In this document: positions 1-64,000 of the stretch, in pieces
Numbering within the stretch: the stretch's first letter is position 1
How the letters are laid out: every line of letters begins with the position of its first letter
Assembly (NCBI GenBank): GCA_023229365.1
Contig: JALNZK010000002.1
Location: 62,343 to 126,342 of the forward strand
Length of the DNA stretch: 64,000 bases
Reading direction: 5' to 3'
DNA from: Pseudomonadota bacterium
GTDB lineage: Bacteria; Myxococcota_A; Polyangia; JAAYKL01
Made by a program: the position numbers and the translations under genes
The notes under the pieces: model-generated
What the model was told of the DNA's origin: nothing
Database searches by the model: none
What the model saw: only the letters and a program-made list of their open reading frames with translations

Positions 1-73
1 TGAGCCTTGCTTGGGCACAAATAGAAGCCAGGGCGTCTCTAAATCCAATTGAATAATATATGTGTTGATCCAT

Positions 74-1480
74 CTAATCCTCCGAGGGGCTGTTATCGCC
101 ACACATTTTCACAATCTTCGGATTAAAGGTTGCAACAATTTCAACCAAATCCGATTGAGCCGCCATAACTGTATCAATATCTTTATAGACCCCAGGGCTT
201 TCGTCTGCCGTGGCGTCCAAGACAATGACACCTTGCCGATCCAAGTTACCTTGGACAGCTTTCCAAACATATTTTTCTTTGGCTTTTTTACGAGACATCA
301 ATCGCCCCGCCCCGTGAGAAGCAGAACAAAGACTCGCCGGATTACCTTTGCCCACCACAATATAAGCAGGCGTGCCCATCGAACCAGGAATTACACCCAG
401 CATACGATGGCTTGCAGGGGTTGCTCCCTTACGATGCACCACTACCTCGCCTTGATTCGGATCATGCGTTTCAAGGAAAGCGAAATTGTGATGATTCTCT
501 ACATTAAATAAAACTTTGGCTCCCAAATTCTGAGCCATAGCCTTGTGAATCAATTGATGATTGGCTTGAGCGAATCGACCCATCAATTGCATTGCGAGCC
601 AATATTCCTGCCCATCATTGGATGCCAAATCCAACCATGCCAGATTTTTCAAATCGTCATATTTCTTCGGCAACTTGGATTGAGCAACCCCGTGATACAT
701 TTGGCATACTGCTGCCCCCGGTCCCCGAGAACCTGAATGAGTCATAATTGCCACATACTCACCAGGGAGCAGCCCAGCAATATCTGCAAGCGATGGCGAA
801 TTTTGTATTTGCAGAATGCCGACATCAATAAAATGATTTCCGCTACCCGAAGTTCCTAGCTGCTTCCAGGCTTTGTCTTTTTGCTGTTTGGTGACTCTGG
901 TAATTCCCCAATCCTCATCCATAACCGGATGATTTTTGGGCTGATCGAAGACCGCATTTCCGCCGTCGCCAATACCAAAACGAGTGCTCTTGGCAATCGC
1001 TTCCCTGTACAAATTAAATTTCTTTTCCAAGGAATTGACTGGCATATCTAGGATTGACAAGCTCATACGGCAAGCAATATCGACGCCGACCGCATTCGGA
1101 CATACGGCTCCTTGCAAAGCCAAAACCCCACCAATGGGCAGTCCGTAACCAACATGACAATCTGGCATAACGGCGGCAGTAACCGCCATCGGCAATGAAC
1201 AAGCTTGCTGCATTTGTCCGTCACAACCCTCTTCCAACGACCCCCATACCTTGTAGGGGATAGCAGCAGATCGAACAAACTGTTGCTCTTGAATTAGAAG
1301 ATTGGCTAAATCTCCGAAGTGTTTATCTCCGACATATTCCTGAGGGTTGGTGAAGAAAGTCTTCATGATAGCCTTGATATTGCGATCATCGCCGCCCTCT
1401 CGGGCTACACGAATAGCATCGACCGCAAGACGGGCACAATCCTCAGGACATCCAAGTTTAACAAGCTGTTTGCCGTTCAT
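74..1480 (-). CDS. rtcB: RNA-splicing ligase RtcB (3-prime-phosphate/5-prime-OH RNA ligase)
   Basis: 468 aa with the RtcB hallmarks SGSGNHF (metal-binding His) and CSASHGAGR near the C-terminus. A GGAGG Shine-Dalgarno lies upstream and a consensus promoter sits at about 1510-1538. Confidence 0.8.
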   Translation of the reverse strand: MNGKQLVKLGCPEDCARLAVDAIRVAREGGDDRNIKAIMKTFFTNPQEYVGDKHFGDLANLLIQEQQFVRSAAIPYKVWGSLEEGCDGQMQQACSLPMAVTAAVMPDCHVGYGLPIGGVLALQGAVCPNAVGVDIACRMSLSILDMPVNSLEKKFNLYREAIAKSTRFGIGDGGNAVFDQPKNHPVMDEDWGITRVTKQQKDKAWKQLGTSGSGNHFIDVGILQIQNSPSLADIAGLLPGEYVAIMTHSGSRGPGAAVCQMYHGVAQSKLPKKYDDLKNLAWLDLASNDGQEYWLAMQLMGRFAQANHQLIHKAMAQNLGAKVLFNVENHHNFAFLETHDPNQGEVVVHRKGATPASHRMLGVIPGSMGTPAYIVVGKGNPASLCSASHGAGRLMSRKKAKEKYVWKAVQGNLDRQGVIVLDATADESPGVYKDIDTVMAAQSDLVEIVATFNPKIVKMCGDNSPSED

Positions 1481-1509
1481 GATTTTTCCTCCAATAGACT
1501 ATCTCCCTC

Positions 1510-1538
1510 ATTATACTCCAGAAATGCCAGAATGTAAC
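1510..1538 (-). promoter_or_regulatory. sigma70-like promoter (GTTACA-N17-TATAAT read on minus strand)
   Basis: Plus strand reads ATTATA-N17-TGTAAC, so the minus strand reads GTTACA-17nt-TATAAT. It lies about 30 nt upstream of the rtcB ATG and is one of seven near-identical motifs in the window. Confidence 0.6.
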
Positions 1539-1618
1539 CCCAAAAAACTGCAATTCTTGCTCTAATAAGGCATTAGATTGTTTTAAAATAAGGACAAGTC
1601 GCTGCATATCTATCAATC

Positions 1619-2275
1619 ATGCAATCATACCAAAACTGGAAAGCGAACGAACAGTTATTGACCGAAGCAGTCGAGCTTCTGGAGGCTGTTCGTGTCGATG
1701 TTGGCGAATTAGAAAAAATTCTCTCTAAGGCCCAGAGCGGCGATCCAGAAGCCAGTGAATATTGGCCAATTTTAGTAAAAGCTTTCTTGGAAGGCTATTT
1801 GAATAAATTTGGCTTCCAAGCTGGCTTAAACCATCAGGAAAAAGAAGAGGTTATGCAAAACGTCCTAATGCAACTCACTCGTAACCTTAGAGGCTCATTC
1901 GGCCAAGCAATGGAAATTGGAAGAAACACAAGAGGATGGTTGGTCACCATTTTGAAAAATGCCATTATAGATCGACAAAGAAAAACAATTAAAAACAAAA
2001 AAACCAAAAGTCTTACCTTAGACTTTGATGACGATCATCCAAAATCTTCGGAACCAAATCCACACGACGTTATGAGTCGCATGGAAACTGCGGAAAAAGT
2101 GCGAAGTGCCATCGCTTCTTTGGACCCAATCCATCAAGAGGTTTTGATAATGTTTTATCAAAATGGCATGAAGTATGATGATATAGCTCAGACGCTACAC
2201 ATTCCGCCAGGAACCGTCAAAAGTCGAATAGCTGCGGCTAAAGACAGATTGCGAAAAAAGATAGAAGAAATTTAA
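1619..2275 (+). CDS. RNA polymerase sigma factor, ECF/sigma-70 family
   Basis: The C-terminal sigma-70 region 4 helix-turn-helix is clear (EVLIMFYQNGMKYDDIAQTLHIPPGTVKSRIAAAKDRLRKK). A region-2-like segment lies in the middle. A GC hairpin sits downstream at about 2283-2310. Confidence 0.75.
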   Translation: MQSYQNWKANEQLLTEAVELLEAVRVDVGELEKILSKAQSGDPEASEYWPILVKAFLEGYLNKFGFQAGLNHQEKEEVMQNVLMQLTRNLRGSFGQAMEIGRNTRGWLVTILKNAIIDRQRKTIKNKKTKSLTLDFDDDHPKSSEPNPHDVMSRMETAEKVRSAIASLDPIHQEVLIMFYQNGMKYDDIAQTLHIPPGTVKSRIAAAKDRLRKKIEEI

Positions 2276-2521
2276 TGCAAGAGCCGCCCTTTTGGGACGG
2301 CTCTCGATCTGTCTCTACGCATGGCAGAGCAGGCTATTCGACTACAAGCAGCATTGCTTCGACAGAATCACCGAGAGGAATAAAAACAGCATCAAAACTC
2401 TCTGATGCCAGTGGTTCTGTCCATTTGTCGTCCTCAAAACCATTGCATTGAACGTCACGCATCACTTCTGCAAATTGATGAAGAGCGGCAGTAAATTCTT
2501 TGACTTTCATCTGGTAGTTTC

Positions 2522-3361
2522 CTAGTCCAAGAAAGCAACGTGTCGCATTGCTCTGGCTTTGGTTTCCTCATTCGGCAAAACTCGATACCAACCATCCAAG
2601 AGAACGGTTTTGTGGTCACTGTGGCGGATTTTGCCCCGCACATAAACCTCGGGGTCACGCACCATCGTTCTCCACAACACACCCTTGCGTTGATCCAGCG
2701 GCAGAGCAGCGTAAGCCTTTGCGGTAATTCCATTGGGGTGACTGCCATTGACATAAACGGTGGTGCCACCGATGCGATACAACTCCTCAGCCATGTGCGG
2801 CTTGCCACGTCCACGCTGCAAGGGTTCGTTTTTCAAAATGAGGCTTTTGTCTACCTTCAAGTTTTTGGCGGGCATAAAAAACCATTCACCTTGACGAATA
2901 TAAGCTTCGGTCTTGCGACGTTTCTTGTCCCTGGCCTTCATTTTCTTGGTCGATTGAGCCTGCAAAACCTGTGCGGGTTTCAGGGCCTCCATCGCTTGGG
3001 GGACACTCGACGCACCGGAGGTCTCGGGAATGGCAGCGGTGAACCAATCCCGCTCATCGTGACCACAGAGGAATTTGCTCTTCGTATCGTGGCCTTTGCC
3101 GTCGTCAATCTTCGTGAGCAGAAGCAGGTGGCGGTCCTTGGGACGAACATCCAGAACCTGCAATTCGACATCGTTCCCCACTTGGAGATCGAAGTAAGTA
3201 CCTTCTTTGTCCTTGCGAACATCGACTCTTACCGACTGATTGCGTGGCAATCCTGCGGTGAATCGCTGACCAGCCCGCAAGCGGGGGTCGTCGCCCAAAG
3301 TCGCAACCTTGACCCGTGCCCCCATCGCTTCAAATTTTTTGGATAATGCCGTAGTGTTCAT
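2522..3361 (-). CDS. hypothetical protein
   Basis: 279 aa ORF. Its ATG lies 6 nt downstream (in transcription sense) of the consensus -10 box at 3368-3373, so the transcript is probably leaderless. Confidence 0.5.
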   Translation of the reverse strand: MNTTALSKKFEAMGARVKVATLGDDPRLRAGQRFTAGLPRNQSVRVDVRKDKEGTYFDLQVGNDVELQVLDVRPKDRHLLLLTKIDDGKGHDTKSKFLCGHDERDWFTAAIPETSGASSVPQAMEALKPAQVLQAQSTKKMKARDKKRRKTEAYIRQGEWFFMPAKNLKVDKSLILKNEPLQRGRGKPHMAEELYRIGGTTVYVNGSHPNGITAKAYAALPLDQRKGVLWRTMVRDPEVYVRGKIRHSDHKTVLLDGWYRVLPNEETKARAMRHVAFLD

Positions 3362-3367
3362 GCCCTT

Positions 3368-3395
3368 ATTATACTCCAGATTCTTTGTTTGTAAA
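3368..3395 (-). promoter_or_regulatory. sigma70-like promoter (TTTACA-N16-TATAAT on minus strand)
   Basis: Plus strand reads ATTATACTCCAGATTCTTTGTTTGTAAA, immediately upstream of the 2522..3361 gene. Confidence 0.6.
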
Positions 3396-3398
3396 CCA

Positions 3399-3587
3399 TC
3401 ATTTCCAGAATTTCCAGACGGTTTTTAATTCCTCATCTGGGGATGCTTTCCACTCAGGAAGACTACATCCATGTTCTCGGCTAAAAGACAGATACAAACT
3501 CTCTTCCCTGCCGCAACGATGACACTGCTTTCTAGTAGGGCTCATCATAACCCAACTATGACCAATAAGTTTGCAAAATAATTTCAT
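3399..3587 (-). CDS. small zinc-finger protein (GHSW...CxRCG motif, DUF1660-like)
   Basis: 62 aa carrying LIGHSWV....CHRCGRE, which resembles the GHKW zinc-finger family found in prophages. Confidence 0.3.
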   Translation of the reverse strand: MKLFCKLIGHSWVMMSPTRKQCHRCGREESLYLSFSREHGCSLPEWKASPDEELKTVWKFWK

Positions 3588-3839
3588 TTAAGTAGGCGAA
3601 GCATAATCGTGAAATTTCTTCTGATCGGCTGGATTTATTCGAACCTCTTTGACCATCACTGTGTTTTTCAACAACATCGGCAAAGAACCATTTAATATCT
3701 CCAATGCCGTCAAAGCATCCAATTCTGTACCATACCAATTACCCTGCAATACCGTATCATCGTCATATGTGCTGGCATCTTGGCGGAACAATCCCCATTT
3801 AGTAGTACGATCAGCAACTGTAGGTGTTCGTTGTGTCAT
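3588..3839 (-). CDS. hypothetical protein
   Basis: 83 aa ORF co-directional with its neighbours. Confidence 0.3.
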   Translation of the reverse strand: MTQRTPTVADRTTKWGLFRQDASTYDDDTVLQGNWYGTELDALTALEILNGSLPMLLKNTVMVKEVRINPADQKKFHDYASPT

Positions 3840-4018
3840 ACATTATTTAGTTGTTGTAAAGCCAAAACTATTTTGTCAAAATCTAAAACAACAATATGCT
3901 TGGCTACTTTGCATTCCACACCTTCCTTAGTAATAGCTGTTACTACAGCCGGGTGTCCAGAAACCTCCAAAGTAGTACCAACACCAATCAACGGCGTTAC
4001 TGGCTCTTTGTCTTTCAT
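3836..4018 (-). CDS. hypothetical protein
   Basis: 60 aa ORF whose stop/start overlaps the neighbouring gene by 4 nt. Confidence 0.3.
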   Translation of the reverse strand: MKDKEPVTPLIGVGTTLEVSGHPAVVTAITKEGVECKVAKHIVVLDFDKIVLALQQLNNV

Positions 4019-4068
4019 GTTTTTAATATAGCAACTTTTATAAAAAAATGCAACTATGATAAAAAAGA

Positions 4069-5145
4069 ATGTACGATTATTTAATAGTGGGAAGTGGTTT
4101 GTTTGGAAGCACTTTTGCCAGAAAAGCCAAGGATGCAGGACAATCTGTGCTTGTAATCGAGAAAGAAAAACATGTTGGCGGGCATGTACGCACAGAAATT
4201 ATGGATGGAATCATAGTCTCACTATTCGGACCCCACATTTTTCACACCAAACACAAACATGTGTGGGATTTCGTCAACAAATTTAGTGAATTTAATCATT
4301 ATCGTCATCAAGTCAAAGCTAATTACAATGGAAAAATTATTTCTTTGCCATTTAATATGATGACATTCCACCAATTATGGGGGTGTATCACACCTGCTGA
4401 TGTTGAGGCTGAATTAGCAAAACGTCAAATTCCTATCGACAACCCACAAAATATGGAAGAATGGTGTTTAAGCCAATTGGGAGAGGAAATTTACCATACA
4501 TTAATATATCACTATACCAAAAAACAATGGAATCGTGATCCCAAGACACTTCCTGCCTCTATTATTAAAAGGCTGCCAATTCGTATGTCGTATGATGAAT
4601 CATACTTCGATGATCCCTATCAGGGCATGCCCATACATGGTTATACGCCACTAGTGGAAAAAATGTTAGATGGTATAGCCGTGCAGTTGGGAACTGATTT
4701 TAAAGAAATAAAAAATGATTGGAGGAAAATAGGAAAAAAACTTGTATACAGCGGAAAAATAGACGAATTCTTTGATTTTTGTTATGGAGAATTGGATTAT
4801 AGGACTATAGATTTCCAAACTACCGTTTTAGATGGCAATTTTCAAGGCGTAGCTCAAATGAATCACACTGGTGAATTACCAGTTTATACAAGAACCATAG
4901 AACACAAACATTTTTATTTTATAAATTCACCAAAAACAGTCATCACCTACGAGTTTTCGCAAGCCGCAACAAACACAAGTGCTCCAGATTATCCTGTGAT
5001 TGATGATAAAAATAAAAAAATATCTGGACTCTACAAGGCTATGCAAAGTCCAGATATTCTATTTGGAGGAAGATTGGGCACCCATAGTTATTTAAACATG
5101 GATGACTGCATTGATATGGCTTTAAGACTGTCCAGCTTCATATAA
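4069..5145 (+). CDS. glf: UDP-galactopyranose mutase
   Basis: The N-terminus MYDYLIVGSGLFGSTFARKAKDAGQSVLVIEKEKHVGGHVRTE is the typical Glf FAD-binding Rossmann start. The 358 aa length also fits Glf. Confidence 0.85.
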   Translation: MYDYLIVGSGLFGSTFARKAKDAGQSVLVIEKEKHVGGHVRTEIMDGIIVSLFGPHIFHTKHKHVWDFVNKFSEFNHYRHQVKANYNGKIISLPFNMMTFHQLWGCITPADVEAELAKRQIPIDNPQNMEEWCLSQLGEEIYHTLIYHYTKKQWNRDPKTLPASIIKRLPIRMSYDESYFDDPYQGMPIHGYTPLVEKMLDGIAVQLGTDFKEIKNDWRKIGKKLVYSGKIDEFFDFCYGELDYRTIDFQTTVLDGNFQGVAQMNHTGELPVYTRTIEHKHFYFINSPKTVITYEFSQAATNTSAPDYPVIDDKNKKISGLYKAMQSPDILFGGRLGTHSYLNMDDCIDMALRLSSFI

Positions 5146-5320
5146 ATAAATTATTTTTTCCAATTCCACAATATCACGACATCTCTGACAAGTGATATTA
5201 TATCGCCAACAAGCCGTTGGATTCGTGGCCAAACTATGTGAACACCCACAAGGCTGCCAAGCTAATTCCTGCCTCTTTTTCCAAGCACGCAAATATTGCA
5301 ATTCAGCTATTGATTCCATT

Positions 5321-5572
5321 TTAGCCTTGCGGTCCAGTCTGACCTGTAGCATTGCTTTCGGAAACAGAATTGGCGGGTCCAGAGCCCTCTATGACTATTG
5401 GTTTGCTCATACAACATTTGCCAAATTTCTTGCCCGAACCACACTTGCAGGGCTCAGTATACATTTTAGCATACCTTTCTTTTTGCAATTGCTCTGCCAG
5501 TTGTTTGGGCAAACAACATTTTTTGAACTTTATATTGCTTCCGCACGGACATGGACTGTTTCTAACACTCAT
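5321..5572 (-). CDS. SEC-C metal-binding motif protein
   Basis: Two copies of the SEC-C motif are present: CPCGSNIKFKKCC and CKCGSGKKFGKCC. Confidence 0.5.
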   Translation of the reverse strand: MSVRNSPCPCGSNIKFKKCCLPKQLAEQLQKERYAKMYTEPCKCGSGKKFGKCCMSKPIVIEGSGPANSVSESNATGQTGPQG

Positions 5573-5578
5573 AATTAT

Positions 5579-5893
5579 TTACCTATGAAAGTGATGTGGT
5601 TGATATGATGGACGATAATAATAGGATGGATATGGTTGATAATATCGATAATAATATGGCTGATACACTGGGCGAGACCAGAACATTGGTGGATAATTAT
5701 CAAAGGGCCTTGCATAACTTTGTCGAGCTAAGCCTGGATAATAATCATAAAGCGTCCTGGGCGTTCTCACAGCCCTATTTCTTTCCATATCTCCATATAC
5801 TTGATCGATCCTCATCTGTGGAGTTGGTGTAAAACCCATGCTCGGTGGCTGGGCGGATACAAGCACTACGCTTAATAATAAAGCTGAAATCAT
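5579..5893 (-). CDS. secreted Tyr/Pro-rich small protein
   Basis: An N-terminal hydrophobic signal-like segment (MISALLLSVVLVSAQP) is followed by a low-complexity Y/P/Q-rich tail (YQPYYYRYYQPYPSYYYRPSYQP). Confidence 0.4.
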   Translation of the reverse strand: MISALLLSVVLVSAQPPSMGFTPTPQMRIDQVYGDMERNRAVRTPRTLYDYYPGLARQSYARPFDNYPPMFWSRPVYQPYYYRYYQPYPSYYYRPSYQPHHFHR

Positions 5894-5962
5894 AATAATA
5901 CCTCATAAATGTTTATATTTTAAATATAGCGTAAAATAAATTAAATTGCAATATGAATCAAT

Positions 5963-5999
5963 AAAAAAAGGAGAGGCAATTTTGCCTCTCCTTTTTTTT
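5963..5999. terminator. bidirectional rho-independent terminator
   Basis: A perfect 9-bp stem (GGAGAGGCA / TGCCTCTCC) encloses a 4-nt loop. It is flanked by an A-run on one side and a T-run on the other. It lies just downstream of the minus-strand gene 6015..6344. Confidence 0.7.
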
Positions 6000-6014
6000 A
6001 TTCAGTTTGTTTAG

Positions 6015-6344
6015 TTATTCATCGTCATCGTCTTCCCAATCCTCTTCGTCGTCGTCATCATCGTCATCGTCTTCCCAATCCTCTTCGTCGTCATCATCGT
6101 CATCGTCGTCTTCCCACTCCTCTTCATCGTCATCGTCGTCTAAATCGTCATATTCGTCGTCGTCATCGTCATCGTCGTCATCGAAATCCTCATCCTCATC
6201 ATCGAAATCCTCATCGTCATCTGCCATAGAGCAATTTGCTTGATTGGATTGGACTCGTTCCCACGCACAAGCAGCCACCCGTCGAACTTCTCGCCGGGCT
6301 TCTTCCGACAAGCCACTGTCGAATACTTTCAATCGAATACTCAT
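6015..6344 (-). CDS. hyper-acidic Asp/Glu-repeat protein (possible DNA mimic)
   Basis: 109 aa with a normal N-terminal 40 aa followed by about 65 aa of EEDWEDDDDDDDD repeats. An AAGGAG Shine-Dalgarno lies upstream and the terminator lies downstream. The plus-strand poly-Ser ORF 6007..6243 is its antisense shadow. Confidence 0.55.
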   Translation of the reverse strand: MSIRLKVFDSGLSEEARREVRRVAACAWERVQSNQANCSMADDDEDFDDEDEDFDDDDDDDDDEYDDLDDDDDEEEWEDDDDDDDDEEDWEDDDDDDDDEEDWEDDDDE

Positions 6345-6385
6345 GGATAATCTCCTTTAAAAATAAATCCTTGGTATGTAGCAAC

Positions 6386-6688
6386 CTATGTTGGTTTTTT
6401 CTTTTGTTGTACCTTTTTTTTCAGCACTAATTCTGTAAACTCCAACAAATCAGACCGCATCAGAAGCATATCTCTGTGCATTTCCTCTAGTTTTTCTTCT
6501 GTGTTAAACTCTTGCACTTCTTCCCCAGCTTTTACAACAGATCGCTCGCCATTACACACCAACTCCAACCAATCACCCCACTCCTCATCAAAAAAAGCTA
6601 CGTGTCCCCGAATGTTTACTGCGTGTTCCTTACATAGGCGGTCAAGTTTCCGTAAGAATGACCCCACCCGTTGTTTGTCGGTTATCAT
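6386..6688 (-). CDS. hypothetical protein
   Basis: 100 aa ORF. Confidence 0.4.
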   Translation of the reverse strand: MITDKQRVGSFLRKLDRLCKEHAVNIRGHVAFFDEEWGDWLELVCNGERSVVKAGEEVQEFNTEEKLEEMHRDMLLMRSDLLEFTELVLKKKVQQKKKPT

Positions 6689-6714
6689 AACGCACCACTG
6701 TGTCCTTGGTTAAT

Positions 6715-6951
6715 TCAACAATGTTTCGGATTTCCAAGCCCAAACTCCACGGTGTACTTCCCCGGCAACAAACTGGTTTCCAAGAACCCTACCCCTTTCT
6801 GCACAAAATTTCCCTTATCATCCCCGATCCATATCTCTATGTCGGAAACCCCAGCATCAATCGTCAATTTGCAATAAGGATTACTCAAGGTTCTGAACAT
6901 CTGATTAGAAGATTCGCCCCACCCAACCGGCCCACAAATCACACCATTCAT
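6715..6951 (-). CDS. hypothetical protein
   Basis: 78 aa ORF. Confidence 0.3.
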   Translation of the reverse strand: MNGVICGPVGWGESSNQMFRTLSNPYCKLTIDAGVSDIEIWIGDDKGNFVQKGVGFLETSLLPGKYTVEFGLGNPKHC

Positions 6952-7241
6952 AGTTGATATCCACTATATTTGCCGTAAGCTGGCAACACGTCTGGTTTTT
7001 TCTTGGCACGGCGTCTTTCAGTGCGTACTTTGAGCTTCTTCAAAGCAGTTTTAACTTTTCCAGAATATCCATCAGCCTGTTCTGCCAGTCCCATGCTTTG
7101 TTACCTCTATCTTCCCGTTCTTTCGCCTCAATGTAGTGCAACGAAACTTTTTTGTCAAATCGTCGCCATTCTTTAAGGCTTCGTTGAATTCCTTCAACCC
7201 CTTGATGATCTTTTTGCCTACTTTACTCATTTGGTTTACCC

Positions 7242-7685
7242 TTACCCAGGCGAGAAACCACCAAAAAGCCCGCCGAAAAGCTGTCGCAACATGTCGTTGG
7301 GCTCTGCTGATTTATCAGAAGCAACAACCATGAAGCCTTTTCTAATCCCCACTCGGGCCTTGTTCACCGCTTCGGGATACTGCTTGTATATAGCCTGCCA
7401 AAGCATCCCATCCCAGAGATTCGCCATAGTTTTATAGTTTCCTGCTTTGTGGCACAAGCAAATTGCTTTCTCTTTATCTCTTTCGTATTTTGCCGACAAC
7501 ATCAATTCGTCAGCGTTGCGATGACAAAGGTCTCGCAAAGTATACATTTTCTTTGCCTCATCATTGGCAACTCCGATTTCTATGTCGCTAGGGTCCACTT
7601 CGGCAACGGGATCATTGAAATCTTCAGGGCCAATGCTGTCTAGCTCATGCTGCAACCACGACAAAAATGTTGTAGGATTATCCAT
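7242..7685 (-). CDS. hypothetical protein
   Basis: 147 aa ORF. Confidence 0.45.
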   Translation of the reverse strand: MDNPTTFLSWLQHELDSIGPEDFNDPVAEVDPSDIEIGVANDEAKKMYTLRDLCHRNADELMLSAKYERDKEKAICLCHKAGNYKTMANLWDGMLWQAIYKQYPEAVNKARVGIRKGFMVVASDKSAEPNDMLRQLFGGLFGGFSPG

Positions 7686-7696
7686 TTTATTGTCCT

Positions 7697-8017
7697 TTAT
7701 CGAAAATCATCAGGTCCACTTGCCACAACTTCACCAAAATCACACTTGCGTTCCTGTGTCGGCTGTGTCGGCTCTGTGCGAAAACGCAAATAGGTTGTCA
7801 TGCCCTTGGTTTCCCTCACATCAACAAACCACCCAGCTTTCTCAAACTTCCTCACCACCCTTGTAAGCAATTTAGCATCCTGCAAATTGCTTATAGCCCT
7901 GTTTTCAGAGCCCGAAATCTTGATGAGACACTTTTGCTGCCGCAATTCCTTGTTAATTGCTTTAACAGCCTCTTTGACACCAAGCTTATGCACTCTTTGG
8001 GGGGTAGTTGCTTTCAT
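7697..8017 (-). CDS. hypothetical protein
   Basis: 106 aa ORF with a GGAGAAAT Shine-Dalgarno and a consensus promoter just upstream. Confidence 0.45.
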   Translation of the reverse strand: MKATTPQRVHKLGVKEAVKAINKELRQQKCLIKISGSENRAISNLQDAKLLTRVVRKFEKAGWFVDVRETKGMTTYLRFRTEPTQPTQERKCDFGEVVASGPDDFR

Positions 8018-8028
8018 ATTTCTCCCTG

Positions 8029-8056
8029 GGCTGCTCCTATTATACTTCAGAAACAG
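8029..8056 (-). promoter_or_regulatory. sigma70-like promoter (TTTACA-N16-TATAAT on minus strand)
   Basis: Plus strand reads ATTATACTTCAGAAACAGAGGTTGTAAA. Confidence 0.6.
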
Positions 8057-8267
8057 AGGTTGTAAACTCTTTTCGTTTAAACCAATAAAAACCCCTGTGT
8101 TTTACCCAGCCGCCTACGGAAATGTAGAAGAAATACTTCCACAACATCGCAAGCCACCCAACCCCATAAATATAGGCAACCCACTCAGAATGGTTGCTGA
8201 ACATCAACAACAATGGCAGAATGATGAGAATAGTTAAAACAATCACAATCTGTAGCGTTGTTTTCAT
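8040..8267 (-). CDS. small membrane protein
   Basis: 75 aa with two hydrophobic helices. Its 3-prime end overlaps the promoter of the downstream gene. Confidence 0.35.
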   Translation of the reverse strand: MKTTLQIVIVLTILIILPLLLMFSNHSEWVAYIYGVGWLAMLWKYFFYISVGGWVKHRGFYWFKRKEFTTSVSEV

Positions 8268-8270
8268 AGG

Positions 8271-8341
8271 GTGGCCGACGAGAATCGAACTCGTATACCC
8301 GGATTCACAGTCCAGTTCCTAAGCCATTCGGACACGGCCAC
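8271..8341 (-). tRNA. tRNA-His (GTG)
   Basis: Cloverleaf readable on the minus strand: acceptor GTGGCCG/CGGCCAC, anticodon loop CTGTGAA, T-arm ACGAG-TTCGATT-CTCGT, discriminator C. The genome does not encode a G at position -1. Confidence 0.6.
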
Positions 8342-8343
8342 AG

Positions 8344-8416
8344 TGAGACCAGACGGACTTGAACCGTCACCTACTTCCTTAAGAGGGAAGAATGCTGCCG
8401 CTAACACCTTGGTCCC
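8344..8416 (-). tRNA. tRNA-Lys (CTT)
   Basis: Acceptor GGGACCA/TGGTCTC, anticodon stem CTTCC/GGAAG with loop CTCTTAA, T-arm GACGG-TTCAAGT-CCGTC. Confidence 0.6.
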
Positions 8417-8421
8417 AAAAA

Positions 8422-8703
8422 TCATTCAAAATCCACAATCTGACAACGACGATCAGAGTGATATTTTCCCAACACAACTTCCAACATTTCTTTATCAGAA
8501 AGAATTCCCTTGTCCGACAAAGTAGAAACTAAATTGCCGAGCACTTCGGCAAGTCTTTTGATCCTATCTTCGATTCCATTGTGCCTGTCGTAGAAGTCAT
8601 CCTTTCCTTCCATGACAAAATGCTCAACAAATTGTTCAACAGAAAATTCCTCAACAAATTCACCAGTGCTTGGGTGCGGAGTACCAAATCTTACTGTTTT
8701 CAC
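8422..8703 (-). CDS. hypothetical protein
   Basis: 93 aa ORF. Confidence 0.35.
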   Translation of the reverse strand: MKTVRFGTPHPSTGEFVEEFSVEQFVEHFVMEGKDDFYDRHNGIEDRIKRLAEVLGNLVSTLSDKGILSDKEMLEVVLGKYHSDRRCQIVDFE

Positions 8704-8918
8704 GATTCACCTCCTCCAAATAACGCTTCCAAATCTTCAGCGTCAATCACTCGCTGTCCATCGCTCAGTTGATAGACTTTCAGCTTCACGCCACCTAAAT
8801 CCAAAACGCCTCTGTGTGTGGCGAATGGAACTTCACCATCCAATTCTGGCGGTTCGGCAGGAAGAGACTCCCACTCCACCCCATCCAACAAAATTTGTAT
8901 TGGAGATTTGGATTCCAT
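8700..8918 (-). CDS. hypothetical protein
   Basis: 72 aa ORF with a consensus promoter 9 nt upstream. Confidence 0.4.
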   Translation of the reverse strand: MESKSPIQILLDGVEWESLPAEPPELDGEVPFATHRGVLDLGGVKLKVYQLSDGQRVIDAEDLEALFGGGES

Positions 8919-8927
8919 ATTGCCCTC

Positions 8928-8955
8928 ATTATACTTCAGAAATTGACGTTGTAAA
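8928..8955 (-). promoter_or_regulatory. sigma70-like promoter (TTTACA-N16-TATAAT on minus strand)
   Basis: Plus strand reads ATTATACTTCAGAAATTGACGTTGTAAA. Confidence 0.6.
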
Positions 8956-9207
8956 CCAATTCATTACCACGGCTTTCATTTGATCGCCAAACTCTTCAAT
9001 AGCTGCCTCAACCTCCCTGAAATCATCCCCTTCCTGCCACAAAACATCAGAACACTCCATCATCCCCTTCGGACTAAAATCAAACAAACGCTCAACAACT
9101 TCAAGTTTCTGCTCTCTTGTTAGTTGCATCTCATCCTCCACAACCACAAGGACTAAAATCCATATTTCGTTCTTTGGATAATTTATCAATACTTCCGTCT
9201 TCTGCAC
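8929..9207 (-). CDS. hypothetical protein
   Basis: 92 aa ORF. Confidence 0.3.
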   Translation of the reverse strand: MQKTEVLINYPKNEIWILVLVVVEDEMQLTREQKLEVVERLFDFSPKGMMECSDVLWQEGDDFREVEAAIEEFGDQMKAVVMNWFTTSISEV

Positions 9208-9400
9208 ATGTTTTACAAATTACCACATGTTCTTGACCATCGTGATATAATCGACAACCAACAAATATTCCGCACGACTCACAAGGAAATCCATCTCTGG
9301 CTTCGTTGGCTAAATTCCAATTACTCATTTTACATGTCCCCAATTTGCTATAGCAAGTGATTCTGTCCAGCGTCCAAACAGTGGATGCTCCCAAAACCAC
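9131..9400 (-). CDS. Cys-rich zinc-ribbon protein
   Basis: 89 aa with CESCG...CKTC...CGCGG cysteine pairs. Confidence 0.3.
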   Translation of the reverse strand: MVLGASTVWTLDRITCYSKLGTCKMSNWNLANEARDGFPCESCGIFVGCRLYHDGQEHVVICKTCAEDGSIDKLSKERNMDFSPCGCGG

Positions 9401-9525
9401 TCGTTATTCACCAATGGCGGATTTAATATCCTTTTCCATCCATTGGCCCTCAACTTTGCACGCCTTTGCCAACTATCTGTCAGCATTTCAGCAACTTCTG
9501 TCAGTGCTTTTTCACCAATAGTCAT
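9325..9525 (-). CDS. hypothetical protein
   Basis: 66 aa ORF. Confidence 0.3.
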   Translation of the reverse strand: MTIGEKALTEVAEMLTDSWQRRAKLRANGWKRILNPPLVNNEWFWEHPLFGRWTESLAIANWGHVK

Positions 9526-9539
9526 GATTATTCTCCAGG

Positions 9540-9611
9540 GTGACTAACGGGAGTCGAACCCGCTAAAACCTGATCCACAGTCAGGCCCCTAACCGTTCGG
9601 GATTAGCCACC
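9540..9611 (-). tRNA. tRNA-His (GTG)
   Basis: The extra 5-prime G(-1) is encoded and pairs with discriminator C. Acceptor GTGGCTA/TAGTCAC, anticodon stem CCTGA/TCAGG with loop CTGTGGA. Confidence 0.6.
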
Positions 9612-9866
9612 ATATTTCGTAATCCTAATCGACACCCACTCTGACTCTCCTCTTGGAAGAATACCAACCTGAAGCACGTTGTCCATTTTCCAATCAACAA
9701 CGGAATCATCGCAATATAACGAAAATTCCGATATAATGTCCTCAACATACAATCCTAAATCTTCCCAAAAAGCTGCTGATTGGAAAGCAATTCTCTGAAT
9801 TGACAAAAGCAATCGTCTTATTTGTACTCTGGTTATATTTTTTCCACATAACAATGCCAAGTCCAT
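9603..9866 (-). CDS. hypothetical protein
   Basis: 87 aa ORF. Its 3-prime end overlaps the tRNA by a few nucleotides. Confidence 0.3.
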   Translation of the reverse strand: MDLALLCGKNITRVQIRRLLLSIQRIAFQSAAFWEDLGLYVEDIISEFSLYCDDSVVDWKMDNVLQVGILPRGESEWVSIRITKYGG

Positions 9867-10018
9867 GTCACACCTCCATGATCTAAATCGATGTTATAGC
9901 CAGTTTTAGTGATTTTGATTATAACACCATCACCCGCCCGTTTGGGACACAACACCTTAACCCTATCGCCAATTTCAAGTAATTTTTTCATAAGCAGGAG
10001 TGCTAGGATTCGGACCAA
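9833..10018 (-). CDS. hypothetical protein
   Basis: 61 aa ORF. Its 3-prime end overlaps the tRNA-Trp 3-prime end, so the exact stop is uncertain. Confidence 0.25.
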   Translation of the reverse strand: MVRILALLLMKKLLEIGDRVKVLCPKRAGDGVIIKITKTGYNIDLDHGGVTWTWHCYVEKI

Positions 10019-10065
10019 GATCGACGGTTTTGGAGACCGTTATGCTACCATTGCACCACACTCCT
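9995..10065 (-). tRNA. tRNA-Trp (CCA)
   Basis: Acceptor AGGAGTG/CACTCCT is perfect. Anticodon stem ACGGT/ACCGT with loop CTCCAAA. T-arm TTCGAAT-like. Confidence 0.6.
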
Positions 10066-10071
10066 TCGCAG

Positions 10072-10146
10072 CAGCACCGCCAGGACTCGAACCCGGATCG
10101 CCTCGATTTGGAATCGAGTGCCCTAAGCCATTTGGACCACGGTGCT
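10072..10146 (-). tRNA. tRNA-Trp (CCA), second copy
   Basis: Acceptor AGCACCG/CGGTGCT, anticodon stem CTCGA/TCGAG with loop TTCCAAA, T-arm CCGGG-TTCGAGT-CCTGG. Confidence 0.55.
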
Positions 10147-10223
10147 GTATTTGAATGCTGTGGGTCGTGTGGGCGTGGCATTGCTAGGCAACGGCGTTTC
10201 CTCGGAACACCACAGCATTCAAG

Positions 10224-10302
10224 AGTCGGCAGGCGGAATCGAACCACTTAACATCTGATTTGCAATCAGACCCCCAGCCTTCGGAGATTAGTTTCTGCCG
10301 AC
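10224..10302 (-). tRNA. tRNA-Cys (GCA), atypical long D-region
   Basis: Perfect acceptor GTCGGCA/TGCCGAC. Anticodon stem TCTGA/TCAGA with loop TTGCAAA. T-loop TTCGATT. At 79 nt it carries about 6 extra nucleotides in the D-arm region. Confidence 0.45.
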
Positions 10303-10308
10303 AATTCA

Positions 10309-10386
10309 GTGGAGCTAGAGGGAGTCGCACCCTCAGTTACCAACGTACCCATTGTAGGTTTTACGTTAGACTCGCTTTGTAGCCCC
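10309..10386 (-). tRNA. tRNA-like element, anticodon undetermined
   Basis: Acceptor GGGGCTA/TAGCTCC (one G-U pair) and T-arm GAGGG-TGCGACT-CCCTC are clear. No canonical 5-bp/7-nt anticodon arm can be folded, so this may carry an insertion or intron or be a decoy. Confidence 0.35.
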
Positions 10387-10614
10387 TTATCTTTTTGGAC
10401 CTTGCCAATCATCCCTGTATTTATATGTAAATTCAGCATCAATTGGCGTGTTCAATCCTTCCTCTCGCAACATTTCCTCAAGAGCATCAGCCACTTCATC
10501 ATAAACATCACAACGCTCTTGTTCTACGGCCCAAGTCCATGTGCTGCCGGTAGGCGTATGACTTGCTTTTTCCCTTAATTGAGCAATATATGCTCTAATC
10601 TTTTCCGACTTCAT
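10387..10614 (-). CDS. hypothetical protein
   Basis: 75 aa ORF. Confidence 0.35.
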   Translation of the reverse strand: MKSEKIRAYIAQLREKASHTPTGSTWTWAVEQERCDVYDEVADALEEMLREEGLNTPIDAEFTYKYRDDWQGPKR

Positions 10615-10813
10615 CTTTCTTTCCCTTTTTCTTCTTTTCTTTTGGTGCTGATTTCAAACTTTCAATCAAAACTTTTACCTCAGCATTTTCCGCAAGTTTA
10701 GTTATCAACTCATTCAATCCATGAATCTCCAAACCTTGCCTTGTCGTTTGTTTCACAAGGTCTTGTATTACACCCTGTGGATCAGTTTGACAGCGTTCTT
10801 CAAAGGTTATCAT
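10595..10813 (-). CDS. hypothetical protein (Lys-rich C-terminus)
   Basis: 72 aa ORF. Confidence 0.35.
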   Translation of the reverse strand: MITFEERCQTDPQGVIQDLVKQTTRQGLEIHGLNELITKLAENAEVKVLIESLKSAPKEKKKKGKKDEVGKD

Positions 10814-10814
10814 T

Positions 10815-10997
10815 TTACCCTCTCACAACATCATGGATTTTTGACGGAGCTTGAACAACATCTATGATTTCAAAACCAGGAGGCATATATTTTTGTGCCT
10901 CATCCCAAGCTTCGCTCACACAAGCGGCGGCTACACTGATCTTTGGTGTCTTAACCTTTTCCTTGATGTTTTTCTTGAACTTTACAAGATATTGCAT
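10815..10997 (-). CDS. hypothetical protein
   Basis: 60 aa ORF. Confidence 0.3.
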   Translation of the reverse strand: MQYLVKFKKNIKEKVKTPKISVAAACVSEAWDEAQKYMPPGFEIIDVVQAPSKIHDVVRG

Positions 10998-11166
10998 GTT
11001 TCATCCTTTGCATCAAAATTTACACAATCACATTCCCAGCAGCAGCCTTCTTCGTCATGTGCTTCTGAAAGATGCCCACAGGAACATATCATTTTCTTAT
11101 ATCGACTGCAAGAGGGGTCGTGACCACCTCTCAAATCCCTTTCGCATTCGCTACATTCGATGCTCA
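10982..11166 (-). CDS. Cys-rich small protein
   Basis: The listed ORF's N-terminal extension runs through two tRNA genes. I shortened it to the internal Met MSIECSECERD..., which has an AAGGAG Shine-Dalgarno upstream. The protein is 61 aa with multiple CxxC pairs. Confidence 0.35.
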
Positions 11167-11182
11167 TATCATTCTCCTTTAG

Positions 11183-11253
11183 CTGCCCCGTAAGGAATCG
11201 AACCTTATCTTTCTCGTTCAGAGCGAGACGTGCGGCCACTACACCACGGGGCA
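11183..11253 (-). tRNA. tRNA-Gln (CTG)
   Basis: Acceptor TGCCCCG/CGGGGCA is perfect. Anticodon stem TCTCG/CGAGA with loop CTCTGAA. T-arm TAAGG-TTCGATT-CCTTA. Confidence 0.6.
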
Positions 11254-11259
11254 AAATAG

Positions 11260-11331
11260 CTGGGCTGGAAGGATTCGAACCTTCACGAACAGATTCAAAG
11301 TCTGTCAGGCTAACCGTTACCTCACAGCCCA
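11260..11331 (-). tRNA. tRNA-Gln (TTG)
   Basis: Acceptor TGGGCTG/CAGCCCA is perfect. Anticodon stem ACAGA/TCTGT with loop CTTTGAA. T-arm GAAGG-TTCGAAT-CCTTC. Confidence 0.6.
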
Positions 11332-11429
11332 AAAATTTGGTAAATATTTCGGTGTTCCACAGCTTAAACTGCCGAGGTTAGAGGCTGTCCATCCTCACCG
11401 AGGTTATCGGCCACCGTATCGCCAACTTG

Positions 11430-11510
11430 GGACATTTAGCAGGGGCAGAAGGAATTGAACCTCCGAGTGCTTTCGCATGCAGCTTCAAAGACTGCCGGGG
11501 TCTGCCAACA
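11430..11510 (-). tRNA. tRNA-like element, anticodon undetermined (possible degenerate or insert-containing tRNA)
   Basis: A T-arm (GGAGG-TTCAATT-CCTTC) and a G-rich acceptor are present. The putative anticodon region contains a GCATGC palindrome inside a 13-nt loop, so no canonical anticodon arm forms. Confidence 0.3.
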
Positions 11511-11529
11511 ACCCCAATACCCCCATGTT

Positions 11530-11612
11530 TGCAACCAACTGGAATCGAACCAATATTTCTCCGGTGTCGGGAACGTTTTGCCTTAGGCCGCTTTTTGCCA
11601 ACCCTTGTTCTA
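11530..11612 (-). tRNA. tRNA-like element or tRNA pseudogene
   Basis: A T-arm (ATTGG-TTCGATT-CCAGT) and a 3-prime acceptor strand TGGTTGC are present. No matching 5-prime acceptor strand or anticodon arm was found. Confidence 0.25.
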
Positions 11613-11654
11613 GAATTGAATTAGTTATTACGACCCCTTAAACTATAGTTGCAA

Positions 11655-11728
11655 GTGAGACCGTTGGGATTCGCACCCAAAACCTACGGCTTAAAAGGCC
11701 GTTGCTCTACTAATTGAGCTACGATCCC
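11655..11728 (-). tRNA. tRNA-Lys (TTT)
   Basis: Acceptor GGGATCG/CGGTCTC with G-U pairs. Anticodon stem ACGGC/GCCGT with loop CTTTTAA. T-arm TTGGG-TGCGAAT-CCCAA. Confidence 0.55.
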
Positions 11729-11818
11729 ATATAAGGAAAAGATTGCCAATCTTTATTACAGCAGCACAACCTTTGCAGGAAACCCTGGGAAAAGGATTTT
11801 ATGGCCACAAACCTTGAG

Positions 11819-11890
11819 TGGGTCCACTCGGAATCGAACCGAGGTCAAAACATTAAGAGTGTTCTATTCTAGCCGCTGAACTATGGACCC
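11819..11890 (-). tRNA. tRNA-Lys (CTT), second copy
   Basis: Acceptor GGGTCCA/TGGACCC, anticodon stem GAACA/TGTTT with loop CTCTTAA, T-arm CTCGG-TTCGATT-CCGAG. Confidence 0.55.
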
Positions 11891-11922
11891 AAAGGATAAA
11901 CCAAATTGTCAAAGATCACAAG

Positions 11923-11993
11923 TGGGTCCACGGGGAATCGAACCCCGATAAACTGGGTAAAAGCCAGTTATTCTGCCATTGAATTACGAACCC
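11923..11993 (-). tRNA. tRNA-Lys (TTT), second copy
   Basis: Acceptor GGGTTCG/TGGACCC, D-stem ATTC/GAAT, anticodon stem ACTGG/CCAGT with loop CTTTTAC, T-arm CGGGG-TTCGATT-CCCCG. Confidence 0.55.
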
Positions 11994-12643
11994 TACAACC
12001 ACTCTTCATTCACAAAACCACAATATTCTTGAATTGCTCCATAAATGTGTTGCACCATATGAGTGTCGCACACCCTTAAAGAACAAACTCCAAACTTATG
12101 CTTATTCTTTTTATACCCGCCACCTTCTCCCTCTTTGAAAACTCCCTTTCGCAAACTGCTATGGTCTAATTTCAAAATTCCAAGCCAATAATCTTCAATC
12201 TCTTTTTTTGATAGACCATTGTTTAAATAACAATTGATGCATATTGTATACTTTTGTTTTGGGAAGTAGGTATCCACAAATTTTTTAAATGCACAAATGA
12301 CATTCGCATCCGTATTCGCCAAGCTTGCCACATTTCTACTTTTTGTTCCTTCTGCCCAATACAGCGTACAACCCAACAAATGCTGCAACTCTCCCTTTTT
12401 CGCCTGCTCCCTCCCCTCTTGCTGATATTGTTTCCTAATTGCCAAATATTTTTTTCTTGTTCCTTCTTTGCCAGCAAACCCTATTCTTCCATCTAAATTC
12501 TTGCGTTTCGTTTGCGACATTTTTATGGGGCGTGTCCATACACTTGCTGTTGATTTAGACACACCCAACAAATTCACTATTTCACCAAGCGACTTACCTT
12601 CTTTCCTCAATTGTTTGGCTTTTTCTTTTAACTCTTTTTTCAT
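11993..12643 (-). CDS. HTH-domain protein, putative LAGLIDADG-like homing endonuclease
   Basis: An N-terminal helix-turn-helix (SLGEIVNLLGVSKSTASVW) is followed by an LLGCTLYWAEGTKS segment that resembles the LAGLIDADG/GEG dodecapeptide. The gene abuts the 5-prime end of tRNA-Lys inside the tRNA array. Confidence 0.4.
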   Translation of the reverse strand: MKKELKEKAKQLRKEGKSLGEIVNLLGVSKSTASVWTRPIKMSQTKRKNLDGRIGFAGKEGTRKKYLAIRKQYQQEGREQAKKGELQHLLGCTLYWAEGTKSRNVASLANTDANVICAFKKFVDTYFPKQKYTICINCYLNNGLSKKEIEDYWLGILKLDHSSLRKGVFKEGEGGGYKKNKHKFGVCSLRVCDTHMVQHIYGAIQEYCGFVNEEWL

Positions 12644-12698
12644 AATAGAACCTTGCCTTTCTACCTATATATAATAGCAAAGTTCTATTTTTTTCAAG

Positions 12699-12772
12699 TC
12701 GTGGCTTTGAGAGTCGAACTCAACACGGAATCCTTATCAGGGATTCCAGGGCAAACCGGCCCGTCAGCCACG
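12699..12772 (-). tRNA. tRNA-Ile (GAT)
   Basis: Acceptor CGTGGCT/AGCCACG is perfect. Anticodon stem (GG)AATCC/GGATT(CC) with loop CTGATAA. T-arm TTGAG-TTCGACT-CTCAA. Confidence 0.6.
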
Positions 12773-12777
12773 TATTT

Positions 12778-13488
12778 TCAATTCAAACTCGGATCGCACT
12801 TTGGAAACATATCAAAGAACGAACTTTTCCTTTCTTTCAATGGTTTTGATTCATACTTATACTTTTCATCAAGAGACCCCAGTCCCCTGGGATAACCCTC
12901 CAAAACTGTCAAACAACCTACAGCATCGCCCCAGGTCCAGTTGTTGGCAAGAGACTCTTTTGCAAACTCTGCCATGTAAGCTCTTGCTCTTGGAACCAAG
13001 CCATCATCCATCTTGTCGTTATACAAATCTTTTGCATAACTTAGAAGCCTGATAGCTTCCATAAGCACCAACAAATAACTTTTTTTTCCAAAATCCAATG
13101 GCACACCCAGAAGCATGTTACCTTCTGTTGCCACAACGCAAACAAAGGAAAAATCACCCAAAGCCACAGGAGTCACACCTGAAAGCATCAATTTTGAACT
13201 AAATTGTGACAATTCCTTCAAAGCATCGAGTGGTATAGTATTAAATTTATCAAACAAATGTTGAAGCAACTTCATTACCCTCCGTCCTTGCAAAGCAACA
13301 GGATCATCGGGTGGCAAATTATCAATCCTTGGAATTGTGTCCATCATAATGCTCCTAAAGCCAATAAAAAAAGCCCTGTCCAGTTTTTTACCTGAACGGG
13401 GCTTTTCAATACCAACCCGGCTCAGGCATTTGTCCTGAGCCACGGTGCAACTCAGAACAGATCGCCAGTAATGCAGCAATGCTGCCAC
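12778..13488 (-). CDS. hypothetical protein
   Basis: 236 aa ORF with a probable GTG start. Confidence 0.45.
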   Translation of the reverse strand: MAALLHYWRSVLSCTVAQDKCLSRVGIEKPRSGKKLDRAFFIGFRSIMMDTIPRIDNLPPDDPVALQGRRVMKLLQHLFDKFNTIPLDALKELSQFSSKLMLSGVTPVALGDFSFVCVVATEGNMLLGVPLDFGKKSYLLVLMEAIRLLSYAKDLYNDKMDDGLVPRARAYMAEFAKESLANNWTWGDAVGCLTVLEGYPRGLGSLDEKYKYESKPLKERKSSFFDMFPKCDPSLN

Positions 13489-13537
13489 TTTTGTTTCTGT
13501 TGTTTTTGTTGCTTCGACATTATTCTTTTTCCTTCAG

Positions 13538-13611
13538 TGGCGGGAGTAGGATTTGAACCTACGGCCTCAAGGTTATGAGCCTTGCGAGCTACCAGACTGC
13601 TCCACCCCGCA
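13538..13611 (-). tRNA. tRNA-Met (CAT), initiator-like (1:72 mismatch)
   Basis: A standard 73-nt cloverleaf. Acceptor TGCGGGG/TCCCGCC has an unpaired position 1:72. D-stem GAGC/GCTC. Anticodon stem CAAGG/CCTTG with loop CTCATAA. T-arm GTAGG-TTCAAAT-CCTAC. Confidence 0.55.
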
Positions 13612-13632
13612 TCATGTTTTCAAAAATTAAGT

Positions 13633-13703
13633 GGCAGGGGCGGGGGATGATCCCGCTTTCATTTGGTTATGAGCCAAATAAGATAACCGTACCTACCCCC
13701 TGC
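13633..13703 (-). tRNA. tRNA-Met or tRNA-Ile2 (CAT)
   Basis: Acceptor GCAGGGG/CCCCTGC is perfect. Anticodon stem TTTGG/CCAAA with loop CTCATAA. The T-loop is atypical (ATCATCC). Confidence 0.45.
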
Positions 13704-13996
13704 GTCATGTTCATATATATGAGTATAGCTTGAAATTTTTTTCTGTCAATCCCTATTTTTCGGATTTTTTTCGGCGTAAACCAAAAATGGCTCCGAGTCG
13801 CCTTGCCACTATTCCCGCTCCAATGGAGACATTAGCTTATCGGGGTTTGCTGTCGCCGTTTCTCGGAGGTTGCCAGCTTGCTCTTCCATTAAATTTGTCA
13901 ATCAACAACCCTTCTGATTCCGAAGAATCCGCACATGGTTAAGAGGCGTGCCGTGCGTAGCAAAACCCTCATATTGTTGATTGACAAATTGACAAA

Positions 13997-14629
13997 TTAT
14001 CCCAATGGTCCATCAATGTGCTTGACATCCTCAGCACGAATTCGTTTGCCAAAACAAGATTCCCGCCCAAAGCCATCCATCAACTCATGTGCCCGCTTTT
14101 CTCCATAGCACCACACCATTTCCTGTTCTCTGGAAATGTCCTCCACCTTCATCATACGCATCAACCAAATGAAGTGTTGCAGATAGCTGATCCACGGGTC
14201 GATTTGTTCTTGCAGTTGCTCTCTTGAATATCTTACCAACGTTGAGGGCAACATCGACTTTTCAAGTTTTGTCAACTCCCGATCTTTCGTAATACGCAAA
14301 ATCTCCAACTCTTGTTTTACTTTTGCGAAACCCTCAGCAAGATGATGCCAAATAAAATGAGCATCGTCCTTGTCCAGCTTCAACATCACAATCGTTTCTG
14401 CCAATGCGGCCTCGGCGGCTTCTTTTGTGCTAAACACACTCAGTCGCCAATCCTCCCTTTCCTCGTTCTCAAACCTCAAAGTTCCTTTTCTACATATGCC
14501 GTCAGGGCTGGGAAACAGCATTTCAACGGTTGCTTTTGCTGGCTGCTTATCTATGGCAGCACAGTCTCCACGTAAAACCCAAACGGTATCTCCACGACCA
14601 AATTCAACACCGTCAATTGTGGTTGGCAT
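13997..14629 (-). CDS. hypothetical protein
   Basis: 210 aa ORF. Confidence 0.45.
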   Translation of the reverse strand: MPTTIDGVEFGRGDTVWVLRGDCAAIDKQPAKATVEMLFPSPDGICRKGTLRFENEEREDWRLSVFSTKEAAEAALAETIVMLKLDKDDAHFIWHHLAEGFAKVKQELEILRITKDRELTKLEKSMLPSTLVRYSREQLQEQIDPWISYLQHFIWLMRMMKVEDISREQEMVWCYGEKRAHELMDGFGRESCFGKRIRAEDVKHIDGPLG

Positions 14630-15366
14630 TATTTCCCCAGGGCTTTTGTCAAAATGTCATTTGATTCAATGCTCTCAACCGGCGTCTTAGGTTGCCCACC
14701 CCTTTTATCAGCGATACTCGCTAATAATTCTTCCAATTCTTTGTCGGAAATCTCCGATGTATTGGTTTCCAACTGCTCTATCCCACGGTCTATTTCATCA
14801 AGCTTCGTGGAAATAATTTTTTTTGCTTTGTCAAGATTGTCCCGATCCTTTGTCATAGCGACCAAATCTTGAGCAAGCTGTCTGGTTTCGGTGTCTTTTA
14901 TATCTGCGGAGGATTTAATGCCCAAACTTTTTAGTTTTTGTGTTTTAGTTGCAATTTGGGTACTCATCGTCAACAACACCGTATCCAATTTCTCCAGTTT
15001 CCCCGCACACACTTTTCTTTTGATTTTTAATTGTTTTAATTCATCTATTGGCACCGGCTTTGTGCTGTTATCGTCCTTGATATAAACCCCCGAAAGATCA
15101 TTGTGGCCGATATTTGTTTTGGCTGTTAAAACAAATTTAGTGGAACTCGGCACTTCCACATAATAGACGACTTCTACTCCATCCACAGTAGCTTTCAAAG
15201 TCTGTTCTGGATGCGTGGTATAATGAATGCAATCCTTTCCATCAACCTGCAAAGTGGCATCGCTGGCAACTTCGATGGTATGCTTGTCGCTGACATAGAC
15301 CCCCTTGTGCAAGTCTGGGGCACAACCACAAAAGCACAGCAATGTCAAAATAATTGTCTTATTCAT
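14629..15366 (-). CDS. putative lipoprotein with coiled-coil C-terminal region
   Basis: The N-terminal signal peptide carries a lipobox-like LLCFCGC. The C-terminal half is charged and heptad-rich. A promoter lies about 100 nt upstream. Confidence 0.45.
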   Translation of the reverse strand: MNKTIILTLLCFCGCAPDLHKGVYVSDKHTIEVASDATLQVDGKDCIHYTTHPEQTLKATVDGVEVVYYVEVPSSTKFVLTAKTNIGHNDLSGVYIKDDNSTKPVPIDELKQLKIKRKVCAGKLEKLDTVLLTMSTQIATKTQKLKSLGIKSSADIKDTETRQLAQDLVAMTKDRDNLDKAKKIISTKLDEIDRGIEQLETNTSEISDKELEELLASIADKRGGQPKTPVESIESNDILTKALGK

Positions 15367-15463
15367 GGTCTACTCCTTTTAAGAGTGCAAAAGAACCACT
15401 GACCGTGCCCTCTTCTGCCTAGATGATGTTATTAAACCGCATCCGGTCAGTGGCTCCTGTTAC

Positions 15464-15491
15464 ATTATACTCCAGAAACTTGCCTTGTAAA
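15464..15491 (-). promoter_or_regulatory. sigma70-like promoter (TTTACA-N16-TATAAT on minus strand)
   Basis: Plus strand reads ATTATACTCCAGAAACTTGCCTTGTAAA. It sits directly downstream (in transcription sense) of the terminator hairpin at 15493-15528. Confidence 0.6.
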
Positions 15492-15492
15492 C

Positions 15493-15528
15493 CAAAAAAA
15501 AATGCCGGATTTTATGGATAATCCGGCA
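15493..15528 (-). terminator. rho-independent terminator
   Basis: Stem GCCGGATT/AATCCGGC with the following A9 run on the plus strand, which is a U-run on the minus transcript. It ends the long 3-prime UTR of gene 15843..16397. Confidence 0.6.
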
Positions 15529-15530
15529 AA

Positions 15531-15740
15531 AACCTCTGGTGGTTAGGACGACCAGATGCGTCCCAGTGTGTTGAGGAACAACTGACAAATCCCAGATGTT
15601 GTGGAGACACCTGACAAAACCTCTGGCTAGGTAGGCGAAACCAGTAATGCCCAGGTGTTGTGGTGACACCTGCTGAAACCTCTGATTTATAGGCAATCAG
15701 ATAAAAGCCTCGGGTTTATGTGGAGAAAACCAGATGAAAA
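15531..15740 (-). repeat. tandem array of about 7 degenerate 29-33 nt hairpin repeats in the 3-prime UTR
   Basis: Two interleaved unit types. Type A is AAACCTCTGG-hairpin-CCAG(A)TG. Type B is CCCAGNTGTTGNGGNNACANCTGNCAAA. Each unit forms a short stem-loop. The array is non-coding, and the listed ORF 15460..15696 across it is implausible. Confidence 0.55.
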
Positions 15741-15842
15741 CCCCCACTTTATAGTCGAGGGAAGACCGCCTTTTAAGTTAAAAAGACTAACCCCGCTTTA
15801 AGGGATAGCAGTAACCCCCTTTTAAGGAGAAAGGGAAACCTC

Positions 15843-16397
15843 CTATGCGGCTCCCACAGGAAGGAGCCGGTTCACACATGATTTGTTTCTGCAAATTAGG
15901 AAAATTGCACCAATGCCAAGCAGAACGATAGTAGATGGTTCGGGACAATCCGTGGCAACATCAATTCCAGTGACACCAGCCCACGAAAACGAGTTGGGGA
16001 ATTGAATAATCTCTGCACCCGACTGGGGTGTGATAATCCACTCCCAGACATAAGTATTAGCAAAATGAACAGAATCACTACCCGTAACAGTAAATCCTTG
16101 AGGCACCCACACAATAGGATCGACTACATTGGAATCACTCTGCCACTCTACTTGCAACCACAAATGCTTTACTCTGTCCAACTGTTCGTTATTCGGAATA
16201 AAAAGCCACTTATCTTGGTTGGAAGGAATTGTAAACCACTCGGGCATTCCATAACCAGGATCAGTAATTTTTGTCCACGTCCACATCGATCCATTCAATT
16301 CGCCATGATATTGATAATCAACGACAGCAGGAATGATATCAGCAGACGCACAATTGCAGATCGACATTGCCAGCAAAATCAATAATGTTCGTTTCAT
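15843..16397 (-). CDS. secreted protein with PEP-CTERM-like sorting tail
   Basis: Start reassigned to MKRTLLILLAMSICNCASA (signal peptide), because the residues upstream of it are translated from the promoter. The C-terminus DCPEPSTIVLLGIGAIFLICRNK is PEP motif, then transmembrane helix, then basic residues. Confidence 0.5.
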   Translation of the reverse strand: MKRTLLILLAMSICNCASADIIPAVVDYQYHGELNGSMWTWTKITDPGYGMPEWFTIPSNQDKWLFIPNNEQLDRVKHLWLQVEWQSDSNVVDPIVWVPQGFTVTGSDSVHFANTYVWEWIITPQSGAEIIQFPNSFSWAGVTGIDVATDCPEPSTIVLLGIGAIFLICRNKSCVNRLLPVGAA

Positions 16398-16403
16398 GTT
16401 CCC

Positions 16404-16432
16404 ATTATACTTCAGAATCAATCAAGTGTAAA
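16404..16432 (-). promoter_or_regulatory. sigma70-like promoter (TTTACA-N17-TATAAT), leaderless arrangement
   Basis: Plus strand reads ATTATACTTCAGAATCAATCAAGTGTAAA. The -10 box ends 6 nt from the ATG at 16397. Confidence 0.55.
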
Positions 16433-17102
16433 CCACCGTTTTCAGAATTTTAATCAGCTTTTCCATATCCACATCTGCGGGCAACGAACGATATTCCACC
16501 CGCCCATCGTGCTTGATCTCGTAGAAACCCGGTCGTCGCTTAGCTTCTTTGATTTCTTCGGCAAATGCAGCATCCAACTTCAAGAAAATTTGTGGCCAAT
16601 CAAAATTGACGTTGTAGATACGTTCTTTGCAATGTCCGCATGACTCACAAGCATCTTCTGTAAAACTGGTCTCTTGGGTGAAGCTGACATGTACGCCCGC
16701 TGTGCCTTCCAGCATTGCATTTTTGTGTGTTTCGTATCCATAAAAGTTTTGATACTTCACCAACGGCTTAGTGAAATATCTTGCGGATTGCAACCTTACG
16801 GTCTTAGGAACCTTCATGATTGGCACATCTGACAATCTGAATGGTAATCCAGCAAAGAAGGTTTCGGCGTTAATTTCTGCCAGCGTCTGCTCAATCTTGT
16901 AAATTTCTGCCTTTAAGCTAAACACGGCATCAACAGGGTTGCTAAAAGGTTCGCCCCTTGCTTCAACCAACCAGCCGCAATCATCGTGTGGTAAACGAAG
17001 TAAGGAATGCCCGCCAGTCCCGGTCGGATTTACAGCAGCCAGAGAAACAGGCTCGCCGTCTTTTGTTAAAAGAAAAAATTCTTTTTCTAAACCAATTCTC
17101 AT
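16422..17102 (-). CDS. hypothetical protein, possible carboxylate-amine ligase (GCS2-like)
   Basis: The N-terminus MRIGLEKEFFLL resembles the G(I/V)E.EF start of glutamate-cysteine-ligase family 2 and amidoligase enzymes. This is a weak call. Confidence 0.3.
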   Translation of the reverse strand: MRIGLEKEFFLLTKDGEPVSLAAVNPTGTGGHSLLRLPHDDCGWLVEARGEPFSNPVDAVFSLKAEIYKIEQTLAEINAETFFAGLPFRLSDVPIMKVPKTVRLQSARYFTKPLVKYQNFYGYETHKNAMLEGTAGVHVSFTQETSFTEDACESCGHCKERIYNVNFDWPQIFLKLDAAFAEEIKEAKRRPGFYEIKHDGRVEYRSLPADVDMEKLIKILKTVVYT

Positions 17103-17134
17103 ATTTGTTCCTCCATGACAAAACTATAACTAAA

Positions 17135-17839
17135 TCAGCCCTGCAATGCAATACCAAACTTCTCTCGCATCAACAGCTTTGCTTTTTGAAGCAATTGATG
17201 GATATACGGACTTGATACCCCCAATTGCTTGGCAATCTCTTTCAGTGTTTTTCTTTCAATATAATGTTCGTGAAGAATTTGTTTTGCTCTTGTTGTAAAA
17301 AATGTATCGCCAGAATGCATGGTGAACAATTCATCTACCAAGTCTGCGTTTGAAGACCGTGGATCAACAATTTGCATTTCAGTGAAGTCTACCAACTCTT
17401 CATGATATTTTATTTTTCTTTGTTTATATCCATCAAGAATGGCATTTCGCATACAGCGAATAGCATAACTAGACCATGTGCATTCATGTTGCTGGGCTAA
17501 GTCTGGTGTCCAGCTTTCCACGGCTCTCCACAAGCCCATCAAAGCATCGGAATATTCTTCGCTATTTTCTACATCTTCATTAGACTTGAGAAAAGTTAAA
17601 GCCGAAGAGCGAGCCAGCTTCAAATTGGCCTCGACGGTTGGCTTGACGAACCTTAGCTCTTGTGTGCTTTGGTCGTCTTGCAGTCCCGATGTAGAAATAG
17701 GGGACGGAAGAGTGAACGATTTTTTCTTCAAAGCAATTGTCATAAAGCCCTCGCAGACCAAAGTGTTTTTGCACTTCGGACCAACTTGCTTACACGACAA
17801 GCACTTCGGACCAACCTGCGTTGATGATTTAATAGACAT
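17135..17839 (-). CDS. sigma-70 family sigma factor (second copy)
   Basis: C-terminal region 4.2 helix-turn-helix (TLKEIAKQLGVSSPYIHQLLQKAKLLMREKF) and a region-2-like segment (ALMGLWRAVESW...YAIRCMRNAILDGYKQRK). Confidence 0.55.
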   Translation of the reverse strand: MSIKSSTQVGPKCLSCKQVGPKCKNTLVCEGFMTIALKKKSFTLPSPISTSGLQDDQSTQELRFVKPTVEANLKLARSSALTFLKSNEDVENSEEYSDALMGLWRAVESWTPDLAQQHECTWSSYAIRCMRNAILDGYKQRKIKYHEELVDFTEMQIVDPRSSNADLVDELFTMHSGDTFFTTRAKQILHEHYIERKTLKEIAKQLGVSSPYIHQLLQKAKLLMREKFGIALQG

Positions 17840-20037
17840 TACAACAAATTCTTCAAGGTGTCAACATCAATGATGGGAATTCCTAACGCCGTTGCCTCAG
17901 CCGACTTATCACCACTACCATCTCCAGCCACCAGATATTTTACTTTTTTGGATACACTTCCAGCACACTTGCCACCCAATTCTTCGATCTTTGCTTTCCA
18001 GAATGTTTTACCTTGCGGCAAACTACCACTGAGGCAGAAGGTCACGCCTGTTAGTTTTCCGATTTTGGGAAGTTGCAAGTCAAAATGTTGCAGCAGCCGG
18101 TTGATTTCTTGCGAATGCAATTGCAGGTAAGAATAAATGATTTCGGCTGTCTTTTTACCAACCCCATCCGTGCCCTCAAGTTCATTAACGCTAGCTGCCT
18201 GTATCTTGTCAATACCCCGAAAGTGAGAAATTAAAGATTTTCCCGAATCCTCCCCTGCTGTGGGAATACCCAGGGCAGCAAAGAACTTCCAGGCATCCAC
18301 CTTCTTGGGGGTTTTAATTGCTGCTGTTATTTGTGTCGCAAGCTCTTTATCATCAATATGTTCGGGATCGTGAATCATATGAATGGCAGCCACGGTCAAC
18401 AGTGATTCTCGCTCCGAAAGCCCTGCCGCCATGCAATCTGCGGCGGAAAGAGAATAAAAATCGGCTCTGGTGGTAATTTTACCACTGGACATGAGCATTT
18501 CAACAGTTGCCTCTCCCAATCCCAGGCAACCCAAGACCTTAAACCAATGACAATAATTGCTCAATTGCTTCGCTGGACAGTCGGAATTCTCACATCGAAG
18601 TTCCCACATTTCCTCCCTATTACCTTTGGCGGGGGTGTGAATACTGGCCGTAGGCTTGCCACACGATGGGCAAGTTTTGGGATAGGTTGGGTCACACGAA
18701 TTAGATTTGACACCCACCACCTTGGGGATAATGTTCCCGGCTTTTTGGACAAGTATTTCTGTGCCCAGGCCAATTTTCTTACGAATCATAAATCCGAGAT
18801 TATGGAGCGTGGCACGGGCTACATTCGTGTCGGCCAAGCGAATGGGAGCAAAAATAGCAACGGGTTTAATGACCCCAGTGCGACCCACATTCCACTCAAT
18901 GGCTTTAATGATTGCAGGCTCACGTTCCTCAGCGAATTTCCAAGCAATCTTGCCCCGTGGATTACCATCGGGTTTATCACCGTGGGTGCCCAAGTGACTC
19001 TGTTCATCCAAGCTTTCTACACCAATCACAATCCCGTCAACCCGATAATCCAGAGAGGGGACTTCTGCCTCCATCTTTGCCAAATCAAAGAAATTAAAGC
19101 TTCTGCTTTGCACAAATCGAATGCATGGCTCATTCGGATGTGCTGAATCGTAGCCCAGATTTTTATTGACCCAAATAGCCTTTTCGGTTTCGGTACTGTA
19201 AGGAATAGGGGAACTATCATTCCACGTAATCCCATGAGCAATGCAAGTTACCAAATGATATTTGGTTTTCTCGGGATCATTGAATTGTCGGATACCACCG
19301 ACTGCCGCTGATCGTTGGTTAGAAAATTCTTTTTCCCCCTGTTGTCGCTTCCAATCTTGAACCTTGGGGAAATCGGAAGTCAAAACAATCAATTCACCCC
19401 GAATGGCACATGTGATCGGAACTTTGAGCTTTGTGGGAATGCCCTTCACATATTTGGCTTGCTCTGTGACATCTTCCCCATATTCTCCATCCCGTGGACG
19501 CAAACCAGCCGAAACCAATTCCCCCTTCTCATAATAGAATTGAATAGAAACTCCATCCAATTTCCATTGCTGATAAAAATAGCCACGGGGATAAGTTACG
19601 TTGCTGCCCTTGTATTTCTCTCCATCCAGAACATAAAACTTGCCTTCCCGAACCGACTTGGGGGCTTTCTCTGTGCAATCTGAAATCCACTTCCAAAGTT
19701 GTGCTTTTTGGATTTCCAAATCCTCATGGCTTGCTTTGTCGATGGAGGTCAGCAATGGGACGTGTTTTACCTTCTTTGTGGAAATTACCCGCTTTGAAGC
19801 CGTAACAGTTTTGAAGATTTTGGAGTCAGAACGATTAGCCTGGAGGGTGCCCTTGAGCATATCGTATTTTGGGTCGGATACGGGGGTTGCAGCATCCAAC
19901 CCCAAGAGTTTCAACATATCATCCGATGTATCGGCGGGGATTAGGCAATCTTCGCCGTCATCAAATCGAGTATCCAACTCAGCAATAATGGCTTCCAACT
20001 CATCGCACTGACTGGCATTCAATTTCGGGTAATTCAT
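17839..20037 (-). CDS. ligA: NAD-dependent DNA ligase LigA
   Basis: 732 aa with the ATLHN OB-fold motif, a Cys4 zinc finger (CPSCG...CENSDCPAK), helix-hairpin-helix repeats and a C-terminal BRCT domain (FCLSGSLPQGKTFWKAKIEELGGK). Confidence 0.85.
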   Translation of the reverse strand: MNYPKLNASQCDELEAIIAELDTRFDDGEDCLIPADTSDDMLKLLGLDAATPVSDPKYDMLKGTLQANRSDSKIFKTVTASKRVISTKKVKHVPLLTSIDKASHEDLEIQKAQLWKWISDCTEKAPKSVREGKFYVLDGEKYKGSNVTYPRGYFYQQWKLDGVSIQFYYEKGELVSAGLRPRDGEYGEDVTEQAKYVKGIPTKLKVPITCAIRGELIVLTSDFPKVQDWKRQQGEKEFSNQRSAAVGGIRQFNDPEKTKYHLVTCIAHGITWNDSSPIPYSTETEKAIWVNKNLGYDSAHPNEPCIRFVQSRSFNFFDLAKMEAEVPSLDYRVDGIVIGVESLDEQSHLGTHGDKPDGNPRGKIAWKFAEEREPAIIKAIEWNVGRTGVIKPVAIFAPIRLADTNVARATLHNLGFMIRKKIGLGTEILVQKAGNIIPKVVGVKSNSCDPTYPKTCPSCGKPTASIHTPAKGNREEMWELRCENSDCPAKQLSNYCHWFKVLGCLGLGEATVEMLMSSGKITTRADFYSLSAADCMAAGLSERESLLTVAAIHMIHDPEHIDDKELATQITAAIKTPKKVDAWKFFAALGIPTAGEDSGKSLISHFRGIDKIQAASVNELEGTDGVGKKTAEIIYSYLQLHSQEINRLLQHFDLQLPKIGKLTGVTFCLSGSLPQGKTFWKAKIEELGGKCAGSVSKKVKYLVAGDGSGDKSAEATALGIPIIDVDTLKNLL

Positions 20038-20073
20038 GATTTTGTCCTTTCATCTTCCCAATGTACAGGAAAA

Positions 20074-20367
20074 CTATGTTCCCGGCTTTTTCTGGGCTTC
20101 TTCGATTTTCTCAAGAGCATTGTTCATCCTGTCTATTCTAATTTCGATGGCAGGCTTGATATTGAGACAAATCATGGAAAAATGTTGAGCAAGGGTATCG
20201 TTTCCGTAGCCATGTTGGGGGTCATTTTTTATTGCCCTAAGAAACTCACGGGCTTCGTGAATCTCTATAATTTCTCCGCAGAGAAACAAATCGGCTGACT
20301 GCATATAAAGCCAGTCAATAATTGCCCTCAACTGTTCGCACTGTGTTTTTTCTGTATCGTTCATCAT
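20074..20367 (-). CDS. hypothetical protein
   Basis: 97 aa ORF. Confidence 0.35.
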   Translation of the reverse strand: MMNDTEKTQCEQLRAIIDWLYMQSADLFLCGEIIEIHEAREFLRAIKNDPQHGYGNDTLAQHFSMICLNIKPAIEIRIDRMNNALEKIEEAQKKPGT

Positions 20368-20662
20368 GACCTTTGGAGTTTGATAACAGAAAGTTGCCCC
20401 AACAAATAAGCCTTATACAGAGCCTGAGTTGATCGGTCGCATCATCCTTGATTGGCTCAGGAAAAAAAAGACCAATATTTTTGGACAAGGATGTGTCTTT
20501 AAATTCATCCCATACCAACGCAAGTTGTGCCTCCAATGCAGCTTCTTCGCTGCCGCCCAGCACCAAACATTCGGTACGTTTTTTGGCAAACTCGACTGCC
20601 CTTGCCATAACCTCAGCGGCATTCTCTGGCTCTTTGGGCTCTTTTCTGGTTTCAATATTCAT
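20315..20662 (-). CDS. hypothetical protein
   Basis: 115 aa ORF. Confidence 0.35.
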   Translation of the reverse strand: MNIETRKEPKEPENAAEVMARAVEFAKKRTECLVLGGSEEAALEAQLALVWDEFKDTSLSKNIGLFFPEPIKDDATDQLRLCIRLICWGNFLLSNSKGHDERYRKNTVRTVEGNY

Positions 20663-21027
20663 TTTTCCACCTTTGTTATCTTCCCAAAAATGTTATCGGC
20701 ACCAATGGTGCCATTGGTGTGTTTTTTGTTATTGCCGATTTGATAAAGCACACAACCCATTTTTTGTTTAACAGCTTCTACCAAGTGAATATAATAATGC
20801 CCCTTCACCTTGCAGAATACTATATCACCTTTTTCAACAATTGCAATACGGTGGTCTTTTTCTTTGATTGGCTCGATAGTCACCAAATCACCGCTGCTGA
20901 TCTTTGGCTCCATTGAATTACCTTTGGGTCGAATCTGGACTCTTTTTCCAGCCTTCAGGTCATCAACGTGTTTTAACCAATCCATTATTCTACATCTTTC
21001 AGAAAAACTTTTCACTTTGATTCCCAC
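20659..21027 (-). CDS. S24 family peptidase (LexA/UmuD-like protease domain)
   Basis: RPKGNSMEPKISSGDLVTIE matches the GDSMxP/GD motif of S24 peptidases. No N-terminal helix-turn-helix is evident. Confidence 0.5.
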   Translation of the reverse strand: MGIKVKSFSERCRIMDWLKHVDDLKAGKRVQIRPKGNSMEPKISSGDLVTIEPIKEKDHRIAIVEKGDIVFCKVKGHYYIHLVEAVKQKMGCVLYQIGNNKKHTNGTIGADNIFGKITKVEK

Positions 21028-21395
21028 CCGTGGTGCCCAAACCCAGTCACATCCTCTCGGTGGTCGGGATCGGGCACCATTTTTGCCGTAAGATGTTCTC
21101 CCTCATGCACAATTCGCACTTCGCCTTCAAATGTATCGGCAACTACATCCATCATTTCAATGTATCCCAAACCTCGCATGTATGTGTGAAATTCATTGAG
21201 CAAATCGTCTTCGGAAATAAATTTACTTTCAAAAAATGCAGCAACATCCAGACGCCATTCCTGCACGGTCTGGCTGGGATGTATCCAATACTCCGTTTCC
21301 AATCCATAGCTGCTTTGTATCCGCACAGAAAAAATGCGAACACCTTGATCCGACAACAATTTGTGAATTTCTTTTGCGTTCATGCTGTTTGCCAT
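21012..21395 (-). CDS. hypothetical protein
   Basis: 127 aa ORF. Confidence 0.35.
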   Translation of the reverse strand: MANSMNAKEIHKLLSDQGVRIFSVRIQSSYGLETEYWIHPSQTVQEWRLDVAAFFESKFISEDDLLNEFHTYMRGLGYIEMMDVVADTFEGEVRIVHEGEHLTAKMVPDPDHREDVTGFGHHGWESK

Positions 21396-21568
21396 GTATC
21401 ATCGAGAATCACGCTCTCATCCACAACCAAACACTGTCCTTTTTCTGGCCCTTCGGAAAACACCAACACCCACCCTTGCGTTGGATCGTTTATCCATTCA
21501 ACAATCCCAATAATGGGATGTTGCAGTTTGCACGGCTCTTGGGTGGTGATAATTTCAAAAATCTTCAT
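21380..21568 (-). CDS. hypothetical protein
   Basis: 62 aa ORF. Confidence 0.25.
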   Translation of the reverse strand: MKIFEIITTQEPCKLQHPIIGIVEWINDPTQGWVLVFSEGPEKGQCLVVDESVILDDTWQTA

Positions 21569-21569
21569 T

Positions 21570-22010
21570 TTAGCCCACCTTTGTCAAGTATTCCCGCACT
21601 TTTTGTTTTCTATTCAACAACTCAACCTTGTCGTTCAAACGACGCATGACCACAAGCCAATTCTCTAATTTCTTTTTTCTTGCTGCTGCCACTTCCTGCA
21701 AATGCTTTAATTCCTCCGCTTGCCTTTTCACTTGGGCCTTCAGCTTTTCGTTTTCGGCCAACAGTGCTTTTTCGTCTTTTGATTTCTTTTCACCATAATA
21801 ATATCCCCAAAACCAATCTACGAATTTTGCCACATCCGAGAGACAGTTGACCAATGGCACAAATCTATCCAAGGCACGACAATTACGCTGGGATACATCC
21901 TGGGGTGATTGGCTGGCATTGGATTTTGCAATCAATTCTGCATCCACACGTAGGTGCTTGCGTTGCCCAGAAAGTATGTTGTCTAGCTCTTGTTTTAAGC
22001 TTTGCATCAC
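21570..22010 (-). CDS. hypothetical coiled-coil protein
   Basis: 146 aa with a charged heptad-rich C-terminus. Confidence 0.35.
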   Translation of the reverse strand: MMQSLKQELDNILSGQRKHLRVDAELIAKSNASQSPQDVSQRNCRALDRFVPLVNCLSDVAKFVDWFWGYYYGEKKSKDEKALLAENEKLKAQVKRQAEELKHLQEVAAARKKKLENWLVVMRRLNDKVELLNRKQKVREYLTKVG

Positions 22011-22018
22011 TACCTCCT

Positions 22019-22516
22019 CTATTGTTCGACAATTTCAACTATGTCTCTATACCAATCAAACCCAGGATATTTACTTTCAAACTTTTTTGCCTTTTGGCAA
22101 CAATCTTTGACTCTCTTGTTAAAATCCTTGAATAATTTTAATTGCCATATTGCATCCTCGACCGTACCGTTGTGCCCAACCATATCATCAAATGCTTGCT
22201 GCTGTTCCTGAAAAAACGTTTTTTCCAAAAATGTTGGATCAATGATGTTCACGCCCTCAATTTCAAAACTGGCGTAGTCGTCTTCTTCCCAATAAATGTG
22301 CAGATGCAATCTTAGTTTTAACGCAGGAAAATCAACCTTCTGTTGTATTCCTTTGCTTAAAAACTTGTACTCTTTTCTCATTGCCGACAATTCGACCACG
22401 GAAGGCATCAACGCACAACCTTTTAAAGCATTTGATACTTCCGGTGGTTCAGCAACACCTGCTGCTTTGCAACGTTTTCTAATGTCCAAAAATTCTTTAA
22501 TTTTAACGCTATTCAT
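22019..22516 (-). CDS. hypothetical protein
   Basis: 165 aa ORF. Confidence 0.35.
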   Translation of the reverse strand: MNSVKIKEFLDIRKRCKAAGVAEPPEVSNALKGCALMPSVVELSAMRKEYKFLSKGIQQKVDFPALKLRLHLHIYWEEDDYASFEIEGVNIIDPTFLEKTFFQEQQQAFDDMVGHNGTVEDAIWQLKLFKDFNKRVKDCCQKAKKFESKYPGFDWYRDIVEIVEQ

Positions 22517-22739
22517 TTGTCTGTTTCTTTTTGCGAAGTGCCAATAAAACCATCACACCAATGATGGAATAAAGAACTAAAATCGATGCTACAAACGCTG
22601 CTCCGAAAGCACAAAGCAAACACAAAAACGCATTATGTGGCTCAAATAACTTGACCAGACCTATATAAAGCAACAGTCCAATCGGCGTAGCCGGAATAAG
22701 CACTATTAAATACACCGTTATTTTAGCAATGCCACTCAT
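22509..22739 (-). CDS. small membrane protein
   Basis: 76 aa with two hydrophobic helices. Confidence 0.3.
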   Translation of the reverse strand: MSGIAKITVYLIVLIPATPIGLLLYIGLVKLFEPHNAFLCLLCAFGAAFVASILVLYSIIGVMVLLALRKKKQTNE

Positions 22740-23536
22740 TCGTCTGTCCCCGGCTCAATTGCTAAAGTAAGTCCCACAATCTCTTTTACGGACTCTTTCC
22801 ATTTAACAACCTTGCGATCCTGCAAGGCTTCATAAATTTCCCATATTTTATCATCGGTCTGTCCAGCCTCAATACGGGCGACCTGCCGCTCGTCTTCCTC
22901 TGTTTCAATGATTACTCTCTGTCTGACTTTGTTCATCTTCCCGATCCAAATGCTATCGGTGACAAACAACTCCAACGTGTTGAATAATTCAACCATATTG
23001 GGAGCATCCAACATGGGCTCACAACTTACGCTTGTTTTGAACCCAGCTACAAATGCGTATTTCAGGGCAGCCATACGCTCAAAGAAATTCGGGGCTCCTG
23101 GTTCCCAATATTTTAGGATTGCATCGTCAAATGCCCCAATAGTAAATCGGAAAAGAATGTGATCCTTATACTCTTCAAACTCATGGCAAAGTCGTTTAAT
23201 GCACTCCAAATGAGGCTTGGACACAATGAGAATATCGTTGCCAGCTTCCAGAAGTTTTCGCAACACAATGACGCAAGGCTCAATCATTTCTGGAACAATG
23301 TCATGCGTGGTGGGGAACATCACTGTTCCATCTTCTTTTTTTCGATTCTTTTTGACATCATGCTCTCGGACTTCCGGCTTAGTCCAATCCTCGGGAGTGT
23401 TGATTTGCTTGAACCGCATAGCTCGGGAGCGTGCGTAGCAATAGCGGCAATTGTGGCTACAGCCTTTGATGCAATTCACATTTGCCACTGCCCACTCCAA
23501 GGTGCCACTAATTTTTTTTGGCTTGCTTGACATCAT
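22736..23536 (-). CDS. radical SAM protein (SplB/DNA-photolyase-like Cx3CxYC type)
   Basis: CSHNCRYCYA matches the C-x3-C-x-Y-C cluster motif of spore-photoproduct-lyase-like radical SAM enzymes. Confidence 0.5.
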   Translation of the reverse strand: MMSSKPKKISGTLEWAVANVNCIKGCSHNCRYCYARSRAMRFKQINTPEDWTKPEVREHDVKKNRKKEDGTVMFPTTHDIVPEMIEPCVIVLRKLLEAGNDILIVSKPHLECIKRLCHEFEEYKDHILFRFTIGAFDDAILKYWEPGAPNFFERMAALKYAFVAGFKTSVSCEPMLDAPNMVELFNTLELFVTDSIWIGKMNKVRQRVIIETEEDERQVARIEAGQTDDKIWEIYEALQDRKVVKWKESVKEIVGLTLAIEPGTDE

Positions 23537-23729
23537 TTGCTTCCTTCATTGCTCTGCCATTTGGACAAATACAAAAAAACTCACCGCCCGCAGGAAAACC
23601 CGCTGGTGAGGTTACTTTTCCCACAGTATCGATACGACCTGTGTTGCCACACAATCCGCATAAATTATTTTGCCCTATAAATTCATCAAACCACAAATCC
23701 GTCAGAAACTTCTTCTGCTTGGGTGTCAT
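23508..23729 (-). CDS. zinc-ribbon protein
   Basis: 73 aa with CGLCGNTG...CICPNG. Confidence 0.3.
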   Translation of the reverse strand: MTPKQKKFLTDLWFDEFIGQNNLCGLCGNTGRIDTVGKVTSPAGFPAGGEFFCICPNGRAMKEANDVKQAKKN

Positions 23730-24081
23730 TTTGTTCCTCGTCTTCGGCCAACTTCTCCAACGCTATATCTTCTGCTGTGTGAATCTTATCAATAATTTTG
23801 ATAAATTCAAACTCACCATTGGCATGCTCTTCCCAAATATTCCAAACTATTTGGAATTTATTTTCATCTTCCAGATCATCCACAGCATCATTGAATGCTT
23901 TGATAAATTCTGGCATATAGGACCAATCCAAATCATCTTGATACCACTCTGCCATATAGGCTAGAGCTTGCTTTCGAGCCGTCGCCTTATCCTTGCACAA
24001 GATCAAATCAACATTGCTTTGCAGAGCAATAATACATGGACACTGACCTACTGGTGCAGTTTGCTCACCCACGTTCATCAT
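23686..24081 (-). CDS. hypothetical acidic protein
   Basis: 131 aa ORF. Confidence 0.35.
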   Translation of the reverse strand: MMNVGEQTAPVGQCPCIIALQSNVDLILCKDKATARKQALAYMAEWYQDDLDWSYMPEFIKAFNDAVDDLEDENKFQIVWNIWEEHANGEFEFIKIIDKIHTAEDIALEKLAEDEEQNDTQAEEVSDGFVV

Positions 24082-24760
24082 CTTCTCCTTTTCTCAACAA
24101 TCCAAACCCAGATCGGGTGGACATTATGGATTCAATTTCATCAAGGGAAAAAGGTCGATATTCACCCAGAAGTTTGAATGCATTGTCTATGCCCACATCC
24201 ATTGAAAATCGACCGGGCATAATGGAATCAAGCCAAGCCTCAGCACGGGCATGAGAATGTCCGTATAGGTTTCTTGCTCCGTGGTGGCGACGATCCCAAA
24301 TCGCATAAGCATAATGGGACGCTACATAATTTTTGTCCCCAATTCTCAAAGACAACATATCGGCATGCGTTCGAAAATACCCGGACGCATCAATTGCCTC
24401 TCTGCCCGCAGAAAATTGCTTAGGATCATGGTTTCCCCAAACCAAAACAACATTGCGACATTTAATCTGCTTTCTGTAATAGATGAAAGCACCAGCTATT
24501 CGGTGGGGGTCGCCACGCACCCAACAGAAGTCTCCCACATGAATAAGTCGATCCTTTTCCCCCACCACAGAGTTAATGTGGTCAAGCATTCCCCGATCCA
24601 TTCGGCTAATGCTTTCTTGGCTTATCCTCAACTGGGATATAGCTTTATGATCGCCGCTTGCCATAACAGCCCGTTCGGAATCTGTCATGAATTGCAGCCG
24701 GTGGCAATATTTCAGAATATTGCCGTGTCCAAAATGAGTATCTGCTGTGAAATAGTCCAT
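24065..24760 (-). CDS. calcineurin-like metallophosphoesterase
   Basis: Carries the DTHFGH, VGDFCW and WGNHD motifs (D-x-H, GD, GNHD). A consensus promoter lies 6 nt upstream of the ATG. Confidence 0.8.
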   Translation of the reverse strand: MDYFTADTHFGHGNILKYCHRLQFMTDSERAVMASGDHKAISQLRISQESISRMDRGMLDHINSVVGEKDRLIHVGDFCWVRGDPHRIAGAFIYYRKQIKCRNVVLVWGNHDPKQFSAGREAIDASGYFRTHADMLSLRIGDKNYVASHYAYAIWDRRHHGARNLYGHSHARAEAWLDSIMPGRFSMDVGIDNAFKLLGEYRPFSLDEIESIMSTRSGFGLLRKGEDDERG

Positions 24761-24765
24761 GCCCC

Positions 24766-24793
24766 TATTATACTTCAGAAGGGATTTTTGTAA
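24766..24793 (-). promoter_or_regulatory. sigma70-like promoter (TTTACA-N16-TATAAT), leaderless arrangement
   Basis: Plus strand reads ATTATACTTCAGAAGGGATTTTTGTAAA. Coordinates are within about 2 nt. Confidence 0.55.
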
Positions 24794-24890
24794 ACCTAAG
24801 AAAGGTAGTATTCTACCGTCTTTTGTAGCCCCTCTTCAAGATTAAATTGAGGCTTCCATCCGAGCGACATAATTTTGCTGATAGTATTGT

Positions 24891-25478
24891 TTATCTCCAA
24901 AGGCTGCCTTGGCCTACTACAGAAGGTTCGCTGACCTTCTTTGAAACCAACGCCCTTCTGACTTCTTCTGTTGATTTATTCACAAAAGTAGCCCACCATC
25001 CTGTGCTCCAATCGGGGCCAGCACTTGGAAATTCTGTAAAACCGAAAAGAAACCGCATAACAGCCGGTTTGCTGTCTTTAAGGTATTTGTTGGAATACAA
25101 GGCTTCCTCATAATTATCAGTTTTTGGATCATAGGCAGTTCCAGCCCGCAGCAACAAAGTAAGCAAAGACCGTCGAATAAAATTATCTTTCCAGAATAAA
25201 GATGGAGCAATCCAAGTAATATAATCTCGATTAGTGGGGGCAAACTCAGAATATGAAACACCCAATATTACTTCCGTTTTATACATAAAAGCAGAAACTT
25301 TTACAGCATCGCCAGCCAAATGAGACACGTAAAAACCTTCTGTATCTTCTGTGAAATAACACGTATTAAAACGATCTCTGCATGCTATCCAAACCAATGC
25401 GTGGTTGGCTTGTGGTTCAATGGCAAATTGACCAGGATTTGGGCGTTTTAAAGATTCTTTAATTATACGAGTTAGCAT
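24891..25478 (-). CDS. hypothetical protein
   Basis: 195 aa ORF. Confidence 0.4.
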   Translation of the reverse strand: MLTRIIKESLKRPNPGQFAIEPQANHALVWIACRDRFNTCYFTEDTEGFYVSHLAGDAVKVSAFMYKTEVILGVSYSEFAPTNRDYITWIAPSLFWKDNFIRRSLLTLLLRAGTAYDPKTDNYEEALYSNKYLKDSKPAVMRFLFGFTEFPSAGPDWSTGWWATFVNKSTEEVRRALVSKKVSEPSVVGQGSLWR

Positions 25479-26439
25479 GGGCAGAGCAACGAGCGTTCCT
25501 TTCGTGTGAATTGCAAACTATTATTCGATTATCTACAGTTTTAATAATTTTGTTTTCGCCAACATATTCTACAGTTTCACAATCTTCAAATTCACCACCT
25601 ATTTCTTCTAGTATAACATTTTTACAATATGGAACAACTGTATTTTGAACAGATGGAATAGATAGTCCTTTGTTTTTTGTGTCTTTTCTTCGCAATTTGA
25701 GATTTAAATTAATTTGCCCTTCATTTTCTACTCCTTCGCAATAAATCCTTCCAGCATTATAGGCACCAGCGGGCCAATTAGCACCAGCAAGAAAATTTCT
25801 ATACCAAGAATGCATTGCACATCCTGTTACCTTAGGCATCACTCGCACCGGCTCTTGATCGCTGCCAATGTTGACCGTATAGATTCCCTCTGCCTCTTTA
25901 GTGCCATTGCATTTCATGCACTCTTCATTTATTTCCATTGAGGCACAAGCAACTTTATGATAAAAACACTGCGAGCTTGAGAGTCCAGTTGCACAATAAT
26001 GACAAGTTCCCTTATTGCCCGATAAAACTATTTCTAAAATTTGTTTTGGACGTAATGTGAGGGTGATATTGTCTGGGTCGATAATTGTAAGTATATCATT
26101 GACCTTGGGTGTAGATTGTTCTAAAACAACCACCATGTTAGATTGTCCGTGCTGTCGCACAACACATATTTCGCCCAACACGACCGAAGAATATTTCGCC
26201 CAATCATCCATGATATCTGGATATAATTGACGAAAACGCATATCAACTGGTCCATCGGGACGATCTTTGTTTAAATTTTCCTCACACTCCAAATATTCAC
26301 TATTCCAAGTAAAATCCAGAATCTGCTCTGCTGGATTATTGCCAAATATGGAGGAAAAATGGAGGAAAAATTCCTGATGCGGCTTTATTTTAATGTAGGA
26401 AAAGCTCGACTTAGGATTGCGAATTTTTAGTATTTCCAT
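25459..26439 (-). CDS. hypothetical Cys-rich protein
   Basis: 326 aa with several CxxC pairs. Confidence 0.4.
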   Translation of the reverse strand: MEILKIRNPKSSFSYIKIKPHQEFFLHFSSIFGNNPAEQILDFTWNSEYLECEENLNKDRPDGPVDMRFRQLYPDIMDDWAKYSSVVLGEICVVRQHGQSNMVVVLEQSTPKVNDILTIIDPDNITLTLRPKQILEIVLSGNKGTCHYCATGLSSSQCFYHKVACASMEINEECMKCNGTKEAEGIYTVNIGSDQEPVRVMPKVTGCAMHSWYRNFLAGANWPAGAYNAGRIYCEGVENEGQINLNLKLRRKDTKNKGLSIPSVQNTVVPYCKNVILEEIGGEFEDCETVEYVGENKIIKTVDNRIIVCNSHERNARCSAHANSYN

Positions 26440-26986
26440 GTACTAACTCCGCTAACCAATTGGCATATTCCTTTGAATATCTTCTCATATCCATGTTTAA
26501 CGCCTCTACAAACAACGGCAACTTATTTTGAAAATATATCAAAATTTTATCTAAAGATTCTAGTCGGGATTCAACAGACAAACTCGGGTCTATAGTGGAA
26601 AGAAAGTCCTGTTTTGACACATAACTTGCCAACAAACCATCATAACAATAGAGGCAAATTTCCCATGTAATTAATCGTAATTCTTTTTGCCAAGGCAGTC
26701 TTACAACATTTTTTCTCCATTCGAGAAAAAAATCTTCATATTCATCCAAAAACAATTTATTTTCAGTTAATTGTTCAAACAAAACACCATCTCTGTATCC
26801 GTTATGTATTGGCTCGTAAGTTTTTATATAATATACCCCCGGACGCCATGTTGGCTCTTGCCAATTAATGGTCAATAAATACCAATTGTTGTCGGCGGGC
26901 TTGAAAAAAGCACATCCTGATCGGATGTGTTTAACATAAGGTATATCGATACCGTGCCGTTTAAGATATTCTTCGCAGAGATACAT
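26411..26986 (-). CDS. hypothetical protein
   Basis: 191 aa ORF. Confidence 0.4.
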   Translation of the reverse strand: MYLCEEYLKRHGIDIPYVKHIRSGCAFFKPADNNWYLLTINWQEPTWRPGVYYIKTYEPIHNGYRDGVLFEQLTENKLFLDEYEDFFLEWRKNVVRLPWQKELRLITWEICLYCYDGLLASYVSKQDFLSTIDPSLSVESRLESLDKILIYFQNKLPLFVEALNMDMRRYSKEYANWLAELVHGNTKNSQS

Positions 26987-27219
26987 TACTTTTCTACAAT
27001 TTTTTTCAATTCATTTAATCGAATAGGATCAGCCACAGCCCAGCAACGAGTTTGTTCGTCCCAAGCCACAGGGTATTTTTTAGGAAAACTTTCTAAAATT
27101 TCAAAAAGCTCTCCTGTGTCTTTGGCATGCTCCACTGATCTCAAAAAAATCAAAGGATGCAAATCAACATATCTTTCTCTTAGCTTATCAATCACTTCCT
27201 GATTCATTTGCCATTCCAA
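26986..27219 (-). CDS. hypothetical protein
   Basis: 77 aa ORF. Confidence 0.3.
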   Translation of the reverse strand: MEWQMNQEVIDKLRERYVDLHPLIFLRSVEHAKDTGELFEILESFPKKYPVAWDEQTRCWAVADPIRLNELKKIVEK

Positions 27220-27482
27220 AAACTAACACCAGCTTGTTGCGTGTTCCACCATCGCCATATCCACAGGGCAACAATGCCGCCAACGATGCCAAGAATGATG
27301 CCAGAAGTTTGTCCAAATTCACCTCTACCAATCAGGAAATTAATAAGCCCTCCAACATAAGAGCCAACAACACCAACCACAATTGTTGATAATAGCCCTA
27401 CAGGGGCAGCCGCAGGCATGATAGCTTTCGCAATCAATCCCACAATTATAGCATAAAATAAAAATCCAATCAACCAAAGCAT
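27204..27482 (-). CDS. GlsB/YeaQ/YmgE family membrane protein (transglycosylase-associated)
   Basis: 92 aa with the characteristic Gly-rich double transmembrane segment (LIGFLFYAIIVGLIAKAIMP...VVGVVGSYVGGLINFLIG...ILGIVGGIVALWIWRWW). Confidence 0.6.
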   Translation of the reverse strand: MLWLIGFLFYAIIVGLIAKAIMPAAAPVGLLSTIVVGVVGSYVGGLINFLIGRGEFGQTSGIILGIVGGIVALWIWRWWNTQQAGVSFWNGK

Positions 27483-27536
27483 AACTCACCTCCCTTTTTA
27501 ATTATATATGATTCACAAGTGGCAAACCTCTTGTGT

Positions 27537-28583
27537 TCATAGCTCCATAAATTTCAACTTCTTTTGTGCTTCTTTTTTGTGCTTCAAATTACCCCATTGA
27601 ACCATACGATTCAATATCCACTTTTTTAATTCAAATAACTCATCCGACAATAAATAAACACCTTTATCTTTTTCTAGTCCCAAATACCTCAAAAATTCCT
27701 CCAAAGTAGGTACTTGGGAAAAATCAGTCGGCATAATTTTGTTTTTTGAAAAATCCACAAACCACAAATATAAATATGTCCAATTAATAATTTCCGAACT
27801 GGTTAATGTGCCCTCTGGCATCCGTAATTCTACTGTTTTACGACTCGTATCATATCCCCCATGCCCTGCTTCACCCCTTATGGCAGCCGCATAGTTCACC
27901 AAATTTATTGCCAATTTTTTTTGAGGATTCTCATGTACATTGAGATTTGAAGGCTTAATATAACGCCAATAATCTTCTGGAGTTTCAAATACTCCTTCAT
28001 ACTTAAAATGTTTTCCCAATAATTTGCAATATTTATTTGTGCGGCGATGTGGTGGAAGCATTTGGCATATCCACGGCTCTATTTTAATCCATCGAGCAAC
28101 AAGAACGGCAACTTGCTCTGGGGCAAAATCTTTAACTTCTGCGTGAATATGAAGCCCACAATTATTGTTGACTTCTACACCAGCTTTTCGCAAAGCATCT
28201 GCCACATTACCTATGTGCAAAAGATCACGCTGGCCCTGGGCGATAAACGAAGCAACTTCCCATCCACCATTGTCTTTTTTCTTGCCGAGCGGACCACAGG
28301 TGCTGTCATACTTGACATGCCAATAATCATTTTGGCTGGTTTGTGCCCATCCTGGGCAATCGTCACCAAAAATACCATCTGTTACCACAATGTGCCGAGA
28401 AGATTTTTTGGCAATAATATCTCTAATGTATTGTTTGCTAATACATGGATGACGATAGCCAAACTGATCGGTCCACACTGATTCTTTGGAAGAACCACGG
28501 ATAACTTGATTTTTTACGCTGCTGACTTCTAATTCAATACCAAAACGACGCTTGCTATTAAATTTTTTGTATTCTATGAGCAT
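27537..28583 (-). CDS. hypothetical protein, possible amidoligase-family enzyme
   Basis: The N-terminus RRFGIELEV resembles the G.E.E start of the putative amidoligase family. This is a weak call. Confidence 0.3.
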   Translation of the reverse strand: MLIEYKKFNSKRRFGIELEVSSVKNQVIRGSSKESVWTDQFGYRHPCISKQYIRDIIAKKSSRHIVVTDGIFGDDCPGWAQTSQNDYWHVKYDSTCGPLGKKKDNGGWEVASFIAQGQRDLLHIGNVADALRKAGVEVNNNCGLHIHAEVKDFAPEQVAVLVARWIKIEPWICQMLPPHRRTNKYCKLLGKHFKYEGVFETPEDYWRYIKPSNLNVHENPQKKLAINLVNYAAAIRGEAGHGGYDTSRKTVELRMPEGTLTSSEIINWTYLYLWFVDFSKNKIMPTDFSQVPTLEEFLRYLGLEKDKGVYLLSDELFELKKWILNRMVQWGNLKHKKEAQKKLKFMEL

Positions 28584-28615
28584 GATTATAGGATAGCATA
28601 AAACTCAGACAAAAG

Positions 28616-28831
28616 TCAAGATTGATCCCTGTTTTCATCGCCCACGCCACCAACCCAATTCATCAATCGACTAACGTTCGATCTTTGGGCTTGCACAACT
28701 TCCCACAATTCGCCCAATTCGTTAGAGAGCTTGACCAACAAAAAGCATGCCGCAACTAAAAGAGCCAATGTTATCAACACCAAAACAAGAATAACAACCA
28801 ATAAAATAACCATATGTGCCTCCGAATACAT
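28616..28831 (-). CDS. small membrane protein
   Basis: 71 aa with one long hydrophobic helix. Confidence 0.3.
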   Translation of the reverse strand: MYSEAHMVILLVVILVLVLITLALLVAACFLLVKLSNELGELWEVVQAQRSNVSRLMNWVGGVGDENRDQS

Positions 28832-28839
28832 TATAGCAT

Positions 28840-31800
28840 TTAAGCCGTAAAAATAGAAACTGGAATTGACGGAATCGATAGATTGACTATTTGGCTACCA
28901 ATATAAATCCTAAGGGCGGTATTACCCTCCCAAGCAGAAGCATCAAACAAGCCTATATTATCTACTAGTTGTGCGTCTACTGCTGCTTCTCCGGTAATAG
29001 GATTGATGGCTGTTCCACCACCATAATAGAAGAATTCAAACTTTATTCCAAATTGTAATGTTTTGTTGCAATACGGATTGATCGCAAAATTTACTCTCAA
29101 TTTCGCTGATGTGTTCTTGGTTGTACCAAGCAAATTCTGCAACCTGTGTGCTGTTAGCACATATTGCCAAGTCCAATCAGCTATGCTGACATCTCCTATG
29201 ACACTTGTGCAATTCCACTCATATTGCAATGTCCATTTTTCAGTGGTGTGTTCTTCCAATCCTACGCCAGCAAAATGACTTGTTCCCCGCCAATAGGGAT
29301 CAAAATTCCCACCATACAATAAATTGACAACATTAGGAAACACTAAATTATTTTTAAGCAAGAAAAACTTTAATTTAGACAATCTATTAAAATCGTGCTG
29401 CATATACAAAATCTGTGGAATTGGCTGGCACTCACAAGAAGTGGATACATTCTCTTGCGGCAACCAAATAATTGGCTGTGAATTGTACAAATCTGAATCA
29501 GGGTACTTTGGAGCTTCTACAATTGCAACGTCTGCACCGCCGAAAGTATCAAACTCACCCTTGTAGCTACAATCTGTTTCGGACAAACCTTCAACATCTA
29601 TCTCCCCCAAAGCATGCCATGTATATGCTGAACTTATCACAAGGGATGTTCCACCTATTGTTATGCCACCTTCTGCCCTAATATCCAATAATGAATTTCC
29701 GCCAATCACTAAACTTCCAGCAGACACATGAGTAAATGTACCAAAATATCCCCCCTCTAATGTTATTGTTCCACTTGCAGTAGCTGCCCAAGCAGAAGAA
29801 ACTACTATAGCACTCCCGCCCAAGGAGAAAGGTGTTGGAACAACCACATACGGCACAGGATAAGCAAGAGAAGTGCCTTTTATTTCCAACTCGCCAGAAG
29901 ATGTGTATAAATAATCCATTGTGACAATGTTGGAATTTGCAGAGCCAATTAAAGCGACCACTCCTTCAGCAAGATGAATATATGTTGCTTTTTCAGAAGA
30001 TACGCCACTTAGCCCTAAACCACCTGAGGCTTCCCACTCCCACACGGGTGACACTACACTCGACATTCCTGTAATCAAAACCGTTCCATTGGCCACTGCT
30101 TCCCATGCACTACACGCCAACAGAGATAAGCCATCTATGCTTAAAGACCCAGAAGCCACACAATCATAGTGGCTGCTAATCACAGGTGAAGTCCCAGTAA
30201 TTAAAATACCACCAATTAGCTCACATACGCCACTGCTGTCAAATTCTAAACTGAATGCATTTGAAAAAGCCCCAGGAGGCAAACACCACTGTGCAGGTGA
30301 AGTGCCGCCTATTTCAATTTTGACAACACTCTCAACAATATCGACAGTTAAGAAAAATGTTTTTATACCACCGCTAACATTAGGAGCAACAGCTATTGAA
30401 GTAGTAGTAATTGATGCTGGGGGTATTGTGTAACCAACAGGTCGATGAAAAATAGGTGCAACAGCAGTATCGACACTTGTAGTGGTGGTTACTGTTCCTG
30501 CCCCTAATCCGGTAGAAAGTGTGAACTCTAAACATTCGGGCACTGTTTGCCATCCGACTTGATCTTCGCAAACTATCCAGGGTCCAGTTTGCCCCAATAT
30601 TACATCATTTTTTGAATCCAGCGGCTTTAAATATTTTTTAATAGATTTAACACGCCAATACAACAATGGACGATCTGCCTGTATTTTCTTTAATTTGGTG
30701 CATACATCCTGAATGTTTGCGGCGGTCAAATACCTAATATAATACATGCCACAAGTGCCAGTACAAACTGGTCCCCACACTGTCCCTGGAAAACCACCAC
30801 CACCACCACCACCTGAACTTGACGTTGAGCTACTTGAACTTGATTTTGAGCTACTTGAACTTGATTGTAAAAAGTTCAAGCTCAAGTAGTTCGAACTTGA
30901 ACTTGAATTTTTTGAACTTGAACTACTTGAACTGCTACTTGAACTTAACTTTGAACTACTTGAACTTGGAATTGGTGGATAATCCGCCACTATCGTAGGA
31001 AGTGGATTTCCTATAGTCCCTGGCATAGGGTCATAATAATTCCCAAAGGGTATCCACGGAAAATAGGGTGGTTGTGTGGAATCACAAATTCCAATGCCAT
31101 AACCTGGGTCACGCCACTCTGGATTTGCATGTATACCAACTTGTGTGCTAAGATTCCATTTACAAATTTCGGGATCATACCAAAATACAAACGCCCCATC
31201 ATCTCGTGTGTATGTCAGTCCCTTGCCATACTTACCAGAACAATAATAATCACCCATGCAATTTGGCTGAGGGCTTACATGTCCACTGGCTCCCAATACT
31301 CTAATATGCTCGTAAGGATTTAAACCACTACACTCTTGTCCATCTGGTCCGTAAAGGAATGATCTAAGAGCCTCTGGTGGTATCAATCCTAAATTCACAA
31401 CCTCACCATCAGTTGTTTCTTTAGAAATATTTGAATCTACGAAAGATACATCCACATCAAGAGGCAACTCTTCGGCAAATAATAAATGTGGGCTTTCTAC
31501 CCCTCCTAAAATAACAATAAAACCATTAAATCTATAGTCAGGAGGAGCAAGAGGAATCTTAATCCTTATGGTGTCAGAATCAATATGCTCAACACTTTGA
31601 ACATCCACTAATGTTGCTGGCGAAGTAGTTTCATCCCAAATCTCGACAACAACCCCATTAGAGTGAAGATTGTGAACAAATGTAATTTCATACATGCCCC
31701 CACTCGAAACCCAATCAGATATGGAAAATGCATGTCTATAATAATATAGATTTACATAAGACTGTGATGAACTTGAAGAGCTACTACTGCTACGGCTTGA

Positions 31801-32313
31801 AGAAGAGCCCGAAGTAGAGCTAGAATGTCCTCCAGAGCTTGTGGATGGCACTGTGCCGTCACAACATGTGACAGATGGGCCACAATTATCTATATAAACA
31901 GTTTCTAAATTCTCAACTACTTCGCTTTCTACTCGCCACCAAAAAAGCACTGGATCATTGTTGTGAACATTCTTTCCATAACCATCCCAATAAAAGTCTA
32001 TGGATCGAGATGCAATACCGGGCACATCCCAATAAACCTGCAAAGTTGGAAAATACACAGCCTCTAATCCTGTTGGATCAAAGGGGTTTGTTTTAATGTA
32101 TATTGCACCTGTTGCCACATAGGAATAATCTGATGTTTCGGAGCTTGAGCTTGAGCTTGAGCTTGAGCTTGAGCTTGAGCTTGAGCTTGAGCTTGAGCTT
32201 GTAAACATCATTTTGCTTAAAACTGAATCGAACATTAACTCTCCAATTTGGCCAACATCGCTGATACTAATGGATGCCTCACAATAGAGTCCTCTTTGAA
32301 TCGCACGACACAA
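28840..32313 (-). CDS. giant Ser/Gly-rich repeat protein, probable tail fibre/adhesin
   Basis: About 1130-1157 aa. The listed N-terminus overlaps phoH by 79 nt, so the true start is probably an internal Met near 32235. It has poly-Ser linkers and repeated I(G/T)GTS-x-VISS beta-strand motifs. Confidence 0.55.
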   Translation of the reverse strand: MCRAIQRGLYCEASISISDVGQIGELMFDSVLSKMMFTSSSSSSSSSSSSSSSSSSSSETSDYSYVATGAIYIKTNPFDPTGLEAVYFPTLQVYWDVPGIASRSIDFYWDGYGKNVHNNDPVLFWWRVESEVVENLETVYIDNCGPSVTCCDGTVPSTSSGGHSSSTSGSSSSRSSSSSSSSSQSYVNLYYYRHAFSISDWVSSGGMYEITFVHNLHSNGVVVEIWDETTSPATLVDVQSVEHIDSDTIRIKIPLAPPDYRFNGFIVILGGVESPHLLFAEELPLDVDVSFVDSNISKETTDGEVVNLGLIPPEALRSFLYGPDGQECSGLNPYEHIRVLGASGHVSPQPNCMGDYYCSGKYGKGLTYTRDDGAFVFWYDPEICKWNLSTQVGIHANPEWRDPGYGIGICDSTQPPYFPWIPFGNYYDPMPGTIGNPLPTIVADYPPIPSSSSSKLSSSSSSSSSSSKNSSSSSNYLSLNFLQSSSSSSKSSSSSSTSSSGGGGGGGFPGTVWGPVCTGTCGMYYIRYLTAANIQDVCTKLKKIQADRPLLYWRVKSIKKYLKPLDSKNDVILGQTGPWIVCEDQVGWQTVPECLEFTLSTGLGAGTVTTTTSVDTAVAPIFHRPVGYTIPPASITTTSIAVAPNVSGGIKTFFLTVDIVESVVKIEIGGTSPAQWCLPPGAFSNAFSLEFDSSGVCELIGGILITGTSPVISSHYDCVASGSLSIDGLSLLACSAWEAVANGTVLITGMSSVVSPVWEWEASGGLGLSGVSSEKATYIHLAEGVVALIGSANSNIVTMDYLYTSSGELEIKGTSLAYPVPYVVVPTPFSLGGSAIVVSSAWAATASGTITLEGGYFGTFTHVSAGSLVIGGNSLLDIRAEGGITIGGTSLVISSAYTWHALGEIDVEGLSETDCSYKGEFDTFGGADVAIVEAPKYPDSDLYNSQPIIWLPQENVSTSCECQPIPQILYMQHDFNRLSKLKFFLLKNNLVFPNVVNLLYGGNFDPYWRGTSHFAGVGLEEHTTEKWTLQYEWNCTSVIGDVSIADWTWQYVLTAHRLQNLLGTTKNTSAKLRVNFAINPYCNKTLQFGIKFEFFYYGGGTAINPITGEAAVDAQLVDNIGLFDASAWEGNTALRIYIGSQIVNLSIPSIPVSIFTA
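32141..32210. repeat. (GAGCTT)x11 perfect hexanucleotide tandem repeat
   Basis: It lies inside the giant gene and encodes a poly-Ser run. Confidence 0.8.
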
Positions 32314-32879
32314 ATACCAGGAACTACATCTAAACGACTTACAACATCCATCAATCCCGAGCTTTCTCCGATATCGCTTTGACTGGGGTCACCTGTAATG
32401 ATAATTTTGCTATTTTCTCCCAGACGAGTTAAAAACAATTTTAATTGCATACGACTGGCATTTTGGGCTTCATCAAAAATAGCAATAGCGTTATCAAATG
32501 TGCGACCTCTGAGATATGCTAGGGGAGCAACCTCAATAGCAGCAGCTACTGTATCGTGTTGGAGAGGATTTGGAGCAAGCTTCTTCATGGAGTCAACCAA
32601 AGGAAGCATATAAGGCCCAGTTTTTTCATGCAAATCTCCAGGCAAATAGCCCAAAGATTCACCAGCTTCTACAATAGGTCTGGTGAGAATTATTTTTTTA
32701 TGACTGCCTTGTAGCAGTTCATGAATGGCAAAAGCCATCGCAAGATATGTTTTGCCAGTACCTGCTGGACCTATCATAAACATTACATCATGTTGTTGAA
32801 ATCCAGCCCATGCCAGTTTTTGTGCGGCATTGAGAAATTCAATATGGAATTTCCCCACATTTTTCTTAATTTTACTCAT
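32235..32879 (-). CDS. phoH: PhoH-like ATPase
   Basis: Walker A motif MIGPAGTGKTYLAMAFAI, the FDEAQN motif and the IITGDPSQSD motif. Confidence 0.85.
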   Translation of the reverse strand: MSKIKKNVGKFHIEFLNAAQKLAWAGFQQHDVMFMIGPAGTGKTYLAMAFAIHELLQGSHKKIILTRPIVEAGESLGYLPGDLHEKTGPYMLPLVDSMKKLAPNPLQHDTVAAAIEVAPLAYLRGRTFDNAIAIFDEAQNASRMQLKLFLTRLGENSKIIITGDPSQSDIGESSGLMDVVSRLDVVPGICVVRFKEDSIVRHPLVSAMLAKLES

Positions 32880-33168
32880 AATGATATTTATACTCCGTCT
32901 GCAAATAAAGAAAGCCCTGTCAAAGAAGAAATCCTCAACAGGGCCAAAATGCAGGACACACTCTCGAAATTATGGCTTGTTTGCAGTTCGCTACCCCCAC
33001 GCATCGGGAAGAACTGGGAACCTATGCTTACACAAGTGATTTTTACCCCAGATAATTCCAAAGTTTAGTGTGAATTATGAACACAAGCTTGAATTTTAGC
33101 AAAAATATACAATTGTGAAACCAGTATTACACCATGCATGGATTTAGTGCCCACACCGGATAGGGAAC

Positions 33169-33690
33169 TTGTGCCACAGGTCTAGAATTGTAACATTTAC
33201 GCATATATTCAATGTCTTGCATACAAATATTATAGATAGAAAACATAGATATTACAACATGGAATTCAGGCAATTTGTAGAAAATTACGAAAAAGACATC
33301 AAAGAAACATTAGGCAAATTGCCTAAAAAATATCAAAAATTGATACATGGCTATAAATTCAAGTTCCAATCTGGAAATACTCTTAGCGGCGATAACGATC
33401 ACATCGGTGTTATGGATGAAAAGAAGAAAACAATTACTATAGCAGCACCCTGGAATTATGGAAGAGAATTCACTTTCCTGCATGAATTGGGGCATCGATT
33501 ATGGGAAACATTGCCTTCAGAGTTGAAAAACGAGTGGGCGAAAATGGTAAAACAAACCAAGATGACACACAAAGATCGTCAGAACCCCGAGGAATTATTT
33601 TGCCACGGATTTGCCAACCAATATGCTAAACACAAGCATGTAATGTTTACTCATCCCGAATGGGAAAAATTTATCAAGAAGCTTTCTTAG
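33169..33690 (+). CDS. hypothetical protein with HExxH zinc-metallopeptidase motif
   Basis: FLHELGHRLWE. The start may be the internal Met at about 33250 (MEFRQFVE...). Confidence 0.35.
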   Translation: MCHRSRIVTFTHIFNVLHTNIIDRKHRYYNMEFRQFVENYEKDIKETLGKLPKKYQKLIHGYKFKFQSGNTLSGDNDHIGVMDEKKKTITIAAPWNYGREFTFLHELGHRLWETLPSELKNEWAKMVKQTKMTHKDRQNPEELFCHGFANQYAKHKHVMFTHPEWEKFIKKLS

Positions 33691-34540
33691 CCAAATTCTC
33701 GTGAATCAATTCAACAAGGTTCAAAAACTCATTTTCAAACATATCTATTTTCATAAAATTCACTTGATTATATACCCATTGCAAATTGGAAACATCTTCA
33801 GAACCGCCCCGAGATTTTGGAACAATATGATCCAATGAAGCATCCACTCCTAATGTTAGTTTTTTGCCAGTATACGGACATATGCCATTTTGTTTCAAAA
33901 ACAGATTATACAAATCATTTGCTTTGCTGATGTTTTTAAAATGCGATTGAGATGTTATTTGTAAATAATGTTTTAAACAAGTTTGACCATTTATTCTTTT
34001 GTTTTCACAATAAGCACATCGCCCCTCCGACAGTCTTTTTTGTTTTTTTGCATTAACATTTACAAGATACGCCTGATGGCACTCGTCGCATTTTTGTGTT
34101 GTAGTTGCCTTGTTGCTTCCGCATGTCACACACAATCCTTGTTGTTTTCTTCTTGTATATGTGTCTTTTTTTTCTTGTTTGCATTTTTTGCAATATATTC
34201 CTTTTTCCTCCTGCATAGAGCCGAAACAAGTTTTGCACTTTCTCTCTTGCTTCATTTTTTTATATCGTTCATTCGATCTTTCCCTTGCCTTGGCTAAACA
34301 TTTCAAACAACTCTTATTGCCAAAAGCGGCACCATTAGAACATGTATTACACCTCATAAATTTTCTCCTTGAAGAACTATTTCTATTATTATATATAATA
34401 GTTCTTCCAAAAATAACAAAAAAAAATGGATACGCCCATTTTTGCTTAACAGGCGTATCCTTTACCCCATAGTTTACTAATACTGATTCGCACCAAAGGC
34501 TTATTTGATTTCCGCCAAGAAATACAACTTCACCCCTCAC
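33674..34540 (-). CDS. HNH endonuclease with N-terminal zinc ribbons
   Basis: C-terminal DHIVPKSRGGSEDVSNLQWVYNQVNFMK is the HNH motif. The N-terminus has multiple CxxC pairs. Confidence 0.7.
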   Translation of the reverse strand: MRGEVVFLGGNQISLWCESVLVNYGVKDTPVKQKWAYPFFFVIFGRTIIYNNRNSSSRRKFMRCNTCSNGAAFGNKSCLKCLAKARERSNERYKKMKQERKCKTCFGSMQEEKGIYCKKCKQEKKDTYTRRKQQGLCVTCGSNKATTTQKCDECHQAYLVNVNAKKQKRLSEGRCAYCENKRINGQTCLKHYLQITSQSHFKNISKANDLYNLFLKQNGICPYTGKKLTLGVDASLDHIVPKSRGGSEDVSNLQWVYNQVNFMKIDMFENEFLNLVELIHENLAKKAS

Positions 34541-34638
34541 GAACTCCTTTTTTCGCTATAAGGCTGATGTGTACACATCATCCCTTATATATCCAACCCG
34601 GAACTTGAAATGCTTTGTGGAAGTCAAAAAATAACCCA

Positions 34639-34830
34639 TCAATATCTTTTCCCGCTTAGAATATCATCAACTAAATCACGCAACTGAATCAACAAATCCT
34701 GAGAATCTGCAACTTCTTTTGGTTCTAAACCAGTCAATAAGTTATACATCTGGGCAATACTGGTGCGGGGATCACTCGGACCAACAAAAACAGACATATT
34801 TTCCCGCATGAAATCTTTAAATGTTCTCAT
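34639..34830 (-). CDS. hypothetical protein
   Basis: 63 aa ORF. Confidence 0.3.
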   Translation of the reverse strand: MRTFKDFMRENMSVFVGPSDPRTSIAQMYNLLTGLEPKEVADSQDLLIQLRDLVDDILSGKRY

Positions 34831-34849
34831 GCCTTATTTATACAAGACA

Positions 34850-35095
34850 TTAGTGATTTTTGGCACTACTTGAGCTATATTGTTTTTTGATAAAATTCTG
34901 ATGTTCTGCAATATCGACATGAGACATTCCACTACCACCAGAACCAATCGAGCCAGATGAGCCACCAACAACTGGGCATTCTGCGACTAAGCCGCAACGA
35001 TTGCAAAATATGCCATAGTGTCCATCGCTCCCATTCCAATTTACAGGAATCGGGTTGGAACACTGGCATTTTTCTAATGAACTAGAGCTTTTCAT
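34850..35095 (-). CDS. hypothetical Cys-rich small protein
   Basis: 81 aa ORF. Confidence 0.3.
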   Translation of the reverse strand: MKSSSSLEKCQCSNPIPVNWNGSDGHYGIFCNRCGLVAECPVVGGSSGSIGSGGSGMSHVDIAEHQNFIKKQYSSSSAKNH

Positions 35096-35829
35096 TTTCC
35101 TAAACTTTCGCTTTGAAGACCACGAAGTATTTTGGGAATATTACCACTAGCCCCTTCCAACATTTTTTCCCACACGCTCACGTCCTCCAAAGAGAAGATA
35201 TGATAATGGTGAACAATTGGATTTTTCATTATTTGAGGTGAATACCCCAATCGGTTGGCATTAAAACTATAAATAAAAGAATGCCCAATCATAGGCAACT
35301 CATCGGGAAAACCACCACATGCTTTCCAGCAATCTCGGGTGGTAAGCATGCACCATTCAGGCACAAAATCCATTTTCTGCCCCTGTAGGTAATAAGATGC
35401 TTGGTCAATACCAACCAATCCTGAATTACGAGCCTGTGAAACACTCACCAATAAATCTATCCAACCAGGATTGAGAACAACAGTATCACAATGCAAGAAA
35501 ATTAAATATTTAGATGCTTTACTGGCCGCCTCGGCACCTCTATTCGCCGCCGATGACCAGTATAAATTTTTGTCATTTTTGACCAAGGTGACCTCATCCT
35601 TGATTTCTTCCAAAAAGTCCTGACTCTCCTTGCCAGAAGCATTGTCTACAACTACAATTTCATAATTATTGTTATTGCTGCAAATAGAAATAGACTGCAA
35701 ACAAATGTTTAAATGGGCTGGGCGGTCCTTATGAACAATTATGATGGATATTTGCTCGTCTGTGCCATCGTGCAGGTCCAGGGTGAGATCAGCGGGTGGT
35801 CCTTCTAAAGGATTGTGTGGAGAATTCAT
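35092..35829 (-). CDS. glycosyltransferase family 2
   Basis: ISIIIVHKDRPAHLNICLQSI...YEIVVVDNASG is the typical GT2 N-terminal fold. Confidence 0.55.
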   Translation of the reverse strand: MNSPHNPLEGPPADLTLDLHDGTDEQISIIIVHKDRPAHLNICLQSISICSNNNNYEIVVVDNASGKESQDFLEEIKDEVTLVKNDKNLYWSSAANRGAEAASKASKYLIFLHCDTVVLNPGWIDLLVSVSQARNSGLVGIDQASYYLQGQKMDFVPEWCMLTTRDCWKACGGFPDELPMIGHSFIYSFNANRLGYSPQIMKNPIVHHYHIFSLEDVSVWEKMLEGASGNIPKILRGLQSESLGK

Positions 35830-35879
35830 ATTTTTTCCTCTGTTAACTACTATAAGATAGTATTTAGAAGGAAAAAAAT

Positions 35880-36110
35880 ATGATAGTTTATGCAGTCATC
35901 ACAGTAGCCCGACAAATTGAGGGAGAAGTGACCTTTATCAAAACAGAAAAAGCTTTTAAACAAGCCAGCAAAGCTGATGAACTTGTAAAAAAGCTAAATT
36001 CTGATTTTAGAATAGGCGATAAATATAAACCAATGAAATTCAGCAGTGAATTTGGTGATGTAGAATGCTTCTGCACAGCGGGTGGGTTTGAAATCGAGGT
36101 GGAAGAATGA
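35880..36110 (+). CDS. hypothetical protein
   Basis: 76 aa ORF on the plus strand. Confidence 0.3.
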   Translation: MIVYAVITVARQIEGEVTFIKTEKAFKQASKADELVKKLNSDFRIGDKYKPMKFSSEFGDVECFCTAGGFEIEVEE

Positions 36111-36298
36111 AGACATATCAAGAGTGGCAAGACAAAGATTGTTGCCCTGTATGCAGCGAAAGGGCCAATGAACGTTGTCGTTGCATTGGCCCTCATACTG
36201 TAGAAGATTTAGAACGAGGCCACGGATTAAAATGCCCAAATGGACACCGTTGGTCTTATAGCACAGAAGATAAAAAACTCATTATATTAGCCGACTAG
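36107..36298 (+). CDS. zinc-finger small protein
   Basis: 63 aa with CCPVCSE...CRC...H and CPNGH. Confidence 0.3.
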   Translation: MKTYQEWQDKDCCPVCSERANERCRCIGPHTVEDLERGHGLKCPNGHRWSYSTEDKKLIILAD

Positions 36299-36972
36299 GC
36301 TCCGGTGCTACCAAAGCCACCACTTCCTCGTGCGGTTTCTTCCAAAGCGTCAACTACCAGCCAGTCAAAGAGATAAACAGGCTCTATTTCCATTTGAGCA
36401 ATTCGATCACCATGTTTCAAGGTAATTGGGTTGACATTACCTACATTTGTTACAATAACTTGTATACGACCCCTATAATCAGCATCTATACACCCCGGCG
36501 AATTAGTAACAATCAAGCCCTGCGTTGCCAAACCGCTTCTTGCTCTCACATTGGCCTTCCACCCTGGTTTTAGCTCCATAGAGAAGCCACAATCAATTTT
36601 AATGGTGTTTCGATGATTAAGTCTAATTTCACCCGCTGGGATATTGGCAACCAAATCAACGCAAGCTGCACCCTCTGTTTTGTATTGTGGAATGAACATA
36701 GGATCATCTACCACAATTTTAGTCACCACCTTATGCAATGGTGGCTCATAGAAATCTTTAGCTGGGCAGGGGACCGGCAAGGGGCTCGCCATCACCCGTT
36801 TCTTTTCCTTCGGGATATGGCAAGGGTTGGTATTGAACTCCTTCGCTTCCTGCATTACCAATTTCTGGCACTGGTCCTTCATCGATACATTCGACTCCTG
36901 GCAACTCGGCTGCAACTGATCCTTCGTTGGATTCTTGCATTGGCACTGACATTGACATTCTTTCTCGTTCAT
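36295..36972 (-). CDS. dut: dUTP diphosphatase (dUTPase) with N-terminal Cys/Gln-rich extension
   Basis: The C-terminal 150 aa carries the dUTPase motifs AACVDL, RSGLA, GLIVTNSPGCIDADYRG and QMEIEPV. The listed N-terminal 60-80 aa (CQCQCQC...) overlaps the upstream gene, so the true start may be MASPL at about 36792. Confidence 0.8.
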   Translation of the reverse strand: MNEKECQCQCQCKNPTKDQLQPSCQESNVSMKDQCQKLVMQEAKEFNTNPCHIPKEKKRVMASPLPVPCPAKDFYEPPLHKVVTKIVVDDPMFIPQYKTEGAACVDLVANIPAGEIRLNHRNTIKIDCGFSMELKPGWKANVRARSGLATQGLIVTNSPGCIDADYRGRIQVIVTNVGNVNPITLKHGDRIAQMEIEPVYLFDWLVVDALEETARGSGGFGSTGA

Positions 36973-37270
36973 CTTTTTCCTTTCTTAGTTTTTCTCTTTC
37001 CTCTCGAACTTTAATAACTTGCTGATTGATATTGTCAGCAAAATACTTCATAGCATTGTAAGGATATGCCGACGCCTTTTTTATCAATTCTCTCTTTGTG
37101 TATTCGTCGTAATTTTGCTCATTTATCCAATCAGTCAACATCTTGAAAGTAATTCTTTTTTCAAAACGTGGTCTAACTCGGCCCTTATTGTCTTTTCCAC
37201 TCCCTATGGCACCCACCTGAGCATTAAAAGCTTCTGGCATAATTATAGTTCCTTTTCTAAAACAAATCAA
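36758..37270 (-). CDS. hypothetical charged protein
   Basis: 170 aa ORF. It overlaps the annotated dut extension in another frame. Confidence 0.35.
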   Translation of the reverse strand: MICFRKGTIIMPEAFNAQVGAIGSGKDNKGRVRPRFEKRITFKMLTDWINEQNYDEYTKRELIKKASAYPYNAMKYFADNINQQVIKVREEREKLRKEKDERERMSMSVPMQESNEGSVAAELPGVECIDEGPVPEIGNAGSEGVQYQPLPYPEGKETGDGEPLAGPLPS

Positions 37271-37282
37271 TATATAATAGTG

Positions 37283-37756
37283 ATGAAAATATCATTTAGA
37301 CAATTTGTAGAACAGAACGTGCCGGGAACACATAACGACGGTCCTGGTGGGGCATTTAATCTAGGCACAGGTGGGGCATTTATTACAAGCGACCAATCAG
37401 GGAGCGAAACACAAAGCAATTTAACTCCCGTCCTGCCAGCCTATGAGTTAACCACTCAAGTAGTTCCCCACACTAAATTCACTGGTAAAATAGCACAAAT
37501 AAAAGAATACCAAGACCCATATAAAACCCAAGTTCAAATACGAGTGGAACAAAAAATTCAAAGAAAAACTGCTGATGGCAAACTGGTGAATGTTGTCAAA
37601 TCAGAAACTATTTTAATCAACACAGACCAATACCGCACAATGCAAATAATGAATGGTGGCAAAAAACCCAAAGAAGGTGATGTTGCTATAATCACATTAC
37701 TAAGATTGCCCAACGATCAAAAAAGCCAAGCTACTGTGATGGGAATGCGATATTGA
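37283..37756 (+). CDS. hypothetical protein
   Basis: Start reassigned to MKISFRQFVEQN, which is preceded by a TATATAAT box. It shares an N-terminal FRQFVE motif with ORF 33169..33690. Confidence 0.35.
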   Translation: MKISFRQFVEQNVPGTHNDGPGGAFNLGTGGAFITSDQSGSETQSNLTPVLPAYELTTQVVPHTKFTGKIAQIKEYQDPYKTQVQIRVEQKIQRKTADGKLVNVVKSETILINTDQYRTMQIMNGGKKPKEGDVAIITLLRLPNDQKSQATVMGMRY

Positions 37757-38732
37757 TATGTGCTTTTTCCCAACTAGCTAATTTTTGCACTATTTCATCA
37801 TATTCTTTGTCAGTTTGATCTGGGAATTTTGGTTCTAAAACTGCGTACATATCACCATGTTGTCTGGCTATTCCCATTCCACGTAGACGAAGCTTCTTGT
37901 TTGCCACAGTCCTGGGAGGGATCGTCATCTTGACTTCACCAGTAAGTGTAGGGACCACTATATCAGCACCCAAAACCAATTGAGTATATGTTACAGGCAC
38001 ATGGCAAAAAATATGGGGTCCGTGCCGAGTATAAAACGGATGTGATTGCACCGTGACTTTAATGTGCAAATCACCTTTTCTGCCATTTGAATCAACTTCT
38101 CCTGCATGTGGTACTTGCAACACACTTCTGTCTTCAATCCCCGAAGGAATATCAACAGATACGATATTCTCCTCTGTGCCTTTGTATCCGCTTCCTGAGC
38201 AAGCGTCACATTTTGTTTGGGCAACTTTGCCTTGCCCGCCACAAGCGGTGCATGTTGTATGTATAACAAATGGCCCTTGATGTGATGTTTGTCCACCAGA
38301 ACCATGACAAACATCACAGGTTTTCCACTCTTTGACGCCATCAGTACATTCTTTGCACTTAGCACGAACTTTTACAGGAATATCTTTTCTACAACCTAAT
38401 ATAGATTCCTGAAAAGTAAGAACTACCTCGACAACTATAGGATGTTGTCGGGAGCGACCCATTGGCCCTCGAAACATGTTGCCGAAAATGTCGCCACCAA
38501 AGTTGAAACCAAAGGGCGTCCCAATACCCGATCTTTGACGATCATATTGAGCCCTTTTTTGAGGATCGCCCAAGGTTTCAAAAGCTTTGGCAACTTCTTT
38601 AAATTGCTCAACCAATTCTGGCTTATTTGGGTTGATATCTGGGTGTGAAGCTACTGCTTTCTCTCGAAAGGCTTTGTTAATCTCTTCTTCGCTAGCATCT
38701 TTATTGACACCAAGAACATCATAATAATCCAT
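37731..38732 (-). CDS. dnaJ: chaperone DnaJ
   Basis: J-domain with HPD (MDYYDVLGV...ASHPDINP), four CxxCxGxG zinc-finger repeats and a C-terminal domain. Confidence 0.85.
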   Translation of the reverse strand: MDYYDVLGVNKDASEEEINKAFREKAVASHPDINPNKPELVEQFKEVAKAFETLGDPQKRAQYDRQRSGIGTPFGFNFGGDIFGNMFRGPMGRSRQHPIVVEVVLTFQESILGCRKDIPVKVRAKCKECTDGVKEWKTCDVCHGSGGQTSHQGPFVIHTTCTACGGQGKVAQTKCDACSGSGYKGTEENIVSVDIPSGIEDRSVLQVPHAGEVDSNGRKGDLHIKVTVQSHPFYTRHGPHIFCHVPVTYTQLVLGADIVVPTLTGEVKMTIPPRTVANKKLRLRGMGIARQHGDMYAVLEPKFPDQTDKEYDEIVQKLASWEKAHINIAFPSQ

Positions 38733-38740
38733 ACAATCGA

Positions 38741-39061
38741 TTATTCCTCTTCGGGAGCTTGTAACAATACAGCCCTGACGTTATGGGGTTCAATAATACC
38801 CATTTCTCGCACTTGGTCATCACTAACCTTTGGAACAGGATTATAGCTTCCCACCACCATTACACGATCACCCTTGTCATAACCCCATGTTTTGGGATCA
38901 AATGACGGCCCATAATCTAATACTATGGATTGTTGCACTTCATGCCCAGATGTTTTGCCACCGGGCAAAATCATGGTGGTGCCCAACATTTCATTGTCGG
39001 TAAGATGCTCTACAAGAACTTGCGAACCCACAGGTCTACAACCAATAATTTTCGGAACCAT
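38741..39061 (-). CDS. GroES/Gp31-like co-chaperonin
   Basis: 106 aa with a GroES-like pattern (RPVGSQVLVE...MILPGG...GDRVMV). It is adjacent to dnaJ. Confidence 0.5.
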   Translation of the reverse strand: MVPKIIGCRPVGSQVLVEHLTDNEMLGTTMILPGGKTSGHEVQQSIVLDYGPSFDPKTWGYDKGDRVMVVGSYNPVPKVSDDQVREMGIIEPHNVRAVLLQAPEEE

Positions 39062-39074
39062 TTGTTTTTCCTTT

Positions 39075-39437
39075 TTAGTTTGAGTCTTCTGGTGGTGGTG
39101 GTATATTTATGTCATTTGCCGTCCACATATCGAATGTAGACCAATTACTTGTACCAACCCACCCTTGTCCATTAACAAATAAAGAAGGCGATGTATAAGC
39201 CAATGGTTCTTTTTTTTCTTTGTATTTTGACAACAATTCTTGCACCACGGCTTCTTTCAAGTCACAATAACCCATCCATCCCCTGTCAAAAGCTGTTTCT
39301 AAAAGCTCTTTCAATTCTTCTGTTGTGATCTGGACCATAACTTTACCTATAATAGTATAAATTTCAAAATATCGAAATAAAATAACATTTTCCATCTCTT
39401 TCGCCCAATAAAACTGGGCAAATAGATTTGTCAGCAA
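39075..39437 (-). CDS. hypothetical protein
   Basis: 120 aa ORF. Confidence 0.35.
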   Translation of the reverse strand: MLTNLFAQFYWAKEMENVILFRYFEIYTIIGKVMVQITTEELKELLETAFDRGWMGYCDLKEAVVQELLSKYKEKKEPLAYTSPSLFVNGQGWVGTSNWSTFDMWTANDINIPPPPEDSN

Positions 39438-40302
39438 TGGATTCCGATAATTTTCCCGGCGTATCTATCTTAGGAGAGACGACAATATAATAATCAAAAA
39501 TAGGATTACCGGCTGCCTCTGGGAAGTTTTCTGTTATGCCAATAGCATTTTTGATTCTATCTGGTAAGTCTAAAAGATGGGCGGGATAAGCAGCAGGCAC
39601 ATAATTTGAAGATATAGAACACCCGTGCATTTTCCCCAAAATTAAAGCAATAAGCGTCATGGTAATTCTGCGAAATCCATAGTGTGTGTCACCAAAGGAT
39701 TCCTGAAAAACATCCAATGATTTTTTAATCTCTGCACACATGGACTCACAGCCCAAACGCTTGAAATGCTCGGCCTGTTTCTCAAATTTTTCTATTTCTG
39801 CCTTGTAAGCCATGTTGTGCCTCACATATAGGTCAAAATTAAGAGGGATATTATCGCTCCATTTCCTATAGGCATTAGTCAAATCAATGGCTTGCGTGCT
39901 TTTCACCAGTCGTGCAGCTTCTTTTTCTCCTCTTTGCAAAAGCCGGGCACACATCTTCATCAGTCTTATTTTGTCCTCTATATCCTTGATTTCCGGCTTG
40001 AGAACCCTAAAAAGCTCTTGATGCAAAAGAACATAGCCCCTTTTCCTAGCAAAGGTGGCTGCCTCTATTGCTTGTGTAATTTTGGCGACATGACAATAGC
40101 CAAGCACATCTTGAAGATCAGGATGTAACAGATTCAAGACGGGGCACAAGCCGTGTAAAAAAGAGCCAAGGTCACGCCCCAAAACTGCTTTTACATCTTC
40201 TACGTCTGTATCGCCAATAAATCTAAAGAATTCAGAATAAATTTTGCGAACTTCGCCCGTCTGAGCGAGAGCAGCATCTATTTCTTCTCGAATATCATTC
40301 AT
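39364..40302 (-). CDS. hypothetical protein
   Basis: 312 aa ORF. Confidence 0.4.
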   Translation of the reverse strand: MNDIREEIDAALAQTGEVRKIYSEFFRFIGDTDVEDVKAVLGRDLGSFLHGLCPVLNLLHPDLQDVLGYCHVAKITQAIEAATFARKRGYVLLHQELFRVLKPEIKDIEDKIRLMKMCARLLQRGEKEAARLVKSTQAIDLTNAYRKWSDNIPLNFDLYVRHNMAYKAEIEKFEKQAEHFKRLGCESMCAEIKKSLDVFQESFGDTHYGFRRITMTLIALILGKMHGCSISSNYVPAAYPAHLLDLPDRIKNAIGITENFPEAAGNPIFDYYIVVSPKIDTPGKLSESIADKSICPVLLGERDGKCYFISIF

Positions 40303-40303
40303 T

Positions 40304-40825
40304 TTATTTCTTCATGGGTTCAATAATACAACTCACCCCTTTTCCCTCTAATCGGGGAGTGCTCAGGGGTTTCCCACAAGAAACCAAAGAATCAATCATT
40401 TTCTGCATAAGGCTAAAACCCAGGTCTTTGTGAGCATTTTCTGCACCTTTGAATCTTACCATAAGTTGAACCCTATTTCCAGCCTCAAGGAATCTTTGTG
40501 CAGAATTTATCTTCACATCAAGATCATGAGTGGCTATAGAAGGCCGCAAACGTATTTCTTTAAGTTGCTGAGCCTTTGTTTGCGACTTACTCTTCTTTTC
40601 TTTAATGCTTTGCTCATAGCGAAATTTGCCATAATCCATTATTTTGCAAACTGGTGGTCGAGCATTTGGAGCCACTTCTACAAGGTCCAAACCTTCTCTC
40701 ACCGCAATTTCTAATGCCTGAGAAGTAGGCATTGTGCCCAATTTTTCTTCGCCTAAGATAACCATTACTGGCGAGAATCTGATTTGTCGATTAACACGAC
40801 AGAACTTTTGCTGATCTTTTTGCAT
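40304..40825 (-). CDS. infC: translation initiation factor IF-3
   Basis: Readily alignable with bacterial IF3: VMVILGEEKLG / LDLVEVAPNARPPVCKIMDYGKFRYE / KEIRLRPSIATHDLDVK / MVRFKGAENAH. Confidence 0.85.
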   Translation of the reverse strand: MQKDQQKFCRVNRQIRFSPVMVILGEEKLGTMPTSQALEIAVREGLDLVEVAPNARPPVCKIMDYGKFRYEQSIKEKKSKSQTKAQQLKEIRLRPSIATHDLDVKINSAQRFLEAGNRVQLMVRFKGAENAHKDLGFSLMQKMIDSLVSCGKPLSTPRLEGKGVSCIIEPMKK

Positions 40826-40828
40826 AAA

Positions 40829-42433
40829 CTATTTGCTTGTCTTTATACCCTTTCTCATTCTTTGTAAAACAGGCGACACATCATCACTATCAATTTTTAC
40901 ATTGATAACACACACAGACTCATTCACAAGGGCTGCACTCATAACAGAGTGTAGCGTTTGTTCATCTTCTACTAAAGCTCCCATACCTCCAGAAATTACA
41001 TCCACCATTTTTTCATAGTCCCATTCATGAATATCATAAAAAGGACCAGTAATTGAATTGCTTGCATAACCACCATTGTTTAACACACATACTATGGGGT
41101 TCAAACGACGAGCAACAATTGTGCTTAGTTCACTACAAGACATTTGAAAAGCCGCATCTCCCAAAATAACTATTGGACGCATCTTGGGAACGGCGGTTTG
41201 TAATCCTAGAGCGGCTGGTAGAGCGAAACCCATGCTTGGATAATATGCTGTTGCAAAGAATCCATGTTGATGGGTAATTAAATCACTTGCACCGAATAAT
41301 GAATCCCCCACATCGGATACAATAATAGAATTGGCATTCAAAATACTATTTATTTTTTCAAAAAACCTCGCCACAGTAATTTTAACACCACTGCGTGGTC
41401 GGAACTCTTTGTTGATTGGGGCTGCAATGACTGTGGCTAAGCCCTCCCGGCGAATTGAGGCTTTAAATAAAGCCCGGATAAAATCTTCAAAACCAACCTT
41501 ATCTGCATAGAAATGATTTTTAATACACAGTTCTGAAGAACACGTAACTGTGTGTTTATTAGCGGGCAAATTCTGGCAAGAAGATACGCCTAAAACCAAC
41601 AAACAATCAGATGTATCAATTGTTTCCTGAACTTTTGGATTGCTTCCTGCTCCTGCATAAACCCCAATCGCCAAGGGATGACTTTCATCAATTAGAGATT
41701 TGCTTAAAAGCGTGGTAACTACCGGAATGTTATATTTCTCGGCAAACTTCAAAAGAAGGGCACCCAAGCCATGACGATCTAATTGAATTCCGCCCAAAAT
41801 AACGGGCTTTTTAGCTTCATTCAACCAGTCTACCACTTCTGCCAACGCTTCTTCTAAAATCTCTTTATTACTTTCGGGAGCAGAGGGTGTGCCCTGTTTG
41901 TAAACATCATATACCAAAGTCTTATCAGCAATATCTTCTGCCAATTCAATGAATACTGGTTGTTTGTGATATTTTAATTTTTCCAACACAGAATCTATTT
42001 GATAGCCAGCAGTGCTAACATTATTCAATGTGGTGGAGGCACAGGTCAAATATTGAAACACTTTATTGTGATAGCTCTCCTGGCATTGGCCCTGTGATTT
42101 AGCCCCAGAAATAACAATAACAGGAGAATGCTCTGCTTTTGCACAAGCTATGGCATTTGCTATTTTCAAAGCTGACATTTGTGATACACAAACACATCCA
42201 ACACCACGAATACGAGCATAAGCATCGGCGGCAAACGCCGCATTTATTTCTTGTGTAGTATGAACTACTTCAACGTCTGATTTGGACAATTTTTTGAAAA
42301 AATTAGTAATATGGTCTCCAGGCAAGCCAAACACATGTTTTACGCCCGCATTTTCCATTCTTTCTACTAAAAAGTCTGACACACTCGACATGAAATATTC
42401 CTTACAACAAGATTTCTGAAGTTGGACTATCAA
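40829..42433 (-). CDS. thiamine-pyrophosphate-dependent enzyme (acetolactate synthase / pyruvate decarboxylase family)
   Basis: N-terminal TPP-pyrimidine-binding domain (GVKHVFGLPGDHITNFF) and the C-terminal GDAAFQM TPP-binding motif. Confidence 0.65.
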   Translation of the reverse strand: MIVQLQKSCCKEYFMSSVSDFLVERMENAGVKHVFGLPGDHITNFFKKLSKSDVEVVHTTQEINAAFAADAYARIRGVGCVCVSQMSALKIANAIACAKAEHSPVIVISGAKSQGQCQESYHNKVFQYLTCASTTLNNVSTAGYQIDSVLEKLKYHKQPVFIELAEDIADKTLVYDVYKQGTPSAPESNKEILEEALAEVVDWLNEAKKPVILGGIQLDRHGLGALLLKFAEKYNIPVVTTLLSKSLIDESHPLAIGVYAGAGSNPKVQETIDTSDCLLVLGVSSCQNLPANKHTVTCSSELCIKNHFYADKVGFEDFIRALFKASIRREGLATVIAAPINKEFRPRSGVKITVARFFEKINSILNANSIIVSDVGDSLFGASDLITHQHGFFATAYYPSMGFALPAALGLQTAVPKMRPIVILGDAAFQMSCSELSTIVARRLNPIVCVLNNGGYASNSITGPFYDIHEWDYEKMVDVISGGMGALVEDEQTLHSVMSAALVNESVCVINVKIDSDDVSPVLQRMRKGIKTSK

Positions 42434-43190
42434 TAATGCCTATCACAAAGCCTTCCGAAGATGTTGGAAATCGTCTTTCCCACTCTATCCCCTCGCCAGC
42501 AACACAACCAAAATCTGTTGGTGTATAGGTGCTTGGAGTAAAACTGGGTATTATCTCTGGTGCAAAAGTCAACTGAACTGAAGGTTCCGGCTCGGCCATT
42601 TTCAATAATCTGAATTCTAACAAAAAACACCCAGGAACACAAGTGTCGAGTGCGGAGAAATTATAAACCAAGTAAGAATCTATAAGTTGATCTGTGCTTG
42701 TGCTACCATCTACATTAAGAATGTCATCGTAAACTAATTCTATTTCACCGGGTGAATTCAAAATACGAAACGCTTTTAAAGTTTGTCCTTTTTTATACGA
42801 TGCTGGCAAAGTACCATGATAACCTCTCTGCACACGTATTAATTTGTTGGCTTCATCAAATCCCGTTACCAGCATTTGTTCGGGCAATCTTGTGCGATCT
42901 ACCACTATGATATCATTCTGCATAATTTGTTGAAAACCAACATCGTCAGCCAGCCTAAAATACTCATCTGTTTCGCTAATGCTGGTCTTTAATTTAACAT
43001 TACTCCACATGCTGGCTTCTACCACCAGTAACTCACTGGTAAGGTCCATAGGACCATCACAGTCAGAAACCGAGACTTTGAAGGCAGGTCGAGTATCATG
43101 ACGCTTGATGCAGAAATCAGAACTGCAAGTAGTGCCGCAATTGTTTTGGCTGTAGCCAGGAACGCCGAGTTGTGTGTTGCAAACTGTCAT
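42402..43190 (-). CDS. hypothetical protein
   Basis: 262 aa ORF. Confidence 0.4.
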   Translation of the reverse strand: MTVCNTQLGVPGYSQNNCGTTCSSDFCIKRHDTRPAFKVSVSDCDGPMDLTSELLVVEASMWSNVKLKTSISETDEYFRLADDVGFQQIMQNDIIVVDRTRLPEQMLVTGFDEANKLIRVQRGYHGTLPASYKKGQTLKAFRILNSPGEIELVYDDILNVDGSTSTDQLIDSYLVYNFSALDTCVPGCFLLEFRLLKMAEPEPSVQLTFAPEIIPSFTPSTYTPTDFGCVAGEGIEWERRFPTSSEGFVIGIIDSPTSEILL

Positions 43191-43215
43191 ATCCTATATA
43201 TGTTCACAAAAAACA

Positions 43216-43734
43216 TTAAAAAATTCCTATTCTATCCATGTCTGCAACCGCATCTTTCACACAGTTTAAGTTTCCAGAAAATTCTGTAAGCTGAATCCCG
43301 GCTTTCTTGGCAATTTCCTCTATTTTAGCTAATGCTTCAGCATTAACAGAAGAACCAGCATCTGCCCTGAAATTGAAATATATTATTTTGTCAATTCCAG
43401 CCGCTATAATTTCCAGCATACATCTGGGACAGGGAGGGGCCGTAATATAAATAGTTGCTTCTTTTAATGAACCAAAAGAGTGGTTAATAGCATTGATTTC
43501 CGAATGCACAATCATGTCGTATTTTTCTGGGCGGCTCCAATCCACTTCGTCATCTGCAATGCTTTGTGGTGGACCATTGTATCCCCAGCCCTTAGGACGA
43601 TTTTCATCACCCACAATTACTGATGCTACTTGTGTGTGTGGGTCTTTAGAAAACAATTGAGCAATACAAAATGCCAGCCCCATATAACGCTCGTCTCGGG
43701 TAGGTACTTCTCGTGGTGGTGTTCTTTTTTTCAT
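43216..43734 (-). CDS. dCMP deaminase (cytidine/deoxycytidylate deaminase zinc-binding)
   Basis: HSEINAIN (H-x-E) and PCPRC (PCxxC) zinc ligands. Confidence 0.75.
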   Translation of the reverse strand: MKKRTPPREVPTRDERYMGLAFCIAQLFSKDPHTQVASVIVGDENRPKGWGYNGPPQSIADDEVDWSRPEKYDMIVHSEINAINHSFGSLKEATIYITAPPCPRCMLEIIAAGIDKIIYFNFRADAGSSVNAEALAKIEEIAKKAGIQLTEFSGNLNCVKDAVADMDRIGIF

Positions 43735-44207
43735 TCTATTAATTGCACATATTGAAAAATGTGATCTTTGTAAACAGCTTTAAAAGCTTTTAATTTGTTG
43801 CTGGCATCTGGGCTTAAATTGCGTATCAACAATGCTTCCGGCAAAGGAACATACATTTGCCAAAAGTTATTATCTTTCATTCTCAACAAACAAGCGAGCG
43901 GCACATAAGACAGTGATAGAAAATCAACACATCTGACATAATAGCAATCATTTACATTATCGTAAACATACCCGCCCAAAGGGGAGCCACATTCGCATCT
44001 TATTTTTTGCAAAGCATTTCTTCCCAATTCCTTATGCAAAGCCAACACGATTACAAAAGTACGATCTTTAGTACGAGTAAGTTGCAGATTTGTCTTGATG
44101 GCTCTTGTGTCTTTTTCCGACAATAAAGCAGGAACATTTGTCATATTGTCTAGTGATTGTTCATGTGCAATATCTGATAAATCACTGTAGTTCATAATTT
44201 TCTCCAC
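43731..44207 (-). CDS. hypothetical protein
   Basis: 158 aa ORF. Confidence 0.35.
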   Translation of the reverse strand: MEKIMNYSDLSDIAHEQSLDNMTNVPALLSEKDTRAIKTNLQLTRTKDRTFVIVLALHKELGRNALQKIRCECGSPLGGYVYDNVNDCYYVRCVDFLSLSYVPLACLLRMKDNNFWQMYVPLPEALLIRNLSPDASNKLKAFKAVYKDHIFQYVQLIE

Positions 44208-44500
44208 TTATATTTGCCATTTTCTATATCAGCTAATGCATCTAAATCAAAATTTTTCTTGGCCACAGCGTGAGCGGCTTCAATTTTTTCCATTTTAACA
44301 CGCATTGCAAACATCCACCGCACACTGCACTTATGCCCTGTGTGCTCAGTAAAACGAAAATAATCGCCATAGAGAAGATAATATGATAAAAAACACTGCT
44401 GAACGGAGGTTCTGAAATACTTGAGCAAATAAAGTTTTTCTTTTGGAATAGCCACTTCTTTGTTGGCAATAAATTTTAGCTCAGCATCTGAATCTAACAT
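44192..44500 (-). CDS. hypothetical protein
   Basis: 102 aa ORF. Confidence 0.3.
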   Translation of the reverse strand: MLDSDAELKFIANKEVAIPKEKLYLLKYFRTSVQQCFLSYYLLYGDYFRFTEHTGHKCSVRWMFAMRVKMEKIEAAHAVAKKNFDLDALADIENGKYKWRKL

Positions 44501-44925
44501 ATTTGTATTCTATCAGAAGAGATATCATCTCTGCAAATAAATGTTTTTTGTTTTCCATTTGGATAAAATTTTGGGTGCAAATAAACAGTATTCCAATCAT
44601 ATTCTGGCTCTATATCCAACCCCGAACAATTTACCTTCAACAAAATACAATGCGAATGCACATGTATATCCATTGTGTCAACTATGTATTGCGGATCATC
44701 AGTTAAAAAAATGGGCTGCATTCCATAACGCTCTATATAATACCTTACATTTCCTAGTCCTTTGTGTCCTGTATTTATTCGTAATCCCTGCACAAGAATT
44801 GATGTCAGGTGTATTTTTTCAGCAAAGTGATATAAAATCATTATATCACTACCCCATAACACAGTTCCAGGTTTACCAATAAAATACCAGCCCTGAAACA
44901 TTTGGGAATGCCTAACTGACTGCAT
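44494..44925 (-). CDS. hypothetical protein
   Basis: 143 aa ORF. Confidence 0.35.
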   Translation of the reverse strand: MQSVRHSQMFQGWYFIGKPGTVLWGSDIMILYHFAEKIHLTSILVQGLRINTGHKGLGNVRYYIERYGMQPIFLTDDPQYIVDTMDIHVHSHCILLKVNCSGLDIEPEYDWNTVYLHPKFYPNGKQKTFICRDDISSDRIQIC

Positions 44926-45218
44926 CTATTCAACACACCCAACACCAGTTGAACACCTCCTTTTATGCCTTCCCTTTCAATCAATTCATAGGCTAAAGGC
45001 ACGCCTTCTTCAATAGAGGTGTTTAATGCTCGATCAATACAGGCAGCGGATTTGAAAATATTGGGACTAATTCTGCCGCCACAATGAAGTTGCTTATTGG
45101 CAAAAAAATCTTGCAAGTATCCTACTGCCAATTCCTCCACATTTTCCAAAAAATAATCATCAACGAACTCGACCCCTTGCTCTTCTGTTTCTTCGTAAAA
45201 AAGAGTAGACACAGACAT
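44841..45218 (-). CDS. hypothetical protein
   Basis: 125 aa ORF. Confidence 0.35.
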   Translation of the reverse strand: MSVSTLFYEETEEQGVEFVDDYFLENVEELAVGYLQDFFANKQLHCGGRISPNIFKSAACIDRALNTSIEEGVPLAYELIEREGIKGGVQLVLGVLNRCSQLGIPKCFRAGILLVNLELCYGVVI

Positions 45219-45283
45219 TTTATGCTCCTGTAAAGGGTACTGGTCTATTATTTAAATAATTATGACATCATAAAAAAAATGTG

Positions 45284-45601
45284 TCAAGGGGATTTGTCGT
45301 ACCCTTGCTCTATATTCTTGAATATCGGATAGCCAGGGCAATTATCCCCCAAAGCTACTCCCTGAACATGGGGGTCAATACCTGTTATTTTGCAGTTTTC
45401 TAAAAATTCGTTTACCGTCTCATCCATGCGTTTTTTTGCGACTTTTTTGTGTTTTATGCAATACCACTGCCATGCCAATGGGTCTTCTTGTAAATATCGG
45501 CATTGTCGATGATCTCCCACAAACATTAAACAAATATCTTGCAACTGTTTTTGACTCAACATAATGTTTTCCTTACATCCAAATGTGTTGTTCTTCTCCA
45601 A
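45284..45601 (-). CDS. hypothetical protein
   Basis: 105 aa ORF. Confidence 0.35.
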   Translation of the reverse strand: MEKNNTFGCKENIMLSQKQLQDICLMFVGDHRQCRYLQEDPLAWQWYCIKHKKVAKKRMDETVNEFLENCKITGIDPHVQGVALGDNCPGYPIFKNIEQGYDKSP

Positions 45602-46106
45602 TGTCAGATATCAGCACTCCCTCACCGTGTGAAATTTCATGCTGATGGGCGACACACAAAATACCATCCTCTTCAGCAGACAATACCATATCTACCGCAT
45701 CTATTCTGATTTTTCCGTCCACATACAGTTGTTGGCCTTCCACTCGGATTTTTTTAAACCGATCTACCTTAAACCAACGAGACGATCCATCAGGATTTGT
45801 GAGAGATAAGCACCCCTCAAAAGATGATACCTTTTCATCTTCTATGGGCGTATATTTGCAGTTTAAATAGTAGCCAAATGGCATCTCTGCCGATTTTCTG
45901 ACAACGTACATATTCCAAGGCAACCCCACCTGTACCGCATGAAGACCAATTCCTTTGCGTAATTTGCACAAAATTTCTAATGCAGCAAATATCTTATACA
46001 ATTCCACGGGGGATTTATCAGCAGAGCCAGCTTTGGGAATTTGGTCAACTGGAATTATTTTTGGGATAGTTTGGTCGTTATCGCATCGCTCTTTTGATAC
46101 AGCCAT
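45573..46106 (-). CDS. def: peptide deformylase
   Basis: GIGLHAVQVG (motif 1), EGCLS (motif 2) and QHEISHGEG (HExxH, motif 3). Confidence 0.8.
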   Translation of the reverse strand: MAVSKERCDNDQTIPKIIPVDQIPKAGSADKSPVELYKIFAALEILCKLRKGIGLHAVQVGLPWNMYVVRKSAEMPFGYYLNCKYTPIEDEKVSSFEGCLSLTNPDGSSRWFKVDRFKKIRVEGQQLYVDGKIRIDAVDMVLSAEEDGILCVAHQHEISHGEGVLISDIGEEQHIWM

Positions 46107-46315
46107 TTACGTAATACCTCGGGTTGTCCCCTAAGTTCGTTAGGAATTTTCAGGATTACAGGAATTTCTTCTCCATCCACTACCACAAGGTCCAATCCCT
46201 TGGTAATCAGTTTTCTGAGCAATTCAGATTTGTTCCATCCCATTTTTTTCGCAGATACATCTAGTAATTCTTGCATCTCTAATGGAAGCGATATACTCAT
46301 TACATTCTGTGCCAT
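46055..46315 (-). CDS. hypothetical protein
   Basis: 86 aa ORF. Confidence 0.3.
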   Translation of the reverse strand: MAQNVMSISLPLEMQELLDVSAKKMGWNKSELLRKLITKGLDLVVVDGEEIPVILKIPNELRGQPEVLRKWLYQKSDAITTKLSQK

Positions 46316-46325
46316 ATTTTACACC

Positions 46326-46550
46326 TTATACTGTTTTTGGTCTATTTGCTTTTATGCGTTTCATTTGGGCCGCTTTTTCTTTTCGCCTACGGCGTTCTCC
46401 CTTGCTTTCAAAATACTGTTTTGATTTCCACAAGGTCATCACACCAGAATCCGTTGTTTTTTTTCTAAACTTACCCAACAAATTCCTAAAGTTTTCTTCG
46501 GGCGACTTTCCATGTTCCACCCGCAAAATCGCTCTACAATTCACTGCCAT
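46326..46550 (-). CDS. rpsU: 30S ribosomal protein S21
   Basis: 74 aa basic protein with the S21-like pattern (FRNLLGKFRKK...YFESKGERRRRKEKAAQMKR). A GAGGAG Shine-Dalgarno lies upstream. Confidence 0.65.
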   Translation of the reverse strand: MAVNCRAILRVEHGKSPEENFRNLLGKFRKKTTDSGVMTLWKSKQYFESKGERRRRKEKAAQMKRIKANRPKTV

Positions 46551-47704
46551 GTTGTACTCCTCAAGTCTCTATTTACTTTTAAAAATTTTGCACCCATTTT
46601 ATTGGTTCGCATTTGTCGTACATTATCATAGAGTACGATCTCTTCTCTTTCTACTGGCGATGGCCACTTTTCTCGATCTAATTCCTTCAAAAATGACCCC
46701 ACAGTAGATAGTATAACATCAAAAAAGTTATTTTTCCATACATCTACGCTATTTTCTGGTACAATATTAGGAAAAGAAAATATATATCGCCTTGGAAGTG
46801 TTTTATCCGCCAATAAATCATCTATCTCATACTCTTTTTGCCCATTATACCTTAAACGCTCATCTAATGCCACAAACGGGGCTCTTGCTGCCATAGACCA
46901 ACGAGAAATACCAGAAAACACATCTAACACACATCCTACTGTTCTCATGACACCCATTAATTTTACCACATCCTTCTCAGTTGTATACATGCAACTGGGT
47001 AGTTCTGTGGAAAGATCATGAGTTGTAAAATTTTGATAAATAATGGGAGTAATACCACTGTCAACCAAGCTTTCTGCTAATTTTACCCAAAAACTCTTCG
47101 GACTCTTTATGTAAGTCAAAGACCCCTGCCGCCAGGACCGTATCTGTTCTACAGGATATAATAAAACTTTTGCACCACTTGCAATCAATTGCCTATTAAA
47201 TTCGGCCCCTAAAATACCAGATGAAGGAACGCTCATCAAATATCTGCGAACATGTTTGAACTTATCCCAAAATTCCTTCTTGATTCCATTGTCATAAACT
47301 GACAAAAATACTTCTGGCCCGGCGACATCTTCCAACCAATAATTCAATTCCCTTCTAAAATGCACACTTAACTCAGATTCGTTGTCAAAACCATTGGCAG
47401 ACAAAGCAAACTTTTTCAAAACACTTTCTTCACGTATCGTCCACACTTCATTCACATAAGGAAAAAGATGCTCATAACCGGGCCAAGTGCAGACAATGAA
47501 ATATTTAGAAGTTTTTACTTGTTCACGATAACGCTTTAACAACATAGAAGAAAGTATAAAACTGGATCGTATGTCCCCAAAAAATAAAACAGTACAAATA
47601 TTGGACAAATTGCCAGGGATGTCCTTCTCCACCCATCGGGTGCGAGTAAAACCACATTTATCTGCGGCTCGGGTTAGTATGGATGGGACATCAACATCTA
47701 TCAT
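46541..47704 (-). CDS. hypothetical protein
   Basis: 387 aa ORF. Confidence 0.4.
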   Translation of the reverse strand: MIDVDVPSILTRAADKCGFTRTRWVEKDIPGNLSNICTVLFFGDIRSSFILSSMLLKRYREQVKTSKYFIVCTWPGYEHLFPYVNEVWTIREESVLKKFALSANGFDNESELSVHFRRELNYWLEDVAGPEVFLSVYDNGIKKEFWDKFKHVRRYLMSVPSSGILGAEFNRQLIASGAKVLLYPVEQIRSWRQGSLTYIKSPKSFWVKLAESLVDSGITPIIYQNFTTHDLSTELPSCMYTTEKDVVKLMGVMRTVGCVLDVFSGISRWSMAARAPFVALDERLRYNGQKEYEIDDLLADKTLPRRYIFSFPNIVPENSVDVWKNNFFDVILSTVGSFLKELDREKWPSPVEREEIVLYDNVRQMRTNKMGAKFLKVNRDLRSTTWQ

Positions 47705-48846
47705 GTGTAAGCTCCAATTCTTTTATCATTCTCTTTTTTCCATTGTTGTGCCACATGTTCCGTCTCTAGTAATCCAAAAATATCTTCATAGTTTCCAATA
47801 TTCATTTCTAAAATAGCCCTCTTAGTCAAATCGATAAATGCCTCATTGTCATTATACGCATTCCAGAAATGAGAAACTATAAGTTTTCTTGGTCCGAAAT
47901 CACATAAATTTCTTCTATAACCTTCTTGTCCTATTCCCCAAATTTGATCTGGACTTTCTGCTAAAATATAAGGCACTCCCATCATTCCAGCCAAACGTGT
48001 AGAAGCTGTCCAAAACTGCACTGTGAATTCGCATTGTTTCACAATCGCAAATGTTAGTTCTAAATCTCTGGCTTCTATCTTGCGAGACATGTCTATGATT
48101 CCATCAACAGGACAGGCTTGTGTACTCTGTTTTTCGCCCAACCAAATTGGATTATAACCCATGTCACGCAATAATTTAACCAATTTAACGTAAAATTCAG
48201 GCTGTAAATTCCTGCCATAGGTGGCTCTGCCTCTAGCGAAAACAGCCACACTTTTTGGCTTTAAATATTTTTTTGCTTCCTCCATCTTATCAGGCGAAGG
48301 AGGTGGCAAAGGAATTGCCAATCGTTTCCAAAAATGTATATCATTAAATAAAGATTTGACAAAAGTTGCGTTTTTACAATTAGGACATTCTTCGGTGTCT
48401 TCACGCCAATAATGATTGCATTTTTTACAAGAATTGACTATCGCACAAGCCGCCAAATGCTCAGGTGGGCAAAAATTACCCAATTTTGCCACTTCTTTAT
48501 GCAAAAGGGCAATGTTTTTTGAGGAATTGCTAAATGCATTAGAGTAATCTCTAAGCCACTGATGTTCCTCTTTTAGTTCCCAAAACTCATCTGCCAAGTG
48601 TCGATACAAATAAGAACGACCGTACCATCCTAAGACAATTACATACAAACCGCCATAATTCTGTAATACTTTTGGGATGCTATAAAGCACAGATAATGTT
48701 TCACACCCAAACTCAAAAAGCGTAGAAATAATTAGAATTTTGCGAATATCTTTGGGCTTAGGCCGAGCATTAAATTTATGGACATTAAAACTAATATCCT
48801 CCATTGTTTCTTCTTTGGCTTTGGGGGGCGACTTGATTAACCTCAT
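47701..48846 (-). CDS. hypothetical protein
   Basis: 381 aa ORF. Confidence 0.4.
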   Translation of the reverse strand: MRLIKSPPKAKEETMEDISFNVHKFNARPKPKDIRKILIISTLFEFGCETLSVLYSIPKVLQNYGGLYVIVLGWYGRSYLYRHLADEFWELKEEHQWLRDYSNAFSNSSKNIALLHKEVAKLGNFCPPEHLAACAIVNSCKKCNHYWREDTEECPNCKNATFVKSLFNDIHFWKRLAIPLPPPSPDKMEEAKKYLKPKSVAVFARGRATYGRNLQPEFYVKLVKLLRDMGYNPIWLGEKQSTQACPVDGIIDMSRKIEARDLELTFAIVKQCEFTVQFWTASTRLAGMMGVPYILAESPDQIWGIGQEGYRRNLCDFGPRKLIVSHFWNAYNDNEAFIDLTKRAILEMNIGNYEDIFGLLETEHVAQQWKKENDKRIGAYT

Positions 48847-49028
48847 GTATTTCCCCGAATTCTAATAAGCTTGACTTGCGTGTTGCATTTAGGGCATTTG
48901 AAAACTCTTGGACCGCCACAATTAGCACACTTTTTTACTTCGGCAAGATGAGCCAAATCAGCAGATATGCCAGTAGATAGCTCTGTCCACTTGCAATGAC
49001 GACAGTGCATTTTGAAGCATTTTTCCAT
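48843..49028 (-). CDS. zinc-ribbon small protein
   Basis: 61 aa with CRHCKW...CANCGG...CPKC. Confidence 0.3.
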   Translation of the reverse strand: MEKCFKMHCRHCKWTELSTGISADLAHLAEVKKCANCGGPRVFKCPKCNTQVKLIRIRGNT

Positions 49029-49082
49029 GCTTTAGCAGAGTAAGCTGTAAAAAAATTGCATTCCTAAAACGAAAACAAATCT

Positions 49083-50396
49083 CTAACCCCCGCCACCAGC
49101 TACCGCACCATAGTTGGGGAAAGAATAACTGGCGACTGCGGTTTGATCTAATCTATTTGCACCAATTTGAATAGTATTAGCCACCTCCAGCACATCCATT
49201 GATGTAGAAACATTACAAACACTCAATTCTGAATTTCTGATTATTGCTCTGGCAAATAGAGCAGATATGCTGGTGCCTGCGGTGTTAATGAACGGTCGAT
49301 AAAACCCAGTTAATACAACATTACTTACATTTACATTGCCCGATGTTGAATTATCATCAATGATAATGGGTCGATTGTTTGGTGTTGCGTCAAAATCAGT
49401 AGATGCTGATAATTTGCCAACTCTAATATTTCTATCTAAATTATATACTCGACCAGTATTATAATACCTGCCTGTGTAGGCTTCCGCAATTTGAATGTCA
49501 GTATTTGCACTATTTGAACTATTAGCGACCAATGAGACAATTGTAGCTGGTCCCAATCCTGCGTCGGCAAAACTATCGTAAATATTTTGTGAATATGTCC
49601 CGTTCTTATGAATTAACAACTCCTGCCCATTGGCCCATGTTGTTGTCACATCTCCCACTACTGTAAATGTCAATCCTAATGATGGTTGCCACCCATTGAT
49701 ACAAGTGCCCACTCCAGTAGAATTGCCGCCAGGGTTGAACGTAGAATTCAATATGGCACTGGCTGAAAGCCATCGATATGGCAAAATACCTCCTACTTCA
49801 GCCGACAATCTCCAACGACTCACATCTGCATCGTACCAAATAAAATATTGAGCCCCGCCAACAAGGCCATCTCTTTGATAAACTGTATGATCGTTCCATC
49901 CAGATGGATAATCAGAGGTTGGGTAGTAATATCCAGTCACATCGGGGCTTAATGTGCCAGTCACGGTACAAAAATCCGCTATACTTGTGCATAAAATATT
50001 GCTATACAATAACGGATCGCCATATAAGGTCAATTTTCCACCATCGGCAATTGTTATACCGTTCGCTCCATCCGTAGTTGTATCCCACAATATTTCGGCT
50101 GTATATGCTTTATCTAACACAGAACCTACCGTACCAATTCGCAATTCCCCAGTGGCACCAATCGCAATAGTATAATTACCCATTGTAAGCTTGGTTGATG
50201 CAGTCGTAGAAAAACTTAAAATCCCATTAACTACAATGCCTTTACTTGGTGTTGTGCTGTTGAGATCACAAGTCACAGTATCAGTAGACGCTATAACAAC
50301 ATCATCTGTGCCTATGGTTGGTGCAACACCACCCGACCATGTTGCACCAACCGACCATGTTCCACCACCAGTGCCATTGGATGTTTTTGTTGCCAT
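49083..50396 (-). CDS. Gly/Thr/Ser-rich repeat protein, probable fibre/structural protein
   Basis: 437 aa of low-complexity beta-rich sequence (GTGGGTWSVGATWSGGVAPTIGTDDVVIASTD...). Confidence 0.4.
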   Translation of the reverse strand: MATKTSNGTGGGTWSVGATWSGGVAPTIGTDDVVIASTDTVTCDLNSTTPSKGIVVNGILSFSTTASTKLTMGNYTIAIGATGELRIGTVGSVLDKAYTAEILWDTTTDGANGITIADGGKLTLYGDPLLYSNILCTSIADFCTVTGTLSPDVTGYYYPTSDYPSGWNDHTVYQRDGLVGGAQYFIWYDADVSRWRLSAEVGGILPYRWLSASAILNSTFNPGGNSTGVGTCINGWQPSLGLTFTVVGDVTTTWANGQELLIHKNGTYSQNIYDSFADAGLGPATIVSLVANSSNSANTDIQIAEAYTGRYYNTGRVYNLDRNIRVGKLSASTDFDATPNNRPIIIDDNSTSGNVNVSNVVLTGFYRPFINTAGTSISALFARAIIRNSELSVCNVSTSMDVLEVANTIQIGANRLDQTAVASYSFPNYGAVAGGGG

Positions 50397-50398
50397 AA

Positions 50399-51025
50399 TT
50401 AATCTCCCTGTGGGCTAATAGAATAGGGGAAACTTTGCGTCATAGCTGTGCTTAAAGCATCTATTTTACCTTTAAGAACTTGAATTTGTTTCTCAAATTT
50501 AGAAGCATTTTCCCCTCGACTCTCAAAAGCATTTAATTTGCACTCCATTTCGTGCAATTGAATTTTTAATGCATCCAAATTCTTGATATCTTCTTCGGAG
50601 AAAGTCAGCCCCAAAGAACCGGGCTCCAAAGACTGATCCATACCCACAGTATTTTGTCTTATGGGATTTGGTGTTTGAGCAATACTTTTCGCCACATTAG
50701 CAACATCTTCGGTGCTTTCTACAATGTCCTTTGTAGAAAGCCCAACCATACGACGCCATTCTTTGACTAATTTGGGGTCTATTGCCTCATTCAAAACAGA
50801 AGGATTTTCTGCCTTTTTGGTTACTTGATTCCAATATTTAACATCCTGCTCGGCTGGCTTATCGGTGGGGTGCGTATTTTGCAGCCCAAAGAAGCTTTCC
50901 TCGGAGGTTTTGGGAGAAGGAGTTACATTTGCTGCATTCTTAAACTTACCATCTGCTGTTGCTTTTTCTATAATTTGAGCCCATTTTTCTAGCTCTTCTC
51001 TATCTTGATAATACATATTTGCCAT
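50399..51025 (-). CDS. hypothetical protein
   Basis: 208 aa ORF. Confidence 0.4.
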   Translation of the reverse strand: MANMYYQDREELEKWAQIIEKATADGKFKNAANVTPSPKTSEESFFGLQNTHPTDKPAEQDVKYWNQVTKKAENPSVLNEAIDPKLVKEWRRMVGLSTKDIVESTEDVANVAKSIAQTPNPIRQNTVGMDQSLEPGSLGLTFSEEDIKNLDALKIQLHEMECKLNAFESRGENASKFEKQIQVLKGKIDALSTAMTQSFPYSISPQGD

Positions 51026-51066
51026 ATTTTTGACCTCTCGAATAATTAGTCACAGATATATATGTT

Positions 51067-51471
51067 CTAATTATTTATTTTCGGCCTTATTAATTCTATT
51101 ACCTCCCATTGTGGATCATCAGGCGGCACACATTCCCTATCTGTGTAGTAATAGAACTCGGCAACAAACTCATAAGGCTTCTGAGCCACTTCGTCTTCTG
51201 ACATGCCATCTAATAGGTCTTGGGCTATCTCAGCAGGGGTATGCCAAGAACTCTCCTTATTAGCATAAAATAGTTTAGACATTATGTTGGCAGCGGATTG
51301 AGCCGAATTGGGACGCTGCAATGTCTGAATGAGGAATTTCTTTTCTTCGCCATTTATTAGCTCACAAACGGCGTGAAAACAAGCCATTACCTGCCCTGGT
51401 TTGGGCTGGTGCTCCCGAATGTTGAAAAAATATTCGTTGAAATTAGATTGATCGATATCTTGATAGGTCAT
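51067..51471 (-). CDS. hypothetical protein
   Basis: 134 aa ORF. Confidence 0.35.
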   Translation of the reverse strand: MTYQDIDQSNFNEYFFNIREHQPKPGQVMACFHAVCELINGEEKKFLIQTLQRPNSAQSAANIMSKLFYANKESSWHTPAEIAQDLLDGMSEDEVAQKPYEFVAEFYYYTDRECVPPDDPQWEVIELIRPKINN

Positions 51472-51520
51472 GAAAAACCCTTTCTTGTTCTATATAAGAA
51501 AGTTAGCAAATTAAAAAATT

Positions 51521-52624
51521 ATGATATTTGCTCCATTATCTCCGCAATATATTCGCAATTATGAACATTTGACACATTACCAAACAGTGGCTCTCCGTTA
51601 CCTAAAAAAAAAGGCCGGAACATCAACAAACAATGTTGTTTTACATACCTCTGGCACAACCACTGGTTGTGCAAAAATGTACAAATATTCTGTGCCTGAA
51701 TTTGTAAATATTGAAAAATATCATTTTAATAAAATTTGTTACCTAAACAACCTAAATCCCAGGCTACGCATTGCATGGATGGTGTCAACAGCCAATTCAC
51801 AGTCTTTAAGCATTGATGGTCCATCCACTATTGCATCTCTAAACAACAATGTTTATACAATTTCAATCCCTTACAATGCCAATAAACAACAGTGGGAAGA
51901 AGCGTATGACATAACTGCCCAAATATGTCCAGATTTGGTCTATACGACACCATCTACTTTTATGGCGTCTTATTTTGCCACAGAAAACAAAACACCACTT
52001 AACTGTGTGGTTATGTTTAGCTGTGAGACCTTGTTTGACGACACTCGTGATAAATCACTCAAAATATACACATCTGTTATAGATAAAATGAGAGCGTGGG
52101 ATACGGGGCTAAGCTTTATAGAATGCAGGTACGGAACAAAACATATTGATGACGAATTATGTCTTGTTGAACAAAATAACTACAACGAAATTACAAGCAC
52201 AGATTTTTTCAATTACAGCCAACCATACGCCTCTTGTAAAACCGATGATCTGGGCGTAATACAAACAAAGAGTTGCCAATGCGGCATTTATGGCAGGGTC
52301 TTTACAGAATTTACAGGAAAGTCTATACAATGTCTTTGGGATAATAACAAAACGCCTTGTGACCCACATACAATTACATCATTTATATCTTCATTTCTTA
52401 AATCAAAAAATCAAACACCTGTGCCGTATATGATTCGACAAAACAAAAAAGGAATAATCACCTTATTTATAGATCAGCAAAATGAGACATCTGTATTGAT
52501 AACAAAAGATGTGTTAAAAGGATTATTGCATCAACCAGTGCAAATAGAACAATATGAGAATGCTCCAAGAAACAGCGACAATAAATTACTCTTTATCTCC
52601 TCCGAGTTCTCCTCTGTGCAATAA
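51521..52624 (+). CDS. adenylate-forming enzyme (PaaK / F390-synthetase-like)
   Basis: VVLHTSGTTTGCAKM matches the AMP-binding SGTTGxPK motif. The 367 aa size fits the PaaK/CapK family. It is convergent with the radical-SAM maturase. Confidence 0.4.
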   Translation: MIFAPLSPQYIRNYEHLTHYQTVALRYLKKKAGTSTNNVVLHTSGTTTGCAKMYKYSVPEFVNIEKYHFNKICYLNNLNPRLRIAWMVSTANSQSLSIDGPSTIASLNNNVYTISIPYNANKQQWEEAYDITAQICPDLVYTTPSTFMASYFATENKTPLNCVVMFSCETLFDDTRDKSLKIYTSVIDKMRAWDTGLSFIECRYGTKHIDDELCLVEQNNYNEITSTDFFNYSQPYASCKTDDLGVIQTKSCQCGIYGRVFTEFTGKSIQCLWDNNKTPCDPHTITSFISSFLKSKNQTPVPYMIRQNKKGIITLFIDQQNETSVLITKDVLKGLLHQPVQIEQYENAPRNSDNKLLFISSEFSSVQ

Positions 52625-53917
52625 GAAATAATACAATCCTACAATTGCATTATTGATAGTCCATCGAATTGTTTGACAACCACCATAATGGCATTTTTCA
52701 CAATTGTATTTCTTGTGTCGTTCTACACAACCTCCACCACAACTAGGTAATATGGGGCAATGAACACACTCCGTATCTTCACAGGGACTAATTGCTATAG
52801 CACTGTCTTCCTCTGCCAGTTTCATGTCATATATGGTTCCAATGGCGTCTTCGTCGCTTATTCCACCAATACATTTGGTCACATTACCGTTTGGAGCTAT
52901 TGTGTAATAAAATCTCATATTCTTCATGCACCCCGGTAAGGTAGGAGCAAGAAACCTATATACTTCTGTCTTTCCTTTCAATGCTTGAATAGTATCATTG
53001 GTCACAATGGCAAAATCTTCTTGCTTCATGCCCAATTGATTTGGAAATCGAGTCATCGCTGGCGATGGATTAACAATACCACCGGCAGAATTTCTCTGAT
53101 TGAGACCTTTGTTTAATATATCATCTAAAAATTGCTTGTATTGTTCAGAGTTTGAGTAATCAAGATTACTTCGCACATCTATTTCCAATCCCTTAGAATA
53201 TCCAGCAATTAAGTTCTCCATAATAATGTCATAAGAAGATGGGTTGGCACCAATTAAAGGTCTTCTTGCGTCATGTATTTCACGCATCCCATCAATAGTA
53301 ATTTGAACACTACGACAATTGATTGACAGCAATCGATCTATCATTTCGTTGTCTAATAATGTGCCGTTAGTAATAATATTGTTTGAGAATTTCACCCCTC
53401 TATTTTTGCAAACATCTTTAATTTTTTTGGCAAGATCACATACTATATTTGGGCACAACAACGGCTCGCCGCCATACCAAGTTATAGAAAAATTTATTGT
53501 AGGGGTGGAAGAAATACAATGGTCAATAAATCGCACAAGCTGATCTTGTACATCGGATGACATGTCGGTAGCCATGCAATATTCTTTGCACTCTTTTTCA
53601 TAACAATAAAAACAAGCTGCATTGCAGCGACTAGTCACAACAATGACAAATTTCTTCTCTTGATTGTTGTTAAGATGATCTACATCAGTTTGTCGAAAAG
53701 TTGCAAACTCATCCTCATCAACAGGCACTAAAAATTTGTGTTTGCGAAGCTTTCTTTTGAACTTACTTAAACATAATGTGCTGTCGGCTATTTTTTGAAA
53801 ATCCTTTAATCGATCATTCAATTTTATCAATGTGCCAGACACTTGGTTGTACAATAACCAAACATCTTCATGCTGCACCAATATGTTGTATTTAGAAAGT
53901 TTATACCTTTTAAACAT
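52586..53917 (-). CDS. radical SAM/SPASM peptide-maturase-like enzyme
   Basis: CNAACFYC (Cx3Cx2C) follows a roughly 95 aa N-terminal extension that looks like an RRE. The C-terminal SPASM region carries extra cluster cysteines (CEDTECVHCPILPSCGGGC...CEKCHYGGC). Confidence 0.75.
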   Translation of the reverse strand: MFKRYKLSKYNILVQHEDVWLLYNQVSGTLIKLNDRLKDFQKIADSTLCLSKFKRKLRKHKFLVPVDEDEFATFRQTDVDHLNNNQEKKFVIVVTSRCNAACFYCYEKECKEYCMATDMSSDVQDQLVRFIDHCISSTPTINFSITWYGGEPLLCPNIVCDLAKKIKDVCKNRGVKFSNNIITNGTLLDNEMIDRLLSINCRSVQITIDGMREIHDARRPLIGANPSSYDIIMENLIAGYSKGLEIDVRSNLDYSNSEQYKQFLDDILNKGLNQRNSAGGIVNPSPAMTRFPNQLGMKQEDFAIVTNDTIQALKGKTEVYRFLAPTLPGCMKNMRFYYTIAPNGNVTKCIGGISDEDAIGTIYDMKLAEEDSAIAISPCEDTECVHCPILPSCGGGCVERHKKYNCEKCHYGGCQTIRWTINNAIVGLYYFLLHRGELGGDKE

Positions 53918-53929
53918 CTTATCCCTTTA

Positions 53930-54133
53930 TCAAGCTACCATATTGCTACAACAACCACTACAACCACAAACGCTACTAAAATCTGCTAATACAGTCTGAC
54001 AAGCGTGGGGAGCATCTGTTCGAACAAATACTTCACACTCATCAAAGGAAAACAATCCATTAAACAAAATACGAAACAACTTGGGATACCATTTTCGTTG
54101 TTGAGTGCAGGATTTTTCACTTGTTGCTAACAT
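53930..54133 (-). CDS. Cys-rich small peptide, candidate RiPP precursor
   Basis: 67 aa with a strong AAGGAGG Shine-Dalgarno. Its stop lies 13 nt upstream of the radical SAM gene. The C-terminus is cysteine-dense (SSVCGCSGCCSNMVA). Confidence 0.45.
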   Translation of the reverse strand: MLATSEKSCTQQRKWYPKLFRILFNGLFSFDECEVFVRTDAPHACQTVLADFSSVCGCSGCCSNMVA

Positions 54134-54162
54134 TGTACCTCCTTTAGGACAAGCATATATAG

Positions 54163-56781
54163 CTAGTCTATAATAGTAAAATCTTCCTTGATTTTATCTA
54201 TTACATCTTGTTTGACTATGGCACTTTCCGGCCAACGCAAAACATTCAAACGACCATCTTGGCTTTTTTCCTTAGGCACCATTTCTTTCCTAAGCTCTCT
54301 GGGGAAACTTTCAAATGTGTAATCTTTCCAATCCCCCATAGGCTTTTTAAGCCTCATTTGTAATAAATTGCCCCACTCGCATGTCGGCTCCCACCAAGCA
54401 ATTTCTTCCTCAAATCTTTCAAAATCATCTTTCCAAATAGTAACAGTTTCTGCTCTTCCATTGCCGTCCACAACTTTGACCTTGTATCCTTTCTTAGACT
54501 TCATAATTCGAGGCTTCTCTATTATCTGCACCTCCACCGGCTTAATGGCATGATCGCCCTGTGCAATTGCTATATCGAACTCCTCAAAGGTTCTTCCTTT
54601 ATAATCAGGAGATTGCGTCAACACATAATCCCAAGGAAAACCATAATATTTGTTTTCGGCAATAGACAAGTGATGTGATAATAAAACCTGCATTTCGTGA
54701 TCTATTTTTCCCGATGGATTCCAATTATCCATTGTGATAACGGTATCGAGTGCTACCTTTTTCTCATTGTTGGCTTTAGATTTGTTATATTGATTGATGG
54801 CTGTAAAAACATCTTCGGCCATGCCGTCCAAACACATAGCACTATGCTTTTCAATAAATTCCTTTTTCTTCAGGTCTTTAAACTGAGCACACCAATCGCC
54901 ATCTATTATTTTCTCATATTCTGATTGTACTAAGGATATAATTTCATCTAGACGATCTTGTTGAGAAGTAATATATCTCTTATCTCGATCTTTGCGTGAT
55001 TTGCTTTTGCAACGATAGAATTCAGCAAATTCATACAAAACCATCGGTTCATCAGAAAAAACCCGTAAAGCAATCAGTGGCTTCAAAACATCAGCATAAG
55101 TGCCAAATCGTTCCATAAAATCTACAAAAGAACTATAGGGCTGTCCTGCCACGATTTTTTCAGCAACCTCATCACCAACACCCTTAATGTCCGCAAACCC
55201 TAAATATATTTCATTGTCTATAATTTCAAAATGAACCTTCGACTTATTGATATCAATACGATTGATCGGCACCCCAAATCTTTGGGCTTCTAATCTGTAT
55301 TCTTTAATCTTGTCAGCATTTTTTTCACAACTCAAAATAGCTGCAAAGAACTCTAAAGGATAATGAGCTTTCAAATACAACAGCATTGCAGAAACAAACG
55401 AATATGAAGTAGCATGACTTAAATTGAAAGCATATCCCGAAAACTTTGCTATACTCTCAAAAAATTCATTAGCTTCTTGCTCAGAATAATCCAATCTTTG
55501 TTGGCATTGTTCCAAAAATTGAACTTTGGCTTTTTGGAAAACCTCGCCTTTTTTCTTGGAAATAGCCTTCACAATTTTATAACATTGAGGCAATGGAAAA
55601 CCCCCAATAACATTGAAGATTTTCATGATCTGTTCTTGGTAACACATCACCCCATATGTTTTTTCCAAAATAGGCTTTAACAATGGATGCAACTCGTATG
55701 GCTCGCCCTTTTTTCGCTTACAATAGGTGGTGTGGAGTTGAGAGCCCATAGGACCAGGACGATATAAACTAGTGAATGCCACTAGATCATCAAATGAAGT
55801 CACACCACCCTTTTTTGCCAAATCCCTAATGCCGGGAGAATCAAATTGGAAAATGCACTTTAATTTTGCTTCGTTTGCCAAAGCAATAGCATCAGGATCA
55901 TTTTGGTACTTCTCTGTGTCCGACCAATCATCCTGTGCCTCTAAATTACACATCCTGTCGATACCGTATCGCTCACGAATCAATTTCAAGCACTTAGCTA
56001 TTTGCACTAAGTTTGTAATAACCAATACATCGACTTTCACCAATCCTACAGGGGCCAAGTCTTGAGCATGCAGTCCTTCAGTCCATGCTGAAAGCGGATT
56101 GCCTTGCTTGTCCACAACCAATGGAACAAAATCAGCCAAGGGCATGCTAGAAATAATCAAACCACCAGCATGTTTGCCCATTCCCCTTACCCTGCCATAC
56201 AATCGCTTGGCAGCATCATATACCTCTGGATATTGCTCGCAATAAGCAGCCAATTCCTTGTTTAGCTCCAAAGCTTTTTCCCACGTAATGGGTTTATTTT
56301 CATCATCTTTATCTTCAATCTGGGTGGTAACCGTGTTGACTTCATCATGACTCAAGCCATAAACTCTGGCCATATCCTGTAAAGCAGATTTGATGCCATA
56401 AGTGGCATAATTACCAATATTACAAACATATTCCGCCCCAAAGGTTTGGGGAGCCCAGACATTTTTTAACCACTGTTGAATTTCAGGCAAGAAATCTGAA
56501 TCTATGTCGGGGAACTCGGCAATAAACGTAAACTTTGGCGGTTGGCTGATATCAAATTCATCGGCTAGTCCTAAAAGATGGACCACCAACATATTGTTTT
56601 CATTTTTGGCAAACTTACATTTTCTTTCGTACAAATCCACTAAATAATAGTGCTCATCTTGCCAGTCGATATGTCTAAACTCCAATTTCAGACGATCTGC
56701 ATATTGAGCGTTTGAACATAGTCCTAAGCTCTCTATTTTTTGCTGGCACAACAACTGTAGCTCTTTTTTATAATCTCTCAT
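54163..56781 (-). CDS. dnaE: DNA polymerase III alpha subunit, lacking N-terminal PHP domain
   Basis: Pol III alpha palm and fingers signatures (GMGKHAGGLIISSMPLADFVPL, GLVKVDVLVI, FDSPGIRDL, LYRPGPM). At 872 aa it has no PHP-type N-terminal region. Confidence 0.8.
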   Translation of the reverse strand: MRDYKKELQLLCQQKIESLGLCSNAQYADRLKLEFRHIDWQDEHYYLVDLYERKCKFAKNENNMLVVHLLGLADEFDISQPPKFTFIAEFPDIDSDFLPEIQQWLKNVWAPQTFGAEYVCNIGNYATYGIKSALQDMARVYGLSHDEVNTVTTQIEDKDDENKPITWEKALELNKELAAYCEQYPEVYDAAKRLYGRVRGMGKHAGGLIISSMPLADFVPLVVDKQGNPLSAWTEGLHAQDLAPVGLVKVDVLVITNLVQIAKCLKLIRERYGIDRMCNLEAQDDWSDTEKYQNDPDAIALANEAKLKCIFQFDSPGIRDLAKKGGVTSFDDLVAFTSLYRPGPMGSQLHTTYCKRKKGEPYELHPLLKPILEKTYGVMCYQEQIMKIFNVIGGFPLPQCYKIVKAISKKKGEVFQKAKVQFLEQCQQRLDYSEQEANEFFESIAKFSGYAFNLSHATSYSFVSAMLLYLKAHYPLEFFAAILSCEKNADKIKEYRLEAQRFGVPINRIDINKSKVHFEIIDNEIYLGFADIKGVGDEVAEKIVAGQPYSSFVDFMERFGTYADVLKPLIALRVFSDEPMVLYEFAEFYRCKSKSRKDRDKRYITSQQDRLDEIISLVQSEYEKIIDGDWCAQFKDLKKKEFIEKHSAMCLDGMAEDVFTAINQYNKSKANNEKKVALDTVITMDNWNPSGKIDHEMQVLLSHHLSIAENKYYGFPWDYVLTQSPDYKGRTFEEFDIAIAQGDHAIKPVEVQIIEKPRIMKSKKGYKVKVVDGNGRAETVTIWKDDFERFEEEIAWWEPTCEWGNLLQMRLKKPMGDWKDYTFESFPRELRKEMVPKEKSQDGRLNVLRWPESAIVKQDVIDKIKEDFTIID

Positions 56782-56844
56782 AATTCTACTATCACTATAT
56801 CAGTTTGCTTGCATCAAATCAACAGATAATCACTAATTTAAATT

Positions 56845-57987
56845 ATGAAAAACCTATCTTTTTATGTCTGCCAAACTGTCAATGAGAGTGGGGAAAAAGT
56901 CTATTTTAACACCCTCACAAGGCAACAACTGCCCATTTCTGCGACCTTTGACGAGTTGGAGTCCAATTTGTTTTTATCGGGACAAGAAAGAGAGTCCTTG
57001 TTGAAATTGTTGATAATTCATGACCCCCCAAAGTTTCTAAACTTTAACATAGCACCAACATTGGAATGTAACTTACGATGCACACACTGCAACTTCTCGC
57101 ATCTTTTAGAAGCAAAGCAACAAAAACCATTAAATGTTGATAAAATTTGTGATTTTATAATACGATCTAATGTCAAAGATATCTGCATATTTTTTTATGG
57201 TGGAGAAAACCTACTGGAAGAAGAAAAATGCCATGAAGTTATAGACAAGATCAAATCTCATGCAAACATTTTACACATAGGCATGGTCTCTAATCTAACG
57301 ATTGATCTAAATGAAAGAAGATTATCTTTAATTGAAAAATTAAGCCAACTAAGCATTAGTTTAGATGGTGGTAATGATTTGTTGAACGATGCACAAAGAA
57401 TACCACTCACAGGTAATTGGAGTCCATTTGAAAAAACAACCAATAATTTGAAAATATTAATAACCAAAGGACTGAGGCACAAAATCAATTTGAAAGCTTC
57501 TTTTGGCGATGCATCCAATACACCAGAACTACGAAAAGAATATTATCTCTTTGCTCTTCAGTTTGGATTTAAACCTGAACAAATAAACATAGGGCTTATC
57601 GGACCACATTCCGAGTGCAGGAAAACCACCAAATCTTTTGCTGATATATTGTTAAAACCTATATTCACGCCTACATGGTGTTGTAAATACAGACATGAAG
57701 TATTATTAACCGACTATACAGAAAATATATTTAGCGATTATTATACATATACAAAGATAGGAAATTTATCAGATAGTTTGAGTACAATCATAGAGAGAAG
57801 AAATGACCTAATTTTAAAAACCATGCCCTTGCTAAATGACACAAAATGCATGAAGTGTCAAGCAGCAGGGTATTGCTGGGGAAGCTGTGCGATGTTGGAT
57901 TTTGTTGGGGGAAAAAGCAATTTTTGCGATCCAGTAGCTCTTCAACACCAAATACAAAAAATGGCCAATGACAACAAACTATGCTAA
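56845..57987 (+). CDS. radical SAM/SPASM peptide-maturase-like enzyme (second copy)
   Basis: CNLRCTHC (Cx3Cx2C) follows a roughly 70 aa N-terminal extension. The C-terminal SPASM motif is CMKCQAAGYCWGSC. Confidence 0.7.
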   Translation: MKNLSFYVCQTVNESGEKVYFNTLTRQQLPISATFDELESNLFLSGQERESLLKLLIIHDPPKFLNFNIAPTLECNLRCTHCNFSHLLEAKQQKPLNVDKICDFIIRSNVKDICIFFYGGENLLEEEKCHEVIDKIKSHANILHIGMVSNLTIDLNERRLSLIEKLSQLSISLDGGNDLLNDAQRIPLTGNWSPFEKTTNNLKILITKGLRHKINLKASFGDASNTPELRKEYYLFALQFGFKPEQINIGLIGPHSECRKTTKSFADILLKPIFTPTWCCKYRHEVLLTDYTENIFSDYYTYTKIGNLSDSLSTIIERRNDLILKTMPLLNDTKCMKCQAAGYCWGSCAMLDFVGGKSNFCDPVALQHQIQKMANDNKLC

Positions 57988-57996
57988 GGAAAAAAA

Positions 57997-58170
57997 ATGA
58001 TGACAACACTAACAGATGCAGAAAAAATCACTTTTGAGTGTCCAGATGCAGAAAAACTACAACAATTGCTGGACGAGTGCTTGTGTATGGAAATTAATGC
58101 GGGCACCAATTCAAATTCTACTGCTGGCTATGTTTGTGCTTGCCCCGTATATACAATTTCAATAACCTAA
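57997..58170 (+). CDS. Cys-rich small peptide (57 aa), candidate RiPP precursor; absent from the supplied ORF track
   Basis: An AAGGA Shine-Dalgarno precedes ATGATG, 9 nt after the radical SAM stop. The peptide is MMTTLTDAEKITFECPDAEKLQQLLDECLCMEINAGTNSNSTAGYVCACPVYTISIT. Its stop overlaps the ATG of the next gene (TAATG). Confidence 0.4.
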   Translation: MMTTLTDAEKITFECPDAEKLQQLLDECLCMEINAGTNSNSTAGYVCACPVYTISIT

Positions 58171-59258
58171 TGAATCTTTTGCAATGTTATAATCAATATT
58201 ACAAAAACCCAACCCTTGAAAGTGCCAAACTTTTATGGCAAGAAATTCAGTCCTATAACTTTTGCGATTATGTCGATTTTGCTTCAGATGTAAAAGCTGC
58301 CCGTGAGGATTGTAAAAATTTTAGTTCAATTTCTCTAAGGACAAATGGCTCCACAAATATACCTCGGGAATATAAATTTGGTCCGTTTTTCGATTTTTGG
58401 ATCAATAGCATGGAGTCTGCAATCAAGCCAAGCATAGGGAAAACAATATACATTCAATCAATGTTTCCTTGCGGAGATAAAAAAAATGCTATTATGCGTG
58501 TTAAAGATAATTCTCTTATGGATTATGCTGGCATTTTTTATTGGGACCAAAACAATGCCCTATCTTTTTTGATAAATTTCCTTCATAGCGTAAAAGAGCC
58601 AATCACTATCAGCACCGTCTCTAATACACTACTTTTTCTATTAGAACAAAAAAGTTTCTTAGAGTTCTTAAAACAAGACAAAATACTTGCTATCCGTACT
58701 TTAGATTGGGAGCCTTTTTTCAAATCCAGCAAAATACCATCCTCGATCCACCTTAATAACAACATGGTTGATTGGTCAATCACATCTAACTTTTACACCT
58801 GCCCATTTCGCACATTGCATTTTTTTCCAACTTTTTCTGGAAACACAAGCTTAATCAATCTTGCAAATAATCAAATTGAATCTGATGATTTATTTGAAAT
58901 CAATCCGCAAGTCAGAGTGTGTAATTGTGGAAAGTCATATTTAAACTTCAAATTTATACCGCATGTCAACAATGCAATAAAAATAAACAATAAAATAATA
59001 TACGAACCAAGTTTTATAGAAAAATTAGATTCTTGCTATTTAAACCTTCAGTTTGTTCAAACAGGGCAAGAAACTATTGATATATTATATATTGGAAATA
59101 TATCACAACATGACAAAGATGCCATCAACACATTGTTTGAAGGTAGAACTAATTTTGTAAGAAACAAATATCTCGTAATTGGAAGAAAACTAATTTGCTT
59201 TTACCGCAATTCCAATAACATTCCTTACCAATCATATTCTGGCATCACAATTTTATAA
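58170..59258 (+). CDS. hypothetical protein (possible second PaaK-like enzyme, weak)
   Basis: Start reassigned to MNLLQCYN, which is translationally coupled to the peptide ORF. The listed upstream part overlaps the peptide in another frame. Confidence 0.4.
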   Translation: MNLLQCYNQYYKNPTLESAKLLWQEIQSYNFCDYVDFASDVKAAREDCKNFSSISLRTNGSTNIPREYKFGPFFDFWINSMESAIKPSIGKTIYIQSMFPCGDKKNAIMRVKDNSLMDYAGIFYWDQNNALSFLINFLHSVKEPITISTVSNTLLFLLEQKSFLEFLKQDKILAIRTLDWEPFFKSSKIPSSIHLNNNMVDWSITSNFYTCPFRTLHFFPTFSGNTSLINLANNQIESDDLFEINPQVRVCNCGKSYLNFKFIPHVNNAIKINNKIIYEPSFIEKLDSCYLNLQFVQTGQETIDILYIGNISQHDKDAINTLFEGRTNFVRNKYLVIGRKLICFYRNSNNIPYQSYSGITIL

Positions 59259-59892
59259 TCAACTTCTTTAATGATCCTATTTCCGTCTTCGACAAAGGCT
59301 TGGATTTCCTGCCCTCCCAATTGGTTGTTCTCACACCATGCTCAATATGCTGTATCACCAACTTTTGTAATGTTTTTTTAGAATCCCAGTAATCTGCAAA
59401 CACATCATCATACCATCCAGCAGTGTCCCAATCTTCTGGATAGTATTTTAGCCTCGTAGCATGAAACAACTGAAAAAACCCAAGTATACGCATGTTGTCA
59501 CCATCAATATACATTTGTTTGCCAGAAATATTGTCAATTTCATACCTTACCGCCCCATATAAAAACTCTTTATCTAAAGTCAATCCTTCGATTATTTCCC
59601 TAAAGTTATCTGGAAGAATGATATCTGCGTCTAAAGCAAGCATCCAATCTTTTTTATCCAAATAACTTATGGCATCATTTAGTCCCTTACCTTTGTTAAA
59701 TGCTGCACCGCCTTCATAAAATCGACTTGATTCAACACATTCTATTTGATGCTTTTTACACACACTCTTGGTTGCCACATCTTCTGTCGAAGTAATGATT
59801 ACCCATCTGTCAAAATGCTTTTTGTTTGAATATAAACACACATCCAAAAAATCACTATAACCCACGCAAGATGTAAAAACTTCTAAATACAT
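59245..59892 (-). CDS. DxD-motif nucleotide-sugar transferase-like protein (paralog A)
   Basis: LALDADIILP DxD motif. It is about 60% identical in amino-acid sequence to the adjacent gene. Confidence 0.4.
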   Translation of the reverse strand: MYLEVFTSCVGYSDFLDVCLYSNKKHFDRWVIITSTEDVATKSVCKKHQIECVESSRFYEGGAAFNKGKGLNDAISYLDKKDWMLALDADIILPDNFREIIEGLTLDKEFLYGAVRYEIDNISGKQMYIDGDNMRILGFFQLFHATRLKYYPEDWDTAGWYDDVFADYWDSKKTLQKLVIQHIEHGVRTTNWEGRKSKPLSKTEIGSLKKLIIKL

Positions 59893-59894
59893 AA

Positions 59895-60563
59895 TTAGGC
59901 GAATTTAATTACCGATTTGCTGAAAGTGCTAACATCGTTTTTGGATAATATTTTTGATCTTCTGCCACACCAATTTGTTGCAACAATCCCATGTGGCATA
60001 TGTTCGACTACTACATCTTCCAACATTCTATGTCTTCCGTTCCAATAAGACACAAATTCCAAATCATAATTTCCAGCATGGGGATAAGATTCTGGATAGA
60101 CCTTGGCCCTTTGCATAACATCAGAATGTCCATTAAACAATTGAAAATAACCCCAGGGCGAAATTACAGGAGTCACATCAGTCCAACATTGGCATGTATC
60201 CAAACTTTTCCTTGGAACTCCATATAAAAAATCATTATTCAGTTTTTTAGCACCAATCATTTCCCTAAAATCAGCAGGAAGAATAATATCAGCATCTAAG
60301 GCAAGAACCCAATCTTTCTTAAACAAATGATTTATAACATCGTTTAGTGCTTTTCCTTTATTAAATTTATCTCCATTATTATAAAATCTTCGAGACTCCA
60401 CACACTCAACACCACTTTTCTTGCATATGTTTTTTGTGTTTTCATCTTCTGAGCTTGTGACAACAACCCATCTGTCAAAGTGCTTTTTATTTGCACTTAT
60501 GCAAATGTTTAAGAAATCACCATAATTCACACATACTGTAAAAACTTCCAAATAATTAATCAT
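59895..60563 (-). CDS. DxD-motif nucleotide-sugar transferase-like protein (paralog B)
   Basis: It is a tandem duplicate of 59245..59892 (YLEVFT.CV.Y.DFL..C...NKKHFDRWV). Confidence 0.4.
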   Translation of the reverse strand: MINYLEVFTVCVNYGDFLNICISANKKHFDRWVVVTSSEDENTKNICKKSGVECVESRRFYNNGDKFNKGKALNDVINHLFKKDWVLALDADIILPADFREMIGAKKLNNDFLYGVPRKSLDTCQCWTDVTPVISPWGYFQLFNGHSDVMQRAKVYPESYPHAGNYDLEFVSYWNGRHRMLEDVVVEHMPHGIVATNWCGRRSKILSKNDVSTFSKSVIKFA

Positions 60564-61623
60564 ATGCCCTTAGTGTGAAATCAATAAAACTACTGTTAAT
60601 GTTTTCTATTCTATCGCCTTTTATTTTATATCCTATTTGATTGGTTCCCTCATAATGAGTCATATCTTCATTTAATTTTAATTCGTCCCGCCAAATACCT
60701 TTGTCTGTTGGCCATCTAAGACTGAGATTTAAACCATCAATGGACCAAGTTTCTGGACCTTGTGGAGTGTTTAATGTTCCATTTGGATAAGCCACAAATC
60801 GTCTGTGTTTTCGACCATTAACATAGTGTTCCCAAACTCCATCAAAAGAAAACTTGGGCATTCGCTCTTTAACCACGCCTTTTTTAAAAAATGGCTCCAA
60901 AACATCTTGCACAACATCTTCCACAACTATCGATAAATTTGCCTGTTTAAACCAATCTCTATAAGTCACTAGTGGCTGATTTGTTTTCTGAAAATTTCCT
61001 TCGAAACCATATCCCATTTCTTGCAACTCATCTTCTGTAAAGACTAAATGCACATAAGCCTTATTGATATGTTTGTATAAGTGTCCACCATGTCTTGATA
61101 AAAACGGATGACAACGAACAAAAATATCTGTATTTTTATTTGCTACCTCTCTTACTTTGGTTAGGATGCCTACAGGATCAGTTGAATGATCTAGAACATC
61201 ATAAAGCATGATAAAATCAAATGGCGACATTGCTTTAATTTTATCAAAATTAGTGGTCAATAAATACTTACCCTCTTTTTCCCACTCAAAAGAAGAACTC
61301 TCCACAATGTCGTACCCTGCTGCTTGTGATCCCAACTGAGAAGCCACAACAGCAACATGTCCTAAGCCACAACCAAAATCTAAGAACTTTTTGCCATCAA
61401 CCTCCCAATTAGAGAAATTAATGATTGAATCGGCACGTTCAAATAAATCATCTTCAGATTCCATGCATATTAGTTCTTGGGGCACCGCAACAGGCCAACT
61501 TTCACTATGTAACAAATCTTTTAATTGTAGAATTTTAAACTGGGCATCCCAAACTTTACATTTTGTCAAAAATGTTCTGATTTCATCCAAAGATTGCAGC
61601 ACTTGCTCTACTGTTTCTATCAT
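60556..61623 (-). CDS. class I SAM-dependent methyltransferase
   Basis: LDFGCGLGHVAVVASQLG is SAM-binding motif I, and an acidic motif II (YDIVE) follows. Confidence 0.65.
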   Translation of the reverse strand: MIETVEQVLQSLDEIRTFLTKCKVWDAQFKILQLKDLLHSESWPVAVPQELICMESEDDLFERADSIINFSNWEVDGKKFLDFGCGLGHVAVVASQLGSQAAGYDIVESSSFEWEKEGKYLLTTNFDKIKAMSPFDFIMLYDVLDHSTDPVGILTKVREVANKNTDIFVRCHPFLSRHGGHLYKHINKAYVHLVFTEDELQEMGYGFEGNFQKTNQPLVTYRDWFKQANLSIVVEDVVQDVLEPFFKKGVVKERMPKFSFDGVWEHYVNGRKHRRFVAYPNGTLNTPQGPETWSIDGLNLSLRWPTDKGIWRDELKLNEDMTHYEGTNQIGYKIKGDRIENINSSFIDFTLRAYD

Positions 61624-61633
61624 AATTACACCA

Positions 61634-62428
61634 TTAAAAAAGCGGCTTATTATATCTACTAATTCTGTTACTTTTTATCAAATTGTAATAATTCCACCCT
61701 CTGTGAAATTGATTACGATTAGATTCTACAAAATGATATCCATCAAAATTATTCATGTTAAAATTTTTGTAACTACAACACACCTTACTATCTAAGTGTA
61801 TTTCATTGGGATGTAGCTCAAGAATTTTGTCTTTCGATATGGTAATTTGATCCTTATGCAAAAAAACCAATGCTAATAATCCTTGCTCGTCCGCAGAGTT
61901 TAAATTTTCAAGCTCGCCATACTTACGCCACACTCTACATATATCTTTTTGAAAATCATGACCAGGAACCAATCCAATCAAACCAGAGTTGTATTTTTTT
62001 GTCTTTGGTAGATAACAACTATATCGTCCAAAATATCGAGTTGGCTCATCCAAACACAAACACCTTTTGCCGCCAAGAAAATCGTCTATTTCTGGCAAAT
62101 GTTTGCAAATTACAACATCATTATCCATTATAATTTCATATGACTCTATCCTTATTCTAGCTGGGCAAAGTTTCCATAGCGTTCCGAGATTTTCCTGTGA
62201 GAGAGGGCAATCACAAATCTTCTGCTCATATAATGTGAGTAAATGAATTTTGGCAACTTCTCTAAGCCTATCAAGCTGTGCTTCAGTCAAATTATTGTAA
62301 CACACAAACCAATCAAAATTATCTCTGCCCAATGCGTTTATTGTTTGAATGACCGATTCCTCAAAAATATGAAACCCAACCCTTGAGGGCCTTCCAATTG
62401 TCCATCGAAATATCGGCTTTAAAATCAT
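61634..62428 (-). CDS. hypothetical protein, possible glycosyltransferase
   Basis: The N-terminus KPIFRWTIG resembles the DXD sugar-transferase family start. This is a weak call. Confidence 0.3.
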   Translation of the reverse strand: MILKPIFRWTIGRPSRVGFHIFEESVIQTINALGRDNFDWFVCYNNLTEAQLDRLREVAKIHLLTLYEQKICDCPLSQENLGTLWKLCPARIRIESYEIIMDNDVVICKHLPEIDDFLGGKRCLCLDEPTRYFGRYSCYLPKTKKYNSGLIGLVPGHDFQKDICRVWRKYGELENLNSADEQGLLALVFLHKDQITISKDKILELHPNEIHLDSKVCCSYKNFNMNNFDGYHFVESNRNQFHRGWNYYNLIKSNRISRYNKPLF

Positions 62429-62429
62429 A

Positions 62430-63242
62430 TCAGTTAAATTTCACTTCATTTTTATCTACCACATTAGATAAAAAATCATCCAATGTTTTGTGTTTTTCAG
62501 GGTGTAAATGACCGGCATATACCCTGATTTTTGGATCAATGGGCAGTTTCCACTTGCTACAATAATAATAGTAACTCCACACATTGCTTAAGTCATAAAG
62601 TCTTTGGTCGGAAAGATTGTGTTTTTGATGCAACTCCACACAATCAATAGGTAAAAATCTTCCGCCACAAACAATAGCTTTTCTCCAAAAATCATAGTCC
62701 TTATACCCCCATGCCTCAAAATCAGCACTAAATCCCCCATATTCCCAATAAGTTTTTTTTGCAAACAATACGCATCCAGCAAACGGGTTTTTATGCCCCA
62801 CAATATCTACATTTTCTACCCTATGATCCGGCACCAATAAAGACTCATGCTTATATGGATTATCTCTCACCATTCGTATAGAAGAAATATCTACATCTTC
62901 TTTAAAAGAAAACAGATATTTGGGAAAGATAAACAATCCATCTTCTATCAATGATGCATTGTTTAAAAAGTTTGTAGGAAGAATTCTATCGCTGTCCAAG
63001 TACCATATGTGATTGCCACTACTGGCCTCAATGGCTGCATTAAGGGCTTCGCCAAGCCGATAAAACTTTCCTCTTCTCTCTATCTCTAAAACTCTCCACC
63101 CCTCTGGATGTATGTCTGTTTGTCCATCCACACATAAAATTTTTTCACATGTGGCAACATAATCCATATCATTCAGACAATCAATCGTATTAATAAGCTG
63201 TCTGTGACGATCTGTAGAGTATAAAACAACAATACTGAGCAT
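62430..63242 (-). CDS. hypothetical protein, possible glycosyltransferase
   Basis: The N-terminus LSIVVLYSTDR is a GT2-like start. This is a weak call. Confidence 0.3.
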   Translation of the reverse strand: MLSIVVLYSTDRHRQLINTIDCLNDMDYVATCEKILCVDGQTDIHPEGWRVLEIERRGKFYRLGEALNAAIEASSGNHIWYLDSDRILPTNFLNNASLIEDGLFIFPKYLFSFKEDVDISSIRMVRDNPYKHESLLVPDHRVENVDIVGHKNPFAGCVLFAKKTYWEYGGFSADFEAWGYKDYDFWRKAIVCGGRFLPIDCVELHQKHNLSDQRLYDLSNVWSYYYYCSKWKLPIDPKIRVYAGHLHPEKHKTLDDFLSNVVDKNEVKFN

Positions 63243-63245
63243 ACT

Positions 63246-63938
63246 TTATTTAGCAAGAAATTCATCAGGTTTTGTTATTTTGTCGCCAGGACATGGACAA
63301 ACCTCTTCTGTTCCGAATTTTCTTGCATAATTCTTGTTTAATCCGTCACAAATTAAAGACAATCTACAATCCATGCACTTGGGGGAATATGTGTAGCTTT
63401 CTCCCGTAAAAACTTTGGCCAAATGTTCATACGCACCTGAGTCTTCCATGAAATTATACAAACCTCTTGACACCTTTGGTGCAGGTGCGGAAGAGTTTAC
63501 ATCCGACCAAGATTTATAATCCCACTCGTAGTTGTCATATGGTAATTGTCGATAATTATAACATTTGTTTTCATGCCCATATAGAAAACAAAATGGCATA
63601 TACCTTACGGCAGTATGCATGCTGTGTATATCGCAATAATTTAATGCCTCATGTAAACAATCTTTCATTTCAGAAAAACGAGCTATTAAATCAAATGTTT
63701 CATCATGATCTCTGAATAAATTACAGGAAATATAATTGATTGTGCGACACCCCTTTGTGTATACAAATTCTGCTATGTTTTTTAAAGCTTTAAAATTAGT
63801 TTTATTGATAGTGACATTTGTGCGAAATGGTATGCTCAAATGAACCAAATTATCTAACGCCTTCTCAACCCTGGAAAAACTGCCATTCACACCAACGACA
63901 TCATCATAAGCAACCCCCAAATTATGAACAGAACACAA
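63246..63938 (-). CDS. SPASM/twitch-like C-terminal domain protein (possible split radical SAM)
   Basis: It has a TTG start, CMDCRLSLIC (Cx2Cx5C) and CPCPG. An upstream minus-strand gene ends at 63948 and runs off the window edge. Confidence 0.3.
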   Translation of the reverse strand: MCSVHNLGVAYDDVVGVNGSFSRVEKALDNLVHLSIPFRTNVTINKTNFKALKNIAEFVYTKGCRTINYISCNLFRDHDETFDLIARFSEMKDCLHEALNYCDIHSMHTAVRYMPFCFLYGHENKCYNYRQLPYDNYEWDYKSWSDVNSSAPAPKVSRGLYNFMEDSGAYEHLAKVFTGESYTYSPKCMDCRLSLICDGLNKNYARKFGTEEVCPCPGDKITKPDEFLAK

Positions 63939-64000
63939 AAAATCCTCTATTCCAGCATCCTTAAATTGTTTGGCAACATCCAGATCGGCAAGAGCTTGCA

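What the first reader, a model, noticed from the sequence alone, without database searches (positions are those of the whole stretch)
15531..15842. A 300-nt 3-prime UTR built from about 7 degenerate 29-nt hairpin repeats between a stop codon and a terminator
Between the stop of gene 15843..16397 and its terminator at 15493-15528 lie alternating type-A (AAACCTCTGG...CCAGATG) and type-B (CCCAGNTGTTGNGG..ACANCTGNCAAA) units. Each folds into a short stem-loop. Two AACCCCNCTTTAAGG repeats follow. The array is not CRISPR-like because the units are too degenerate and have no spacers. It could be an array of protein-binding sites, an RNA stability or sponge element, or replication iterons embedded in a transcript.
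Basis: seen in the sequence. Interest (0 to 1): 0.55.

Follow-up and report, generated by a model that had tools for sequence, protein, structure and literature searches.

The report
Tandem hairpin RNA array in phage
A large phage carries, between a strong early promoter and its terminator, a run of about a dozen 28-29-base RNA hairpins that share a C-rich loop motif; the array is kept in its closest relatives, matches no described RNA family, and most likely works as a multi-site binding platform whose partner is still unknown.

Summary
On the minus (gene-sense) strand, window 15494-15868 holds 13 consecutive stem-loops spaced 21-33 nt apart, mostly 28-29. There are 7 A/B units, 4 'CCUUAAAG-GGGG' units, one hairpin overlapping the CDS end, and the terminator hairpin, which belongs to the same family.

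The array lies in a clear transcription unit: an 11/12 sigma-70-like promoter, a leaderless PEP-CTERM gene, the array, then a U9 terminator.

Three related metagenomic phages (L212, L125, L209) keep the array. One differs by exactly one 29-nt unit. In L125 the gene is absent, and the array follows a 3-codon ORF as a near-pure ncRNA.

Stems differ between units but stay complementary: 97.5% of cells paired against 61% in shuffles. Loops keep CC[AUG][ACU]A in 23 of 27 hairpins.

All six single-sided transitions in stems between window and L212 keep pairing through G·U on the sense strand only.

Rfam, CRISPR/Racr, type III antitoxin, TIGR, CsrB-like, REP/BIME and iteron readings all fail defining features.

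Best reading: a selected, structured phage RNA built by terminator-hairpin duplication that acts as a multivalent decoy or sponge. The main rival is a cis 3'-end stabiliser. The function is inferred, not shown.

The parts
16404..16432 (-). Promoter TTTACA-17-TATAAT with extended TTCTGAAGTATAAT. The -10 element ends 6 nt before the ATG, so the mRNA is probably leaderless.
   Evidence: 11 of 12 match. (same motif six times in the window, all on the minus strand).
15843..16397 (-). PEP-CTERM secreted-protein gene (a moron), 184 aa. Its last 10 codons run through hairpin h0.
   Evidence: Pfam PF07589 at 22 bits, cut-off 20.7. Translation. Homologues at 49-66% identity, including one on a 2.84-Mb bacterial contig. 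In L212 the CDS stops before h0.
15849..15868 (-). Hairpin h0: GGCUCC-UUCCUGUG-GGAGCC.
   Evidence: L125 has CAACUCC...GGGAGUUG at the same place, which is two G-C to A-U compensatory changes.
15838..15844 (-). Conserved Shine-Dalgarno-like AGGAGGU with no start codon behind it. It can pair with the UCUCCU stretch that spans the 5' arm and loop of the next hairpin (C1).
   Evidence: conserved in L125 and L212.
15817..15835 (-). Hairpin C1: CCCUUU-CUCCUUA-AAAGGG.
   Evidence: Model R2 hit at 24.3 bits. L212 has C->U, giving U·G.
15790..15806 (-). Hairpin C2: AUCCC-UUAAAGC-GGGGU.
   Evidence: (family D3). Conserved in L125 and L212.
15770..15785 (-). Hairpin C3: CUUUU-UAACUU-AAAAG.
15741..15761 (-). 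Hairpin C4: CCCUCG-ACUAUAAAG-UGGGGG, followed by UUUUC.
   Evidence: R2 hit at 23.3 bits.
15711..15733 (-). Unit A4: CUGGUUU-UCUCCACAU-AAACCCG, tail AGGCUUUU.
   Evidence: (20.9 bits). L212 has the perfect stem UUGGUUU/AAACCAG.
15682..15700 (-). Unit A3: CUGAUU-GCCUAUA-AAUCAG, tail AGGUUUC.
   Evidence: (31 bits).
15652..15672 (-). Unit B3: CAGGUGU-CACCACA-ACACCUG, tail GGCAUU.
   Evidence: (33 bits).
15623..15644 (-). Unit A2: CUGGUU-UCGCCUACCU-AGCCAG, tail AGGUUUU.
   Evidence: L212 has AAUCAG, where both changes keep pairing through G·U.
15593..15613 (-). Unit B2: CAGGUGU-CUCCACA-ACAUCUG (one internal G·U), tail GGAUUU.
   Evidence: (34.2 bits).
15564..15584 (-). Unit B1: CAGUUGUU-CCUC-AACA(C)ACUG, tail GGACGC. 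This is the unit absent from L212 (a 29-nt gap).
15536..15555 (-). Unit A1: CUGGU-CGUCCUAACC-ACCAG, tail AGGUUUUU.
   Evidence: The L212 orthologue UUGAU...AUCAG carries a G-C to A-U compensatory change.
15494..15527 (-). Intrinsic terminator GCCGGAUU-AUCCAUAA-AAUCCGGC + A-U9. It is a member of the same hairpin family, with loop UCCAUAA.
   Evidence: R2 hit at 26.1 bits. 75% identical to unit B2 (family D1).
15464..15491 (-). Next promoter (TTTACA-16-TATAAT), for the lipoprotein gene 15366..14629. It bounds the unit on the 3' side.
   Evidence: Conserved in L209, L212 and L125.

Best explanation
**Shown.** The region is part of a minus-strand transcription unit. That unit is driven by a strong host-type early promoter and closed by a U9 intrinsic terminator. 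Its RNA folds into about 13 tandem stem-loops at a period of roughly 28-29 nt.

The hairpins are related to one another and to the terminator hairpin. The array therefore most likely grew by unit-wise tandem duplication of the terminator stem-loop; one exact 29-nt unit difference separates two relatives.

Selection has kept three things:
- base-pairing, while the stem sequences have drifted;
- a loop motif, (U)CC[A/U/G][A/C/U]A;
- a G-rich, then U-rich, single-stranded tail (AGG-U or GGG-) after each stem.

**Inferred.** An RNA that shows 10 or more copies of one short loop motif on interchangeable stems, is made early from a strong promoter, and is expressed in one relative with no real gene in front of it, is most simply a trans-acting multivalent binding platform (a decoy or sponge). 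It would titrate a factor that reads the C-rich loops or G-rich tails.

The partner is unknown. Candidates:
- a host sequence-specific endoribonuclease or RNA-binding protein;
- G-rich RNA such as Shine-Dalgarno or GGA sequences;
- the 30S subunit.

The phage's investment in RNA repair and translation makes a translation- or RNase-related partner the most plausible. It encodes RtcB, 15 tRNAs, IF3, a peptide deformylase, and leaderless early genes.
For: **Transcription unit.** The promoters and the terminator are all on the minus strand. No promoter-like site is found on the + strand of the scanned region, and the only two + strand terminator-like matches lie about 800 nt away, at 14710-14759. 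The same promoter motif occurs six times in the window, always on the minus strand.

**Structure.**
- z = -5.95 against shuffles.
- In 24 distinct units aligned to the model, 97.5% of cells are paired against 60.9 +/- 3.0 in shuffles (0/500 shuffles as high).
- 55 cells show changes on both sides, against 17.2 +/- 3.1 in shuffles (0/500).
- All 7 pairs show compensatory types.
- Slid controls reach at most 62.6%.

**Strand.**
- 22 distinct stems contain 126 Watson-Crick pairs, 8 G·U and 0 A·C.
- In the window-versus-L212 orthologous comparison, all six single-sided transitions in stems keep a pair through G·U on the sense strand. They lie in C1, the A4 foot, A2 (two), the A1 foot and the terminator, and each would be A·C on the other strand.
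- That comparison also shows one G-C to A-U double change.
- h0 shows two G-C to A-U changes against L125.

**Conservation.**
- The array is present in L212, L125 (two arrays) and L209.
- Array nucleotide identity between window and L212 is 88.9%. Neighbouring CDS are 89.6-93.0%, and the next gene's 5' UTR is 74.4%.
- The closest contigs for which no DNA could be retrieved show untranslated gaps in the same position: 486 nt in the syntenic 17.7-kb contig (P0017) and 288 nt in the 2.2-kb contig (P0003/P0018). A 418-nt gap also follows the homologue P0002, though that contig is not syntenic.

**Loop motif.** It is present in 23 of 27 loops. It is absent from the other terminators in the window.

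**Independence from the gene.** L125 has promoter + ATGAATCAATGA + array. Bacterial homologues of the gene lack the array.

**Unit-wise change.** There is a 29-nt gap exactly equal to unit B1.

**Context.** RtcB and IF3, peptide deformylase, and tRNAs.
Against: - No binding partner is identified. About 60 proteins in the window were scanned against Pfam, with no CsrA, Hfq, ProQ/FinO, Nop, Cas6 or ToxN.
- Only four independent loci carry the array, so orthologous covariation is not statistically testable. The strong statistics come from paralogous units aligned to a model, which leans towards the structure.
- Per-unit folding energy does not prefer the sense strand: -186.6 against -188.0 kcal/mol, with the sense strand better in 16 of 35 units.
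- Many stems are weak (-1.4 to -8 kcal/mol).
- Loop conservation could partly reflect common descent of the units.
- The position just before a terminator also fits a purely cis-acting role.
Confidence: 0.45

Rival explanations
1. **Cis-acting 3'-end module.** The stacked hairpins protect the upstream mRNA from 3'->5' exonucleases and back up termination, as REP/BIME clusters do in enterobacterial 3' UTRs. They have no trans target.
For: - The array lies between a stop codon and the terminator.
- The terminator is itself a family member.
- Several units carry a hairpin followed by 3-5 U. The terminator-like scan finds 7 sites against 2.8 +/- 1.6 expected.
- L125 array 1 also ends an operon.
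Against: - An exonuclease block does not need a conserved loop motif in 23 of 27 loops.
- Most stems are weak.
- In L125 the second array follows a 3-codon ORF, so there is nothing to protect.
- Other transcription units in the window end with a single ordinary terminator.
Confidence: 0.28
2. **Neutral by-product.** Replication slippage duplicated the terminator hairpin. The copies are decaying and have no function of their own.
For: - The units are homologous to the terminator.
- Copy number varies by one unit between relatives.
- The distribution is narrow.
Against: - Stems have diverged in sequence yet remain 97.5% paired, with compensatory changes at all 7 positions.
- Six of six stem transitions are pair-preserving.
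- The array is as conserved as the flanking CDS and more conserved than the neighbouring 5' UTR.
- It persists in lineages whose neighbouring proteins are only 64-67% identical to those of the window.
Confidence: 0.08
3. **The functional RNA is the + strand.** Read that way, the loops are UGUGGAG, UGAGGAA, UUAGGAC and UAAGGAG. That would be a CsrB/RsmZ-like sponge with GGA motifs in hairpin loops that titrates CsrA/RsmA.
For: - There are eight GGA triplets on the + strand of 15531-15842, about five of them in loops (read directly from the sequence).
- Per-unit folding energies are as good on the + strand.
Against: - No promoter-like site is found on the + strand of the scanned region, and no + strand terminator lies downstream of the array. 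The only two + strand terminator-like matches are at 14710-14759, upstream of it.
- The terminator hairpin is followed by A5 on that strand.
- The 8 internal G·U pairs and all six orthologous transitions become A·C mismatches on the + strand.
- There is no Rfam hit to any CsrB/Rsm family, even at E<=10.
- No CsrA was found among about 60 scanned proteins in the window.
Confidence: 0.07
4. **DNA-level repeats.** The units are iterons of a replication origin, or an operator, centromere or packaging array bound by a dimeric protein at dyad-symmetric sites.
For: The repeats are regularly spaced and dyad-symmetric. Lambda-type iterons look like this on paper (established knowledge, from memory).
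Against: - Half-site sequences differ between units, with only the outer C-W-G kept.
- The spacing between half-sites ranges from 4 to 12 nt.
- Strand-asymmetric G·T-preserving substitutions are unexpected for duplex DNA recognition.
- Cumulative GC skew runs straight through the site.
- No initiator or partition gene is adjacent.
Confidence: 0.05
5. **Mimic of a host defence RNA.** Candidates are RNA anti-CRISPR repeats (Racr), a pseudo-antitoxin of a type III toxin-antitoxin system, a TIGR guide array, or an anticodon-stem-loop decoy.
For: - The unit length of 28-29 nt, with a hairpin followed by a tail of about 8 nt, resembles type I-E/I-F repeats (from memory).
- Phage pseudo-ToxI arrays are known (from memory).
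- TIGR 'stem-loop arrays' exist in phages (PMC12045711).
- The phage carries RtcB and many tRNAs.
Against: - The units are too divergent from one another to copy a single host repeat.
- The B-unit pattern has 0 matches in 185,579 species genomes and 0 in IMG/VR.
- No ToxN/AbiQ-like gene is present; the next gene encodes a lipoprotein with its own promoter.
- No Nop-domain protein is present, and the loops are too short for two 8-12-nt spacers.
- The loops lack U33 and a purine at position 37, and loop length is 4-12 nt rather than 7.
Confidence: 0.07

Closest known systems
CsrB/RsmZ/RsmY and CrcZ-type protein-sponge sRNAs
   Same: One RNA shows many copies of a short motif in the loops or linkers of a chain of small hairpins and ends in an intrinsic terminator. 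The stems are free to vary and the motif is kept. Copy number varies between relatives.
   Different: - The motif here is C-rich (UCCWMA) on the transcribed strand, not GGA or an A-rich CA motif.
- There is no Rfam match.
- It is phage-encoded.
- In two lineages it sits behind a protein-coding gene.
- The partner is unknown.
REP/BIME clusters in bacterial 3' UTRs
   Same: Clusters of two alternating types of imperfect palindromes, about 30-35 nt each, lie between a stop codon and the end of the transcript. Copy number is variable.
   Different: - REPs are scattered over a genome in hundreds of copies and alternate in orientation.
- These units occur at one locus only in 64 kb.
- All units point the same way.
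- They keep a loop motif.
Multi-anti-SD sRNAs (C-rich loop sRNAs such as S. aureus RNAIII/RsaE, alpha-proteobacterial AbcR/NfeR1). Recalled from memory, not tested.
   Same: Hairpin loops rich in C/U (CUCC, CCUC, UCC) could pair with GGAG/GGA of ribosome-binding sites.
   Different: - Those sRNAs have 2-3 such loops with longer C-runs; here there are 10 or more loops with only CC conserved.
- No target was predicted or tested here.
- Each unit here also carries an SD-like tail.
Lambdoid nut sites (boxA + boxB), especially the phi21 boxB with its CUAACC hexaloop
   Same: - The position is the same: downstream of an early gene and just upstream of a terminator.
- The A1 loop contains CCUAACC, and several loops contain CUAAC. 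The phi21 boxB loop is CUAACC (PMC12550061).
   Different: - A nut site has one boxB, not a dozen.
- No N-like protein was identified.
- Most loops here are not CUAACC.
- The downstream gene has its own promoter.
- The resemblance is a lead only.
TIGR stem-loop arrays (TIGR-Tas)
   Same: Tandem stem-loops in phage genomes with variable palindromic stems, ending at a terminator (PMC12045711).
   Different: TIGR units carry two 8-12-nt spacers flanked by box C/D motifs and sit next to a Nop-domain Tas gene. Here the loops are 4-12 nt in total, and no Nop protein is found in the window.

Membership tests
CRISPR array / RNA anti-CRISPR (Racr) | Near-identical repeats separated by unique spacers (array), or a copy of a host CRISPR repeat (Racr). 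| tested here: not met
   - There are no spacers; hairpins are separated by linkers of about 8 nt.
- The units are degenerate; TRF sees only 2 copies at 83%.
- The B-unit pattern has 0 matches in 185,579 species genomes and 0 in IMG/VR.
Type III toxin-antitoxin antitoxin RNA (ToxI-like) | Near-identical tandem repeats followed by a terminator and then a ToxN/AbiQ-family endoribonuclease gene. | tested here: not met
   - The units differ in length (start-to-start spacing 21-33 nt) and in sequence.
- The gene after the terminator has its own promoter and encodes a lipobox protein with no Pfam hit.
TIGR-Tas | An adjacent Nop-domain Tas protein, and two 8-12-nt spacers per unit flanked by box C/D motifs. 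| tested here: not met
   - No Nop domain was found among about 60 proteins in the window.
- The loops are 4-12 nt, and the variable parts are complementary to each other.
- The criteria are taken from PMC12045711.
CsrB/Rsm sponge RNAs | Repeated GGA motifs in loops of the transcribed strand, and a match to the Rfam families. | tested here: not met
   - GGA lies on the non-transcribed strand.
- There is no CsrB/Rsm hit at E<=10.
REP/BIME | Many dispersed copies across the genome, with alternating orientation within clusters. | tested here: not met
   - There is one locus only in 64 kb.
- All units have the same orientation.
- Only 64 kb of a contig of about 340 kb could be examined.
REP/BIME | Located in the 3' UTR between a stop codon and the end of the transcript. 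| tested here: met
Intrinsic terminator | A G+C-rich stem immediately followed by a U-tract. | tested here: inconclusive
   - The last hairpin (15494-15527) meets the criterion fully.
- A1 has GG + U5.
- The other internal units have weak stems and 0-4 U after a GG/AGG spacer.
Replication iterons / operator array | The same protein-recognition sequence repeated at fixed geometry, with a cognate initiator or regulator gene nearby. | tested here: not met
   - Half-site sequences and spacing vary.
- Pair-preserving changes are specific to one strand.
- There is no skew shift.
- No initiator gene is adjacent.
Lambdoid nut (boxA/boxB) | A single boxB hairpin with a GNRA-like loop bound by an N protein, plus boxA. 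| tested here: inconclusive
   - The position fits.
- CUAACC is present in the A1 loop, matching the phi21 boxB loop.
- However, there are 13 hairpins, no N-like gene was found, and the boxA-like match is weak and was judged by eye only.
tRNA anticodon stem-loop mimic | A 5-bp stem, a 7-nt loop, U at position 33 and a purine at position 37. | tested here: not met
   - Stems are 4-8 bp and loops 4-12 nt.
- U33 is present in about half of the units.
- Position 37 is mostly a pyrimidine.
- There is no similarity to the phage's own tRNAs.
Any Rfam 15 family | A score at or above the gathering threshold. | tested here: not met
   - Only tRNAs pass in the window.
- The best hit in the region is anti-hemB at 28.3 bits against a cut-off of 49.5. 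That score comes mainly from the terminator.

The most novel reading that the evidence does not exclude
The array is an early-expressed phage RNA decoy aimed at the host's RNA-targeting or translation machinery. It shows a dozen copies of a UCCU/UCCA-type loop beside SD-like tails. The loops resemble the anti-Shine-Dalgarno end of 16S rRNA and the recognition sites of some MazF-type toxins.

It could act in either of two ways:
- It soaks up a sequence-specific endoribonuclease that the host uses for abortive infection. The phage's RtcB ligase and 15 tRNAs would then repair or replace what still gets cut.
- It occupies 30S anti-SD tails, so that the phage's leaderless early mRNAs, helped by a phage IF3, win the competition for ribosomes.
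Probability: 0.2. Interest if true: 0.85.

Novelty: new variant of a known kind. Interest (0 to 1): 0.5.

Why it matters
Phage non-coding RNAs with a defined architecture are few. RNA-based decoys are only now being recognised as a counter-defence class; known examples include Racr and pseudo-ToxI.

This locus offers a clean candidate with several useful properties:
- It is compact (about 375 nt).
- It is strongly promoted.
- Its structure is under selection.
- It is modular: units are gained and lost one at a time.
- It is separable from any gene, because one relative carries it essentially alone.

If it is a sponge or decoy, it would add a new motif and a new target to that class. It would also link to the poorly understood translation and RNA-repair toolkits of huge phages. 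If it is only a 3'-end stabiliser, it would be a phage counterpart of BIMEs that arose by terminator duplication, which is modest but still undescribed.

Tried and rejected
**1. DNA similarity to known phages.** None found.

**2. Relatives through the two flanking proteins in IMG/VR.** None found.

**3. Gapped A-unit pattern in IMG/VR.** 119 single chance hits, uninformative.

**4. Other pattern scans.**
- The conserved 5' segment pattern gave 0 hits in IMG/VR.
- The B-unit pattern gave 0 hits in IMG/VR and in GTDB genomes.

**5. Phage promoter motif used as a clade probe.** It gave 6 loci in IMG/VR and 15 in GTDB genomes. All were single chance-level matches with no arrays.

**6. More distant relatives of the 226-aa neighbour.** About 85 loci were checked by three methods:
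- a rule-based hairpin-cluster finder, whose only extra clusters were a coding repeat in L169 and an unrelated stretch in L199;
- nhmmer;
- covariance model R2, which found nothing below E = 0.2 outside the four arrays.

**7. Two further look-ups (P0020, P0022).** In both, a gene follows directly and there is no array.

**8. Loop-to-tail pseudoknot (CCU with AGG, CCA with UGG).** Rejected for two reasons. The linker between the stem and the tail is 0-1 nt, so it cannot span a 4-7-bp helix. The loop/tail correlation also has 5 exceptions among about 24 units.

**9. Origin from tRNA fragments.** Unit A3 resembles the phage tRNA-Cys anticodon arm by eye, but BLAST finds nothing significant between the array and the rest of the window.

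**10. Coding potential.**
- The 78-aa TTG ORF 15460..15696 is broken by the 29-nt indel in L212.
- It also runs through the terminator.

**11. Strand choice from folding energy.** Uninformative.

**12. Two-sequence covariation statistics.** No statistical power.
Full report
**What is there**

Read on the minus strand, which carries almost all the genes of the window, the stretch 15868-15494 is a chain of 13 short stem-loops. From 5' to 3' they are:
- h0 (15849-15868), which overlaps the last codons of the CDS;
- four 'C' hairpins of the form CC-UUAAAG-GGGG (C1 to C4, 15741-15835);
- seven A/B units, in the order A4, A3, B3, A2, B2, B1, A1 (15536-15733);
- the intrinsic terminator (15494-15527).

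Start-to-start spacings are 33, 29, 21, 24, 28, 33, 28, 28, 31, 29, 29 and 28 nt.

A units read CUG(N)-loop-(N)CAG-AGG-U(3-5). B units read CAG(N4)-loop-(N4)CUG-GG.

Three details need correcting:
- Alternation is imperfect in this window.
- The 'AACCCCNCTTTAAGG' element occurs 3-4 times, not twice.
- The terminator hairpin is itself a family member. It is 75% identical to unit B2 and scores 26.1 bits with the unit model.

**It is more than chance**
- Local folding gives -117.9 kcal/mol against -75.8 +/- 7.1 for shuffles, z = -5.95.
- The B-unit pattern occurs twice, against 0.00 expected.
- The array has no significant similarity to the rest of the 64 kb, the tRNAs included.
- A covariance model of the unit, run with filters off over the whole window on both strands, gives E<1 hits only inside the array.
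- Rfam has nothing above threshold except the tRNAs.

**Transcription context**

Two near-consensus sigma-70-type promoters lie on the minus strand, at 16432..16404 and 15491..15464. Both match 11 of 12 positions. The only strong terminator is at 15528..15503. The scan found no promoter-like site on the + strand, and the only two + strand terminator-like matches lie about 800 nt away, at 14710-14759.

The promoters belong to a phage-specific family, TTTACA-N9-10-TTCTGRAGTATAAT. It occurs six times in the window, always on the minus strand.

At 16397, 24760 and 3361 the ATG lies 6 nt after the -10 element, so these mRNAs are probably leaderless. The unit is therefore: promoter, leaderless 184-aa gene, array, terminator, next promoter.

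The gene encodes a signal-peptide protein with a PEP-CTERM anchor (PF07589).
- Its homologues are 49-66% identical.
- The two that could be read lie in GC-rich DNA (L004, on a 2.84-Mb bacterial contig, and L005). There they are followed by an ordinary terminator with no array.
- The gene is a host-derived passenger. The array is not part of it.

**Relatives**

The window is a metagenomic phage contig. The same proteins occur on a 340-kb contig that NCBI labels as a Proteobacteria MAG.

Exact-protein look-ups and the large family of the upstream 226-aa protein (126 homologues) gave four informative loci.

*L212* is the closest relative. Its neighbouring proteins are 81-87% identical to those of the window.
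- It has the same array at 88.9% nucleotide identity. That is as conserved as the flanking CDS (89.6-93.0%) and more conserved than the next gene's 5' UTR (74.4%).
- It lacks exactly one unit, B1, as a 29-nt gap.
- Its CDS stops before h0. So h0 is an RNA element, and the window's extra 10 codons are incidental.

*L125* has a neighbouring protein 67% identical to the window's. It carries two arrays.
- The first is a strictly alternating a-b-a-b-a-b-a series that ends an operon.
- The same promoter follows, then ATGAATCAATGA (three codons and a stop).
- The second array comes next and is homologous to the window's h0 and C units. Here the array RNA is expressed essentially on its own.

*L209* has a downstream protein 64% identical to the window's. 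It keeps the last two units, the terminator and the promoter.

*Contigs without retrievable DNA.* The syntenic 17.7-kb and 2.2-kb contigs have untranslated gaps of 486 nt and 288 nt at the same position. A 418-nt gap follows the homologue P0002, whose contig is not syntenic.

More distant relatives of the neighbouring gene (about 85 loci) have no array. This holds for a rule-based finder, nhmmer and the covariance model. IMG/VR and 185,579 species genomes hold no copy of the B unit. The element is therefore real but confined to a small clade.

**Structure and strand**

Across 24 distinct units aligned to the model:
- 97.5% of cells are paired, against 60.9 +/- 3.0 in shuffles;
- 55 cells carry changes on both sides, against 17.2 +/- 3.1;
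- all seven stem positions show several pair types;
- sliding the partner columns drops pairing to 62.6% or less.

These are paralogous units aligned to a model, so the numbers lean towards the structure. They do agree with direct reading: 22 distinct stems contain 126 Watson-Crick pairs, 8 G·U, 0 A·C and one mismatch.

Orthologous comparisons add to this:
- h0 changes from GGCUCC/GGAGCC to AACUCC/GGAGUU in L125, which is two compensatory changes.
- A1 shows G-C to A-U between window and L212.
- All six single-sided transitions in stems between window and L212 turn a Watson-Crick pair into G·U, or the reverse, on the minus strand. They lie in C1, the A4 foot, A2 (two), the A1 foot and the terminator. 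On the + strand each would be an A·C mismatch.

Folding energy does not separate the strands (-186.6 against -188.0 kcal/mol). A two-sequence alignment has no statistical power. The strand assignment therefore rests on the transcription signals plus the G·U pattern.

**What is conserved besides pairing**
- The motif CC[AUG][ACU]A is present in 23 of 27 loops. Typical loops are CUCCACA, UUCCUCAACA, GUCCUAAC and UCCAUAA. It is absent from the other terminators of the window.
- The closing C-W-G/C-W-G foot is kept.
- A GG immediately follows the stem, then U-rich sequence.
- The tails (GAGGU, GGGGU, GGGA) look like Shine-Dalgarno sequences. The loops (CCUC, CUCC, UCC) look like their complement.
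- A perfect AGGAGGU without an ORF opens the array in all three lineages that cover that part.

A loop-to-tail pseudoknot is sterically excluded, because the linker is 0-1 nt. The loop/tail correlation is also imperfect.

**Mechanism**

Shown: the array is a transcribed, structured RNA module under selection. It grew by unit-wise duplication of the terminator hairpin.

Inferred: a molecule that shows ten or more copies of a short loop motif on interchangeable stems, is made early from a strong promoter, and is expressed alone in one lineage, is most simply a trans-acting multivalent platform, that is, a sponge or decoy.

The partner is unknown. No classical RNA-binding protein was found among about 60 proteins of the window.

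The same window does encode:
- an RtcB RNA ligase and an IF3;
- a peptide deformylase;
- 15 tRNAs;
- several leaderless early genes.

A partner in translation or in RNA-cleaving host defence is therefore the most attractive guess.

The main rival is a cis-acting 3'-end stabiliser and termination module like REP/BIME clusters. It explains the position, but not the loop motif or the gene-less copy in L125.

Less likely readings are:
- neutral duplication debris;
- a + strand CsrB-like GGA sponge;
- DNA iterons;
- mimics of CRISPR repeats, type III antitoxins, TIGR arrays or anticodon arms.

Each of these fails a defining feature that was tested (see the membership table).

**Comparison with the literature**

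TIGR 'stem-loop arrays' in phages were read in PMC12045711. They need a Nop-domain protein and two 8-12-nt spacers per loop, and neither is present here.

The phi21 boxB loop is CUAACC (PMC12550061). The A1 loop contains CCUAACC, and the position before a terminator recalls nutR. A dozen hairpins without an N-like gene is not a nut site, though, so this is a lead only.

Full-text searches for phage tandem stem-loop ncRNAs and for anti-SD sponges found no description of this element. Those searches were not exhaustive.

**Verdict**

It is a new variant of the multi-hairpin, motif-displaying ncRNA kind. Its distribution is narrow and its function unproven.

Noticed in passing
window 8269-13703 (minus strand): A cluster of 15 tRNA genes: His x2, Lys x5, Trp x2, Cys, Gln x3, Ile, Met x2. 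Small ORFs lie between them. Several tRNAs are duplicated with different anticodon-arm sequences.
   Followed up: partly
window 74-1480 (-), 40304-40825 (-), 45573-46106 (-): The phage encodes an RtcB RNA ligase, a full-length translation initiation factor IF3, and a peptide deformylase. Together these form a translation and RNA-repair kit typical of huge phages.
   Followed up: partly
window 24794-24767, 16432-16404, 15491-15464, 8955-8928, 8066-8039, 3395-3368 (all minus strand): A phage-specific promoter family, TTTACA-N9-10-TTCTGRAGTATAAT. At 24760, 16397 and 3361 the ATG lies 6 nt after the -10 element, implying leaderless mRNAs. The motif is also conserved in L125, L209 and L212.
   Followed up: partly
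window 15843-16397 (-); L212 230-751: A PEP-CTERM-anchored secreted protein is carried by a phage as a moron. It is 55% identical to a protein on a 2.84-Mb bacterial contig. In the window a frame difference near the end adds 10 codons that read through RNA hairpin h0. In L212 the CDS stops earlier.
   Followed up: partly
window 16422-17102 (-): A 226-aa protein with no Pfam or PHROG hit has more than 120 homologues in metagenomic phage contigs. It has many invariant residues (G4 E6 E8 ... H126 H138 ... R189 G192 F193 Y194 E195 ... R205 S206 L207 P208). This looks like an enzyme family without a name. An Amidoligase_2 protein lies at 27537-28583.
   Followed up: no
window 17135-17839 (-) and 1619-2275 (+): There are two phage sigma factors. 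One has sigma-70 regions r2 and r4. The other is ECF-like and lies on the opposite strand.
   Followed up: no
window ~20364-20666 (-): The window differs by a 4-nt indel from the otherwise identical ENA contig (L003/L001). The indel frameshifts a 100-aa gene that is intact in the ENA assembly. This is either an assembly error or a strain variant.
   Followed up: partly
L209 980-1060: Downstream of the lipoprotein homologue there is a short run of direct repeats, (GCCTGATTGCCGG / GCCTGATTGCTGG / CCCTGATTGCCGG). It was seen while reading the locus.
   Followed up: no
L169 4830-5120: There is a long in-frame coding repeat, GCTGCGAGGGATGCTGCG... (Ala/Arg/Asp/Trp-rich). It triggered a false positive in the hairpin-cluster finder.
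   Followed up: no
window 22736-23536 (-), 52586-53917 (-), 56845-57987 (+): There are three radical-SAM proteins in one 64-kb window. Several glycosyltransferases and a UDP-galactopyranose mutase (4069-5145) are also present.
   Followed up: no

What the first reader, a model, noticed from the sequence alone, without database searches (positions are those of the whole stretch)
38741..46550. Translation and proteostasis module: IF3, S21, peptide deformylase, DnaJ and GroES-like
infC, rpsU and def are co-directional within 6 kb, next to a dnaJ and GroES-like pair. Phage-encoded S21 and initiation factors are hallmarks of very large phages that remodel host ribosomes. Finding all of them together with a tRNA island supports the huge-phage interpretation.
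Basis: partly seen in the sequence, partly recalled or inferred. Interest (0 to 1): 0.55.

Follow-up and report, generated by a model that had tools for sequence, protein, structure and literature searches.

The report
Huge-phage translation and chaperone gene block
A very large bacteriophage genome carries its own copies of initiation factor IF3, ribosomal protein S21, peptide deformylase, DnaJ and a GroES-like co-chaperonin in one conserved, same-strand stretch; the genes are real and look functional, but this gene set is already known from huge and jumbo phages, so it is a solid but ordinary example.

Summary
All five genes lie on the minus strand. IF3 (40304-40825), S21 (46326-46550) and peptide deformylase (45573-46106) pass curated HMM cut-offs. 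DnaJ (37731-38732, just outside the stated coordinates) is full length. The GroES-like ORF (38741-39061) fails the sequence profiles but has a Cpn10/T4-gp31 fold.

The huge-phage reading is supported. Identical proteins sit on a 340-kb contig that GenBank labels a 'Proteobacteria bacterium' MAG. The whole block is collinear, at 23-57% amino-acid identity, with IMG/VR viral contigs and with LR756511.1. That record is a curated 595-kb phage from Al-Shayeb et al. 2020, in which I confirmed a gp23-type capsid protein, a portal and a large terminase. None of 80 cellular infC neighbourhoods carries any of the other four genes.

The 'module' is not a dedicated operon. Thirteen other genes are interleaved: dCMP deaminase, a TPP decarboxylase, an RHH regulator and ORFans.

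Catalytic and contact motifs are conserved across the five relatives. The complete relative lacks GroEL, DnaK and Fmt, so the products probably act on host ribosomes and host chaperones. This is inferred.

The same gene set is published for huge phages and for isolated jumbo phages (Atu_ph07/AP-J-162). Verdict: new member of a known kind. Side leads: a variant initiator-like tRNA, recurrent IF3-PDF linkage in phages, and GT9-fold genes coupled to S21.

The parts
37731..38732 (-). Type I DnaJ (Hsp40) co-chaperone, 333 aa: J domain with HPD, short G/F region, four CxxC zinc-finger motifs, C-terminal substrate-binding domains.
   Evidence: Pfam DnaJ 84.4 bits, DnaJ_C 114.2, CXXCXGXG 30.8. TIGR02349 278 bits, below the cut-off of 377. 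phrog_14336 2.5e-70. Full-length alignment to solved DnaJ 6jzb. HPD and the Cys motifs are conserved in five relatives.
38741..39061 (-). Divergent GroES/Cpn10-like co-chaperonin, 106 aa. It ends 8 nt upstream of dnaJ. The putative mobile loop has the hydrophobic triplet M-I-L.
   Evidence: Sequence profiles are marginal. AF2 pLDDT 87.3, with a dip to 67 at residues 31-40. The top 30 Foldseek hits are GroES, Cpn10 or T4 gp31. Adjacency to DnaJ is conserved in L002, L004, L016 and LR756511.
39364..40302 (-). orf312, unknown function. It starts 1 nt after the IF3 stop codon.
   Evidence: No family hit. Homologues of 22-27% identity sit at the same position in L004, L016 and LR756511. Junction TAA-a-ATG.
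40304..40825 (-). Translation initiation factor IF3 (infC), 173 aa, with a canonical ATG start 3 nt after the stop codon of the upstream gene and no Shine-Dalgarno motif.
   Evidence: TIGR00168 170.6 bits against 60. IF3_N and IF3_C. phrog_9787. PDB alignments. Junction. Start-codon comparison.
40829..42391 (-). Thiamine-pyrophosphate enzyme of the 2-keto-acid decarboxylase/acetolactate synthase superfamily (about 520 aa), abutting IF3. Substrate unknown.
   Evidence: TPP_enzyme_N, _M and _C. Best NCBIfam match is indolepyruvate/phenylpyruvate decarboxylase, 219.8 bits against 554.5, so it is not an equivalog. Conserved next to IF3 in L002, L016 and LR756511.
42402..43190 (-). orf262, strongly conserved protein of unknown function (47-55% identity among relatives).
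   Evidence: Only a weak PHROG tail-protein hit, E 0.0039.
43216..43734 (-). dCMP deaminase.
   Evidence: PF00383 60.6 bits. phrog_174 1.6e-31.
43731..45218 (-). Four small ORFs of unknown function (orf158, orf102, orf143, orf125).
   Evidence: ORF list. Gene calls in L001. Three of the four have homologues in relatives.
45259..45287 (-). Best sigma-70-like promoter match in the block (TTGACA-17-TG-CATAAT, 11 of 12). It sits at the upstream edge of the only intergenic gap over 60 nt (45219-45283) and reaches 4 nt into the end of orf105. A possible internal promoter.
   Evidence: Promoter-like sites are not enriched over shuffles overall, so this is a lead only.
45284..45562 (-). orf105/92, conserved small protein of unknown function downstream of PDF.
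45573..46106 (-). Peptide deformylase, 177 aa, with all three catalytic/metal motifs and a truncated C-terminus (17 residues after HExxH, against 32 in E. coli Def).
   Evidence: PF01327 49.9 bits against 22.8. phrog_2890. PDB hits include the cyanophage S-SSM7 PDF 3uwa. Motif alignment of five relatives with E. coli Def, whose sequence was recalled from memory.
46055..46315 (-). Ribbon-helix-helix (CopG-family) DNA-binding protein between S21 and PDF.
   Evidence: PF01402 23.3 bits against 20.5. Conserved in all relatives.
46326..46550 (-). Ribosomal protein bS21 homologue, 74 aa. A GAGGAG Shine-Dalgarno motif lies 6 nt upstream. Its start overlaps the stop of the upstream gene by 10 nt (ATGGCAGTGA).
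   Evidence: PF01165 39 bits against 27; TIGR00030 40.2 against 28.95. Positional homologues in L002 (31.3 bits) and LR756511 (27.6 bits) also pass the Pfam cut-off. Junction.
46541..48846 (-). Two distantly paralogous genes (orf387, orf381) immediately upstream of S21. orf381 has a GT9-type (heptosyltransferase-like) GT-B fold with a 4-Cys ribbon insert. Their link to translation is untested.
13537..13611 (-). Initiator-like tRNA-Met(CAU) in the tRNA island: U1-C72 mismatch, A11:U24, A73, but only two of the three canonical G:C pairs in the anticodon stem (A29:U41).
   Evidence: ARAGORN. Rfam tRNA 59.2 bits. Alignment to E. coli tRNAfMet, recalled from memory, and to a similar LR756511 tRNA with an A1-A72 mismatch and U29:A41.
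8269..13703 (-). tRNA island, 15 predicted tRNAs with duplicated isoacceptors (Lys x4, Gln x3, His x2, Trp x2, Met x2, Cys, Ile).
   Evidence: Thirteen are confirmed at the Rfam gathering score.

Best explanation
**What it is.** This is a conserved, co-directional stretch of auxiliary genes in the genome of a huge tailed phage. The genome is at least 340 kb and belongs to the lineage of the 595-kb phage LR756511.1, which has a T4 gp23-type capsid protein.

**What it encodes.** The stretch encodes functional phage versions of five host-type proteins. Each is expected to plug into host machinery rather than form a self-contained system.
- IF3 and bS21 both act at the 30S platform near the 16S rRNA 3' end. 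They would keep or bias 30S initiation in favour of phage mRNAs. The phage infC uses a normal AUG, so it should escape the start-codon-based autorepression that many cellular infC genes rely on.
- Peptide deformylase removes the formyl group from the burst of new phage polypeptides. Its short C-terminus is typical of phage deformylases.
- DnaJ would deliver clients to host DnaK.
- The GroES-like protein would cap host GroEL, as T4 gp31 does to fold gp23.

**Expression.** The genes are tightly packed, with overlaps or gaps of 25 nt or less in most cases, and are probably read as one or two long transcripts.

**Shown and inferred.** Shown here: gene identities, folds, motif conservation, synteny, phage origin, and absence of the partner chaperones in the complete relative. 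Inferred: every step about what the proteins do during infection.
For: **Identity of the five genes:**

**Functional constraint.** PDF motifs G(I/V)GLxAxQ, EGCLS and QHEIxH, the DnaJ HPD and Cys motifs, and the S21 core are conserved among five genomes that share only 31-52% identity in these proteins.

**Phage origin.**
- Same gene order in IMG/VR contigs of 136-259 kb.
- Same gene order in LR756511.1. This record is SR-VP_PHAGE_COMPLETE_CIR-CU-CL_42_23 of PMC7162821.
- In LR756511.1 I found a major head protein (phrog_138, 5e-81), a portal (phrog_213, 1e-72) and a large terminase (phrog_2, 1e-41). Its terminase and capsid genes are in the paper's trees.
- Identical S21, IF3 and DnaJ sit on a 340,072-bp contig.

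**Not a cellular context.** None of 80 cellular infC loci has PDF, S21, DnaJ or GroES within 4 kb. L20 lies downstream of infC in 43 of 75 cellular loci but in no clade locus.

**Dependence on host partners.** tblastn with E. coli GroEL, DnaK, GrpE, Fmt and EF-Tu finds nothing in the complete 595-kb relative or in the window plus flanks.

**gp31 analogy.** The relative's capsid protein is gp23-type, and gp31 is among the top structural matches.

**AUG start.** All five clade infC genes have an ATG. In 37 of 80 cellular infC loci there is no usable in-frame ATG, GTG or TTG ahead of the conserved core.

**Literature.** Huge phages carry IF1, IF3, S21 and PDF (PMC7162821). Jumbo phage AP-J-162 carries GroES, DnaJ, deformylase, S21 and IF-3 (PMC11242549).
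Against: - No capsid, portal or terminase gene lies in the window or in the roughly 17 kb of extra flank I could read. Phage identity of this particular genome therefore rests on synteny with relatives.
- GenBank files the 340-kb contig under a Pseudomonadota MAG.
- The five genes are interleaved with unrelated functions. In LR756511 they are split by a 14-kb insertion, and in AP-J-162 they are dispersed. Functional coupling between them is therefore not shown.
- PDF and DnaJ score below the NCBIfam equivalog cut-offs, and GroES-like scores below the Pfam cut-off.
- There are no expression, binding or activity data of any kind.
- The host is unknown. The IF3 tree is unresolved and the closest cellular IF3 is at most 49% identical.
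Confidence: 0.78

Rival explanations
1. Host shut-off rather than support. The phage IF3 and S21 would act as poisons or competitors. Excess IF3 blocks 70S formation and rejects non-AUG and leaderless starts. A divergent S21 would displace host bS21. Host translation would be suppressed while phage mRNAs, mostly AUG-initiated, get through. The same genes are involved, but the effect on the host has the opposite sign.
For: The phage infC has an AUG start and no visible autoregulatory start codon, unlike many cellular infC genes. The S21 is highly divergent: no tblastn match in 50,697 phage records and only 27-40 bits to S21 profiles. About 87% (54 of 62) of the window ORF calls begin with ATG. 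That figure is a crude first-start estimate and is not unusual for bacteria.
Against: IF3 aligns over both domains and the linker with functional bacterial IF3 and shows no obvious loss of features. The presence of PDF, tRNAs, RtcB, and IF1 and tmRNA in the relative points to sustaining translation. No data separate the two readings.
Confidence: 0.12
2. Cellular origin. The window would be part of a bacterial (Pseudomonadota) chromosome or a reduced symbiont genome, as labelled in GenBank, and these would be ordinary housekeeping genes.
For: NCBI names the identical proteins 'MAG... [Proteobacteria bacterium]' (MCK9458339.1, MCK9458329.1, MCK9458325.1). All five genes have cellular homologues.
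Against: - None of the cellular operon contexts is present: no thrS-infC-rpmI-rplT, def-fmt, dnaK-dnaJ or groES-groEL.
- Most neighbouring genes have no Pfam hit on record.
- The tRNAs are clustered and duplicated.
- A 45-kb segment is collinear with a phage that has gp23-type capsid, portal and terminase genes.
- The closest relatives are IMG/VR viral contigs.
- The closest cellular IF3 is at most 49% identical.
Confidence: 0.03
3. Neutral cargo. The genes would be recently captured host genes with no role in infection, sitting together only because this region tolerates insertions.
For: The region mixes unrelated functions and tolerates a 14-kb insertion in LR756511. Other jumbo phages carry the same genes dispersed.
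Against: The genes are kept in the same order, with intact catalytic motifs, in five genomes that have diverged to 31-52% identity in these proteins. They are far from any cellular homologue. This indicates long residence under purifying selection, not recent capture.
Confidence: 0.05

Closest known systems
Huge phage LR756511.1 (SR-VP_PHAGE_COMPLETE_CIR-CU-CL_42_23, 595,163 bp, vernal pool mud; Al-Shayeb et al. 2020, PMC7162821)
   Same: Same gene order: GT2, dUTPase, DnaJ, GroES-like ... orf312, IF3, TPP enzyme, orf262, dCMP deaminase ... PDF, RHH, S21, the GT9-like pair ... DnaE polymerase. Of 96 window ORFs, 26 have homologues there, mostly collinear over about 45 kb. GC content is about 40-42% in both. 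Large tRNA sets in both. A similar variant initiator-like tRNA in both.
   Different: Only 23-55% amino-acid identity, so this is a different genus-level lineage. LR756511 has a 14-kb insertion (ABC-transporter-like and other genes) between GroES-like and orf312. It carries IF1 and a tmRNA, neither seen in this window. Its S21 does not appear in the paper's rpS21 tree file.
Isolated jumbo phages Agrobacterium Atu_ph07 and Sinorhizobium AP-J-162 (PMC11242549)
   Same: The same repertoire is reported in one genome: GroES, DnaJ, formylmethionine deformylase, S21, IF-3 (plus L7/L12), with T4-like capsid and baseplate. Agrobacterium phage records are among the IF3 tblastn hits.
   Different: There the genes are mostly dispersed (gp154/gp155 for deformylase and DnaJ, gp204, gp532, gp547). 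Here all five lie within 8.8 kb. I did not measure the sequence relationship beyond the IF3 hit.
T4 gp31 (and RB49 CocO) phage co-chaperonins
   Same: A small phage protein with the GroES fold, encoded without a phage GroEL, in a phage lineage whose capsid protein is gp23-type. It has a flexible loop with a hydrophobic triplet.
   Different: Sequence identity to gp31 is about 18%. The protein is closer to cellular Cpn10 in length and in its weak profile hits. GroEL binding and any capsid-folding role are untested. Its partnering with an adjacent DnaJ gene is not a T4 feature.
Phage peptide deformylases (cyanophage S-SSM7 PDF, PDB 3uwa/3uwb; Vibrio phage Vp16 PDF)
   Same: Type-1B-like catalytic core with all three motifs and a short C-terminus lacking the long terminal helix of E. 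coli Def. The statement that S-SSM7 and Vp16 PDFs are C-terminally truncated comes from my own knowledge of Frank et al. 2013 and Grzela et al. 2017.
   Different: Only about 29 bits to 3uwa. His replaces the first Ala of motif 1 (GIGLHAVQ). There is an insertion between motifs 2 and 3 that is conserved in the clade.
Phage-encoded bS21 (pelagiphage HTVC008M and pelagimyophages; Mizuno et al. 2019; PMC7029224)
   Same: A single S21 gene carried as an auxiliary gene in a T4-related phage, together with PDF.
   Different: It has no detectable similarity to S21 genes in the 50,697 deposited phage records. It lacks the long basic N-terminal extension described for many huge-phage S21s, having about 5 extra N-terminal residues relative to E. 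coli S21 (PMC7162821). It is coupled to two GT9-fold genes.

Membership tests
Translation initiation factor IF3 (infC, TIGR00168) | Score above the curated equivalog cut-off, with both the N- and C-terminal domains joined by a basic linker. | tested here: met
   170.6 bits against 60. IF3_N covers residues 11-78 and IF3_C residues 87-170. It aligns over residues 9-173 with solved bacterial IF3 chains, for example 8jsg_A.
Translation initiation factor IF3 (infC, TIGR00168) | Cellular genomic context (infC-rpmI-rplT) and a non-canonical autoregulatory start codon. | tested here: not met
   No L20 or L35 downstream. The start is ATG, 3 nt after the stop of a TPP-enzyme gene. This context is typical of many but not all bacteria (43 of 75 control loci). 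It argues for non-cellular regulation, not against IF3 identity.
Ribosomal protein bS21 (PF01165 / TIGR00030) | Score above the curated cut-offs over the conserved core. | tested here: met
   39.0 bits against 27 and 40.2 against 28.95. Positional homologues in two relatives also pass the Pfam cut-off.
Ribosomal protein bS21 (PF01165 / TIGR00030) | Incorporation into the 30S subunit. | not testable with these tools
   Needs ribosome purification from infected cells, or heterologous expression followed by mass spectrometry or cryo-EM.
Peptide deformylase (PF01327; type 1B) | Pfam gathering score, plus the three motifs GxGxAAxQ, EGCLS and HExxH that supply the metal ligands Cys, His, His and the catalytic Glu. 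| tested here: met
   49.9 bits against 22.8. GIGLHAVQ, EGCLS and HEISH are present here, and equivalent motifs occur in four relatives. The first Ala of motif 1 is His here.
Peptide deformylase (PF01327; type 1B) | NCBIfam equivalog score and the C-terminal helix of bacterial Def. | tested here: not met
   TIGR00079 43.4 bits against 103.95. Only 17 residues follow HExxH, against 32 in E. coli Def. This fits the truncated phage PDF subtype rather than cellular Def.
Type I DnaJ/Hsp40 (TIGR02349) | J domain with HPD, G/F-rich linker, four CxxCxGxG zinc-finger repeats, two C-terminal beta-sandwich domains. | tested here: met
   Pfam DnaJ and DnaJ_C are well above their cut-offs. HPD is at residues 31-33. 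Four Cys pairs are present, the first repeat degenerate (CKECTDG). There is a full-length alignment to 6jzb.
Type I DnaJ/Hsp40 (TIGR02349) | Equivalog cut-off, zinc-finger Pfam cut-off, and linkage to dnaK/grpE. | tested here: not met
   278 bits against 377.2. Zinc-finger domain 30.8 against 32.7. No DnaK or GrpE in the window, its flanks or the complete relative.
GroES/Cpn10 co-chaperonin (PF00166), including T4 gp31 | Sequence-profile membership. | tested here: not met
   13.7 bits against a cut-off of 21.1 for this protein. The family profile against PDB gives Hsp10 at only E 0.027. However, 15 of 21 homologues hit Cpn10 at E<=1, the best at 4.8e-6, and two carry a precomputed PF00166 hit.
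GroES/Cpn10 co-chaperonin (PF00166), including T4 gp31 | Cpn10 beta-barrel fold with a flexible mobile loop carrying a hydrophobic triplet. | tested here: met
   The AF2 model has pLDDT 87.3. Its top 30 PDB matches are all GroES, Cpn10 or gp31. Confidence is low at residues 31-40. 'TTMILPG' aligns with the 'GGIMLPE' loop of Hsp10.
GroES/Cpn10 co-chaperonin (PF00166), including T4 gp31 | Heptamer formation and GroEL binding. | not testable with these tools
   Needs biochemistry, or complementation of groES(ts) or T4 gene 31 mutants.
Huge (>200 kb) tailed phage, lineage of LR756511.1 | Genome longer than 200 kb. | tested here: met
   Identical S21, IF3 and DnaJ lie on a 340,072-bp contig. Relatives are on contigs of 259 kb and 595 kb (complete).
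Huge (>200 kb) tailed phage, lineage of LR756511.1 | Capsid, portal and terminase genes on the same genome. | tested here: inconclusive
   None in the window or in about 17 kb of flanks. They are present in the collinear relative. The rest of the 340-kb contig could not be read with these tools.

The most novel reading that the evidence does not exclude
The phage carries a co-adapted initiation kit rather than five independent helpers. The kit would comprise:
- an IF3 freed from autoregulation;
- a divergent bS21;
- its own initiator-like tRNA, in which the first of the three IF3-inspected G:C pairs is replaced (A29:U41 here, U29:A41 in LR756511);
- a deformylase.

Together these would create phage-biased 30S initiation complexes. 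Two further observations could belong to this reading. First, IF3 and PDF lie within 4 kb of each other in four further unrelated viral lineages but in none of 80 cellular loci. Second, two GT9-fold genes are translationally coupled to S21; their structural neighbours include the protein glycosyltransferases TibC and EarP, so they could modify a translation component.
Probability: 0.12. Interest if true: 0.6.

Novelty: new member of a known kind. Interest (0 to 1): 0.3.

Why it matters
The finding adds a well-documented case, with a conserved gene order across at least five divergent genomes, to the picture that huge phages bring their own initiation factors, ribosomal protein, nascent-chain processing enzyme and co-chaperones.

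Practical points:
1. A 340-kb phage contig is filed in GenBank as a Pseudomonadota MAG. Its 'housekeeping' proteins can therefore contaminate bacterial reference sets and marker-gene analyses.
2. The S21 of this lineage is divergent enough to be missed, and it is apparently absent from the published rpS21 tree.
3. Three testable leads come out of the work: the AUG-initiated infC, the variant initiator tRNA, and the recurrent IF3-PDF linkage. They bear on how phages bias initiation, which has no experimental answer yet for phage IF3.

Tried and rejected
- **Megablast of 36000-48000 against 50,697 phage records:** no match.
- **tblastn of S21 against the phage records:** no match. **tblastn of the 1157-aa ORF:** no match.
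- **PHROG and Pfam scans of large window ORFs for structural genes:** none found.
- **Walking the source contig:** only proteins encoded in the window can be looked up, so I reached about 7.7 kb upstream and 9 kb downstream, with no hallmark genes there. One edge protein (63246-63938) was not on record.
- **Host inference from IF3:**
  - The closest named homologues are a mix: a mis-binned 'Thorarchaeota' MAG, Burkholderiales, Planctomycetota, Rhodobacterales and Clostridia.
  - The neighbour-joining tree is unresolved at depth, with only a vague pull towards Planctomycetota and related phyla.
  - The paper's own profile for LR756511 is 82% unknown, with no host assigned.
  - I therefore make no host call.
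- **Promoter and terminator scans:** counts equal the shuffled expectation (44 against 45.1, and 13 against 12.1). Only one site is worth noting.
- **Shine-Dalgarno use:** a moderate purine/G signal at -11 to -8, with GGA in 25 of 62 upstream regions. There is no sign of the SD-less, Bacteroidota-type translation that was proposed to explain S21 in some huge phages.
- **Sequence-profile searches for orf381:** no Pfam family or PDB sequence match. Only the structure comparison worked.
- **First structure job:** It was rerun without them.
- **Finding a capsid gene on the contig of the closest IMG/VR relative:** the family is too large (388 or more hits, with only 80 shown) for that contig to appear.

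Full report
**1. What is at the coordinates**

The region 36-50 kb of the window is an unbroken array of minus-strand ORFs.

- IF3 (40304-40825) scores 170.6 bits on TIGR00168 (cut-off 60). It has both Pfam IF3 domains and aligns over its whole length with solved bacterial IF3.
- S21 (46326-46550) passes PF01165 (39.0 against 27) and TIGR00030 (40.2 against 28.95).
- The deformylase (45573-46106) passes PF01327 (49.9 against 22.8) but not the NCBIfam equivalog cut-offs.
- DnaJ (37731-38732) is a full-length type I J-protein.
- The 'GroES-like' ORF (38741-39061) has no hit in Pfam, NCBIfam or PHROGs at E<=0.01.

For the GroES-like ORF I collected 19 metagenomic homologues. Two of them carry a precomputed Cpn10 hit. 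Scanned one by one, 15 of 21 family members touch Cpn10 at E<=1 (best 4.8e-6), while the window protein itself reaches only 13.7 bits against a cut-off of 21.1. An AlphaFold2 model built on the family alignment is confident (pLDDT 87.3). Its 30 best Foldseek matches in the PDB are all GroES, Cpn10 or T4 gp31. The one low-confidence stretch (residues 31-40) coincides with the mobile loop. The loop sequence TTMILPG aligns with GGIMLPE of human Hsp10.

**2. The genes are not contiguous**

Thirteen other ORFs lie between DnaJ and S21:
- two unknowns downstream of IF3 (orf312, orf120);
- a TPP-dependent decarboxylase-like enzyme that ends 3 nt before the IF3 start codon;
- a strongly conserved unknown (orf262);
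- dCMP deaminase;
- five small unknowns;
- a ribbon-helix-helix protein between S21 and PDF.

Junctions are tight. The TPP gene and IF3 are joined by TAG-ttt-ATG. IF3 and orf312 are joined by TAA-a-ATG. The stop of orf387 overlaps the S21 start by 10 nt, with a GAGGAG motif upstream. The only gap over 60 nt (45219-45283) adjoins the best sigma-70-like match of the region. Promoter-like and terminator-like sites as a whole are no more frequent than in shuffled sequence.

**3. Phage or cell**

GenBank holds the identical S21, IF3 and DnaJ as proteins of a 'Proteobacteria bacterium' MAG, on a contig of 340,072 bp. Several lines of evidence argue against a cellular origin.

- **Gene content.** The window and its flanks hold RtcB, 15 clustered and partly duplicated tRNAs (13 confirmed by Rfam), NAD-dependent ligase, a DnaE-type polymerase, two sigma-factor-like genes, HNH/endonuclease VII, PhoH, dUTPase, several radical-SAM genes and a majority of genes with no Pfam hit on record.
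- **No cellular operon context.** In 80 infC loci from GTDB species representatives, L20 lies downstream of infC in 43 of the 75 loci with enough sequence to test, within about 250-670 nt in 42 of them. In none of the 80 is a PDF, S21, DnaJ or GroES homologue found within 4 kb, even with E. coli queries added as controls.
- **Synteny with viral contigs.** The whole block, from orf381 through DnaJ, recurs in the same order at 30-57% amino-acid identity in IMG/VR viral contigs of 136, 189 and 259 kb.
- **Synteny with a curated phage.** The block also recurs in LR756511.1. The supplement of Al-Shayeb et al. 2020 lists this record as SR-VP_PHAGE_COMPLETE_CIR-CU-CL_42_23, a curated circular 595,163-bp phage from vernal pool mud.

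I fetched that whole genome. Of 96 window ORFs, 26 have homologues in it. They are mostly collinear from window 24-57 kb to LR756511 293-338 kb. LR756511 encodes a major head protein (phrog_138, 5e-81), a portal (1e-72) and a large terminase (1e-41). Its terminase and capsid genes are in the paper's tree files. The capsid protein is of the T4 gp23 type. It defines a large family, with 388 or more IMG/VR contigs at 78-92% identity among the 80 listed.

I could not read the rest of the 340-kb contig. Hallmark genes on this very genome therefore remain unverified.

**4. Are the genes functional**

I aligned the five clade members (window, L002, L004, L016, LR756511). These share only 31-52% identity in these proteins. 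The following are all conserved:
- the three deformylase motifs, with the metal ligands Cys, His, His and the catalytic Glu;
- the DnaJ HPD tripeptide and zinc-finger cysteines;
- the S21 core;
- the GroES-like core.

S21 homologues at the same position in L002 and LR756511 pass the Pfam cut-off. This pattern indicates long-term purifying selection, not recent capture.

All clade deformylases end about 16 residues after HExxH. They lack the long C-terminal helix of E. coli Def, as reported for other phage deformylases. That report is from my own knowledge of Frank et al. 2013. The cyanophage enzyme 3uwa is among the PDB hits.

**5. How it probably works (inference)**

IF3 and bS21 both act at the platform of the 30S subunit near the 3' end of 16S rRNA (textbook knowledge). 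Al-Shayeb et al. proposed that phage IF3 and S21 intercept initiation.

One new detail concerns the start codon. All five clade infC genes start with ATG. In 37 of 80 cellular infC loci there is no usable in-frame ATG, GTG or TTG ahead of the conserved core, so an AUU, AUA or AUC start must be used there. The phage gene should therefore escape IF3's start-codon-based autorepression. Here it is instead positioned for coupling to the upstream TPP gene.

For the chaperone pair, tblastn with E. coli GroEL, DnaK, GrpE and Fmt finds nothing in the complete relative or in the window plus flanks. The query sequences were recalled from memory. GroEL and DnaK are conserved enough for a miss to be meaningful. 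DnaJ and the GroES-like protein must therefore work with host DnaK and GroEL. Because the lineage has a gp23-type capsid protein, the T4 gp31-GroEL-gp23 precedent is the natural model.

An alternative with the opposite effect, host shut-off by excess IF3 and a competing S21, cannot be excluded.

**6. Comparison with what is known**

- Huge phages with IF1, IF3, S21 and PDF are described in PMC7162821.
- The isolated jumbo phage AP-J-162, and by similarity Atu_ph07, is reported to encode GroES, DnaJ, a deformylase, S21, IF-3 and L7/L12 (PMC11242549).
- E. coli jumbo phage Sharanji has an IF-3 whose role is stated to be unknown (PMC11895373).
- Pelagimyophages carry S21 and PDF (PMC7029224).

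Every element, and the combination, therefore has precedent. What this locus adds is tight clustering and conserved order in one lineage, and a documented mis-filing in GenBank. I rate it a new member of a known kind.

**7. Side observations**

(a) One of the two tRNA-Met genes (13537-13611) looks like an initiator. Its 5' half is nearly identical to E. coli tRNAfMet (recalled from memory). It has a 1:72 mismatch, A11:U24 and A73. Its anticodon stem, however, has A29:U41 in place of the first of the three G:C pairs. LR756511 has a counterpart with an A1-A72 mismatch and U29:A41.

(b) IF3 and PDF lie within 4 kb of each other in four of 16 other viral IF3 lineages, against none of 80 cellular loci (Fisher p = 5e-4).

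Noticed in passing
window 13537-13611 (-); LR756511.1 277952-278024 (-): An initiator-like tRNA-Met. Its acceptor 5' strand and D-arm are almost identical to E. coli tRNAfMet. It has a U1-C72 mismatch, A11:U24 and A73, but only two of the three G:C pairs in the anticodon stem (A29:U41). The relative LR756511 has a similar tRNA (A1-A72 mismatch, U29:A41). This may matter because IF3 proofreads exactly this stem.
   Followed up: partly
[not shown]
   Followed up: partly
IMG/VR loci L006, L018, L022, L023, L026: In viral contigs unrelated to this clade, a peptide deformylase gene lies within 4 kb of infC (often about 140-650 nt downstream). This holds for 4 of 16 lineages against 0 of 80 cellular infC loci (Fisher p about 5e-4). 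It suggests recurrent selection for IF3-PDF linkage in phages.
   Followed up: partly
window 40829-42391 (-): A TPP-dependent 2-keto-acid decarboxylase/acetolactate-synthase-like enzyme ends 3 nt before the IF3 start codon and is conserved next to IF3 in three relatives. The best model is indolepyruvate/phenylpyruvate decarboxylase, far below its cut-off, so the substrate is unknown. It is an unusual auxiliary gene for a phage.
   Followed up: no
window 46055-46315 (-): A CopG-type ribbon-helix-helix protein sits between S21 and PDF, overlaps the PDF start by 52 nt and is conserved in every relative. It may be a local transcriptional regulator.
   Followed up: no
whole window; GenBank proteins MCK9458339.1, MCK9458329.1, MCK9458325.1: The identical S21, IF3 and DnaJ are deposited as proteins of a 'Proteobacteria/Pseudomonadota bacterium' MAG on a 340,072-bp contig. 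This is almost certainly a mis-binned huge phage. One IF3 homologue (54% identity) is likewise filed under a 'Thorarchaeota archaeon' MAG, although archaea are not known to have IF3 (my own knowledge).
   Followed up: partly
LR756511.1 about 332160-332420 (L121 about 27160-27420, -): The published 595-kb relative has an S21 gene at the syntenic position (27.6 bits against the Pfam cut-off of 27), but its scaffold name does not occur in the paper's rpS21 tree file. The S21 of this lineage was probably overlooked.
   Followed up: partly
window 28840-32313 (-): A 1157-aa ORF has no Pfam or PHROG hit, no tblastn match in 50,697 phage records and no homologue in LR756511.
   Followed up: partly
window 52586-63242: A cluster of radical-SAM genes (52586-53917, 56845-57987, and one just beyond the window end), a class I methyltransferase (60556-61623) and several unknowns. 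It may be a nucleic-acid or peptide modification pathway.
   Followed up: no
window 1619-2275 (+) and 17135-17839 (-): Two sigma-70-family factor-like genes (regions 2 and 4). The phage may redirect host RNA polymerase.
   Followed up: no
LR756511.1 180009-180218 and 341280-341632: The complete relative also encodes IF1 (68.6% identical to E. coli IF1), a tmRNA (tag ANPEFAMAA), an L7/L12-like fragment, a ClpP-like gene and 63 tRNAs. Neither IF1 nor a tmRNA was found in this window, although the gene next to IF1 has a homologue at window 20659-21027.
   Followed up: partly
window 35092-35829 (-) and 49083-50396 (-): A GT2-family glycosyltransferase and a G8-domain protein flank the block. Together with the GT9-fold pair they give the region a carbohydrate theme that competes with any translational reading of the GT9-like genes.
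   Followed up: no
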